From assembly GCA_964252035.1 (NCBI GenBank), contig OZ176203.1: DNA of 64,000 nucleotides. One strand, given 5' to 3'. The position numbers and the translations under genes were made by a program. Positions 1 to 64,000 of this stretch are shown here, one piece after another. Origin of the DNA: Podarcis erhardii (lineage: Eukaryota). Each line of letters opens with the position of its first letter. Within the stretch, counting starts at the first letter, position 1. The notes beneath the pieces are model-generated. The model was not told the origin of the DNA, did no database searches, and saw only the letters and a list, made by a program, of their open reading frames with translations.

Positions 1-1012
1 CTGGGGACGGCCGGCGCATCAACTGGGGGGGGGGACTGCTGACCTCCCCCCCAGTGACCCAAATTGAGCAGAGAGCGAGAGTGCCCGACCAACTGCCCAG
101 CGGTGCTCTGGGGCCAGGAAAACCCCGGAGCCAATGCAGCGAGAAGGAGGAGAGGAGGAGAAGGAAGAGAGAGAAAGAGGAAGGAGAAAAAAGAGGGGAG
201 CCCTGACCTTGCCACATCACTGCCGGAGGAGAGGTAGGAGAGCACCGGGAGGGTAAGGACACGTGGCCAAGCCCAGGCCTGAGCCGAGCCTACTCCACGG
301 CGGCTAGCGCTCCAAGAGAGCAAGCCGGGGCTCAGAGGAAGGCTGCATGACAGAGGAGACTACAGAAGAGAAGATATTACTTCTTTAAAAACAAAAACAA
401 AACAAAAACAAAAACCCCAAACTTTTAAAATAAGCTTTTTTTCCCTTTTCAAAAAAAAAAAAGTCTCCCCAGAGATTATTTGAAAAAACAACAACATGGT
501 AACCTTAGGGTAGAATTAAACACATTACTTTCCCATCTGCAGATTCTACCCTGCAAATGTGACCTGCCCCTAGAGAATGAGGGGAGAACAGAATAGCCTG
601 TTCCACTCTGTGACATTTTGACAGAGAATGGAATGTTCCATTCTACCCAAACCTGTGTGAATTGCAGAAGACAAGATTGCTTCTACAGTTCACTGTGGGT
701 GTACACAAATTGGCAGAACTCAGCAGAGCTGAGACCCTTTGCATATACTCGAAGCTATCCAGTATGCTTTTATTTTTGTGGTTTTTTTTGGGGGGGAAGA
801 GGGGCTGTAAAAGACATCACTACCACAACAGATCGTCGGAGTGTTCATTTCAGGAATGTAATGCAGATTACTTCCACAACCTCTTCCACAGTGAAGCCCT
901 TAGATACTGTTAAGATGTGTTGATAAAAACTGCACCAACTGTTTCACTGATGGCCTTGGAACACATGAGGGTTGGGTTAGAGTGTCTAGTCATATGTAAC
1001 TCACCCAGTGCT

Positions 1013-1023
1013 TCTCTCTCCCT

Positions 1024-1084
<61 letters not shown>

Positions 1085-1091
1085 TGTGTGT
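1013..1091. repeat. Compound (CT)n(GT)n microsatellite
   Basis: Directly visible. Confidence 0.95.
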
Positions 1092-2299
1092 TTGCTGATA
1101 CTCACCATGAAGTTGCTGCAGTAAGTGCCACGCTTTGAACATTTGGGGGGTAAGTGCTGGTACTCTGTACTCCTCACCTGGCATGCCACCAGGTCCTTCA
1201 AGGCAGGAATTTGCAAGCAAAATGCTCTTTTCCTTCACAGGGGGCCTCTGTTTATTTCTAGGCTAGGTCCAGAGCTTGCTGCCAAACAGGCGATTTTAAC
1301 TATGTTCTGGAAATTCATTTATGCTCGCTGAAATATAAAGTACCAGCCCAAACTCCAGTGGTAGTAGCATTTTGTTCGACTCTTACTGATGACTGGCAGA
1401 TGAATCTGGGGAATGTATGATTGCAAAGGTTATGCAAAGTTGGAACCCCATGCCTTGCCACAAACAGTAGTTATTCTGCTGGTGTTCTATGTGAAAGGAA
1501 ATAACTGAAACATTGGGAAACAAATTACATATTGTTTCTAGACCTGCTTGGAAACTTTCATATGTTTATATAACAGAGCCATTCTAATTGTGACTGTTTT
1601 GCAAGTGAATGGATGTGGATCAGTGTACCAGGCCATTAGATCTCTTGTCCTTAAAATGCATTCTGTGAAATGAGGTCTGTATCTGTTAATAATGTTTAAC
1701 CTTTCTAAAGTGGCATCTTAGATTAAAACATGGGTGTAATGTGTTGCTTTTTCATATTATTGTACAGTCTGCTTTAGCTGAATACCTGTCAACACTTAGT
1801 GTACTTATCAGATGCATAGCTGTTTTAAATGTAATCTGTAACCATTAGCAGATGCTGCAGCATGCGGCTATATTGGATATCCACCTGTCTCTGGCATGTT
1901 AGGAGCCTGAAAATCCTTTCCCAGCTGAGAAAGTGTGAGCATATGCAAGAGCAATTTCAAAATGTTGCTGCCTCTCGACATAAATATCAGTTTTACTTTA
2001 AGGAACCTTGAATGTTCCCATGAATGCATCTGTTAGTGAAATCTACACAGGACCAAGTTATCTCATCAAATGGCTACAACTTTCCTGATGCTATTGTAAA
2101 TATCCACAAAAGATAATCAACAGGTAAAACCCAAGATGAAATGATATAATGTGCTTTGGTAGAACAGGAAAGATGGAAAGCAGGGCCGAGGAAGAAAAAA
2201 AGGGAAAGGAAAGTGGCTTGTGTATTTAAAACATTGTAGTCTGGACTTGGCTCAGCATGTTGGTCTGTAACATGTAGTCAGCCTTTAATTTAATAACTA

Positions 2300-2547
2300 C
2301 AGTGGCACTTCTACTTACAAATGCGATCCATTTCGGGGTGCCGTTTGCACCCCAAAAAGTCTGTAAGTAGAGTGCCACTACTGCACGTGCGTGAAGCACA
2401 ATAGAGTGCTTCTGCGCATGCGCAAAGCGTGCAGATCGTTTATGAGCATGTGCGCAGGGCGAACCCAGAAGTAAACATTTCCGGGTTTGCCACATTCGTA
2501 ACCTGAAAAGCCACAACGTGAAGCAAACATAACACAAGGTATGGCTG
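2300..2547. mobile_element. Degenerate Tc1/mariner (Tigger-like) MITE
   Basis: Begins TA|CAGTGGCAC and ends AGGTATGGCTG. Internal hairpin AGTGGCACTTCTACTTACA...TGTAAGTAGAGTGCCACT (2301-2379). Same style as the element at 20284. Confidence 0.6.
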
Positions 2548-5500
2548 AAAACTGTATGCTTATTTAGAAACAGAATAAGCAAGAGTGTGGTAGAAATATC
2601 TTAACCTATTTTTACAGTAACAGTAATCTACACTGCTCTTAATTTACATCCATTTAGCTAAATGATTATCTTTTATGCATATTCTCACATATGGAAGAGA
2701 AACATAACCTAGTTTTTACTCAATAGTTGCATTCCCAGTTGCAATGTACCTTAACTCAGAACATTATGATTAAGTGAGGAAATGCATTTTAAGCAATAAA
2801 ATCATAATCTACTTCTGCATCTCCATTTATAATTGCATAAAGACAGAGATATTTCACATAAGCTCTGTTTAAATATGCTTAAGCATACACCCAGCAACCG
2901 AATTCAATATATGTTAACTGAATTCAATATACGGTATATTATCAGCTAATCATTGAACTGTGACATTTCACTTGAGTTTCAGAGTAATATATCTCTTCTT
3001 AGCAGGTAAGTTGATATCAAACAGATTTTGGTTTGCTATGGAATTGCAGAGCATGTGATGTGATCTGTCTGTTGCTTTTCTGGTTGTAAATATTCATGTA
3101 AGTAAGGTGAAAGAGCTGTTAATTGGCCAATGCACCAGTAAACCAGCAGTCAACATGGCAAAGTTGTATTTTGCATTTCCTCCATCTTATATGTCAACTC
3201 TGTATGTTATACTAAAGCAATGAGTTCAGAGAGTGCTACTAGCCTGGCAACAGACCCCATTATTGTTTTAACAAAGTGGCCATTGCGCAAAGGGGTTGTA
3301 TTTCCCAGGAATAAAGACTGAAGGAGACATTTGTATACCTTTCAGCACTATGCTTATGGTATCTCAATAAACATCAAGGCATCTACGTCCAAGCAAACCT
3401 GTGCACATGATATGTAGCAATAGTCTCATAATGGGATTGCAGCTGTCAGGCAGCTTAGCAGGAATGATTTGCCACATTTGCCTTTAACAGGCTACTGAAG
3501 TATTGACAGCGCGGTTGCTTTGTGTCCCATCACAGTTACACATACCATGAGGCGTAAGGATTGAAAATATACCAAGGTGCTGTCTTTATTATTAGCCTAT
3601 TTAGTACTTTGAATCCAAAGGGCTTTTTTGTTCTGTGCCTCCTCTGTGCTTGGCACTTCAATTTTTACAAATCAGAGAACTGAACAGCTTGCTCCTATGC
3701 ATGTTTATTTCAGCCGCACTTTGCCCAATGAAATTGACTTCCGGCTTGCAATTGTATATGTTCATATGAGTCTAGCTCCAGTGGCAGCCTTTTTGAAGCC
3801 ACCCAGAATCTCCCATATGAATTTGGCCTCTGCCTTATATTCTTCCTACTGAATCTTCCTACTGAAGCAGTCTCAAAGTGGCACCACAGAAGCTGCCTTT
3901 GTGTATTCTGCAGCCCTGATCATGCAGCATTCCAGAACATGTTTCTACACTGTCTTTTCTCAGTGTGTGGATGTTTGGGTCAGGGCCAGGAAGATTTGTG
4001 ACATCAGGAATGACCCCAAAGGCACAGCCCTGCTTCCTCTTAATCACGTGGAGTTGCCGCCATGCAATTAACCTATGAAGGGGGCTACAGTGGGTTGTAG
4101 AACTGATTTCATGATCAAACTATCAGGTGTGTGCCTAAATTCAGTTTGAATTATCAGCTTTTGGCATGGCTAGGTTGATCTTGCTGTACCCAGCACTGGA
4201 AGCTAATTTGCTAATAGGTTTTGATAGGGTCTGGAGAAGCAAAATGAACACCTTTAATATGACATTGTGCATAACAACACTTTTATCAAATCACCATCTC
4301 CAAAGTAATAAGAGATTTGCACCTTTAATGATGCTCTGTTGCTTCATTAACAGATAGCACTGTGTCTTCTCTGGGGAAGGAATAAATCCTTATACTTGTG
4401 TTTAGAAAAATGAGAAAGAGAGAAAGATCAGCATGAAGGTGTTATGAGGACATGGATATCCTCCTCCTAATCCACAGCGATTAGTGGCATATCTGCATTG
4501 ATGCTACTTTGCATAAGAATATCCTTTTGCCCTTGACTTTATCACAGGCTAAACTTAATGGGCCAGGAGCTTTCATTCATTTCAAACTAGGTTACATCCA
4601 CGATGAATTTGGCTCTCAAATACAAGACTGAGTGCTTGGTAATAACATAAAAAACCTGTAATCAGGAGGACTTAACCATTCTGTCCTAGCAGTCAGCAAC
4701 CTCCAGCTACTGTAGCAACATTGTATCAAATAACTATGAAATTCTAGAGGGGTGGGGAGAGTCTTGTTTTCATCATAAATACTGTTCTCAAATTAGTATT
4801 TAATGGATTTGCACAGAGTTTGGTAGCTGCAGCTTGCAATACTAACTTTTGTAGTGCTTTGGTTAAATTGGTAATCAGCCTAAAAACGTCTTAGGACTGA
4901 CCCTTTTTGTGTCTTAGAGAAGTGAATGAAAACTGTATATAGGTGCCTTTGTCTGATGTAATAGGCCTTTCTCTGAGTCTCCTTCCTGTCAGAGATGATG
5001 TGGGCAGTATTTGCAGAGAGTGCCTTGTCAGTCATGGTGCCCTGGTCTGGAGCTCATGTCCTATCTAGCACCAGCTGAAGGTTACTTTGATCAGTGGTGA
5101 GAACCGCTGGTTTGGACAAACCATGCCTATTTTTCCTGGGCCTGACATATATCACATCAGGCATAGACAAGTGCAAGCTGTGGCTAAAGGATGAAGAGTG
5201 GAGAGTAAACTTTGAATGCAAACCTTTGCAGCAATAATGAACACCTTTTGATTTGGCATCAACTTTTGGCTGAAAAGAAGAATTGGGAGGGCATTTGGAG
5301 TGCACTCCTGATTCTTCCCTTATATTCCCTGCCTTGAATTCAAAGGTTCTTCCTTTGCAGAGGCAGCTTCAGTTTAAGTGGTGCCTGCAAAAGGGGGGGG
5401 GGAATGATCACTTGACGGCACATTTAGTGTGTGCTCCTTATTCTTTCCTTTGAAATACAAGTACTATCTCCTGGTGTCATCAGGTGATTGGCAGAATGGC

Positions 5501-6206
5501 AGTTGGGAGGGCCTGTCCAGTTGTCAAAGGGGCCCATGGGGGTGGGTTAGTTCAACATCCATCCTGCTGGCTGGATCTAGTTTTCCATCTGTCATTTAGA
5601 TTGACTCACTTTAGCCTGACCTTACGATGAAATTCTAGCTGCTTTGCTTCCTTGTGTGGCTTCCTTGGTTTTATAATTATTCTAAATTATCCTTTGTATG
5701 GTGCCCTGAGTAAAGATTCTCAACATCAATCAAATAAATAATAAATAAAAGCTCCACATGTTCCTATCAGAATCCTACACAGGCAAGAGATGGAATCAGG
5801 GTGAAAAGGCAAGCAGACTCAGTTCTCTGAGCCCACCCCTGCTTCTGCCTCTCTTGGCTTGGCTCTGTCCCTGCCTTGTCACAGTTCAGCTAGAACTGAC
5901 CCTTCTAGTTTCAGTCAGATTTACTCCGCTATAGCCTGTGAAGAGCAGCAGGGAGCCTAAACCTGTGTCAACCCAATCACGGCCATGGTGGATGATCTGC
6001 ACCTAGAGATGGCTGGGCAAAACTATATCCTGCTCTATTATTAGTTCTTGCAAAAGCTTTTGTTGCTAGTGACAATGAGGTGTTTGTTACTATGGGATTA
6101 GCTGGTGCTTCGGGACCTATCTCTGTTGTATATATGCCTGGCAAACCATTGCTGTATCTTCATGCCTGAAAAAGCGAAAGGAGATGGATTTCTCCAGGTC
6201 GTACAA

Positions 6207-6529
6207 CAGGGGTCAGCAAACTTTTTCAGCAGGAGGCCGGTCCACTGTCCCTCAGACCTTGTGGGGAGCTGGACTATATTTTTGGGGGGTGGGGATGAAC
6301 GAATTCCTATGCCCCACAAATAACCCAGAGATGCATTTTAAATAAAAGCACACATTCTACTCATGTAAAAACACCAGGCAGGCCCCACAAATAAGCCAGA
6401 GATGCATTTTAAATAAAAGGACACATTCTACCCATGTAAAAACATGCTGATTCCCGGACCGTCCGCAGGCCAGATTTAGAAGGCAATTGGGCCAGATCCG
6501 GCCTCCAGGCCTTAGTTTGCCTACCCATG
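6207..6529. mobile_element. hAT-superfamily MITE
   Basis: Termini CAGGGGTCAGCAAACT...AGTTTGCCTACCCATG; 8-bp TSD TCGTACAA/TCATACAA (7/8); internal ~70-bp tandem duplication (6311-6445). Confidence 0.8.
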
Positions 6530-9500
6530 TCATACAATGACAAAAGGCACAGAACCTTTGTCCAAAAAGGGGGGGTGACAAACCCATCATAGGGAAAATC
6601 TTGTTCTAGCCCCACCTCATTGCAGTGTGTACATGATGCACATTATTCCCATGCACAGACAGGTCCCCATTTGTGCAGAGGTTGCATTCTGGGTTATTGC
6701 ACGTGTCAGTGGTCATGCATAAGCCCATTCCAGCCCCACCCCATTCAGGGGCAAAAAGCAGCACACGCAAAGGCGGTTGTGTGTACATTGGTTGCATGCA
6801 AAGTGGTCATTCCCTGTATACAATCATTTCAATGTGTACATGATGCAAATTGTCAAAATGCTCAAAATTGGGCATGGATTCAATGTTTGGTACCATCGAT
6901 GCATTGATGACAGCCTTTAATGAACACCCTTCTCATCTGAATCAGAAGCCACTCTGCTTACTCAGTGCCTTTTCATGGTTGGCAGCAAAATACAAATGGG
7001 ACAACTAAGGTGGTATGTACACAATACTGAGCCAATGGAAATTGTTGTTTTGTATGAGGGATGAGTGCACTTACTATTGCTGAGATGCAGCCCTTTCTGG
7101 TCAGTTAGGTTCATAGACTTGCTTCATAGAACTTTCCAAATGGGGTTTTTGTTCCCTAGAAGCCCCAACACTAAAATCAAATTCCAGAATTCGAAAGTGG
7201 CACAGCAGCACTTTGTGGTCAGCAATCCCTCTATTTACACAAACTTAGCATAACATATCTTGGATTTATTTTCCTAAAATCTGAGATATAGAATTATGGA
7301 TGGTTTGCAAGAAGGCACTATGCAAAGCGCTCAACTCCATAAGGCCCTTATAAATTACGTGAACCTAACCATGTCTCTTGACTGAGAGTTTGCCAATTGA
7401 TGCTAAAGTACAGTCTGTAATGCATTTCACAGTAGGTAAAACTGGGTGGAATACAATGCCATTTCTGTCTTAGAGTTTACATAAAGCTCCTATGTTTATA
7501 TAAACATATGACAAACATACTATTCTGCTCCCATATAAGATTTGGAAAGTCAAACAAAGAAGCTCTGCTTTGCCTTTATGACACAAAAGATATTGTCCAT
7601 AACCCCTTTTAGCTTACCAGCTTCTTTCAAACAACTATAACTTCCCAGATGTACTTTGCATTTTGAAGGCCTTGTTGACATACTGCTAGGGTAATATGTC
7701 ATGCATCATGGATCTTGGCTGGGTTCCTAAAGGCGTTTCATCAAGGGAAGATGACACTGAACCTCATGGATTCTACAGCCCCTTTCTGCATTTATATATT
7801 TAGAAAAAGCTGAGCTGCATATTCAGCTCTTTTGAAAACACATACACTGTAGTCCCTTTGCCAAAAGAACATACGTATCTGTCAGAATTTAAAGCTTTGA
7901 AATACTGCTTTCCTTCTATTTTCTTTCTTGACATGCATTTCCTTGGTTCTTCCATGGCTATTTGTGCTAAGCTAGTGGGAATGAGCGCTGTCAAGAGCTG
8001 CCATGGCTTTTACTTGGTGATTTAAAGATGAGGGACAGTCACTCATCTTCTTGCATCAGGACAAACTTCGGTCTTCCTAAAAACATCATGACTAGAAAAA
8101 GTCTCAAATATAGGTTGCAAAGAACTACGTGAATACCTAGCTTGGTCCTATCTATCCAAATGTCATGAAATTTGCAGCCATTCCCACATCAGACCTCCAC
8201 ATTTCAGACAGATGGGACAACATACCTCCATTTTATAAGCCCCAAATGATATCTGACAATTTCATTGCACTTTCTCTTCCTCCATCCCTAAGAACTCCTT
8301 GTGAGCTGAACACAAAGCTCTAGCCAAGGTAAAGCCATGCAACTAGAAACAAATGACTTGAAATTAAGCAAACTGTCATTTCATTTTATTCACTTTAATT
8401 CCCATTTGTTTCCACTATAAAAGCAACTGAAACAAATGGGGCTTCTTTTCATTTTTCATTCATTTTTTTAATGAATGCAACCTCTAGACCATTGCAGTGA
8501 AATGCACATTCTAATGCAAAATAGTATTGGTTTTGGTTGCCTTGACAATAAGGGTGTATCCCTTGTTCCTACAGCAGCACATTAGCTGCCTACCTAAACC
8601 TGCACCCAAAACATAAAGATGAAATCGCAGTTCCACTATGCATCAAATAAAAATTGCGATTAGACTGCAGTAGGCCAGCACTTCGTCGGTGTTGCAGCCA
8701 AGGTCAGGCTATGACTCTTTATGCCTGGTGCTGCCACCACCACCCCTTTAACACAGATGTCAGTGTTTGAACTTGGGCCTTTCTGCATGCAAAGGATCTG
8801 CCCTGCCCCAGAGCTATGGCCCCTACCATCGCCAAAGTCACTGTCAAGAAGCAATGCTAGGGATGCCTGAAACACTGTGTCAAGGTCTATAGAATTTAAT
8901 CCCAGCTCATTTCCAGTAACCGTTCCAAGTCTTTAATTTGAAAAGGATGACTAACAGATTTCCAACGAGTCTTTTTTGGAGGGGCCAGCACTGCAGAAAC
9001 TTGGTTTTAATTTAAAGGATGCCCCTGTCAATGCAAAGTGGCTGTTAATTACTCTCCATATTTTATTCATGGTCCCTTTAGAGACTCTTTATATGAAGGC
9101 AATCTAAAGAAAACATAAATGAGAACCTTGCATAGCATTTTTTCATCAGCTGCGGTGTTTTCTCCTGTCATTTCAGCATTGCAAATCTTTTGGATCTCAA
9201 GCGTGCATAGGAATGCCTGTAGCGAGAAGAGGAACAGAGTCAATTATAAATAAATATAGGCAGCTGGGAGCATTTTTCGATAAGCAACAATAATTTTAAG
9301 AAATCTCTACTGCCACAACGTCCCATTTTATTTTATTTTGTCTTTTTGTCTTCTGTTTCCTTGTTTGGAGGTGAGCAGGGTGGTGGTGGTAATATATGAA
9401 CCTGAATTACATCTTGTAGATGCTAGTTGTGGGTCACTGGCAATGTTATTTGTTAAGTGTGGGAGAGGTAATATTAGGAATGGGTGGATCAGTTTGGTGC

Positions 9501-10249
9501 TTGATTTGTATTTTTTATTTGTATTAAAAAACTAATAATTTTATGCAAGAGATGCTATCTGTGCATGAACATATACCACCCAGAACACAGAGAGACATAA
9601 TTTTTTAAAAACAATAATAATGGTTGAGGTTATTTATTCATGAGCTACCTCTTTGCCACCAGCAACATACAAAAACTGAAGATCAGGGTAGTTTCTACAA
9701 CAGTGTGATAGAAATATACTTGCATGGTACATAAATGAAGGATTCATCTAGAGCAGTGGGTCTAGAGCAGGTATGGTCATGAGGCCATACCAGGTTGGTT
9801 GCAGCAAAGCTATTGCTGCCATGTTGGATTCCAGCTTAGGCTGACCAGGCCACAGGAGCACTACATGCATGTCAGGACTAGGAAACACTCTTCTGATGAG
9901 ATGCTTATGTTATCCATTTTCACAAGTGCCGCAATGTGGCAGGAGAAAGGCGTGAGACATTTTTAATACTGTTCATATTGTTGGCTAACCACAATATGCT
10001 TTTCTAGTGCTATTAACTATAAATCAAAAGTGAAAATGTGAATGTAGGTCCCATGTTGCAGATTGGGAGTCAGAGACCTCACTCCTGTCCGTAACCATGC
10101 TGCAGCATTCTGCACTAACCAAATAACTCTATTCAAAGCAGATTTCAGAGTTTTCATTTATTCCTTGTCTTTCATCTGCATGTTAATTAGCCAGTTGTTA
10201 GCTTGAAAAATTCAAGCATACTCTGGTAAATTGCCTCATGTAGGATAAG

Positions 10250-10369
10250 AACTAGCATAGTGTAATGGTTAGAGGTTTGACAGTGGAGAGCTGCTTTGAA
10301 ATCTTCACATAGCCATGAAATTCACTGAGTGACCCTATACCAGTTCCTCACCATCTCCCAACATAACTA
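10250..10369 (+). mobile_element. Old tRNA/CORE-type SINE fragment interrupted by a MITE
   Basis: GCATAGTGTAATGGTTAGAG...AGCCATGAAATTCACTGAGTGACC resembles squamate MIR-like SINEs (recognised from memory, degenerate). Confidence 0.4.
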
Positions 10370-10614
10370 CCATATTTTTCGCTCTATAGGACGCACCAGT
10401 CCCGGCGTTCCCGGCGCTCCGGGGGCTTCAGGCGGCTTCAGCAAAAGCAACGCAAAGCTTCCAGAGTGCGGGGGGAGCTCTCCTTCTGTGCTTCAGAGGC
10501 TTCGCGGTGCTATCGCTGAAGCCAAGGAGCCTACATTCGCTCCATAGGACGCACACACATTTCCCTTTCATTTTTGGAGGGGGAAAAATGCGTCCTATAG
10601 AGCGAAAAATACGG
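10370..10614. mobile_element. Tc1/mariner (pogo-like) MITE, short form
   Basis: TIRs CCATATTTTTCGCTCTATAGGACGCA / TGCGTCCTATAGAGCGAAAAATACGG, TA on both sides; same family as 61880-62423. Confidence 0.9.
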
Positions 10615-11829
10615 TAATTCTTGTACAACCATTGTGATGGAAGGGCTGAAGACACCAGGGGTGGCCAGTTCTGGTGTCATTAACCAACATGAACAATGGT
10701 CAGGAATGATGGGAGCTGTCCATAATATCTGGGTAGCACTATGTGGGCTATTGCTAATGTCTTCCCTCCCTAGATAAGGGACAATATTTATTTGCAGTTT
10801 GAGCTTTCTTTGCCTACTCTGAATAGAGGCAGAACTGTGCTGCTAAGAATTTCTTTAGGCAAAACTAAGAGCTTTTTGTAATTCTTGGGGGAAAGTTTGG
10901 AAAGCCAGTTAAATTAAATAAAGATGGTGTTCATAGACTTGGGACAGTTCTTCTACAGAGTGGTGTAGCTTCCCTAAGAACATTTACTTATCTGGGCATA
11001 AATAAAGGATGATTGTGGGAAATTAGAATGTTTTGGAAACCTACGCATTACTCATGAAGATTAATTACAGAGCCTTCTCCCATTGAACTTAGTGCAAAAA
11101 GATCCCGTTGACACTTAGCAAGCAGACTGCGCCCACAGTTGGCTTTGTTTGTCTTGTAATGTCAAATAATCTTTCAGACACTTCATCGACCTAGTATATT
11201 CCAGCCATCATTTATTCGTCTCTCTTGGCTAGACTCAACAGAATCTTCCTGTGAGTGTAGCTGGCCAATATTTTGGAAGACACATCTCCTTGGGGCATGG
11301 TGACCTGTGGTATGGAAAGAATGCAAGCTGAAGTGATATAACCATGGTTTTTATTTACTGTCAAGTTGGTGAGTGGTACAGTGATGTTTGTATTCTTATC
11401 ACCGCGTGCTAACATATATATATTATTGTGAAGCTCACTGGCGTAACAGACATGGTTTCAGCAGAAAGATGAAAATAATGGCTAGAAGTCACTTGCCTGA
11501 ATACACACTTTGACATATGAAGTAAACAATAATTAAGGTAGTACATTTTAGGTAAATGCATTACAATTGGCATGATAGCCTAATTGCAGAGAAGGACTCA
11601 CTTTTGTCTGCTATAACAACTAGGGTTGTCTTCTTGCAGTGATAGTGTCTATACTTTACACACACAGATGCTGTCCCTCCCATTCTGTTCTTCAACTGGT
11701 CACAAAATTATTCAGGATGGTGCGGGGAGCCAAGCAGACTGTGAAGAGCTTCAAATATATATATATTTACACGCCAGCCCAATCTCTTAGTGGTGCAAGA
11801 TTCCAGGGGTACCAGCCATATTTACCAGG

Positions 11830-12140
11830 GTCTGTGCTTCCTTTAAAAATGAGACGCAGTGGAGACTGTAGTGTCTTTATGAAATATGGTTTATTTATAC
11901 ATATATATAACCTGAGCCTAAGACGGAGGGGCTCCAAGAGGGTCCTGTTTCCAAGAGGGTCCTGTTTCTCCCATTACTGCCTCCTTGGATTCACATTGCT
12001 CTGATCCCCCCTTTTCCAGCTTGCAAACTGCTTGCAAAATGCAAGTCTTTTTCCTTCTGCTTACAGCATCACCAGCTGCAATACCAAACTAAAAACTCTG
12101 CTTTTGCCTCTGATATCTGACTCTCAGCTCAGGATGGCTG
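11830..12140 (-). mobile_element. Possible LTR/solo-LTR fragment
   Basis: Minus-strand AATAAA followed by a CA-ending segment; 17-bp tandem duplication CCAAGAGGGTCCTGTTT. Boundaries and TSD not resolved. Confidence 0.3.
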
Positions 12141-12145
12141 GCATA

Positions 12146-13190
12146 TTTTTTTTTCTTCCATCAAACCTTTATTGGCGTCACTTACAAACATTCAGAATAA
12201 ATAGGCCAGTGCGATCTTGTCGCCATTTCAACAGTTCAGTCATTTGCCAAAGAGAAGAAGAGGCGAGCAATCTATTTCACCTCTGTGGGTCTCCAGCAAG
12301 GGCAGGGTCCTGTAGCATACTTTGGCGGCAGAAAATCAAATAGAGGAACTTAGCTACTGTCTTGGTGAGCTCCTGGTCTCTCCCCTGTAATAAGAAGCGT
12401 ATAACCTCTGTCTCATGATTCCATATTGGGATACATAGGTGGTCTAAGAATTGTTGGCAGAGATCATCATACATTTTACATTTAAGGGCCATGTGAGCTA
12501 GAGTTTCCACCAGGTGGGCATCACATGGGCAGATCCTATCTCCTTCTGCCATACCCGCAAACCTACCCCAAAGGAGGTTAGAAGGATTACAACTGAACCT
12601 AGCCAGTGAAAAAGCCCTTCTTTCTTGTGGTTTAAACAAAAATTGTAAATAATAAGGGTTAAATTCCTGCACCCAAGACAGTCGAAAATAAAGAGGGGGA
12701 CATATTTTTCCCGCAGCTGAGATTAGTTCCTGGCGATCTATGTTCCACAGCCTAGTTTTTAACATGGCCTTGGTGACTGAAAAAGCCACAGCAACCAGGA
12801 GATCCTCTGAAAGCCCAAGTTGCTGTCCCTGGGGAAGGAAAGGAGTCTGACAGAATTTCGCATATTCTTTGCCTGCTAATGTCTCATTTAATGGTTCATC
12901 TACCAGGCCATGACTAGGCTTTGTTCCCCTAATAACCCACAATCAACAAGCTATCACCAGGCTGGCCTGGCTTGTATATTAACATAAACTGCATCCAGGG
13001 CTTCAGTGTTTGGCACAATTTCATTGCCCAAACCTTCATTAATTCTAACTTTAATTGGACCCTGGAATTTAGGGTATTTTGCATACCACAAACTCATAAC
13101 AATATACTCAGTAAATGAGCAAAAAAAATGGCTAATGAGGTTCATGGGTAACATTCTTCAGGTCAAGGTCCATATTACCTAGGTCAAAAT
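12146..13190 (-). mobile_element. 5'-truncated non-LTR retrotransposon (ORF2 C-terminal part and 3' tail)
   Basis: ORF 12277-12942 encodes RRAFSLARF...GRF...RICPCD...ETLAHMALKCKMYDDL, a LINE ORF2 C-terminal Cys/His (zf-RVT-like) motif. The minus-strand 3' end is GCCAATAAAGGTTTG followed by an A-rich tail. Clade not determined. Confidence 0.75.
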
Positions 13191-13254
13191 CTATCAGAGG
13201 GTGCATTCCAAAAGTGTGTGGACCAGATCCAAAGGTAAGTGGGGGCATACATGC

Positions 13255-13345
13255 ACACAACACATGCCCTTAAGACACACGCAATCACACAACACACTTA
13301 ACACCACCACACACCCTAAACACACACACACACACACAGTTCACA
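13255..13345. repeat. CA-rich low-complexity tract with (CA)n
   Basis: Directly visible. Confidence 0.8.
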
Positions 13346-16300
13346 CACCTCTTGCTCAGCTGCAAGTTCAATGTGGAGATGCTATTTAGTGTGACAAAAT
13401 TAACATAGGCCAGGATTCTCATAGACCAGGATAATAGTAACTTGCTGCTTGGAGTGCAATTGAAACGTTTGTTAGAGTTGCTACTGAGTTTTCTGTTTTG
13501 CTTTGAGCTGTGGCAGGGAAGGGGAAGTAGGCAGATGAAGCACTTGGCCTGGGTGCAGCTCTTGCCCTGCCTAAAGCTCTTCTTCCTTGGAGTTGTAAAG
13601 GGAGATGTGGGAAGTGTATCTCTTCTGATCTTGACCAAAAGTTGACAATGCTCCTCTGATGATCCCCAAGCTCTCCAGAAATGCTCCCATGAAGATGTCT
13701 AGAAACTGTTTCAGAGGCTGAAGCTTAGTGAGGATTATTTCCAGATATTATGTAGTTGGGGGGAGGTTCCCCCCACCAAGGATAACACTTAGGATAACCC
13801 CATCAGGGATAATGTCCCCACTGCTACTACCTTTGCTACCACTACACTTAGTGGAGGAAATTTTAAAGCAACCATGTTGTCACTGCTGCCATAGCAACCA
13901 AGAAATGTTGTAAGGGGCTGACGGGCTACTTTTTGAACCAGTTCCAGCCTGCTCCACCAATTTCCCACCCCTGACATATACAAGGATTGTCTTATCAGAT
14001 TAGTTTTGTCATAGAGTCAAAATGTCAATGCCATGTTAGAAAATGGTAGATGCCACGCTAAGAATCATTAGGAAAGGGATGTAAAGTATACTTGCAAGTA
14101 CCACAATGTCCTTAAACTATACTCACATGTGCAGTCATGTTTGAGTATAGCTTGAGTAGCTCCATCTCAAAAAGAAAATCACCAACCAGAAAGGGGGTGT
14201 AATAATCAGGGAGATGGGGAAACCACCTTCTCTTTGAGAAATGTGAAAGGGTCTCTTGAATTTAAGGGGAAAGAAAGGAGATGATAGCTGTGTGCAGAAA
14301 GTAGATACAGAGGAACTTTTATAATTTTCTCTTAATACTGGATTTTGGAGTCTTCCAGTGTAATCGACTGGCAGTAGATTCAGGGAAATGCTTGTTCGCA
14401 CAAACTGTAATTAATATGTGAATTTGCAACCACAGAATGTTATGGTGGCCACTGCTTAGAAAACTTTTTTAAGGATTGGCCTCCTTCATGAAATGCATAT
14501 CTCTGATGGCTATCATTTATAACGGCTAAATGCAACCCCCAGTTTCAGAGACAGCATGGGAAACAATGAGAAGAGGGCTATCCACTTCAAGCCCTGCTGG
14601 TGGACTTCCAGGACAGAACAGACCTTTGGTCTCACCCAGCAGGACAGTTCATAAATTCTTATCTCTTGCCCATCCTCCTCCTTTGCCCACAGGAGACAAA
14701 AGTAGAGCCCAGCTGGCCACAGCAGTACATAAAGAAGGAAGATGATGAAAATGCATATGAAGATATGGAAAGGGTGTTGTAGTAGAAACCCCAAATTAAT
14801 CTTTCCAAATATGCACAGTCAGTGCAACTCATCAGAATGAGCCATGAATCAGAACTTTAAAATGTAAGATATAGAGTAATTGCCAGCATTCACATTTTGT
14901 AGAATACAGACAATAATAAATGATCCTGAATGTGAACTAGGACCTGATTCAAATTTGCTAAAATCCTCTCCTCATGCCATTGTCAGAATTGTTTACAACC
15001 TTGCCATGATTTCATGTCTAAGCCTTCAACTTTCACTTGACCTTGCCTAAAAGCTGTGATACATACATAGTGGTGCCCCTGACTAGGAGTTTTAGATATC
15101 GTAGACTTGACCCACCCTATCCTGGACCGTAATTGTTTTAAGTGCTGTCTGGTGTCTGAGCCACAGATTGTTCCCAGTGGCCTGATCCTGTCAAAACTCT
15201 TAAAGGAGTTGATACTAGAAAGTCTGTTCTTACTGTGCTGCGGCCAACTATGTGCCCTTTCATTTCAAAAGTGAACACATAATCACTCTTTAAAGTTTAA
15301 ACAGCAATTGATTCTAAACTAGGAAAAATGCACGGGTCCAAAAATGAAATTTATTATAAATAACTCTGATCCTATGCGTTGACAAGAACTGGAAATTAAG
15401 TATTCTCTTATTAAGCAAGGATGCATGCTTGCCTGTATATCTCATTTGTTGTTTGGGTGGTATTTGACTTAACACTGCAACTACACTACTAGTTCAGTTT
15501 TCCAAGGGAATGCTGCACTTCAGTATCACTCCCTTTGTGAAGCAATTTAAATATAAAGTAGCCTGGCATCAATTATTGTATGCTATTATTATTATTATTA
15601 GTTGCCCAATGCCTGATTCATGGACAATCTCATTTTAAGTTTCTCTCCAAGAAGCTGGTACATTAAAAACAGTGTATTTGCACAACCCAAAATGAGCATC
15701 TATAAAGTATAAACATTGTACTGTAAACATTTCGATAAGGTGAAGAAAACCTCAGAGTAAATACATCATCTCAGCAGAAGTCAATTCCTTCTAAGGGATT
15801 GAGAACAACTTACAGCATCTCTTCTAACTCCATCTCCTTCCTTCCTTCATCCATGGCAAAACTGAAATGCCTCTTTCTTACTGTCAGGCAGGAGACAATT
15901 GTGGGGGTACCTACCCATTAAGCTGCCTGGATAAGGAAATCTTCCTGCTATGAAGATAACCATAATAGAAAGATTTGCTTAAGAACTGGGTAGTCATTTT
16001 TTAAAATGTCCTTTCGCATGTCAGAGTGCCATAAATAAAATTGCTTGGCTGATAAAACATAAAACAGGGCTGGGGGTGAAGAGAAGAAGAGAAAATCGTC
16101 ATGCAAGCAGGTGTGAATAAAAGCTTCACAGTGTGTGTCTTCCAGGTACATAACCAAAAGACACATTTCTGTGTGGTGCGTCCTCTTTGGCTTCTTGTTT
16201 ATGCACCTCTGGCTGACCCGATTATGTCAAGTGCCCTTTGAATTCCTTTAATAATAGCTGCTCTCCTCTCGCAGTGATTTCAGACAAGGGCAGCGTCAGC

Positions 16301-19300
16301 ATCAACCTTAGTCAGCTTCACATTGCCCAAACCAGTCCCTGCTCCTGTGCACTGTAGGGTGTGCCACCTTGAAAGGGAAAGAGATGTGTAAATGCACCTT
16401 GGAGATCAAAACCACTGCAAATAATACAAGTTTGAACCTTTCTTGTTCATAGCCTTATGCGCATAAGAATTCTCCAGTGGTATTTCAGAGATGTGACAAA
16501 AGAAAAGTCAATCCCATTCTCATAAAAGTAAAGCTCGCAAACCCCCATTGAATGTTACATGTTGTGTTCCACCACTGTCAGAAGGCGATTTGATCCAGCA
16601 GAAGCTTCCATGAGAATAAAGGCCAGAGGAGTGATTGTTGCCGTTTCAGCCTTCCCTCTGGAGCCTGCTCCAACCCTTCACCGTCTTCTCCGAAGGATTG
16701 GGGGACCATTTAAAATAGTATGGGAGATGACTTGGGGAGGGGGGTCTGCAAAAGAATGGAGGAATTTGCAAAAATAACTTCCTCTGGGTCAAAAGGCTAC
16801 CTGTCAGAAGAGAGGTGTTGCAGTACCTGACTCTCTGCAAGTTAAAATCTAACAAAGACATTAGGCAGAAGTGCAGAATATACTTGAGTCCAGTGTAATC
16901 AGTTGAAAATACCGAGTCTCATAGCACTTTAAAAGCAAACAACTTTTATTATGGCATATGCCTTTAGGGATTCTAATCTACCTGTGTGAATGCTATTTTC
17001 CTTCACCGTCCCCATCCCTTTTTCCTCTTGGGTTATGTCTTGTAGATTATAAGCCTGAAGATGGACACTGTAATTTTTGATATTTATCTGTAAGAGGCTC
17101 TGCAGCCTTTTCTACTGAAAAACAGCATAAAAGTACTTCAAATAATTAAATGAATATATGCCATATGTGAAATATTTGCTATTGCTTCTCTTAATTTAGA
17201 TACTTCTTATTCAGTTATGTACCTCTTATTCCCAAAGTTATGACCGTAAGAAAACATGAGCAATAAATGTTAAGGTAGCAATTGCTAATAGGAAAATAAC
17301 ATGATAAAAAATATACAATAATTGCAAAGGGTGGTCACAGAACAATGCAACGTCCAACTGCTGTAACTGTCACTGCTCAATGGGAGGCCAGTCAGCCAGT
17401 CTATTTCATAAACTTTTAATCATGATAATGGAAAACAATTGTCAGAAGCATCCTAGTGAATATTATTTGAGGCTGGAGGAGTTGGCAGCCATCTGTTCAT
17501 TAATGTCTGCCATTGACACCTATCAAAAATATTACAAAGCTTCAGGAGTGAAGACATTACAACTTTATTTCTTGTACAAATGGATTACTATCTTTGATAA
17601 CTTTTAATGATTTGTTATTATGCCACATTTGTTTCGAGACAGACGATTAGCAACAAATATGCCTCCAGCTTCCCAAGATGTTCTAAAAGAAATTATTCTT
17701 TGTGTCATACTTCTGGAAAAAACCAAAAACTTATTGAAACAGTTATCATCGTTAACGAGGAAATCATATTTTCACGATGCCAGAAAGCAGGAGGCTTGAA
17801 ATCACCACAGATTCAGATTCAGAGGTCACAAGTCACTCATCTGAGCTAGTCGCCCACCTTTGAAAGTGCCTGGCAACCTTATTGCTGCCTCTGGGAATAG
17901 ACAGCTGACATCTCCAGCTCCTGAATGTCACAGCCAGTAGAGGGCAAAGGTAAACCAGGTAATAAGCTGCTATTTTTATTCCTCAAGGGAGACAGCTGAG
18001 GAACAACAATATTGAGGAATACAGTCCAAGACTCGTATGCCTTGAACAAGCAAGAGACAAGCCCCAGATGAAGTCAGATCACAGCAACGTATAGAATCCA
18101 AGCAATTGTAAGCAAATAAGCTCAGAAACGGCAGCAAAGAGTGCTTGAGAGCCAAACTGGTTGCATGTATCCCCCCCCCCCACCAAACAATGTACCAGTA
18201 TATTATTGTTTTAAATGGGCGGGGGGAATGTGGTGAAGGTTGCACTGGAGGGGATGGGAACATAGCAAGGGGAAGAAACTGTTTAATGATTTCCTTCCTC
18301 GCTATTTATTAATTGAAACTGCTCCTCATGCTATATAAATAGGAATCCTTTCAGCAATGGCAAAAAGAACCCTCTCCACCCCCTGCAGTAATATTAGGCT
18401 TAAAAAAACCCCTCACTTTTGGTGCCAAGGGGTGCACCAACTACAGCATGGAGGAAATGATTTTTGTTGTGTTGCAGTTGGGATGGTGGGGAAGGGTTAA
18501 ACCTCCTCCCTCTGCATTCCAAATTAAAATTGACCCTGCACATACAATTAAACTTTTCAATACCACAGTGTGGTGGCTGTGAGTAGGTGTGATGCAGTTA
18601 ACATCACATGTCATTAGGCCCTAAGTAGAGGGCACTGGGAAACAGAGTGAAGTAGGTTCTTTCCCTACATACTGTACATGCACTTCTTTCACTTCTTAGT
18701 TTAATATTTCGCAACAGCCTTGTTTTTCATTTAAAAAAACCTGCCATAAGAAAAACACACAACCATGGGCTCTTCCAGACAACTTGTTTATTGAGCGTTC
18801 ATCCTTGTTTGTTTTCACAAAAGTTGTGCAGTTTTTTTAATTGTTTCTTTCCATGGAGGTTACAAGATATTATGTCAAACCATTGCTTTCCCACACTTCC
18901 CAATGGTTCCCCATTGCTTTCCTTACTGCAAAAGTCTGGGTTTGGGGCCCAAGTGGATTTTTGCACAAGACCACTAAACCCACTTCAGTTGTGCAAGCTA
19001 AATTTGGCAATGTATGATTGAAGGCCGCCCTCAAAATAGCGGCAGTCTGGAAGCAGCTGTGTATCTAGTTTGGCTCTGGATCAGTACCTTTTTATTTTCC
19101 CAGCAGTACTTCCTAACCCCAGATTTAAAAACAACAACTCTCTACTGTACTATTTTGATTGGAGAATTTTTTTCTTTTTCGGATAAAACCCAGCCCTTAA
19201 GGATTTCAAGAATACAAAGCATTTTGGATGGATACTGAAAATAGGTTGCACTTTGCATGCAAGTTTGGAGGATAGTTAATAATAAATGGGTTGAGTGTAT

Positions 19301-19333
19301 ATGCTACTTGTACACAAAATAGTTTTGCAAGAG

Positions 19334-19764
19334 AGGTTAAAAGTTCAAAGTTGAGCCTGAGTCTATACTGCCTTCACTGTTCTCTTTTAATTATCTGAGG
19401 TCAGGAAGTTAATAATACTAGAAATACCCACTAGAGACCTCTTGCTCACTGTATGAACTTTAAACTTGTCTGCATTTTTTTTTTTTTTGAAAGGGTAAAA
19501 AGTTCAGTGAAAACATGATGGTTTTCTCCTTTGGCCTACACTAGTTCAACCTCAAGGGTTAAAAGTTTAACTGTAAAAGAGGAACCTTTGTTCGCTGAGG
19601 TAATTTCAAAAGTTCACTTATTAAAAGGTAAGATTTCAAATAAAAGGCAAAGTCCAGTGTGATTCTATTCCACAAGAATGAAAACCTTGTGACAAAGGAA
19701 TACTCTTTAATCTGTTGTCACATCGGAATGACCTTCACATTTTATTGTCTTTGTGTTTTGAACT
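19334..19764. promoter_or_regulatory. Cluster of nuclear-receptor half-sites and DR1/DR2 elements (candidate enhancer)
   Basis: Eight perfect RGKTCA hexamers, four DR2 elements with an AA spacer, and an HNF4-type CAAAGTCCA; see findings. Confidence 0.55.
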
Positions 19765-19980
19765 TTGGAAAAGCAATGTCTCCTGTAAGCCAACTTTATA
19801 GGTTTAACGTCAACACACAGCACTGGATAATTCTTTATATTTTTCAAATAAATGCAATTTATGTTTACCACTTACACATTAAGTTCATTCCTGTATGCCT
19901 TGTGTTGCTGATACCGCTTTCTTATAGATGGCAAGTAGTGATTCATAAAAATATGCTTCTTTCACACATTGGTATATTAC

Positions 19981-20277
19981 GCTAAACTGAACCATGGCTT
20001 AGTGCACATCTATAAACATGCAGGTTCCTAGGGAAGAGCTCACACCTGCTATGTTCTTCCTTGGTCCCTTTAGCTCAGCAGAGCACTGAGCTAAATAAAC
20101 CCTGGCTATAAGTCATGGCTAAGAAGGAGAAAGCTTAACCATGAGCCCGGGTTTGGAGAACAGGCCATCCTGAATCACTACTGAGCTAAAGGGCCAGGGA
20201 GGAGCAAAGCAGCTGTGATCTCCTGTCTGGGAACCTGCATGTTCATGCATATGCATTAAGCCATGGTTCAGCTTAGC
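19981..20277. mobile_element. Palindromic MITE (~100-bp imperfect inverted arms; possibly PIF/Harbinger-like)
   Basis: GCTAAACTGAACCATGGCTTAGTGCA...TGCATTAAGCCATGGTTCAGCTTAGC, with inner arms continuing to CCCTTTAGCTCAG / CTGAGCTAAAGGG. Confidence 0.75.
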
Positions 20278-20283
20278 AAACTA

Positions 20284-20525
20284 CAGTGGTACCTTAGGTT
20301 AAGAACTTAATTCGTTCTGGAGGTCCATTCTTAACCTGAAACTGTTCTTAACCTGAGGTACCACTTTAACTTATGGCGCCTCCTGCTGCTGCTGCACCGC
20401 CGCCACACAATTTCTGTTCTCATCCTGAAGCAAAGTTCTTAACCCGAGGTACTATTTCTGGGTTAGCGGAGTCTGTAACCTGAAGCATCTGTAACCTGAA
20501 GTGTCTGTAACCTGAGGTACCACCA
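20284..20525. mobile_element. Tc1/mariner (Tigger-like) MITE
   Basis: TA|CAGTGGTACCTTAGGTTAAGAAC ... GTAACCTGAGGTACCAC; internal repeated TAACCTGA motifs; right TIR clipped. Confidence 0.85.
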
Positions 20526-20944
20526 ATGTGCATGAAAGAAGCAGATTTTTTTATAAATAACTACTTGCCATCTATAAGAAAGTGGTATTTGAAAGAACAA
20601 TGCACAACCCTGTAAATGTAGATCAGAGGCCTCAATGCTAAACCTTTGAAAAACTGAGCTAGGGATACCTTGGTGTTTATGAGTGAAGCACACCACAAAG
20701 TTCCACCCACAGTAGACTCTAACCCTGTTCAGGTCAGTTGTTGCCATGTTGTGTACTGAAAACACTTGACTTATGTTGGGAGGGTCAAGTGTGCAACATG
20801 CATCACATTTATATAGTGTTCAGGCAAAGTGCTTCACACCCATTATCTCAGCTCTTTAAGCTCAGTCAAGGACTTAAATTGTTGCTAGCTAACCTGAGAT
20901 CAGTGAATTTGTTTATTATACGAATAAAGTGTTGTTTAATCATA

Positions 20945-21235
20945 CAGTGGTGCCCCGCAAGACGAATGCCTCGCAAGACTAAAAACTCGCTAGACGAAAG
21001 AGTTTTCCGTCTTTTGAGGTGCTTCGCAAGATGAATTTCCCTATGGGCTTGCTTCGCAAGACGAAACGTCTTGCGAGTTCTTGCGAGTTTTTTCCCTCCC
21101 CCCTTTTTCTAAGCCGCTAAACCGCTAATAGCGCTAAGCCGCTAAGCCGCTAATAGCCGTGCTTCACAAGACGAAAAAACCGCAAGACGAAGAGACTCGC
21201 GGAACGGATTAATTTCGTCTTGCGAGGCACCACTG
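20945..21235. mobile_element. Young Tc1/mariner (Tigger-like) MITE
   Basis: 22-bp TIRs CAGTGGTGCCCCGCAAGACGAA / TTCGTCTTGCGAGGCACCACTG (21/22), TA on both sides; CpG-rich with repeated GCAAGACGAA and CCGCTAA units. Confidence 0.92.
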
Positions 21236-23412
21236 TATCTTAAACTGTTGTTACCCACCCTGAAATCTTCTAGGATGAACAGTGGGATAGATAAGATCAA
21301 TTTTTAAATAAATTTCTATTGATAAAATAAATTTAAAAATAAATGTCACTATGCCCATATTGTGGTTAGGAGTGAGGAAGGAATGAAACTGAAAAATAGT
21401 GGCTTGCTTGAACCCACGTAGTTCATTTGTGAGTAATGTGAGAATTTGAGCCAGTAGCTGATTAGCTCATATGTCACACTCTTAGCTGTGACATTACCCT
21501 ACATACTGGATCCAAAGCTTTCCTTCTCTAGTATTTTTGCTAAGAAATCCATTAATTTTGCCTCAGTGTCCTTAATTTTCAGACCTTTCTTTGCATCTCT
21601 AACCAAACCATCTCTGTTTCTATTCCCAATGTAAAAGCTGTACGCTACATTGCTTCAAAAGTTGGATTCAGATCATTTTTCTTTATATAAAAACTAGGAA
21701 GTGTATTTGTTCTCATTAAGGCACTCTTCTTAAAGTGACATAAATTCATTTCCTTCATCTAGTTAGCAAATGGGAAGTGCTCGTGTTTGAGGCTCTTCCA
21801 GTTTCAGTGCAGTAAGTGTCAATGGACAGAAGCCAAATTTGTTCATTTGGCCTTGTAGATCTTACAACTGAAAAAGAGGTGGTTTGGATTTATTTATTTA
21901 TTTAAAAAATGTAATTGAAATTATAAGCAGAGGCTCTAAATGGACATATGCTGTGAATTATTTCAAATACGTATGTTGCTTAGATAATTGGGAAGCAGCA
22001 TGAAGGTTGCGTTCTCAATTTTCCTTGGCATGCTGTTTTAAACATTGTTTTGTATTGTGTTGCCTTGAATCCACTCTTTTTTGAGGATTAAAATCCACTA
22101 TCCGGGTGCTAGCAGAGTCCTTCTCTGGTAGTTGCTCATGTTCTGTCCCTCACAGTTAGGTACCCAGGGAAAGCCTATCATCTCCAGATCAATATCCCAA
22201 ACTTCTGTGCCCCTAAGGGAAATTTCATTTTGCTATCATGCAGGGCTCCAATTATGAAACAATGGGTAGGAGGTCAGTCCACAAGCTCCATCCTCTGGTT
22301 CCTCCAAATTTTAGCTAAAGACTGAAGCAAAGAGGCAGAGCAACACAAAAGCCCCCCTCTTTAATTCGAGCCATGCTATCATATTAGAAAGGAAGCTTGT
22401 GTAACACCATGTCCTCAAGGAGCAAGCATGATGAGGGGAATATATGTATTAACTTGACTTGTCCTAGTCCTTGTCATGCCTACTAGCTCTGCATTCTGTA
22501 GAGCAGAGGAGGGGAACCTGTAGCCTCCCAGACATTGCTGGACTACAACCCCTAACCATTGGACATGGGAGTCGGAGACAATTTCTGCTTGGCCACAAGT
22601 CTCCTACTCCTAGTGAAATGGAAATATAGGCCCTTACTGTTTATTAGAAAAGATGGCAAGAGATTTGAGGCAAAACTAAGGAGTGAACTAAGTGTCAGAA
22701 CGAATGAAGAAGCTGCCACGAGAATTTTTATACTGAATCTTTAGAGTTGCTGTTCCTGTAGAATAGCTTGTATGTTTGTTCAGAACAAGACATTTCATGA
22801 TAGAAATATTATGCAAAATTGACAGTATGGTGGAGTAACAAAATGGCTATATATTATTGAACATATAACCACATATTTCTTATAACGGTAGTCACACATG
22901 CACATTTCAGTGCCTAGTACTGTACACATGCTACATATTAGCAACTTCTGTTCCTGTAAACCTATAAAGGCAAGTTCTGCAAGAAAATACACAATCTTAT
23001 GTAGAAATGTTCACTTTGGTAAAGTACTGGGTCAAAGCTACTCTCAAATTTCAAGTTTTGTGCTGCATGTGCAGGGGGAAGAGGGTGTAAATTATGAAAT
23101 GTCCTAAAATATGAATAAGTCATGTGGAAATAATTAATCACAGGAAACTCATTAAAATTAAAAGTGTATTTTAAATGGTTTCTTGATTGAGTACAAATGC
23201 CTCATTAATTAAGAATGCATTGACTTAAGAACACAAGTGATGTCAAAAAGAGAATAATGACTGACATGACATGGAATACAACATGCTGTGTGTTCTCTGT
23301 CTCAAACACTCAGGAAGAACAGTCTCCACAAAAGGTCAGTGGATGCATAAGATGGAAAGCTCTTCAATGCCTCTTGATTATTTTAAAGTGCCATTGTACA
23401 CAGGGATGTTGG

Positions 23413-24065
23413 GTAGAATCATAGGATCATTGGGTTGGAAGGGAACTTGGAAGGCATCTAATCCAATCTACCACTGCAGGCAGGACCAGCAATGCTGGAT
23501 GCACTTACAGCATCCCTGACAGATGGTCTACTAGTCTCTGTTTATGTTCCTCAAGAGAAGAAGACCCAACCACCTCCCAGGGCAGTCTGTTCCATTCTGA
23601 ACATTTCTTCCTGTTAGCAAGTGTAGCTCTCTTTCCCACTGAGACTGTCTTGAGGTATGACTGTATTCTGCTGGTTCTCTCCATTCTGTTTCCGTTATGC
23701 TCACTAGATCTGTGTTCTCCTTTATAACTAAGCATTCCAGCTTGCCCATCTTAACTTTGGGGCTTCTAGCATTAGCATAGAAACATCGGCACATGGTGTC
23801 CCTTTCTTTCCATCATGTGCATGTTTTTCCTGTCACCATTTGGCCTCTTTGACTGGCTGTCATGTTCTGCTGTAGGTTCTTGGCCTCTTTCCACATGGTT
23901 CCCCTGGGGGTAGGGAGAGAACATTTTCATCCCCATCCCTTAGGAATGATAAAGCCTGAAGTGAATACTACTCCCGCTTCTGTTGGCTTTCCCCCAGAGA
24001 TCATTTTTAAAAGAGTTCTATCAGCTTCTTGCTGTGCAGAACCAGCAGTTAAGTTCCATTCTGTG
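23413..24065 (-). mobile_element. CR1 LINE, 5'-truncated and internally deleted
   Basis: The minus strand carries, in order: ORF1 end (QNGT*LLVL..., GKPT), ORF2 endonuclease start (YANARS..KMGKLECLV..ENTDLVSITET), ORF2 extreme C-terminus (WNRLPWEVVGSSSLE..KQRL..HLSGM), and the ATTCT(A)TG-type CR1 tail. Confidence 0.85.
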
Positions 24066-24305
24066 TTCCTCTAGTGCCGCTGCTCCTGGATGTTTGTAGT
24101 TGTTTAAGAATATTTCCATTTGAGTATGAATCTTTCAGGATTGTGTGATATCACCTTACAGGTGACAAAATATAAAAGAAAATCCATGTGTTGTTTGTTA
24201 GATTTGTCATAATGTTTAGTCACTGAATACACATTTCAGTAATGCCCAACTCCCGTATCAGCTATACATGAGCAGGTTTTAAGTTCTGGGGAAAAATATT
24301 TGGCT

Positions 24306-25118
24306 AAATTTACGGCATGTAATGCCTTAAAAGAAAATATTATGAAAATGATTTACAGGTGGTACATGACCCCAGTCAAGCTCGCGAAGATTTACCATTT
24401 GCCCAATAATAAATGTTGGAAATGTAATGAAGCCGAAGGTACCTTCTTTCACCTTTGGTGGACCTGCCCAAGGATTAAGGCCTTCTGGTAAATGATTTAT
24501 AATGAAATTAAGAAGGTACTTAAATGTACTTTTCAAAAGAAACCGGAGGCATTTCTCCTGGGCATGGTTGGCCAATTGGTTTCAAAGAGGGATAAGATTT
24601 TCTTTATGTACGCCACTACAGCAGCAAGGATTCTTCTAGCAAAGTATTGGAAGACACAAGAATTACCCACACTGGAAGAATGGCAGACAAAAGTGATTGA
24701 CTTTATGGGACTGGCAGAAATGACCGGCAGAATCCGCGACCAAGAGAAAGAGACAGTGGAGGAAGATTGGAAAAAGTTTAAACTATATCTTAAGAACTGT
24801 TGTAAAATAGAGGAGTGATAAAATGTCAAGGGCAAGGAAGATGCAGAATTGCAGCTAAAACTGTTTGATGATTTAAGGTGAAATTGAGAATGACAATGAG
24901 TTTAAATTTAATTGGCAAAAAGGGTTGTTGAAAAACTAAAATAAGGATGCAAAAAGGGTGAGGTATGGGGAAGTCCGAGAAACGAGGCGTATGAAAATGA
25001 GGTTAAGAAATGATATTTTTTGTGTGTGTGTTCGTATTTGTTGATGTTTGTGTGTTGTTGTTGTTTAGTGTTAAAAATTGGAAAATTAATAAAAAATTAT
25101 TTTAAAAAAAAAGAAAAG
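24306..25118 (+). mobile_element. 5'-truncated L1 with poly(A) tail and TSD
   Basis: Encodes KFTACNALKENIMKMIYRWYMTP...KCWKC...GTFFHLWWTCP (L1 ORF2 C-terminal Cys-rich domain) with one internal stop at 24489-24491. AATAAA at 25088, then an A-tail; 13-bp TSD AAAATATTTGGCT at 24293-24305 and 25119-25131. Confidence 0.9.
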
Positions 25119-28100
25119 AAAATATTTGGCTTGATAGATTAACAGAGCACTACTGGTACAGTATTGCATAAATATCAATAGAACTTGTACACAGACCACT
25201 TCTGAAATGATTCTGCTTCCTAATTGCAACAAGAACTAAGCTGCAAGTTTCTTTAACATTCACTCTATATCAAAGAACTTGTTTCCCAGTATGTAACTAA
25301 GCAACCAAATGTCCTTGTGTCTTCCACCAATCAAAAGCTGGCCATGCACAACGCTGCATATCAAATATGTGTCTGTTAAGCCATAAAGATCAGGCAGAAC
25401 AATGGAAATGTGGATGCATGCATCGTAGGAGAAGCTTTTCGGAAGGACTTTCTAGGTGCTTCAATTTTCCACCAGATCTTTATCGTTCTATTAACATGAC
25501 TTTTCTGGGGGAAAGCAATTGCCCATTTCCATGGTGTACATCATATTTGCAATGAACTATCTCTAGTGTGTGACACTTTGTAATAATTGGCCTAATCTTT
25601 ATTAATTTCTCTGATGTTCATCGTAGTAACATTAATCATTTGATGCACTTTTGCTATTAATTTGAATGTCATAGGTACTTTCCTAGCAGTTCCATTGTAA
25701 TTCTGGATTAATTAATTTACTGTTCCTGCCAATTTTGATTTAAAAATTAGACTTCTAGTACAAAATCCACCTTGGCAGTTACTTCTTTTTTTTACATTTT
25801 TAATTGCTGGTGCAAATGCCGAGGGTATGGTTATCTTGTGCGGCTCCTGTTTCAACAAGAATTTCACATTTTAATTTTATTTAAATGTTGACACAACAGA
25901 AAGTCCTTGGGGAAATTGCATATATACTAAAAGTTCAGATTTGGGACATGTCAGGGATCTGCACCCTCCACCCTTTGTATCTCAGGGAGCCTCTTCATAC
26001 CCTAATGAAGAACACCCATAGAAGGTGAGTTGCCAAAGTTCTGGTTATAAGGAGGTGTACTGCCTAGCAAAAGCAACCAGGAGATTATGGCTTGCTGAAG
26101 CAGCCAATATGGTAAGACTCTTCTAGAACTTAGCTGCTGGTGAAATTAATGGGGGCCCAAAGACATGAGCATGAAGAGATTGCTTGAATTACATTATCCA
26201 TGAAGAAGTGGAAGGAGACATTACTAAGGGATAGAATTGGCTTAAGATGTGGCTTAAGATCTAAATGTAATAGTAGTTGGAGAACATGTTGCTGAACTTT
26301 TGTGAATGCATTGATTAGGTTTCATCCATTATTCTGCTGAATTTACCATATTGGTTTGCTGACAGTACTGGATTAGTTTGCTGACATCGATATATTTGTT
26401 TGGATGGCAATAGTATCACAGGATAGAACAGGGAGTGGCTTGGGAATCTGTTTACTGCTTTGCAGAAAGTATTATAAAAGGAACAGTTAAAAAAGGAACA
26501 CCAATCTGTCCCAGTTGTTTTAAATTTAAAACAAGGTGATACATAGGCTTTCAAAAGGGACGTCCTGGTAAGTTATTCCAGGACAATCTGCCTGTTCTGT
26601 TGATGAAGACTTACCCTGGACTAACAGGAAAAGGTCTATGGCTCACCTGTAAATGATGATCAGAGGGACAGATCATCCCACTTCACTGTAGGTGTCAAGA
26701 GTAAGCAGTGAGTCATCATCATTTGATAATTATCTCCTCTTGTGGCTAGAGCCTTGTGAACAGATTTATTGTAGTTGAGGTGACATGGACAAGTTTATTG
26801 TAGTGGAGCCTTCTGAGTGTACTGGGTCGTACTTGTCATTAGGTGTACTAGATCGTACTTGTCATTATTGTAATGTCAAATAAAATTGAGTTGTCTCATA
26901 TCCCTTTGGTGGTTTTCAACCCTTAAACTATCCTGTGTCAGTGCTTTTACTGCTTCTCCTTTCTACCTCTTTTCCCTGCTTCTGCCCACAAGAAGACAGT
27001 TAATGATTGCATCATGAGATTGTACATTCATTTAAGTGCAGGAAGTCCCTGAATCTATGGTATAGAACTGCTTCTAGTAGACAAAGCATATGATTTTGAG
27101 TCCAGCTCTTGTTTTTGACCAGTTGCTGGAGAGGGCTTCCCACAGACATCTGGTTGGCCACTGTGAGGATTACGAACCAGACAGGCCTTGGGTCTAATCC
27201 AGAAGAACTTTTGGGCTCTTATCTCAGAGTGTGGGGATGCAGGGAAGAAACAAGCACTGGGATTCTAAGTAACTATCATCTTCAAGTATAATAAACTCCA
27301 GGCCAGTTTATGCCAGTCTCCTTGGTGATGTCCACCAAGAGAGAGTTAAACGCACAGGCATTTATTTTATTGGTCCAAAAATAAATGCTACAAGTAAGCA
27401 GAAATGAAAGTGGTGTGGGTTTACCACTTTCTCCAGCAATGATGACAGGAGCTGTCTCTGACATATTTTATTCCCTAAAAAATGTTTTCTTTTGCTTTTG
27501 GCAGTGGTAAATATGATACAGAAGCATTATCACCGGCTCCTGGAAATACACTGGCAAATTGATGGCATTTGACCATCAGATGCTTACTTAAAAAGTAACT
27601 GCTGGAGAAAATGAAGGAGACCTGACTATCTATGAGGTTTATTGAGGCAGCTGACGTGCTACAAAAGGCAGGTGGGCGTGAAGCTTGAATGGTTTACAAC
27701 CAGCAATAACAAGACTGAAAATACTTCTTAATCGTGTAATCTCCCACCACGTGATCCTATGCCTGAGGTGAAGGTGATGGGGATCATTCTGTTAGGGCAA
27801 GCTGGTGCCTTTCCAGGCAGATTACTGGGCATGTTAACACAGAAGAAAAAGGATTGCTTTGCACATGACGTAAGGGAGAAAGGAGGTTATGCAGCACAAG
27901 CCACAAGAGGAAAGAGATCAGCCCCAGAGCCACAAAGGCGAGGGACATGTGGAAAGCCTTGTGGCTAATCAGGGTCTACCTGCAGTGAATTTACCTTGAT
28001 TTGTCCAGAGGAAATGTGAAAAGGAAAGTGAAAGTGTCTCAAAGAAAACAGTTTCTGTTGAGATAAAGCAGAATTGGAAGCCTTGGTCAAAAAGTTGTAT

Positions 28101-28644
28101 TTGTGGATTAAGCATGCATGGGATTATTTTAGATTAAGTTTTTTTTGTATCTCTGTTGAAAGCTGTGGTCTGTCCTAAGCCTTTTGGACAGGGCACTCTG
28201 AAAATGAAAACATAAAGAGTTATACGTGTATATCCACATAAGGTCCCAAGCTGGGGATTTGGACACAGAAGAGTTTGTCAAAGCAGGAAGGGTCAAAAGA
28301 GGCCGCATGAAAGGCAGACAAGTGATTCTTGAAGCAGCTTTTAGACTGCTCTCTTATAGTGAGATGTTCTGATGTTTTTGTTTTCATTTGCTTTAGAGTA
28401 ATCTTAACTTTTTGTAAACTGGCCTGGAACTTGTTAAAAGTATGGAGTATTAATCCCTAATGTGCATAAAAGGCATAGAACAAATATGTAAGGTATCCTT
28501 GCTAAACTCAAAGGCTTTTCCTAAGTCCAGAGTTGTGTTTCAGTTATTTCACAATGAATCCCTGACAATGTTTTAATATTGTTTTGGCACTGCTTCAAAG
28601 AAAGAAAGCTCCACAGTATAAGTTGTGCATCAAGCCTCTTCATG

Positions 28645-28880
28645 TTAATGGCTGGGACCACTTATTATACTCAGAAGTGTGTCCCACTCAGTTCAATAGC
28701 ACTTCCTTCTAGGTGAGTGAGGATAGGATCGCAGGCTGATTAAGATGAGAATGAGATCAAGTTTGGGCTATAAAACTGCTTTTGGCCTTTGGTGAAGTGC
28801 AGGGCTATCCTATGCATTTTTACTCAGCGGGAAGTCCCACTGTGTTAAATGGGACCTTCTCCTGAGCAAGTGTGTGTTTA
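28645..28880. mobile_element. Two degenerate copies of a short hairpin-type element (ATCCTATGCA..AAGTCCCA..GGGAC..)
   Basis: Resembles a common short palindromic amniote/squamate repeat; a related copy lies at 52885-52980. Confidence 0.4.
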
Positions 28881-31233
28881 GAGTCACTTAACATGAGGAA
28901 AACACCACTGGAGATCGTCTTCTGTAGCTATAAGCAGTCAGGAAACAGAGGACATCCTCAACCATCAAGGCATTTCAAAAAAAGATGAAAAGCAAAAATA
29001 CATTGATTGCTTTCCTATATGACAGCAGCGGTCCTATGTACATGCGTAATTCATAATGGAATGAACTGACAACCTACAACTCACTGATTTATAGATACGA
29101 GACATGTGATACTCTGGATTTTTAAAAACTAAATAAATAACCTGATAAATACATAAATAAATGGACAAAGCATTTAGGGTGTGTTGCTCAAGCTACTAAG
29201 AACACTCTTTAGCCATCCAGCTAGTTCTCTTCTTGAAAATAGCAATTTGTTGTGTAACTTAATTTTTCTTCACTCTGCTTGTGCACTTTTCAAGTTATTT
29301 CATCACCAGCCATTTTTTCCAAGAGAGCAGAGATTCTGGACAAAATCTCTTTTAGTTTAACTCTCAGTGGCAGATTTACAGGTATGTGCAGTAGGAGCAA
29401 GAAATTGGGCCCCGTAATAACCAAGTTATTAGCATACATTGTTAACTAAGAGGTTACCTTTGAAAAGTGTCTACAAACAATGAATTGCCATTGTTGATTT
29501 TAAGTACAGTATTTTAGTTCCTTGCATTTTGGATCCCCCAGTGTTTGATTTTTATGCCTCTAGATCTCTCGCAGCTTTGTGGCATTGAATGAGCTGGCAG
29601 ATACATTGTGCATGGCCACAAGCCTCTACTGGGGGCAGGTTTGTGTGTGTCTTGCTTAAAATTACTCCTGTATTACTTCCTGCATATAGAAAGCTGTGAC
29701 ATCAGGGAACAAATGATTTGACATGCTAGCTTTCCACCAGCTTTGCAGGCAGATGGTATATTAAGAGAATGAATGAATAGACTTTGATGGTATATTAATA
29801 TGGTATATTAACTAATGGTCTGAGATATCAAATAGGTAGAGCCAGGATAAAAATTGTGCAAATTCTTGAGGATTCTAACTCTAGCTCCAAACTAGATGTT
29901 AGTGAGAAACATGATGGTTAGTTTCAAAAATTTAATTTGCATCACATAGGATTAGTGTTGCAGTGAAGCTGTTCCTATTTCATTATTAACGGTACATTTC
30001 TTAAGCAGGTAGCAATCTTTTTAGAAAGGACAACCTTATTGGCCATTGAAGCAGAATTTCTCAAGTTTGACATTCCTTGGTTCTTAGTATTGAAAATGTC
30101 CTAATAACTCTTAGCATTTATGTAGTGCTTTAGAGAATCCAAAGTGCTTCACATATGTCTGCTTCATAATGCTATGAACCTCTTTTCCCTTGCCTCAGTT
30201 TGTTCCTGTCTGACCCTACCAGTTAAACTGCACATATCACAACAATATTCAACATGCTTTGTTACTACTTAGAATGTGTAGCTTTGTTTATTACATGTAA
30301 GACATGTCTTCCTTATTTATGAGCACAGAAAGGTTACTAAAATGAATAACAGAAATATATTTATACTTTCCAAAACTTGGATATAAGCATAAGAGGAAAT
30401 GGAAATTCAAACAGATGGGAGATCATACCAAAAAAGGGTGTGGGCCGTCAGGAAACAGAAAGCAAAAACATGCTTGTTGACATTCGGTAATGCAACATAA
30501 TACACAGTGCTCTGGAAAGAAATTTTTTAATATGGTGCCATACTGTAGCCAAAACCATCTCCCTTGTCCTTGATGGATTACACAAATTTCCCTCTGTCTA
30601 AAAGCCCATAATTTCATTTCCTAGACCCCAGAGTGATGTGCTTCTTCAGCATGACATACTTTCCTATGGCCTTTTATTCTAATTTTCTATAATTATGATC
30701 ATCATTACTCACTGTGACAAGGGGCACTACTGTCCTACTTCTGCCATTCTGCCCAGTACAGAAAGGGCACCCTTCTAATTTGCCATGGCCAGTGATGATA
30801 TCACCCTGGTGTGCTGACTGTCAGGAGCCTATTCAAGGAGGGCATTGATGGATGGACAGCTGAAGCACAGGAGTGGATGAGCCAAGCCTGCTGTGGCATC
30901 CTCAGAAGAGCCCTTTTCAAGGAGGGCAGGAGAACCCTTCCTTCCACCTCAAGGAAGAAAAGGAAACTGGAGGCAAACAAGCTGTGCTAGCCAGGGAGGC
31001 TGACCCCGGTCACAGGACAGAGAAGCTTTCCAGGCTGCTCTGGCTTGGTCAGGGTAAGGCAAGCTGAATCCTACCTTGTCAATGATGTTAACTCCCTTGA
31101 AGTAACAAAGACTTGGTGAGGACAGAGAGCCTAAACCTTAGTGGTGTGTACTTCTCCTGGAGGAAACTCATCGATCCATATGAAGTAGAAATCTTCTCAG
31201 TTCCCAGCCCTCAGATCATGCTATCCCATAAAT

Positions 31234-31361
31234 CAGGCTTCCTCAACCTCGGCCTTCCAGATGTTTTTGGCCTACAACTCCCATGATCTCTAGCTAGCAG
31301 GACCAGTGGTCAGAGAACTGTAGTCTCAAAACATCTGGAGGGCTGAGGTTGAAGAAGCCTG
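31234..31361. mobile_element. hAT MITE (128 bp)
   Basis: TIRs CAGGCTTCCTCAACCTC / GAGGTTGAAGAAGCCTG; perfect 8-bp TSD CCATAAAT. Confidence 0.9.
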
Positions 31362-34300
31362 CCATAAATAATTCAGATGTTCCACGATCTATCTCCTGTA
31401 ACCAGCAAGGGAAAACTATGCATGGATACTGGCCTCATTTGTATCAGCACATTGCAAAAGAGACTAGTGCTCAGTATGTCAGTTGACCCAGGCTGGTAAT
31501 TGAGTTTAAAGGTAGGATGAAACTGCACTCATCCTCCAAGCGCCAAAGGATCAGAGTTGTGGCCTGAGCAACCTAGAAGAATACTGGATTGAAACCTAAA
31601 TAACGCTGACAAATGCAGGATCACAGAAAATGGATTTGCCTAAACAACAAAACCAAGAACTTACTTTCTCCATGCCTCCCAGAAACCCAGAGCAAGAGCA
31701 TTTGTTTAAAAACAATGGCAACAGACAGCGCTTCAGTATATGGGAAAATAAGTGTTTGGACATACTGACAATAAACAGGACCAGATGCTATGCATCAGTT
31801 GCACCTGACAATCTTGGAAATGACTCCTGGGAGAACATTTCAAGTTAGTCAGAAGAAATACAAAATTGTTAGACACCAGATCAGTACTTCAACTTCTGCA
31901 GTGTTAGCACTTTAAGGTAGAGAAGCTGCATCCAGATTTATACCATTTGAAGATTTGGCAGGTAGCAGCCAAGAAATAGAATTCATCTTCACTGGGCATA
32001 ATAATACGTCTAAAGATATCTTTCTATAGCAATTGTGCCATCTCATTATGATCTGTTATCCACTTTCATTTCTCATTCCATCTATTATTAAATTAGGTTG
32101 TTCAACAATGTAGCTATTACGAAGTTATGGACTTCCATGTCCCCTTTCAAGGCAAAAAGGCTCTCCAAGATTTTGCAATTTGGAATTTCAGGTCTGCCAC
32201 TGCAGCTAAAGTGGATGATAACAAAATGCAGCTTGATTTACATTTCAAAGCTTTCACTGAATATAAAGCCGCTCTATTGGCCTTTAAGCACTATATCATC
32301 TGTGTCAGGCATATTTAAGCAAATTGTTGGCTCTCTTAATACCATATTGAACACTGCAAACTGCTGATGTAGTCTTTATGGCTACATCGTAAGCTACATA
32401 AGCTGAAATTGTGTTAGTCTACATAGTGTTTAGCTATGCTCCTTAAAGAAATGGAGCTATCATTTCTACCTGGTTTTCAGCATTGTCCAGCTATCTTTGT
32501 CATCGTTTTGTCATTATCACATCTTTTCTGATGTCCTTCTAGTCCAGCACTCTGTTCTCACAGTGGCCAACCAGTTGTCCATGGGAAGCCCATCAGCAGA
32601 ATCTGCTATTATGGGCTGTGTCCGTAAGACACTGGACTCCTGATTAAGTAAAACACACAGTCCCAAAACCATAGAACTTTGCTATTTTTCTCCTTCAGTA
32701 AACATGGTTAGTTCTCTTGTCAATATTTATATGTATAAGTGTTGTCACATTTTGCCTGTGCTGAATGATTATCTAGGTGCGTCACCAAAGTGCATGTTTC
32801 TGCATGAAGACCTTTCACCTGCCAAACAGATGATCAGCTTTCATAGCACTGATGACTTGTTTGGGTTTAAGGAGCAGGTTGTCTCCCGAGACAGATGGAT
32901 GCCAACAAACCAGGAACTTGCCATACCCTGACTCTCCAAACAGCTGATCAGCCCTTTCCAAGTGCCAACCATCTGTTCAACAATGCATAGAGTTCTGAAT
33001 ACAGGATTCTGCCCCCATCCCCGCTTTCCAATGCCGAATTCTTTAGTCTGTGCGAAATTTGATCAAGGGAGGTGATTTTCCAATAGAATTCTGTTAGCTC
33101 TCAGAAAGATCACTTTTTCTGGTTTGGAATGATTGCAGGCTTAGCAAAAATCTGTGACCATCCCAAGCACTATATTGACATAGGGCTACATGGGAAATAA
33201 TACAACATTCAAACATGTAACAGGGTCTGATCACTATAGTAAAAATGGAGCAACTGCAATGAATATATATATATAATTTTCTTTCATATTCATAACCATA
33301 TTCACACCTTGCCTGTGGGGAATGGACATTCATGTGTTAAGCAAAAACAGATAACAGTGAACACGTGTTGAGGTAATTGCCAAAAGAGGCTCTGGTCAAC
33401 ACAAGTAATCATGAAAAATTTTTCAGAAGACAGGTTGCAGGCAGGGATATAAGAGCAGGCAACAATATAACAGGAGTCAAACTTTCCCCATCCATTGATA
33501 TGCAAAATGGGAGAAGAAAGATTGGTTCTTAGCAGCAATCTAATAAATCCAGAAATAAGTAAAGTGGTAAAAATTCAATGATGTGTGAGTTAAATGTGTG
33601 AAAGAACATTTCTGTCATTTCAGGATTCTGTTTCCATTTGTTGCCAAATGCCTCATACATTTTGTGTTTTATTTGTTAAAATTTGATTTCTTCTCATTTG
33701 TTTTTGTTAAAATCCCATTTCCTTCATGTCTTGATACTTTTGTTTCCTGTTTATTTTTTGTTCCACTTTTTGTCACCTGCAGACATCCATCCAAGGTCCA
33801 GGTTGGACAGGATCCTAAAAACACCAACAAAACAACAGAATGCAACAGATGGGCATGATTTGACTTCTGTTTGTGCCTATTAGTTTCCCTCTGGGTTTGT
33901 TTTGGATCAAATAGAAATTCAACTGAATAGACACCATTCAATTCTATTTTCCATTTGTCAAATAAATACACACTCCCACTTTTTCTACTTCAGAAAGCAT
34001 GGCTATTTCTCTGGTCAGTATTCATATTCATAACTGTGGTGACTGTGGTGGAAATGTGGATGTCCCACCAAAGTTAAACAGTAGTGTTTATGTGTTGAAC
34101 TGGTACCAAAAGAAGCCAGGTACACTAAAGGGGAACTTGTGGCACTCTCAATGTTTCTGGGCTCCTACTTCAGTCAGACAGTAGGGCCAATGACCAGAAA
34201 TGTCACACCTCTATCCGGACACAGTGGAGTCCATATGCTGTTGGAGGGCAACAGGTTCCCCATCCCTGGGGTAAAATAAACTTGCTGGAGATAATAGACC

Positions 34301-36909
34301 AAACACTAATTCATAAGTGTCTTTCTCTCTGTGTTGCCTGAGAAATGGAATTGTTGAATTGAAGAAAAGAAAAAAAACTTACTTCAAGTTGATTGATGTC
34401 TGTGTAACGACTTTCATCAGCAATGCTCTGAAACAAGATTAATGCTACTTTTCCCCTTTAGAGGTAGACAGGTGTTATCTTTTCCTATCAGATAGTCCTT
34501 GTTCATTCACACTGCTGGAACTAGGGAAATGATATGAATTTGACATACAAATTATGCATCAGTTTTTCAGAGGAAGCAGAAATCGTGTCGATAAAGGGAA
34601 CTGCATATCAGTAACCAATAGGAAGTGAGGAAATACAGCCTGTAAGCTTGAGCCCCGAAGGAGGCTGATGGACAGAAGTATATGAGAAGCAGGAGAAGAT
34701 TTTCATGTTATCAACTGTACCTAGAAGCACTGTTTTGTATCTAGCATAGTGGTGCCATGAGAGATGGCAGAGGAAAGGGAAGAATGGCCTTGGTGAGAGC
34801 TTGTTTACAGTACCCCCTGTGCATGAACATCTAGAATCTTTGCCTATGTAGAAACAATAGCTGCCTGTGGTCACTTCTTTCCAGACTTGAACGTGGAAGT
34901 GATTTCTTGTGCTGTTGTCGTTTTGTTCCTTATTCCAAAAAACCCAACTTCCTTTACTTTCTAACAACATCACAATGTTTGAGAGGAATGGTAGAATTTT
35001 TGGACAAAGATAATCACTTTTGTGTTTTTCCCACACTGTCTGCTGCACTGTAAAATGGTATAAACTACTTGCATTGTAACTTTCCTTGAATTCCCAGTGA
35101 CTATGGAGTACCACAGTGACAAACGATAGTATCTGAGTTTGCAGCAGTAAATTGCAGATTGTAAGTGATGGCTCTGAACCTTCATGAAGTGTAGCAGCAT
35201 TCATTTATATGGGTCTTAGTAAATGTGACATAGGAGGACTGTCCGAAAGCTAATTGAAGTGGCACAACTATCACAGTGAAGCTGGTGAAAGCTCCATGAT
35301 CTTGCTGTAAAAATATGATTATGTCTATGACTGCAAATGTAAAGTCATTGCTGCCCATTAATTATAAATTATAATGAAGATCACAGTTTGCAATTTTTGC
35401 AGAATGGAAACCTGAGCCAGCTCAGGTCATCATTAGATAGCATTTGACCAGGGAATTCATATGACATATGCCACAATGCCCTGCATATAATTTGAACTGA
35501 TATGTTCTGGGGGTACAATTACTCTGTGATCCTGAAGTATATAACCTTGCACTGTAGAGAAGTGTTTCTCCAATGGAAATAAAGAGAAGAAATTCATCAG
35601 CAGTGACTTTGGAATGATGATTTGTATTTTAATGCACAACTCCCGCTGATAACTCTCATCAACACTGTTTGTCTCAGAAACATAAAAGGGAAAAAATTCA
35701 CACTGATTTAAAAGTGATCATAGATCAGCAAAGAACATTATCTCTGAGAAAAGTTGCCAAATCAGAATCTATTCATACACCTGATTCTGAACAAGTTAAA
35801 GCTGAATAATTTCTCTAGCATCAGTCTCAATAACATATTCCATGCTGAGGAATTAGAAAAGACTTTTGCCAGAGCTACGAAGTCAAAGAGTTTGCTTTCA
35901 GCTAGACATGGGCCTTTAAAACATGCCTACAAACATTTTCAGCCAAGGCCTTCTGTTGGGGGGGAAGACTCGTCATAAAGAGCTCTTGAGAGGCAATTAC
36001 ATTTGACACATGGTCATGACAGTCAGGCTTGGAACCATTTTAATCTGATTTCAGTTGAAAGTTTCTTCTTTCAGACCTGCCCTGAGCCACTGAGAAATGG
36101 GAACTAGAAATGGAAAGCTACGGATAAATAAATATTCCAATTTAGGTTGTCCAGCGGCATGACCGCCAAGACATTCCCTCAGTCTCTTAGCCCAGTTCTG
36201 TGAACTGCCGCACCAGTCGTCATGACTGCAGCACAGCTAATGTTGAGACAGCACAAGAGAGCAGCCCATTCTGCTGTGCCAATATTGTGAACCGAAATGG
36301 TTCAGCCAGAAAAATAGGTGTTACCGTGACAGCCATGGAAAAATACGCAGGGATGATACACAAAGCATGTCTGCTATTTTCAGATCAAATGCCTGTACAT
36401 TCAACAAACCAAAGGCTTACTGCGTACAAGAGCAGGTATCTTTCTTGCTCAGATGAGCGAGCAAGCCTTCTTTAGAAGCTTTTGTGAGGGACCCACTGGG
36501 CTATTGGAAGAAAGGGCTATCTAGGCTGGTGTGGCTACTTGTGTGAACTTCTTATCTGACAAGCATGAAGACATGTGCCTCAAGTTCTACAGGTTCTGTA
36601 ACACAGAAAAGGGGTTAGAATGACAGTCTAAGACAGCAAGCAGGTGGCTTATATAGAATTTTAGCCACTGTCATTCAACTAGAGTGGGAATACTGATATT
36701 TACCAATTAAAAGGTTTGCTTCCAGTGTTCAAAACTGTTCATATATAGATCAACTCAGCAATTCTTACAACAGCAGTGGGAAGCAGACTAGAATTATGAT
36801 CACCATGTTGCTGATTGTGGGAGGCTGATAGCAGGTAATGGTTTGCTTAATACCGCATAGTAGTAGTGGGTTTGTGGCTGGTGTATGGTTTGAGATGTCA
36901 TGGTTTCAT

Positions 36910-37050
36910 ATTATTTATTGAATTTATATACCACCCTGTACCTGCAGGTCTCAGGACGGTGCACAGGGTAAAACCAGAATATAAAGCCGCAAAGTACATA
37001 ATCAAATAAAAACAACAACCCAATGTCCCCCCAACACATTTTAAAATGGC
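36910..37050 (-). mobile_element. L2-like 3' tail fragment
   Basis: TTATTTATTGAATTTATATACCACCCTG... is typical of a reverse-oriented squamate LINE 3' end. Confidence 0.45.
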
Positions 37051-37549
37051 ATAGGATGTCAATCAAATCATCTCACTCACATATCTCACTCACTGACACA
37101 ATATGCAAGCCCAACTCTTTGACCAAGAGCAAGGGTGGTACAGTGACAAGAGCATAGCTCAGAGCGCAAGAAGAGGCTATAGTTACTTTAATTAGTGGCT
37201 ACTTAAGCCATTCATGAGCCAACTATACTGGTGAACTTCTACTAATAGTTAGTAAGTCATTGGAGTATGAATGCTGCTGACACACAGCACAGAAGGGTGG
37301 ATTTGTCATGTAAGACAGAGTGTAGCTGTAGCAACAACAGATAGCAACAACAAGTATGTTTCTAGGACTAGGATGCTGCTTGCTGTCCTCCTTATCCATG
37401 ATTCTGTTCATTGGATTTATTCAGTGATATTCTTTGATGTTCTTTCTCAGCCACACAAAACCGTTTTCTTTTCCACAACACCTGTGCAGTGTATTTATTG
37501 GAGGCATAGGTTCAGTTCATATGCTACTGATACAGTACAGTAACTGCTA

Positions 37550-37612
37550 AAAAACAAACAAACAAACCACAAACAAACAAACAAACAAGCAAACAAACAA
37601 GCAAACAAACAA
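37550..37612. repeat. Imperfect (AAAC)n microsatellite
   Basis: Directly visible. Confidence 0.9.
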
Positions 37613-37974
37613 ACACTTGCTTCCATGTGGGTTAATCTCACTTCACAGGAGTAATGTCTGAAGCACACACACACACACCACACAAGAGGCAGTAGCCCCA
37701 TTCCACTGTCCTGCTTCATTGCCAGTCTCCCTGACCTCTAGGGCCAGAGAGGGCCCAGTGGCAAAGCCCTGCAGAACATCCCCTCTCCTTCCAAGTCAGT
37801 AAGAAGGGAGGTGTTCCACCACCCAGTTTTGTCGCCAGATAAGAAGTAAGATTTCTCCTCCCGCCTGGTGGCATGGCAAGAATTGTAAGGTGGTTCACAA
37901 CACGATTGAAAAAGTCAATCATAAAAATACATACTGTACGTGTATAACATCCACAAAGCAGTAAGTATTTTTTG

Positions 37975-38330
37975 TAATCAACAAATTATGAACATAGAAG
38001 CCTGATGGATCTGTGAGGAGAGAGTATTCCACAAAATGGATGTCACCACTGAGAAAGCCCTTCTCCATATTGTCATGAGATGTATTTCTGTAAGAAATGG
38101 CATCCTGTGTGGTAAGGAGGGCATCCTGTGATGTTTGAAATGGTTGGGCTCATCAATATGGGGCATTCTCTCAGACAGCCTAGTCCTGAGCTGTTTAGCA
38201 TTTTGTAAGCTTAAACTTGGCTTGATAGCAAATTGGCAGCCAGTACAATTCCTTCAGCACAGGAGTGCTTAGCAGCACATGACCTTTTAAAGTAGTGAAT
38301 CATTTTAGTTTAGCAGTTAAATATACAGTA
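37975..38330 (-). mobile_element. Degenerate L2 LINE 3' fragment
   Basis: Minus-strand translation RRAFSVVTSILWNTL matches the L2 ORF2 C-terminus (RAFSVAAPxLWNxLP). Confidence 0.65.
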
Positions 38331-38928
38331 AGTGGGAGGCATGAATCTTAAGTGACAACTATTAGGTGAGTATGTTAGCATAGTTGGGGCCTTTTCAGTG
38401 GTAGCACCTCAGTTTTGCAATGCCCTGTGTCAGGGGTGAGGATCTATGGTATTTTCAGGCTAAAGGCCACATTTTATCTTGGGCTGCCTTCTGCAAACTG
38501 AATGCTAGTGAATGGCAAGGCCAGCAGTAAAAAGTCACAGGTGAAAATGGATGGGTCAATATGTGTGAATCTTGCCTTTCTATATCCCTTCCACACACAA
38601 GTGAGAATTCTTTATACACACATGCACAGACCTCCATCCAGTTAGATGAGATGTATTATCATAGTTCAATGATACATTCCATCCAGATAGAGGGACTCAA
38701 GGAGAACTTGGAACAGGCTAGGTAAAAGGTGTGGTCTGGAGAGAGTCCCAATGGCTGGATAGTGAAGGTTGCTTTCAGCACCTAATAGGGTCACCATACG
38801 TTGGAAGCAGTGTGTGAGCGGAAATCAGCAAAATGTCTGGGGAAATCTGGTTGTATGGCAACCCATGTCGGCAACCCAGCTCACAACTTTGCTCAGAAAG
38901 CTCAACAACTTTTGTGTCCGGATTTTCA

Positions 38929-38929
38929 G

Positions 38930-38961
<32 letters not shown>

Positions 38962-39016
38962 CTTCTTCTTCTTCTTCTTCTTCTTCTTCTTCTTCTTCTT
39001 CTTCTTCTTCTTCTTC
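38929..39016. repeat. Compound (GTT)n(CTT)n microsatellite
   Basis: Directly visible. Confidence 0.95.
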
Positions 39017-40941
39017 ATTGTATTGCCACCTTTCACCAGCAGTTAAATTACAGTCACAGTAATTGGGTGGGTCCTAAAACCATACATCTTGGGTGCCAAA
39101 GGGCAAGGTAAAGTAGTGTGCCTTCAGCATTTGCTGAAAACTATGAAAGCTATATAGTGAAGATAGCAGATGTGCCTCTGTGAGGAGGGAATTCCACAAA
39201 TTATGCCATTTCAGCACCATGGGAAGACCTCCTTATTTTCTCAGGCCTTTAAATTCTTTCCTGATTTAAACACCTTTGTTTTTTATGCTGCTTTCATATG
39301 TTTTACTGATCTAATTGTGTATTCAAATGTGTTTTCCCCCTTTCCTGTAAACCACCCTGAGAACATGGTGAAAGGGTGGCATATGTATATTTTAAACAAA
39401 CAAAATAAAAATAGATCCTGTGCTAATGACGACCAAACGAAGTCATTTAAAAAACAACAACAACAACTGAAAATCTGAGGCAGAATATATATTTGGGTAC
39501 ATAGTCCTTCAACATCCGTTCATTTTATCACAGGAACTCCAGTGTGAAATTTGAAGTGATTTTTGCTGGAGGCAGGGAGAGGCAATGCTAATTAATAAAC
39601 AGTCCTAAATGACTGTTAACTTGCCCCACTCAGTAGCCTTATCAACAAGCAGGCAGGGAAATGTTTTTAACCAAGATCACCTACAAACCACTTGCCTTTG
39701 AAAAGGGTTTCCTTTTCTCTTCCCCAGACAATTTTTCTTGCCCATTTTCCAGCTAGAACTGATATTGTACATGGCCCAATAATGTGCAAAGCAAATCAGA
39801 CTAACAAGAAACAAAGGCAAGTCTTATTTTTTTCCGGAAATGAAATCATGGCCTAGTTCTATTTCCTGACGCCGGGCAAATGATTGACATTGGAGTAGAC
39901 GGTGACCTGCTTAGAGTGGTTTAGTGTGTCAACTGCCACCTGGTTTTATGTCACTGGGCATGTAATGAAGCTGACTAAATAAGGCAGAGCTAACCTAGAA
40001 AAAGACATCAGACTTAAGTTATATTTTTAGGCTGATTTCTTTTCACATAAATTTAAATACCAACTGGAGTCATTCACTATGAAAGACCGTGCTGGCTTTC
40101 TTATGCTATCAGGAAAGATTAAGGGCTCAGGTTGGTTACGTGGTGTTCTGGCTTCGCCTGGCAGATCTCCTTGGTTGGAGCTTAAAATGTGTAGTAAACT
40201 AGGCTACTTTTCTTCTTAGATGCATAATGCAGCGGATGGGTCCCTTTTATGTGACATTTTGCTCCTGGAAAATGCAGGGGAAAGGTTGCCTTTCCAGGCA
40301 GCGTCAGCACCAATAACTAGGCAGACGGCAGCTTTTGACTGGCGACAGCAAATATTAAATCTATTTTTATTAATGTAATTGGAGTGGTTTCAGGATTTGG
40401 CAAACCTGCTCACTGCTTTTTGAAAGACATGGAGAAAGGCTGCATCTTATGGGGTGTGTCCTATATGAAAGACTACGTTCTCTTCCTCAGCTTATATCAT
40501 GGCTAGATTTTTCTGCACGACTCAGTCCTTATTACAGACTGAAAAGGGAATGCGGTGTTTGGGTTGAATTGTCCTGTGGCAATATATTGTCTCCTTGAAT
40601 TCCTAACTGCACATAAAAGGCTGCGGCCGCTGTTTACCTTCTCCAAATAGTCCAAGCTCCAGAATATTTCACTCCTGAAACACACTACCTGGGTTTGTAG
40701 TATCCCATGAAGTTGATGTGAATTAATGGGGTTGCCTCCTTTTTCTTAGCCCCTGAAACTTATTTGTGTGCACCACAGAGACTAAATGGGGGTGGATACT
40801 CATTCAAGATTACTGGTCTCAAGCATTCCAGGTTGTCTGTTAGCTCCCCATCCCAACCAAGATAAATAGGCACTGGGGAGTTTGGTACACTTTCAAAGCA
40901 ACTTGCTAAGCTGCTCTCAGAAATGGAATATTGCATTATAT

Positions 40942-41072
40942 TGTGGATAGCCAATTTGGTACCCTCCAGATGTTGTTGGAACCCAATTCTTATCAGCCCA
41001 CCTTGCATGTCCAATGGATGATGGGAGTTGTAGTCCAACATTATCTGGTGGGCATGATGTTTGTTACCCCTG
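40942..41072. mobile_element. Degenerate hAT MITE (family of 31234/60803)
   Basis: CCCTCCAGATGTT...GATGGGAGTTGTAGTCCAACA..ATCTGG core; ends ACCCCTG. Confidence 0.55.
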
Positions 41073-41510
41073 AGATATATGGACCATCCTTGCTTAGACT
41101 AAGTAGATGTAAAAGAAAAATAAGTATGAGCATTGAAGCCCACACATAACTAGGTGAGTGGTTATTCACAAGCCTTGGTTTTTGATTGTACTCAGTGGTG
41201 TGGAGCCCTGGTACCTCTTATTTTGCTGCCCATGGCAGCCATTTTCTGCTGGCACCCATCAGACCCAGTACCCCATTTTTAACAAAAATTAAAAGACTGA
41301 CTATTTGTATGTCAGAACTCAGACTCATAACTCTTGGCTACACTGTGCACCACCTTTTTCGAGAATGTGGTCCCATATAGGAAAGTCCCACTCGTGTTTT
41401 GAAGCCAAATTTCTGGATCTTGGCATGCAACAAAGGCAATTGCAGAAGCCCAGGCTTCATTCTCACACCCTTCAATTTCAGTAAATGGTGAAGCTATGCA
41501 CTGTGCAAAC

Positions 41511-41945
41511 TGATGATGATGATAATTACTATTATTAATACCCTGTCTATCTGGCTGTGTTTCTCCAGCCACACTGGGTGGTTTCCAGAAGAATAGTAAA
41601 AACACGACAAAACATCAAATGTTAAAAACTTCCCTAAACAGGGCTGCCCTCAGATGTCTTCTAAACATCAGATAGTTGTTTATTTCTTTGACATCTGAAG
41701 GGAGGGTGTTCCACAGGGAGGGTGACACTACTGAGAAGGTCCTCTGTCTAGTTCCCTGTAACTTCACTTCTCACAGTGAGGAAATCACCAGAAGGCCCTC
41801 GGAGGAGGACCTCAGTGTCCGGGCTGAGTGATGGGAGTGGAGACACTCCTTCAAGTATACTGGGTCGAGGCTGTTTAGAGGGCTTTAAAGGTCAGCTCCG
41901 ACACTTTGAATTATGCTTGGAAATGCACTGGGAGCTAATAAAGAT
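41511..41945 (-). mobile_element. L2 LINE 3' fragment
   Basis: Reverse-complement homolog of 45998-46443 (CAGGGCTGCC..CAGATGTCT..ATTTCTTTGACATCTGA.GGGAGGG.GTTCCACAG); microsatellite tail at 41511-41540. Confidence 0.85.
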
Positions 41946-42222
41946 CTTTTAGGACCGGTGTTAAATTCTAGGTTCAATCCTTGGCATCTCCAAGTAGAGC
42001 TAGGAGAATCTTCTGCCTTAAATACTGCAGAGCAGCTACTGGTAATTATAGGCAATATTTAGCCAGATGGACCAATCAATGGTCTGATTCATGAAAAAGC
42101 AGCTTCCTACATCCCTATGTCCTAGACTCATTACTTTTGATTCTTTAGAAGCATTCTTAAGAAAACTAAGATTCTCGTTCAGATGCATGTACGGTGGGAA
42201 GAGGGTATTTATGAAGTTCACA

Positions 42223-42458
42223 CACTGGCGTACGAAGGGGGCGGGGAAGCGCGCCACATTGGGTGCCATTTGGGGAAAAGGTGCCATTGTGGCCGTGCCC
42301 CTGGGACATGCAACCCTGGGACATGCGCCATGCCCCCACGGGCAACGTGTCACGCTGATGCACCATACCCCTGGGACACACGCCAGGCCCCTGTGGGTGA
42401 CATGCCACTCCCCACCTGTTGTCCACTCCAGGGGCTGCAGCATGTTGCTCCGCCACTG
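42223..42458. mobile_element. GC-rich hAT MITE
   Basis: Termini CACTGGCGTACG / GCTCCGCCACTG; perfect 8-bp TSD AGTTCACA; three internal CCCTGGGACA repeats. Confidence 0.85.
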
Positions 42459-43582
42459 AGTTCACATATTACAAGAACTGGAAAATATGTGTGAATTTCT
42501 AAAGAGCCCAGTTGGCTGGATGTAGCAGGATAGACTGTACACAAAGTAAGAGCCAATGTACATAAATAAGTGATTATGTAGCTCTCACAATGCGGACTGC
42601 TGCAAACTTCCATTTGGAGATTAGCAGCATCACTACCCAATCCTACTTCCTCCAGTTTTCACTGAACACAAGTATACACAAACAGATTACTGGGGTTAGG
42701 GGGTGGGAGCAGAGAGCAATTGAAAGCAGCCAGTGCTTGTTCATGTGCATCAGCGGAAGTCTTGGCTCACTCCTCTTTGGGTTACATGTGCCCACTGTAA
42801 ACTGCCTGCTTAACCCATGATACAGATTCTGCTTTAGCCATATATACATTTTCCCCATAGAACAACAGTCCTATTCAGACAATGCTCAGCAAAAGAAGAA
42901 CATGGATACAGTGAGGCTGTAGGGCCATATGTTTGGTACCTTATTTTTCCAGTGAGACTGAAATGATTAGATTACAAATTTTGCATTCACTTCCACTAAA
43001 AATCTGATTAACCTTGCAGTCTCAACCTTGCATTATTAAATGGTTTCTTTATTTTTCCTAATCCCTGTATGCATTGAAATATTGTCATGAAAAGAAAATA
43101 TAAAAAACATTAAAATAGGTATATTACACAAATAGACACAATCAAAAAAGTCATACAACATTCTATTAATTAACAACTTAGATAATGGGAAATATGTTAT
43201 TACAAAAGGTGGAGTTATGGTAAATATATTTTCATATTTTTTTTAAGTCTTATTTTATGGCTACAGCATTGTTACTCTGAAAGTTCCTTGGCCGGCAGTA
43301 TCTCCCCTGAGTTGGTGATTAAGCCGATTAAGGTTTTGAAAATGGTTACTTGAATGTCCCATTTTGCATGGATTTTTCCTGTAACTGTTAGCTCTCTATG
43401 CAAAAATAACTATTATGCCTTTCTTTCAGTGTCAAAGATCTGGTTCAGTACACCAACCCAAATCCCATAGTGTTGTTTTTTTAAAACACACACAAATACA
43501 AAGCACAGTAACAAAAAACCCATACCCCTCCCCCAGTTAAATGACCATAGATTGATTAATTGGCAAAGACCTGAGAGAAGAG

Positions 43583-43619
<37 letters not shown>
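43583..43619. repeat. (GATT)n microsatellite at the L2 3' end
   Basis: Directly visible. Confidence 0.95.
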
Positions 43620-44390
43620 CCTGGCACCTAAAGCTATGTAATGAAGGCACCAGGTGACTCTCCCTGGGGAAAGCATTCCACAAGCAGGGAGCCACCACAG
43701 AAAAGGCCCATTTTCATGTTGCCGCCCTCCAGACCTCTCACAGAGGAGGTATACAAAAATGGGTCTCAGCAGGGTCAGTTCATATGGGGAGGGATGGTCC
43801 TTGAGGTGTGTGGTCCTGAGCCATTTAAAGCTTTATAGGTCAAAAACAGCACTTTTAATTGGGTCCGGAAACTAGTTTGCAGCCAGCGCAGTTGGGTCAG
43901 GATTGGTGTAATATACTCAAACCGTCTTCCTGGTAAGCAACATGGCCGCTGAATTCTGCACTAGCTGAAGTTTCCAAGCTGTATTCAGAGGCAGCCCCAC
44001 ACAGAACATGTTGTCATGATTTAACTTAGAGGTTACCAGAGCATAGACAACAGAAGTTAGGCTTTCACTGTCTAGATAGGAACACAGCTGAGCCGCCACA
44101 CCAGCTGCAGCTGATGGAAGGCACTCCACACCACTGAGCCCCCCTGAGCCTCAAGCAACAGTAATGGGTCCAGAAGTACCTCCAAACTCCCTCCTTCAGA
44201 GCAGGCCTCCTCTCACCTATCTGGTTTCGGGAACCACTACTAACAGTTGCTTAGTCTTATCTGCACTGAGCTTCAGTTTATTGACTCTTATCCAGCCAGA
44301 CTCTGAAGCAAGACATTGGTCCAGCACATCCACCGCCTTACCTGCAGATGTAAAGGAAAGGTAGAACTGTGTGTCATCAGCTTATTGCTG
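43620..44390 (-). mobile_element. L2 LINE, RT C-terminal fragment (inactive)
   Basis: Translates QQ*ADDTQFYLSF (YADD tyrosine replaced by a stop, 44373-44384) and QLCSYLD.ESL..VVYALVTSKL...GLPL....KLQLVQN.AA.LLT. Confidence 0.9.
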
Positions 44391-45800
44391 ATCGTTGGGT
44401 GTAAGGCACCATTTGCCAAATCTGCTTTCAAAATATGACTTTTTTTCTGTTTCCAGTCCCGCTCTTTTAGTATAGTGTTGATCCCATTTTGAATTTGGAA
44501 TAGGATTTATTGCTTTTTCCAACATGCGCAGGGTTAATTTTTGTTTGTTGTCAGTGCATGGCTTCATGATGCTGCCGCCACTCCCCTCTGGCGTCTTCCC
44601 ATGTAATGCAGGTGGCTGCGATCATATTACAAGGAGATTATGAAGGGCTGCACAATCTTTAAAACGTGTCTCTCGTTCTGTCCATCATGGTCATTTCAAC
44701 AGCTCTAGCTGCTTCACAAAGTGGATGTTTCCAAATGATAAAATACAAAATTGACTGGAACCATTCCAAGAAGTTATTAAAATAATGGAAGTTCTCTAGG
44801 ATCTCATCCCCATTATTGGCTGCTGTTACTTCTGAACTGAGGAGCTGAAAGAATTGAAGGACTTCAGAAGGTTTAACTTTTATCCTAGGCTACTAGTCTT
44901 TCCAGTGCACCATCATCATTTGCAGTCCAGTGCAAGAGAAAATCTTGGTTTTAACTAGCATAATGATATGAGATTGGGATACCTGGGTTTAAATTTATGC
45001 TGGCTCATGAATCTCATAGGGTTGTGTGGTCATGAGCAAAAACAGCATCACTCAATTGAAACTATCTTACAGATTTGTTGTTAGGAATTAATGGGTTAGA
45101 AATGTATGATAGGTCCAGGGTCCCCTCCTCCTTTGCATCCGTTTGTTTTTCTCAAAACTATTCCATTTTCATAATTCAATTTGGCAGCATCCAGTTATAT
45201 TTGCACAGGCAAATCCTTGTGCGGAGCATGCTATCAGCACAGTAAGGAATTACTTGCCTAAGGTAGCAGATAATATATTCCAATTAAAATACAGCTAGAG
45301 CCAAATTCTAAAGAAGAGCTGATACATCAAATCCTTTATTAGATTGAATGCTGAACCCTGAATTTATTACACTGCACAAATTCCTAGGGTGGAAAAGGGA
45401 AATGAAATATAACATTAATGGCTTTGTTGGGCATTAATAATATAATATATGTTTTTTCCCTAATGTTTCCAGTTAGGACAAAGTCTTATTATGTGGCATT
45501 TTAAAAGAAGCTTCAAAATGTTGCCAATGTGCTCTTTCACTTTTTTTAAACATAAAACCCACTAATGCTGTTTAAAATTGGTTCACGATATTTCCGCAGG
45601 AAAAATGTATTGTAAAGGTTACATATGATAAGAAACTGAGGTTTGCCACTGAAAGAACTCCAATGGCAAGTTCGCCCCTTCATAATATGTAGTATGACTC
45701 CATTGAGTTGTGTAGTTCTCTGGCAATGAAGCTTCGGATCATTGACTGCTACTGGTGCTTGCAGGAAAAAGTTAAAAATAGTCATGGCTGAACAGAAATT

Positions 45801-45998
45801 AGGGCCACATTCACACCATACGTTTAAAGCACTATGAGACCACTTCAAGCTGTCATGGACAAAGAATCCTGGGAGCTGCATTATGTTAAGGATGCTGAGA
45901 GTTGTTAGGACACCACCCTCACAGCACTACAATTGCCAGTTTCCTGTGAAGAGGTATTGATTGTTAAAGCACTCTGAGAATTGTGGCTCAGTGAAGGG
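45801..45998. mobile_element. Left half of a palindromic MITE split by an L2 insertion
   Basis: GGGCCACATTCACACCATAC.TTTAAAGCACTATG...AAAGAATCCTGGGA...AAGGATGCTGAGAG; the complementary right half resumes at 46449-46530. Confidence 0.7.
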
Positions 45999-46443
45999 AC
46001 CATATAACAGTGGTCCTAAAAGAATTACATTGGCTCCCATTTCTGAGCACAATTCAAACCGTTGATGCTAGCCTTTAAAGCCCTAAATGGCTTCGGCCCT
46101 GTATACCTGAAGGAGCGTTTCCACCCACATCGTACAGCCCAGACACTAAGATCCAGCTCCGAGGGCATTCTGGTGGTTCCCTCACTGAGAGAAATGAAGC
46201 TACAGGGAACCAGGCAGAGGGCCTTCTCTACAGTTGCACCCACTCTGTGGAACACCTTCCCATCAGATATCAAAGAAATAAATAATTATATGACCTTCCA
46301 TAGACATCTGAAGGCAGCCCTATTCAAGGAAGTTTGTAGTGTGTGACGTGTTGTGTTTTTACAATTTTTTGTTGGGAGCTGCCCAGAGTACCTGGGGCAA
46401 CCCAGTCAGATGGGTAGCATATAAATATGTTGTTGTTGTTGTT
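45998..46443 (+). mobile_element. L2 LINE 3' fragment with (GTT)n tail
   Basis: ORF 46062-46346 encodes LAFKALNG.GP.YLKER...LRSS...L.VP...T..RAFS..AP.LWN..P.....F...LK..LF, the L2 ORF2 C-terminus. Confidence 0.9.
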
Positions 46444-47182
46444 ATATTAGGGAATAGGGCTCTCCTCAGCACCCTTAAAAAACTACAACTCCCAGAATTC
46501 TTTGGTGGAAGCCTTACTGTTTAAGGCTGTTTAATACTGATTAACTGCAACAGTAGCTAAATAATATGTGGGTGGATTTGCTGGTACGATGTCTTATTAA
46601 CCATTCTTACTCTGCATAGTTATATAATAGCATGCAAAAACCATTTTTATTACTCTTCAACCATATTGTACTTTATAAATAATTAAATGTGACTTCCTTG
46701 TAACCAATCAATGGGGTTTCACAATTGTCTGCACAATTTTCAATCTCAGTAGAGGTATGTCCGCAAAATCCTGCTTCCAAGGGCATGCAAGCTCTACCTA
46801 TATTTAGGTGACACTTTTCAAGAAAAAGTATCCAGTTATGTTTAATATGTTTACGGATGACTGCCGGACCATATGTGATTGTTTTGGAATCCCTGGTACA
46901 GGGATTACAGTAGAGCTTTTTTGAGACTTTAGCTTCACTTCCTCCAAATAAATCAACATTTCAAGGCTCTGGTCTATTCTACTGGGAACTGGATAAACAA
47001 AAATGACAAGGTCAGTAGATATTTTAAGCATACACATCTAATTATACGAAAAACAGTATTAATGAAGACTGAAAGCAAAATTTATAAATATATTTCCCTG
47101 GAGAATTGCACATGGAGAAACTAATCTAGAAAAATAATAAGCCAAATCACTTCATTTGATATGAACCAGGATGTGATGCTGA

Positions 47183-47256
47183 CATAGAATCATAGAATTG
47201 TAGGGTTCGAAGGGACCTCAAGGGTCATTTAGACCAACCTGCTGCAAAGCAGGAAT
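47183..47256 (-). mobile_element. CR1 3' tail fragment
   Basis: CATAGAATCATAGAAT (reverse of the ATTCTATG octamer repeat) followed by GAAGGGACC..AGGGTCAT.TAG.CCAACC. Confidence 0.8.
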
Positions 47257-48875
47257 CAACTAGATCATGTATGATCCAAAGCACTTTCACATTCATCAGA
47301 ACTTTGTTATTTTGGAGCTATTCAGTTGCTTAATGTGTGCTTCATTCATTTAGATGTGGATATTCTATTCACAGGGCTTCATTACTTCTTCCAAGGAAAC
47401 AGGAACAAATCCCATGCTGGGAGTCACTATTCACTGCAGGATGTACATAGAATTAGACTCACAGTATCTTGTAGCCTGCATAGCAGGCAGGCACTTGTGG
47501 CAGGGGGTTTTCCGTAGAAGCCCCACAACTATGGAACTCAGTTTCTTCTGAGATTAGGCAAGCTTAATTACTAGTGAAGGACTCGTGGCTTCAGGATCTG
47601 GTGATGATTGCAGATTTAGAGATCTAAATGTGGAGGGAGGGGTTTTTAATGGGGGGGAGTTTACAGGAAGGAGGGGAGACTTAACTCATCCCCTCCACAG
47701 CTGTAGCACCCTGAAATCACCCTTGTGATACCAATTAGGCCTTCTTTTCAGCCTAATTTTCCCTGCAGGCCCCAGGGAAAACCTTTTGTGTCTCCAGGCA
47801 CCACATTGGTGACCCATGTGCTAGGCTATTGTTATTTCCTTCCCTTTTCTCATCCCTTCATCTTTCTTTGGTTTTTCTATTCCTGCTTTGCCAGAAGCAG
47901 AGATTTCTGAACTTGTTGATCTGCTATATTGGATTGGTAGGTATGTTTTTCTCTCTTTCAGACAATGCTAAAACACTAAGGATGCTTTTAAGGATGCTTC
48001 CTCTAGATGGGCTAGAGGAAATATCAGCAGGAGGTAATGTAAGACATGGCAATCAACCAACCAACCAACCAACCAGGCAGTCAATCAACTGACCATCTTA
48101 GCTGTGAGTCCTTGCAGACCTTTTCCCACCTGGCTTGGGGTGGCAGGGCTCTGACTGACTCCAGCTACAAAACCTGCACCTGTTGAAGAGGCCAGAGACC
48201 ATCTTGGTTGTCTCTTAGTGCAGACCCAGGTCATCAAGCCTGAACTTCCACAGCCACTGCCCACCATGAACCTCCATTGGCAGGTTGGGCAGCAACAGCA
48301 GCAGGTATGTTCTGTGCTTATGATGATATGTTATTCTCTTCTTAATTATGCTGTTTTACATTTTATATCTGACATCATTGAGTAATGTTTTATTTTGAAA
48401 CATTTAAGATAATTTTTGCTGTTAACTTGGCTGTGTTAGATGTGGATTCTGTAGTTGACCTCCTTTGTAATGTTTTATTTTGAAATCTTTAAGATAATAG
48501 TTTAGTTTCCTGTTAATTATGCTGCTTTGAATGCATACTTTATAGTTAACTTTCTCCAGTAATGCTTTATTCTGGATTGTTTCATTGGATATTTAAATGT
48601 GTTGTAAAGCCCTTTGAGATATTTTTCTTAAAAATATGAAGTGGTATAGGAATGAAATAAATCACCACCACATTGCTTTATTATAGTTCTCATTCTTTAT
48701 GCATATCAACACTTGATTCCTTTATAGTTTACTCTTAGTGTTTGGCTTGCATTGGAGTGCTTGGATTGAATTTCTTTTCTGTACTTTTGGAGTCATTTGG
48801 GCCACTAATTTTTATTATCTACTGTTTCTATATTATTTATCAATAAACTATTTAATTCATTTCAGTTATAATCTT

Positions 48876-48922
48876 TATTATATTATATTATATTATATTA
48901 TATTATATTATATTATATTATA
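48876..48922. repeat. (TATTA)n pentanucleotide microsatellite
   Basis: Directly visible. Confidence 0.95.
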
Positions 48923-51759
48923 TATTAATCTTTCTGCTTTAATCTCTGGGGTGCAAATTTGAATGAAACTAGACCAATTATCTTCAGCTAAGATACCAGC
49001 ATGCTTACAGAAATGGTTACACTTTACATTTGAGACATTATCACCTCACTCCACAACTCAAGATTTCTGTTTTTTGGGGGCTGGGAGGGGAATAGTTGTG
49101 GCTGGGTGCCTTTCACTTCAGTGGTTAAACCAAATCTACTCTCAGTTGTGTTACTATATATACCAATGAATTGTAACAGAAGTCTTTACCGTTCAAAACA
49201 CTGAAGTCGGTATCAGCTAATCAAAAACAAACACTGCCTTTGGCTATTTTATTAAGCTTTCCTTGTGAAATGTTACTCTAGCTAGCATGAGGGCTAAAGT
49301 TTACTCCATTTATTATAATATTCGTAGTAATACTGTGCAGTCAAGTGCAAATGATCTTCCGCCTTCTCAATTAACAGAGTATTAAGACTTCCCTGAAGAG
49401 CAATAAACTCCTTTAATATGACAGGGGTACAAGTTCATTTATGCGCTTCTTCCAAGGTGCATTTCCAAATCTGTGTGAAATTCCCTAAGCTCCTTATTGA
49501 TTGTCAAGGCGAATCAAAGCAGCTATGTTTTCCTCCGTTGGTGTTTAAATCATATCCCATAGGAGATAAACTAGGAGGAACTTTGTAGATACTTATTTAA
49601 AAATATTGTTGTTGCATCATTTCAGAAATGCTGTCTTGAGTGGCCTGTGAAGTAATATTCATGTATATCTGCTTCCCTAGCCACACATTTCTTCTCCTGT
49701 TCAGTATTTTACATATCTACCCAACCAATGTGATGTGCCAAGAACAGAGTGTGCATGCTGGATCATCATATAAACAGATCATCATATAAATGAACCACAT
49801 GGTCACTTAAAACTAAAGGCTGTGCACGCTCATATTGCCCCTGGAACTATGTGCTCCAGAGAGGTGTCTGCTTAGGAGGGGAAGGGGAAGAAAATTGCTC
49901 ACTTGCAGACAGAAACGGGTTCCAATTCAAGATTTCAGTAATATGATGTGCAGTGCTCCTATTCAGGGCTTCAGCAGGAGTGTTTCCCCAGAATTCTGCA
50001 TTCCATTCACCCTCTTCCAGTTTTCCATTCTTGCCCACTTCCAACAGTGAGCCAGTATTTCAAGGCCACTGAGCATACTCTGTTCTCATCGGACTGTTTT
50101 GGGTTTTTTCCCCAGCCAAAAAGGGTTTTTTCCTCGATTCCTTTCTTCTTTTTTTGGTTCTTGTGCAGACCTCAAGGTTTCCCCGAGTCTGCTGATGCCT
50201 CATTCTATTGTGTGAGTCATGCTGTTTTGGCTACGTAAGGATCAATATGAGAGTTGTCACAACTTGTGACAATGTATCTGTTTTTATTTTGCTTGAATTT
50301 ATTTTTCTTTAACTTTTAATTTCAGAAACCTGGTTGTTATTAAAATATTTAGGTGGGAAGAAACACTCTTGAGCGTTTCGTATCAGTATATAGATTAGCC
50401 ACAATTCGGTCTAGAATAAACCATGATTAAACCCCATTGATTTCCAAATCTGACTGAATTAAAATCACTGGTGTTTTTAAGTATAGGCAATGACCATTTT
50501 GTGTGTGTTCAGTATGTGCAAAAGCCAGAAGTGACTAGAGTGCAGAAAGGGCAAAAATGGTGTGATGACAGGACCTAGCAATCCCACAAGCCTTTGCAAG
50601 TTCAATCCCAGGAGGCCTTGCACCAACCTGTGAGGCCTGTGCAGAGAAAGTGGTTTCAATGGTGTTCCCAACATACACATTTCGCTTAAATGCACAGTGC
50701 CTCAGAACATAAACCCTGCGTTAATGGGGAGTTGTCTATATGCAAAATTTGTGGCAAACTGTATCTTTATATGCTGGTACAATTTTTTCTGAGACCTGTT
50801 GTACAAGCGAATAGCTGAACTTGAGCCATGCATCTTGACCCCACTCTGGTAATCTACTGAATATCAATGGTGGTGCATACCTTAAAGAAAGAACTGCACT
50901 GTAAATGGATACACTGTGTGTCTCTGCATTCAGAGACACACAACTTTACTCAGTTTTATTTTCATTCGGATAAAGCCTCCCGAGCCCAGAAACTGCTTTG
51001 TACAGCTCTGCTTCTCAAAATTGGGGTGCCTAGAATCTAGCTCAGTCAAACCATTTTATTTCAGTGATCACTTCTCTCTCTCTCTCTCTCTCTCTTTTTT
51101 GCATTTGGTGGTTTTGCAGAATAACTGCAAAAGTAGAACGCTGCAAAACAGAAGGAAAGCATCATCTTCTAGCCCCATATGATGATCACAAAGACTTGAC
51201 CGTATGCATAGCAATGGTCACCTGAAGAACAAATGACACCTCTGACATCTACTTTTGGTGGCTATGAAGCAGCAGCAGATGATAAGAGGTCCACTCCAAG
51301 TACTTTGAAGGGGAATCATGCTTGAATTAGAGGGCAGGAGCTGAATTTGTTGCAAATGGTGGCACAATTCATCTTGCTCATACTAATACAACTGCACTCA
51401 GAAGCACAGACTAGTAAGATGAAGGTAGATTAGCTGGTTGGTTGAATAATCATAGGGCTAAAAGAACACAGGCCAAGCTCTTACTCTGGGTGGACTCCAT
51501 GGGATTACATGGAATAAGTTGGACTGCTTGTGAGTTCCTGATCTAGGAGGAATGCGATGCGGTATGGATTGTATGTATAGCCTATACCTGGGACTTATGC
51601 ATGTGGCTACCACAAATATGCACAGCTGTAACTGAATAGAAATCGCTGATCTTCAAGCAAACACACACCATCAGGGGAACTTTTGAGCAAGCATTGTTAG
51701 CCTACTTACTGGCTGGACAATAAATAGATTAGAACTTCAAAGTCAATGCATTTTTGTCA

Positions 51760-51765
51760 TTTATT
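51760..51765 (-). terminator. Candidate NRIP1 polyadenylation signal
   Basis: Plus-strand TTTATT = AATAAA on the mRNA; UGUA (CFIm-type) at 51829-51826 about 60 nt upstream; U/GU-rich sequence downstream. Confidence 0.5.
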
Positions 51766-53991
51766 CAAATTTTCTGTAGGAAGTAAACACTGAAAGAATT
51801 AAAAAAAACCTCACACTGCAGTATGTACAGTTTTGTGACATCACATGAATAAATCATTTCATAATAAAAATGAGAACAGTTAAATTAGTGAAATTCCACA
51901 ACGAAAAGATTGCATAAACCCCAGAATTCTTGTGTGTGGTAACGAAACCAGTATTGCACACCTAGCAATACCAGAATAGAATTGCAGTGGTTTGAAATGG
52001 AATAACAAAACGTTAATGTTTGCTTTTGGGGGTGGGGAGGTGCTCTTTACGTTTTAAAAAATGAAAAGGAAAAAAAGATTGACTTTCCCCCCAGACCCTT
52101 TCATTTGAAGCACATTCTTTCACAAAGCTAAAATACCACAGCAGAAGTCATGTCCAGAAACAGAATACAATTGTGTTTGATAAACATCTGGTTTGACTTA
52201 AGACATATTTGCCATTGCAGAGATGCATAGGGTCTCCCATGCATTTTTCATGCAGCAGGTAATTACAATATTAAATAAAACATTTTCTGTACATTCTTCC
52301 AGACTTGCAAATGTATACATACATGCAAAAAATTTTAAACCTATGTGATCATATTTACATTTAATATATGGAATATACATAACAAAAAGATTAAAATGTT
52401 TTTTCCTTTGCATTAGATAGAATACAAAATATGTATTTTTTCATTAAAGAAACCACTATTTACATCACTTTTTTAAAAATCAATTTCAACATGTATGTGT
52501 AACAAGTCTATATATTTACATATGTATACATATACATATATATAAAATATAACTTACCAGTTTACTCAACTAAATTGCAGCAGAGATAAACTGGCAACAT
52601 TTTGTTGTCATTAATGACTGCTCTATCACATTTCACTGATGTTTTGCTGGGGGAAACTTAAATCATTTATTTCAAAAAAATGTAAATTAAGCACTTTATA
52701 ATCTATTTTTTAAAAATATATAGCTTAAGAAGTAAATACATGGCTGATTTCCCTTTCAAACTGTTGTGTTCTATCTTCAGAGATGAACTGCTCTTACAGA
52801 AATGGGTTTTCAAGGTAATCCTAAACATGCTCAGAGGTTTTACTGAATTCCATCAGATTGCCTTTCAGGTAAGCAGGCATAGGATTCCAAATGTGCCACC
52901 CAATCCTACCCATGTCTATTTAGATGCAAGACCCACTGTGCTCAATTGGGTTTACTTCTAAGTGAGGAAAGGATTGCTGCTTTAAGTCATTTTCTCTAGT
53001 AAAATATAGTGCCCATGTTTTTCTGAAGTTCTAATTTGTGTTTGCCTTTACAGAATGAAACGAGAGAAATGTCCCGACACAGGTCCATATTTTTCCTCTT
53101 TCATACTATGTGGGAAGACAGCGAATTATTTTTTCTTCTGTCCTTATGATGAAACTCTTAATTTCATTCATCCTTTCAACTGTACCAATACAGGTCTCTA
53201 GTTGCAACTACAAAGTTGCAGGTCATGAATTTAAATCTGCCTCCACTCATGTAAAATGGGGGCTGGGCCTCCACTTTGAACGAAAAGGCATTAGTGGTTG
53301 AGAAACCCAGAACTCCCCCCCTCCCTTTAGTTTTTCCTCTTCTTCCTCTTCCAGGTAGACTGATGGATTAAAGTCCTGCTGAAAGAAGCCTCTGGAGAAC
53401 AGCAGGGGGCTAAGTGTAGGTGTGCCTGCATGTTGCCATCAGTCCCCTATTTTACACACAATTGGTGCAGATCAAAGTCTCAGGTTTAAGCACATAGCTA
53501 TGCATCATAGTGTATAAATTGATCCTGTGTCACATATTACACTGATGTATACCTGGCAGGTGTGTGCTTTGTATTCAGAACTATGTAAAAGCATGGTCTT
53601 GCCCCACCTTGTTTCCTAAATTACATTTTACTGGTTAAGGCAGGTAATTACATATCTAAAATCTTTTTGAAATAATGTGTTCTACCCCGTTATTGAGATT
53701 TGTGGTGTCAATGAAATACATTACTGAGATGAAATGTACCAACTGAACTGCTGTCATTATAAGGTTCACTATGGGGAAAATTAATCTGCAATGTGTATTT
53801 GTCTATAAATACAGGTAAGCTGAGCTCTTAAAATATTTGTGCAAATAACTCCCAAGAGGAATATGTAAACTGTTAACTATCAGAATTGTCATCTCTAGCA
53901 TCTGTGATGAAAAGCCCACCATCCACTAGAGTATCTTCCTAATTTAGAATATAGAAATGCAGTCTCTATGATTATACCAAGATAGTATAAG

Positions 53992-54104
53992 ACAAAGGCA
54001 ACTTATGGCCCACCAGATGTTGTCCCAACAGCATGGCACATAGTCAGGGGCGACAGGATCTGTAGTCCAATAACTCCTGGAGGGCCACAGGTTGTCAGTC
54101 CCTG
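53992..54104. mobile_element. Degenerate hAT MITE inside the predicted NRIP1 3'UTR
   Basis: GGCCCACCAGATGTTG...TGTAGTCCAA...CTGGAGGGCCACAGGTT...CCCTG core shared with 31234 and 60803. Confidence 0.55.
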
Positions 54105-54293
54105 ATAATAAGCTAACAGTTGTTTGTCATGAAATTAAAGTACACCTGAAGGCGCCATTGGCAACAGGAACAGAATGACTAAATGGTGGGATACAACAGA
54201 GCTTTAGCCAATTTTTTCATGCCAATTTGCACTGGAATTTTCCTATACATTTGTATTTCCTCCAGGGCTATGAATCTACTTGGTCTGTCATTC

Positions 54294-54297
<4 letters not shown>

Positions 54298-54343
<46 letters not shown>

Positions 54344-54365
54344 ACTCTCACACACACACACACAC
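54298..54365. repeat. (TC)n(CA)n compound microsatellite in the 3'UTR
   Basis: Directly visible. Confidence 0.95.
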
Positions 54366-56746
54366 TTTTTAAAATATTAGTATTAATTATATAATGTAAA
54401 TAATAATAATAAAGCTGTGATACTCTGTAGACTAACAGCTGGAACAAATATTTCTAATGCATTTCTCTACCAGGGCAAAGAGAAAAGGTGTTCAGCGACA
54501 AAATAAAGAAGTTTGAATTATATAGCTTTACAACTGATGCCGAGCTTATGGTGGAAGGTAAAACAAGATCTGGTTGAAAATATTTATCTTCTTGTATGTA
54601 AAAGCTTTATCCAGCCAGCAGTAATATATATGCTTTCACCATAATTAAAATCACTCATTGAGTTGAGATGTGCTGAACTTGTCTGATTTTTTTTCCCTAG
54701 GACATTGATAAAAAAAATCCCCTCAAAATCAATGGAAGACTTCAACACATTTGAACTGTGCTGCAATAAACCTTTTAGCTCAGAAGAGTGTAATTTAAAA
54801 AAAAAATATAGTAAATTATACAGAAAAGTGAAGTAATCAAAACCCAACTTAACAAACAGTGCAATTCTATACATGCCACTTAGAAGTAGGTACCACAGAA
54901 ATCAAGGGGACTTATTCCCATGTGTGTATAAGGGTTTTGGGGGGGCAGGGACTTGGGCCCATTAGCCAAATTAGGCTTTGCAGCCATACCCACTCATCAA
55001 CATGGCTCATGGGTGGGGGAATCCTGTTCTACAACCCTAGTGTATAGGATCACAGCTTAACTGATCTTCTGAGTTAGACTGCTACATGTTTAAAAGCACT
55101 GCAGTAGACACAGGTTTTACTGAAACTAAAATTCAGTACAAACTCAAAATATCCTACTTAGGTAAATTTTGTCTAAGAAGTTGGAGAGCGATAAACAGAA
55201 CTTTTAAAAACTGCCATTCCGTTCTTTCAATTTACAATACTTCATTTCCCTTAATTCTGGTTTATTAAATATTAATTAATTTACCACAAACGATCTTTTC
55301 ACTGACCACTAATATCAATACATATGCCACCTTCTTACCAAAAAGCCTTCTAAACATGTCAGCATTTTCAATACTTCAGTAGTGCTCATACTGTAAAGCA
55401 AGACTGAGCTGATGGGAAAAGATACCAACGTGATGCGTTACCTATTCTTTTTTCTCTCTTAAACAAAATGCAACATTGATTCTGGAAAATCCAAAGTTCA
55501 CTAATGTGTTCCTTCACCAAGCATAAATGGGGAGAAAATGAAAGTGGGTGAGGGACATATTTTGCTACCAGGATTTTGCAAATCTAGCTTTATAAATAAC
55601 TCATAGCCCAGGTTTTATATTTATTTCAGCTGAGTGTCTAGGGAAGGCATTCTCCAAATGCAACTAGAGAAAATACATAAGATATTTCTTGTGGTTCTCC
55701 CAGATATTAAAATGCAATCAAAAGCCATTAGGAAGCACCCAAAGGTTTCATTTCTATACATTTCTCCAGTTAACACTGAGGATGATTACTAATATGCTAG
55801 AGTAGACTAATGCCTTGGTCTTGGTGTTCCATTTACAAAAAAAGGGGTTCTTCACATTTCATACATGTATGAAAACACAAAGTTATACTGCCCCAGTGCT
55901 TAAGAGTTTCAAAAAGGAAAATATATCATGCGACAGGATGAAATGCTGCAAAACACTCTGCCAGCAGTGTCAGCTTTATGCATTGCATGTGTAATACTAG
56001 TAGTTCCAAATAAGTACCTTTTTATAATATATAACCCAGAATAATTGCTGCTACCTCTGTATTTTCCCCCTACACTGGCTCAGATATTTGTAAATAATTC
56101 CACCCATGTGGTTCAGCTTCCTGCCATGTTTTTAACTGGGACCTGCTGGTGAAGAGAAGGGAATAAATCCTGAGGCGCCAGGCAAAAACTTTTATATATA
56201 ACCAGGCCTTTAGCTATCTGTGGCCTTTTAGAATTGGGATGTCTTTTAATTTATGTGGGGATTTTTGTTTGTAAGTTGCTTTGGGTTGCCCTAGGCAAGA
56301 TAAAGCGACTGACCAAATTCAAGAAATAATAATAAAAAGTAATAATAATAATTTTTAAATATAAGAATAAATCATATACATGACATCCAAGGTCCACAGG
56401 AAGATCATCTGCCATCATTTGTATGATTTGGAAACATATCAGGAAGCTGAACCCCATGGTTTTAAACCTTTGCACAAACACCAGCAGTCAGTTTTCTTAT
56501 GAATTTTGATGTAACTAACAACTTGTGATGATAGGTGCCTGGTGACAAATTTCCTGTAAAGCAAAAATAAAAATAAAAAATTGCTACATGTATTTTAAAT
56601 ATCAGCAGAAAAATTCATCAAACAAAACCATGTTTCAGTTATACCATGCTTTTCTCAAATCATGCTAGATTTATACAACACTTTTTTTTAAAAAAAAAAA
56701 GCAAAGATTTAAACCTGACTGTAAACACTTCTAATATGATTATAAT

Positions 56747-59700
56747 TTACTCTGGTTCTTTTTTAATTGTTAATACTTTGTCTAAGAGTCCGTATACATT
56801 TCCATTCACATTGTGTTGAAGGGACACTTTATTACTTGAATGACTACTGTAAGTATTTCTTACATTATGAAATGGCATTTTACATTCTGCAACAGGCGAT
56901 AACTCTTTCTTAAATGTGACAACAGATGAATGTTCTGTAAATGACGTATCACTCCAAACATCTTTGCCATGTGCTTCCTGAATATTAATGGAATTCCCAC
57001 CTTTCTGTAACATGTAATATAATATAGGATTAGTTTTGGTCAGTCTTGGGGAATCTCGCTCATGTTCATTTTTGTCCGTATCTGTGATGACCCATTTTAT
57101 AGGTCCCCTTTCTCTAGGTACATGGCAAACACTAAACTGGTCACATTCAGGTTTTGATGAAACTGTGCCTCCCAAATGTTCAGTGAAGGGAGAACTGGCA
57201 GGACTCCTCATTGCAACTGAATACTGAAATGTTCGGTGATCCAAACAACTGGTTTGCTGTCCAGGATTTCCCATTAGCGTATGTACTGAAGGGACACTGA
57301 ATTCAGGTTTGCTGTTATTTGTGAGGTTATTTTTTGTTCCTTTCTTTTTGCCATCAGTTACTGCTGAATTATTCCTATGCTGAGGCACGTCTTTTTCACA
57401 ATTTTCTGACAGAAGCAGTTGTTTCAACACGTTAAATCCTTTGCTTTCTCTAGACCAAGTCCTATTTTCACTTTCATTATTTGAACCGTGACCTGAAGGG
57501 TATTTTAATTCAACATCAGTTCTGCTAAATTTCAATTCTTTCTGGTTGAGTCCAGGACCATACAAGGCATCTGCAGAAGACTTATGATTGTTTGCAGCAT
57601 CAGATATGTTACCTTTGTTACCTTTTAGCAATTTCAAATGACCTTCTGAAGGTTCAGGATGCAGCTTCCTCTTCTTTGGGACTGTGCTGGGGCTTTTTGA
57701 TTCCACAAAAGTCTGTTCCGCATTTCTGTGGCTCCTGTCCAGTTCATCTGCAGAATAGCTATCTTGACTCTGCCTCAGCAATCGACTTAGTAGGCCATTC
57801 TTTGAAAAAGAAAAGCCTTGAGGTGAGAGAGGGTTGGGTTTAAATTCCTCTGATGCTGGAGAAGTAGCTGAATGTCTCTCTAATGAATGAGCTATTCCAT
57901 GATATTTCTTGCTAACACTTTCCCTTACTTGCTGTGCATTTGGATTCTGAAGGGCATTTGATTCCTCAGAAGGTTCAGCTTTTATTTTTACAGTCAATAT
58001 TTGTTCATTCAAAGCCTTTTCTGTCGGGTCTTGTAAACTCTCTTCTTTTGAATGCATCCTCTCCTTTGTTTCAGTCATACCTTTGTTGGAGGTTCCCAGA
58101 AGCAGTTGGAGGACAGTGCGTCTTTCAAGTAGATTCTGGATTTCTGAACTGGGAAATCTTTGTTCAGCTGGTAGAGGCTGACTACTGACAATTTTGTTTT
58201 CTTCAAGTGCACCTGATGCATTAGTAATCAGGGAGCTATTTAATCCATCTATCAATCCAACTGGTTTCTCTGGGTTTAGAGTCATCATTTGTTTGCCTGT
58301 CTGCCTTTGCTCATCTATTGACATGGAAGACTGCATCCCACATTGAGCTAAGTTTTGCAAAAGTTTACTTGCACTAAAAGATGGATTTGTTTGTACAGTT
58401 TCATTTCTGCTCTGTTTAGTTCCTTGAATTTCTTTGTGTACTGTAAGATCTATCAAGTGTTTAGAAGCTGGATTAATTAGTCTTTCAGGCTGTATGATGC
58501 AAGTGTATGGTGGTGAATTATGTTTGACCAATAAAGGAGAATGGTGTGAAAGGTTGATGGGGGAATCCGCTTGTGTAGAATTTAGCAGAGGAGGAGTGTT
58601 TATTGGAGTAATTTGATTTGTACTAGAGCAATCTGTCATAGGAGTTCTGTTACCCATTGCTAAATTAAATTTTGTCACATCAGCTGAAACTAATGCACTC
58701 TCAGTTTCTGTGATTTTCTCAACATTGTCTTCATTTTTATGGCCAAGTAATAACTGAAGCAAAGTTACTTTCTGATGTGGATTGAGTTTTGCATTTTTAG
58801 AGGGACTTTTCTCTTCTACATTTTCTAGACAAGGAACTTTTGAATCCCAGTTGTGAAGTATGGATTGGGTTAAATTGTCTAGAGAAGCTGGTTGCGCAGA
58901 ATCTGGTTTATTTGTTTTCTGTTTGAAAGATAAGTCTATAGGAAGACAATTAGAATGAGAACTTTCATCATCACTGCTGTCATCTTCTGTAAAACTTGGA
59001 TTGTTGTCAGAATACTCATCAACCGTAGTTGGTGTACTACTCTCCTCAAAAATACTGGACCTTTCATTCTGTTCATATCCTTTAGTCTGCTTAGTAGCAC
59101 TGTGATTTTTAAGGAGATGTAAAAGTAAACTACTGTTGGTAGGTGGTTTCATATGATTTTTTTCCATCGTTGTTTTGTAGCCTATGCTTTTAGGAGATGA
59201 ATGAATTACCCCCATAGGACTCTGAAAATGTGTCATATTGCTTTTGTTGGTTATTGATTTGGTTGAAGATCTTACCTGACCATTAGGATGGCTTTCAATT
59301 CCTTTTGACAGTTTGAAATGGCCAACATCTTTCGGAACACTTTCTTTTAATCTTGCCATAGCAGCAAGTCTCTCACTTGCAATTTGACTTGCATTTTGTG
59401 CTTTTAGAGCATGTTCTCTGGAGTACTGCTGCAAGTGCGCTTCACTTGAAAGAAGCAAGGCTAGCTGACTACAAGCCACACTGGGTTTAGGAGACGTAGC
59501 AGGACTAGACCTTTTTTCCACCATGCTTGCAACAGCTTGTAATCTTGCAGCACAAGACAACGACTCACTCATCACCTTGGAACCACTTTGTCCTGTATGC
59601 GAAGATTCTATAAACCGATCTTTAACCAGATTAGCTGTTAGCTCAGGCAGACCAGTCTCCAGCTTTTCATCTTTTGCTTTGCTCTTCTTCAGGAGAGTCT

Positions 59701-60256
59701 TCAAGTGACTGGATGCAACACCATAGCACCTTAAGTCTTTCTCAACTTGCAGAGAATCGTGGCTAAGGGAATACCCTTGCTCCTTGAGGCTCTGCCTAAT
59801 CTGTTGTGACAAAGCAACGCTCTGCAGCCTAGAGCTGAATGACTGAAGCAAAGAGGCCAGTAATGTGCTATCCTGTTTGCCTTTAGGCACATTTTCAACC
59901 ATGCCAGCTAACAAAGCTTCTTTTTTCCCATTTAAATCCACAATAGAATCAGACAAGCGTCTTCTCTTTGCTGCATTCCAGTCTTCAGAAGACTGCAATA
60001 GCCTTGCCTTTTTGTGATGCAGCATGCCAGAACCTTGATATGTATGTGTGTTAGCAACTGAAGCATCTCTTTGACAGCTGGGAGATGTATTTCCAGAAAC
60101 CCTGAAGTTCTGATCTTCTGCACCAGGCCCAACAGGCTTTTTGTCAACCGCAGAACCCGAACCTCCTGCTGCTTGATGCATTAGTAATCCCTCTAGGTAA
60201 GTTAGAACAACGGAATCCTGGTGCATCTCAGAGACAAGCTCTTCTCCATGAGTCAT
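56747..60256 (-). CDS. NRIP1: Nuclear receptor-interacting protein 1 (RIP140), intronless CDS, 1169 aa
   Basis: Uninterrupted ORF starting MTHGEELVSEMHQDSVVLTYLEGLLMHQ (canonical RIP140 N-terminus). Contains nine LxxLL boxes (LEGLL, LASLL, LKTLL, LALLL, LLHLL, LLQLL, LQLLL, LSRLL, LKQLL), a C-terminal LYYML, CtBP motifs PIDLS and PINLS, and basic NLS-like KRRRL and PKKRK. ATG at 60256-60254 (context GAACATGA); TAA at 56749-56747. Confidence 0.98.
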   Translation of the reverse strand: MTHGEELVSEMHQDSVVLTYLEGLLMHQAAGGSGSAVDKKPVGPGAEDQNFRVSGNTSPSCQRDASVANTHTYQGSGMLHHKKARLLQSSEDWNAAKRRRLSDSIVDLNGKKEALLAGMVENVPKGKQDSTLLASLLQSFSSRLQSVALSQQIRQSLKEQGYSLSHDSLQVEKDLRCYGVASSHLKTLLKKSKAKDEKLETGLPELTANLVKDRFIESSHTGQSGSKVMSESLSCAARLQAVASMVEKRSSPATSPKPSVACSQLALLLSSEAHLQQYSREHALKAQNASQIASERLAAMARLKESVPKDVGHFKLSKGIESHPNGQVRSSTKSITNKSNMTHFQSPMGVIHSSPKSIGYKTTMEKNHMKPPTNSSLLLHLLKNHSATKQTKGYEQNERSSIFEESSTPTTVDEYSDNNPSFTEDDSSDDESSHSNCLPIDLSFKQKTNKPDSAQPASLDNLTQSILHNWDSKVPCLENVEEKSPSKNAKLNPHQKVTLLQLLLGHKNEDNVEKITETESALVSADVTKFNLAMGNRTPMTDCSSTNQITPINTPPLLNSTQADSPINLSHHSPLLVKHNSPPYTCIIQPERLINPASKHLIDLTVHKEIQGTKQSRNETVQTNPSFSASKLLQNLAQCGMQSSMSIDEQRQTGKQMMTLNPEKPVGLIDGLNSSLITNASGALEENKIVSSQPLPAEQRFPSSEIQNLLERRTVLQLLLGTSNKGMTETKERMHSKEESLQDPTEKALNEQILTVKIKAEPSEESNALQNPNAQQVRESVSKKYHGIAHSLERHSATSPASEEFKPNPLSPQGFSFSKNGLLSRLLRQSQDSYSADELDRSHRNAEQTFVESKSPSTVPKKRKLHPEPSEGHLKLLKGNKGNISDAANNHKSSADALYGPGLNQKELKFSRTDVELKYPSGHGSNNESENRTWSRESKGFNVLKQLLLSENCEKDVPQHRNNSAVTDGKKKGTKNNLTNNSKPEFSVPSVHTLMGNPGQQTSCLDHRTFQYSVAMRSPASSPFTEHLGGTVSSKPECDQFSVCHVPRERGPIKWVITDTDKNEHERDSPRLTKTNPILYYMLQKGGNSINIQEAHGKDVWSDTSFTEHSSVVTFKKELSPVAECKMPFHNVRNTYSSHSSNKVSLQHNVNGNVYGLLDKVLTIKKEPE

Positions 60257-60598
60257 GTTCAATACAAGTATCCACAAAGGCTCCCTTTTTATTCACTTTA
60301 AGGACTAACTTGTTATTGGTGAACTGAGATTCAGATTAATAAGCAAGTCTACTGTTGCCTTCAAAATGTGATGCAGAACAGGTGCAGTAGTCCTTGATTG
60401 ATTCTCTCATTAAGTTTTTGTGGAAAACTAAAAGTTCCATTTTTATGCATCTCTGCACATGCATTTATGAAGGTGATCCAGATTGACTTATTTAAAACAT
60501 GGTTCCAGAGGAAACATATTCATATTCTTCTAGTAGATTTCTGCAGCTGAGGTTTTCTTTTTTCAGTCTTTTCTCATCATATTGTACATGCTTAATTC
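60257..60598 (-). other. NRIP1: 5'UTR portion of the NRIP1 last exon
   Basis: Lies between the predicted acceptor and the ATG; contains 11 upstream AUGs. Confidence 0.75.
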
Positions 60599-60635
60599 CT
60601 ATGAAGCAAAAAAGGAGAAAAAAAATCAGCAAAAG
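60598..60635 (-). promoter_or_regulatory. 3' splice acceptor of the NRIP1 coding exon
   Basis: Minus strand reads GCTGATTTTTTTTTCTCCTTTTTTGCTTCATAG|GAATT: branch-like CTGAT, long polypyrimidine tract, AG at 60600-60599. The exon starts at 60598, 342 nt upstream of the ATG, consistent with the known NRIP1 structure (non-coding upstream exons plus one large coding exon). Confidence 0.8.
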
Positions 60636-60802
60636 TATTTTGAAGGTACCAAAATTGTATTCAAGCAAAAACAGAAGCGCATCACACAGCTCTGTTGTCT
60701 TTTGATCAGCTAATTCTTCCTGAACAAACCAGCACCTTGCACTTTTGTTTCCTTAAAAAGTGTTGCTTGAAAGCCCCTCTTCACACAAATGATAGGTTAC
60801 AG

Positions 60803-60938
60803 CAGGCATAGGCAAACTCGGCCCTCCAGATGTTTTGAGACTACAATTCCCATCACCCCTGACCACTGGTCCTGTTAGGTATGGATGATGGGAGTTGTAG
60901 CTCCAAAACATCTGGAGGGCCAAGTTTGCCTGTGGCTG
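60803..60938. mobile_element. hAT MITE in the NRIP1 intron
   Basis: TIRs CAGGCATAGGCAAACTCGGCCCTCCAGATGTTTTG / CAAAACATCTGGAGGGCCAAGTTTGCCTGTGGCTG; TSD GGTTACAG/GATTACAG (7/8). Confidence 0.88.
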
Positions 60939-61807
60939 GATTACAGTTAATAGAATGTCCCAATACAGGCATTGAAAAGAGGGGGAGGGCACAATGGGCT
61001 CCAAAGAGTCAGGGACAAACTGAAGCACCTTGGCTGTCCTGTCCCCCGCCCCAACTTGAAGCCACGGAATGACGGCAGAAACTGGAAAGCAAGCACTTGA
61101 TGTTGGTGTCTGCCTTCCTTAACAAATACATGATTCAGATAGAGTTTACTGTGATACTGGTTATCATCATCATCTCAGAAAGAGGGACACCCCCTCTCTC
61201 TTTGGTATTCACTACTATACATTGTATTGTGTATCACCATTTGGAAATGATCATGAAAGAGAAGAACACGGAGGCTTTTATGGAGCCAGCAAACTGCTAA
61301 ATGTACCCTGTCTTCCAGAATAACAGGCTAAAGATATATCGGCATGGATAGAACAGCAAAGGATTTGGGCCACAGTCTAGAAAGGCTACTTTCCACATAT
61401 GACTATGTGCAGATTTTAATAACTTTTTTTGTACAGCCAATCAATTGGCAAGATTTATATGGAAAGGTGGGCTGCCTCTCCAGCCAAGTGAGTGGGCACA
61501 TAAAAAAACCCAAAACTGACTGCTAACTTTGTTGCTCTGGACTTTTATGTGCCAATAAAGTTTTTTAAAAAGGGAAATGGTAAGCATTAAAAAATTCAAG
61601 ATAAATATTTATTTCCTAACTTAAAAATGATGTAATAACTTTAAAACAAGTCTATTAACAAATCTCAGTCATAAGAGCCAGTGCCTAATGAATGAAGCAT
61701 TAATCTAAAGAGCATGAGAATTAGCTAAAAATCAAAGAAAATAAACATGAAAATTAGTGTCAGTTATACAAGACCCACCCTATACCTGTGACTGTGAACT
61801 GTTTTAA

Positions 61808-61835
61808 CTGCTGCTGCTGCTGCTGCTGCTGCTGC

Positions 61836-61879
<44 letters not shown>
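61808..61879. repeat. Compound (CTG)n(TAA)n microsatellite
   Basis: Directly visible; abuts the MITE. Confidence 0.95.
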
Positions 61880-61880
<1 letters not shown>

Positions 61881-62423
61881 CGTATTTTTCGCCCTATAGG
61901 ACGCACTGCCCCATAAGGCGCACCTAGTTTTTTGGGGGGGAAATAAAGGGGAAAAAATTTATTTCCCCCCCCCCAGGCACAGGGCTGGGGCGGGGGAAGC
62001 CTGAGCTTCCCCCGACCCCAGAACAGGCAACTCTCCGCAAGCCGCGGGACCCCAGCGCCGGGCTCCCGCGCCTTGCGGAGAGCTGCGCCAAGCTTGGGCG
62101 CGCTGAGCTCAGCGCGTGCAGGCTTCAGCGTGTAGGCAACTCTCCGCAAGCCGCGGGAGCCTGGCGCCGGGCTCCTGCACCTTGTGGAGAGCAACCTGAA
62201 GCCCCGGCGTGACTGCTCAGCGCACCGGGGCTAAGGAATAAGAGGCAGGCAGCGCTGTGCAAGCCGGGGGAGCCCTCCCGCGGCTTGCGCACAGCTACCT
62301 GAAGCCGACCCCTCTCACTCTCCAGGCTTCAGCGAAAGCCTGCATTCACCCCATAGGATGCACACACATTTCCCCTTCATTTTTGGAGGGGAAAAAGTGT
62401 GTCCTATAGGGCGAAAAATACGG
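61880..62423. mobile_element. Tc1/mariner (pogo-like) MITE, long GC-rich form
   Basis: TIRs CCGTATTTTTCGCCCTATAGGAC / GTCCTATAGGGCGAAAAATACGG, TA on both sides; internal direct repeats GCAACTCTCCGCAAGCCGCGGG..GCGCCGGGCTCC. Confidence 0.92.
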
Positions 62424-63109
62424 TACTTTTATTATTTATAATTTTAACACTGTTGTACCATGAACTGAAACCAGCTGGTGAAGGGTGGGTGTTAATAATA
62501 AATATTATACAAACTCTGATAACAAAAAATACCGCCTCCAGGGTAACTAAACTCTGGATACAATAGATATGAATGAAATAATTATGAAATAATTAGAATC
62601 CAGCTATCTGAGTATAAACAAATGTGTAGCAATGTATCATCAAATTGCAGCCTTTGATCTTTGACTCTTTGCATTATCTGCCACTTTTATGTCAACTTCT
62701 AGTTACTCTGTTTAAGGCTCTCCTACCTTCATCTGCCCCAATTCTCCATCTCAGGGCCTAATTTGATTTCTGCCTTCTGTAGTCCCCACCATAGTCAACA
62801 CCAGCTGCTCCCTCTGCCTCAAACAGATGGTGGGTCAGTCCAGATGTGATACCAAAGCATGAATTGTTACAGGAACAAGCCCTGTGTTCATGTGCTGCTT
62901 TCCCCTCACATTTAGTAAGAATAGAATAAGGCTTAAAAATGTGTTGTTTAGCTTTCAGAAATGAGGTGGCTAGTTACAAGTCCTATTTTTAAAAAATTAG
63001 TAACAAAAACTCATTAAACCGACTTTTGTAGAGTTACTAGATTTTAATATGGAGAAATGTCATTGTTCTACAAAATAAATTTGTCACTGAATGTCTATAA
63101 GTACTCCAA

Positions 63110-63231
63110 AAGTGATTCATGTGTTATGAACTGAGGCTGGTATGTGTGCGTAACTGTTCACACAAATGATTTGCTTGCGTGATGCGTATTCATAAAGGAG
63201 GTGACTCATGAAAGACATGGTGGGAACTTCC
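63110..63231. promoter_or_regulatory. Candidate intronic enhancer (XRE, AP-1, NF-kB motifs)
   Basis: TTGCGTG 63175-63181, TGACTCA 63202-63208, GGGAACTTCC 63222-63231, TGATTCA 63113-63119. Confidence 0.35.
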
Positions 63232-64000
63232 ATGAGCAGAGAAAATGAGTATGTCAGCTTTTTAGAAGTTACACTTCAAATACTGGCTTGTGGAAACAAG
63301 GAGTTGTGTCTTTCCTCTCCCCAAATCTGTTCCAGGGAGTCCTCCAATGAATTGGAGCAGACTTTGAGGGTGCACAGGGGGCTGTAGGGGAAAAGAGAGC
63401 AAGAAGATCTGCTAGGCAAGTGAAGGTACGGTGTGTGAGCGGAACAGCTTCTGCACATAGTCAAGCTGTTTCAGAATGAATGAAATTATAAGGACATGTT
63501 TCTACAGAATTCTTTTATGAGTTAAGAGTTCTACTAAACAGTGAAAATCTTACCAATATTATACTAAATCCACTACATAAATTGCCATACGAGTTAGTTG
63601 TTTTATGTTTGCTAACATGTCAAAAAAAGGGGGGGAATCAGTGATAGAGATATGAATTCAGGACATCAAGAATTCACGGTAGTCTTGCAGCAGTTTCTCT
63701 GACCTCGTGTGGAGGATTTTTCATTAGTATGTTTTTATAATACATAAAAGAGATAGAAATAAAAACTTGTAAGATTGTGATGTTTATGACATTAGAACAG
63801 CATAATTACCAGTCAACAACTAATATTTGGAAATTTGAAAGTGCTGAGATGATATGGGCCTAGAATATACAACTGTGGTAACACTTCTGTCCTTGGAACA
63901 GTAAATAACTTCCACAGTATTTTCACACACCCCTTTGCCACCACAATATAGGTATCCTTGATGCATATCTGGTTCTCGATCAAGTGATCCTGAGATCTCA

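Follow-up and report, generated by a model that had tools for sequence, protein, structure and literature searches.

The NRIP1 locus

The DNA analyzed here is a 64,000-nucleotide stretch from the lizard Podarcis erhardii, referred to below as the window. The nearest gene to the half-site cluster described in this study is NRIP1, whose single coding exon lies on the minus strand (Table 1) and is 99% identical to NRIP1 of Podarcis muralis. The position and strand of this exon give a distance of about 37.0 kb from the stop codon to the cluster on its 3' side, in agreement with the ~37 kb stated in an earlier reading of the window (hereafter the first-pass annotation). Exact look-ups of lizard NRIP1 and of the ORFs adjoining the cluster returned no record, and a word search with a 108-aa ORF at 19659–19982 returned no match. 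Eight related organisms contain 52–100% of the 31-mers of 16500–19900. No Rfam family was matched in positions 1–19383 or 19426–64000. The local comparisons were performed with 42 bases (19384–19425) masked, and this stretch is absent from the statistics given below. The window also contains, 1.8 kb upstream of the NRIP1 start codon, a GC- and CpG-rich stretch at 62020–62330 whose units are duplicated internally and in part palindromic. At 12277–12942 on the minus strand, there is a 221-codon ORF without a Pfam match whose CxxC...H...C pattern is reminiscent of a LINE ORF2 tail.

NRIP1 (RIP140) dampens most ligand-activated nuclear receptors and is itself induced by hormones and retinoids, so the control of its level matters for metabolism, reproduction, and retinoid responses. 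Previous work described NRIP1 as a retinoic-acid-induced repressor of RAR (PMC3091300), and its induction by retinoic acid was observed in zebrafish endoderm (PMC8608873), in mouse cells, and in chicken LMH cells (PMC7923837). ChIP for RAR at zebrafish nrip1a and mouse Nrip1 gave peaks upstream of the coding exon or within introns, not downstream, and one of the peaks near nrip1a sits in an element whose conservation extends from fish to mouse (PMC8608873). The human enhancer GH21J015439, also upstream of NRIP1, overlaps the transcription start site of the non-coding neighbour LOC101927745 (PMC9335095). A search of the accessible literature for a 3' NRIP1 regulatory element found no report.

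Several mobile elements lie to the right of the cluster. A palindromic element (19896–20604), whose arms at 19896–19951 and 20549–20604 are 84% complementary, begins 16 bp past the right edge of the conserved element described below. Two insertions are nested in it: a hairpin element (19976–20285; 70% self-complementary) and a MITE (20286–20525) with five TAACCTGA (six AGGTTA) repeats. Another MITE (20944–21237) is Tc1/mariner-like, with TA flanks and 24-nt terminal inverted repeats (TACAGTGGTGCC...), and contains about ten copies of CGCAAGACGAA in both orientations.

Receptor-type half-sites in the 3' flank

Eight perfect RGKTCA hexamers are present at 19342, 19398, 19454 (reverse), 19501, 19543, 19611, 19729 (reverse), and 19759 (reverse). 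On average, the window has 0.95 of them per 431 bp, and elsewhere in the 64 kb a stretch of that length contains at most five, so this is the sole such peak. The first-pass annotation had listed these eight half-sites, and every coordinate was confirmed; the DR2, DR1, and HNF4-type strings that it quoted were also found exactly as written. However, the signal of the cluster is narrower than that annotation had it and is carried by the octamer AAAGTTCA. AGTTCA accounts for six of the eight hexamers, five of these six have an identical AA flank, and five of the eight copies of AAAGTTCA in the 64 kb fall within 19340–19766. Together with two one-base variants, AAAGTTTA at 19562 and AAAGTCCA at 19649, they form a homotypic cluster of five identical and two variant octamers within 433 bp (Table 1). 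The variant AAAGTCCA is contained in CAAAGTCCA at 19648, which is unique in the window, and the 14-mer RGGTWAAAAGTTYA is common to three of the motif copies. The variant AAAGTTTA is not a standard half-site.

Direct repeats were scored as one perfect half-site combined with a second half with at most one mismatch. On this basis, three of the four DR2s and three of the 12 DR1s in the window are located in the cluster. The cluster contains no pair of two perfect half-sites at spacings of 0 to 8 and no DR5; an RAR/RXR element, taken as two RGKTCA halves arranged as DR2 or DR5, was not found there. The four AA-spaced DR2s proposed in the first-pass annotation are present as strings but not as pairs of two good half-sites; each of their degenerate 5' halves violates the invariant TCA or G2. 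HNF4 motifs were defined as xxxxCAAAGTCCA or as a DR1 with AGTTCA or AGGTCA as the 3' half (PMC3384313), and this definition is matched by CAAAGTCCA at 19648, by CAAAGTTCA at 19759 on the minus strand, and by the three DR1s with a one-mismatch partner.

Table 1. Coordinates of NRIP1, the conserved element, and its half-sites, with their state in the comparison species Z.
Feature	Position	Strand	Observation
NRIP1 coding exon (nearest gene, 1169 aa)	56750–60256	-	Four NRIP1 Pfam domains; start codon located
Conserved non-coding element, whole alignable extent	19271–19880		Sensitive blastn vs L003/L005; one colinear block, 633 columns
Best conserved core	19332–19684		84–88% identity to Z, standard blastn
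Composite site 1: AGGTTA-aa-AGTTCA overlapping AGTTCA-a-AGTTGA	19334–19354	+	Identical in Z over 24 nt
AGGTCA half-site	19398–19403	+	Z has a perfect RGKTCA at the equivalent offset
Site 2: AGTTTA-a-AGTTCA (TAAAGTTCA, as in the Otc HNF4 site)	19454–19467	-	14/14 identical in Z
Site 3: GGGTAA-aa-AGTTCA	19493–19506	+	14/14 identical in Z
Bare AGTTCA without AA flank	19543–19548	+	AATTCA in Z, not conserved
Site 4: GGGTTA-aa-AGTTTA	19556–19569	+	14/14 identical in Z, within the 49-nt unchanged run
Site 5: ATTTCA-aa-AGTTCA	19603–19616	+	AGTTCA kept; flank in Z is ACAGAGTTCA
Site 6: AAGGCAAAGTCCA	19644–19656	+	AAAGTCCA kept in Z; C-to-T change at position 5
Bare AGGTCA (TGACCT on the + strand)	19729–19734	-	TGACTG in Z, not conserved
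Site 7: CAAAGTTCA	19759–19772	-	TTTTGAACTTTGGA unchanged in Z; outer 5' part altered

Conserved non-coding element in species Z

For the orthologue search, metagenome contigs were scanned for the exact 22-mer at 19334–19355, and four loci were returned. Two of them (L001 and L003) are 99.8% identical to each other and belong to species Z, a working label for vertebrate host DNA in metagenome contigs. The other two, L002 (1209–1231) and L004 (1173–1195), were rejected as orthologues because only the 23-mer at 19333–19355 is common to them and the window. They represent one GC-rich bacterial lineage and are 98% alike, and the shared 23-mer can be treated as a single chance match.

Standard blastn aligned the Z loci with the window at 19427–19684 (84% identity), 19332–19373 (88%), and 16194–16277 (79%). 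The sensitive comparison gave a conserved element of roughly 610 bp (Table 1), with identity to Z dropping to ~50% on either side, and two other colinear blocks at 11228–11356 and 15901–16277. Within the element, a 49-nt run (19544–19592) is without change between the lizard and Z. A Z contig (Ga0065711_1003944, 51 kb), traced through its called ORFs, shows 12 colinear blocks that extend over 11.2–52.8 kb of the window and cover ~10% of this interval. The contig stops near the expected position of the NRIP1 stop codon and carries no NRIP1 coding sequence. The distance from the element to the block at 51719–52771 is 36.0 kb in Z compared with 31.8 kb in the lizard. Relative to this one comparison species, the element is orthologous, syntenic, and conserved far beyond the neutral level.

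The block at 51719–52771 (1.1 kb, 75% identical to Z) lies 4–5 kb 3' of the stop codon and could be either a further conserved element or the distal portion of a long NRIP1 3' UTR. The second strongly conserved non-coding block, at 39801–40124 (and 39543–39576), is 83.6% identical to Z over 324 nt, lies 17 kb 3' of the NRIP1 stop codon, and has no receptor half-site cluster.

DNA of species Z occurs in at least four metagenome assemblies, among them IMG 3300005287 and 3300000035; one sample label, HCE12, might hint at a sample rich in host tissue. The fetched parts contain no Alu or B1 marker words, 14 kb searched against Rfam, which took in all of L003 and with it the Z counterpart of 19384–19425, gave no 7SL- or tRNA-like match, and recurring interspersed repeats are essentially absent over 50.8 kb; for these reasons, Z was not taken for human. 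To our knowledge, such repeat poverty is unlike any mammal. Bird genomes are repeat-poor, and the lineage of Z is possibly avian. The flanks of the conserved blocks could not be aligned, which indicates that Z is distant from the lizard.

Conservation of sites and spacers

The octamer set was fixed from the lizard sequence alone, before the Z orthologue was found, and site 1 was left out of the conservation statistics because it had served as the search key. The remaining six octamers are identical to Z at 47/48 positions, compared with 218/293 (74%) at the core positions outside the 14-mers (Fisher 3e-5), and only 38 of 20,000 random six-octamer sets were as good in a permutation. Five of the six octamers are fully kept, compared with 30% of all 8-mers in the core. 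The first-pass annotation had suggested checking whether half-sites are better conserved than spacers, and for the extended half-sites, the answer in this one distant vertebrate is positive. The octamers are retained better than the remainder of the element, and we regard the strength of the site-versus-spacer test with one comparison species as moderate (p about 0.002 to 0.01).

Taken together, the 5' halves match Z at 28/36 positions, which is no better than background. The 14-mers at 19454 (minus strand), 19493, and 19556 are kept at 14/14 positions in Z; sites 5, 6, and 7 have altered 5' parts. At site 5, the altered flank in Z leaves the octamer with one mismatch. Neither of the two bare hexamers that lack the AA flank (19543 and 19729) is intact in Z. 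Site order, orientation, and spacing are the same in Z, apart from a T run that is 8 nt shorter and single-base indels, and Z has four AAAGTTCA copies of its own inside the element and very few elsewhere. Unchanged runs such as 19544–19592 reach well past the receptor-type sites, so the element carries other information and other factors matter too. Liver-type partner motifs were searched with consensus strings: an HNF1-like site at 19275 is kept at 8/13 positions in Z, and FOXA and C/EBP motifs gave nothing notable.

Chance and repeat explanations

The role of chance was evaluated using 1000 third-order Markov simulations of the window. At least eight clustered RGKTCA hexamers appeared in 3/1000 simulated windows (~0.3%), so the hexamer count alone would be expected by chance dozens of times per genome, and this frequency lends some weight to the view that the cluster is a fortuitous grouping of AT-rich hexamers. 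However, AAAGTTCA never exceeded three clustered copies and 0/1000 simulations reached the five observed at 19340–19766, which upholds the claim that the cluster is non-random; the same sites are also retained in species Z. We therefore regard a chance grouping as extremely improbable. A further possibility is that the cluster is what neutrally remains of local duplications or of a mobile element that contained short repeats. Outside the cluster, complex 8-mers with at least five copies per 431 bp occur in the window only as internal repeats of two MITEs, located ~0.5–1.5 kb to the right, and since only these repeats match the octamer density, a decayed mobile element was a serious rival before the orthologue was found. 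Against this origin, the element is a single copy at the syntenic place in species Z, whose neighbouring sequence no longer aligns, and it lacks inverted terminal repeats, a target duplication, and a tandem period. A neutral relic is thus very improbable, while an ancient mobile element that was co-opted for regulation would still be compatible with these data. The preserved, syntenic single copy and the sites retained in Z make both the repeat and the chance explanations for the cluster unlikely.

The structural searches gave the following results. Tandem Repeats Finder detected no tandem array at the cluster, and the similarity of the flanks among the motif copies was at the level of shuffled sequence (z 0.3 and 0.7), so long duplicated units behind the copies were rejected. 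The T run at 19476–19490 was considered as a trace of retroposition and rejected, as no target-site duplication was found. No terminal-inverted-repeat self-match was detected at the element, unlike the three neighbouring MITEs. The descriptions of the cluster as not being a minisatellite and as lacking the hallmarks of transposable elements, both from the first-pass annotation, were borne out by the absence of a tandem period, inverted termini, and target-site duplication. There is no further copy of the element in the 64-kb window; because the neighbouring MITEs equally lack a second copy in it, this is a powerless test.

Candidate binding factors

The octamer AAAGTTCA forms the 3' half in two published elements: the Rarb DR5 probe (PMC4591280) and the CYP26A1 R1 element, which is kept from human to amphioxus (PMC5247814). 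The string TAAAGTTCA corresponds to the validated HNF4 site of the Otc promoter, which was used as a positive control (PMC4692214). Protein-binding arrays and ChIP showed that xxxxCAAAGTCCA binds HNF4 but neither RXR, COUP-TF2, nor other receptors, and that HNF4, more than RXR, prefers AGTTCA as the 3' half in vivo (PMC3384313). The conserved site AAAGTCCA is of this type, reportedly bound by HNF4 but not RXR. Across the sites, the 3' half and its A-rich lead-in are kept, the 5' half is largely free, and AGTTCA occurs beside AGTCCA; because of this pattern, an HNF4-type DR1 or extended half-site would fit the octamers no less well than RAR/RXR on DR2, and perhaps better. The AA-extended half-site could also be read by a monomeric receptor.

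The first-pass annotation had proposed that RAR/RXR heterodimers occupy the four AA-spaced DR2s and that the cluster acts as a retinoic-acid-dependent enhancer closing a receptor-to-corepressor feedback loop. Three points are consistent with this model: in the Rarb and CYP26A1 elements AAAGTTCA is the half on the RAR side, the 14-mers at 19334, 19493, and 19556 are retained at 14/14 positions in Z, and retinoic acid induces NRIP1 in cells of zebrafish, mouse, and chicken. However, the cluster offers neither a direct repeat with two perfect half-sites nor a DR5, TCA or G2 is broken in every 5' half, and the fourth DR2 is without its 5' half and spacer in Z. In addition, AAAGTCCA is reportedly not bound by RXR (PMC3384313), and the known RAR peaks at nrip1a and Nrip1 are upstream or intronic (PMC8608873). 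The RAR/RXR ligand-feedback model is one of several readings and not the best-fitting one, and we consider it improbable.

Proposed function

The comparison with Z leaves the presence of a constrained regulatory element at 19271–19880 well supported, and the conserved receptor-site cluster is a good candidate for a gene switch. The half-site array is non-random, and the element is single-copy and orthologous in a distant vertebrate, Z being the one comparison species. On balance, we lean toward the explanation that this ~0.6-kb element is a distal cis-regulatory module whose working parts include seven extended receptor-type half-sites in both orientations. The half-sites have the form [N]AAAGTYCA, and the cluster is the core of the element, which is located in the gene-poor flank 3' of NRIP1. 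A nuclear-receptor DNA-binding domain is presumed to read the octamers, and the best fit is an HNF4-type dimer that occupies DR1-like sites whose 5' half is free; alternatively, the reader could be an RXR heterodimer or a monomeric receptor on the AA-extended half-site. Multiple occupancy would then drive enhancer activity, and the target gene would be NRIP1. If this target is correct, receptors would set the level of their own corepressor.

A different explanation accepts the constraint on the element but assigns the octamers to a factor other than a nuclear receptor, or assigns the element a role as a lncRNA exon or promoter, an insulator, or a replication or matrix element. Conservation does extend far past the receptor-type sites, AAAGTTTA is kept even though it is a non-canonical half-site, and the two canonical hexamers without a flank (AGTTCA at 19543, AGGTCA at 19729) are lost in Z. 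However, the kept octamers exactly match receptor sites that have been used experimentally, and no Rfam family was detected in the two intervals searched (1–19383 and 19426–64000). Length differences of 8, 5, and 2 nt, together with several one-base indels, also speak against a coding or tightly structured RNA. We consider such a non-receptor role less likely than the receptor-type module.

A more far-reaching form of the receptor-type module is an ancient multi-site receptor sensor, in which seven half-sites, fixed in number, order, and orientation since the split of the lizard and Z lineages, would set the NRIP1 level from 37 kb downstream. This proposal is speculative and rather unlikely to hold in full. 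If it is true, the element would provide a second, 3'-located arm of the receptor-to-NRIP1 feedback loop, beside the known upstream RAR-bound elements. The element is a concrete and easily mutable object for asking whether, and which, receptors control their corepressor distally. The analysis also indicates that a single distant comparison can tell such site arrays from look-alike transposon repeats.

Comparison with known systems

The Tc1/mariner-like MITEs at 20286–20525 and 20944–21237 resemble the conserved element in that a short motif is present 5–10 times, in both orientations and at irregular spacing, within a few hundred bases. In contrast to these MITEs, which have terminal inverted repeats and in one case a TA duplication, the conserved element has neither and is kept at the orthologous place.

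The RARB beta2 DR5 and the CYP26A1 R1 element share AAAGTTCA with the lizard element as the 3' half-site plus the last spacer bases, and RARB and CYP26A1 are, like NRIP1, genes that feed back on retinoid signalling. However, RARB and CYP26A1 have one or two elements close to the promoter, in which a perfect 5' half-site precedes the octamer by five bases, whereas the lizard element has seven sites 37 kb away, lacks a DR5, and shows degenerate or free 5' halves. When compared with HNF4 sites, the element contains one perfect CAAAGTCCA at 19648 that corresponds to the H4-SBM xxxxCAAAGTCCA (PMC3384313), and TAAAGTTCA at 19454 on the minus strand equals positions 5–13 of the Otc site (PMC4692214). 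The polarity described for HNF4 sites is matched by the free 5' half and the kept 3' half. Unlike in HNF4 sites, position 5 is mostly A rather than C or T, and seven candidate sites in one element are unusual among HNF4 sites.

Within the NRIP1 regulatory domain, the closest counterparts are the RAR-bound elements of nrip1a and Nrip1 and the human enhancer GH21J015439, which are likewise conserved distal elements, some of them receptor-bound. These are located in an intron or in the 5' flank of the coding exon, whereas the lizard element is located 3' of the gene. The NRIP1 regulatory elements described to date are upstream of the coding exon; a conserved 3' element whose receptor-type sites form an unusually dense and well-preserved array differs from them.
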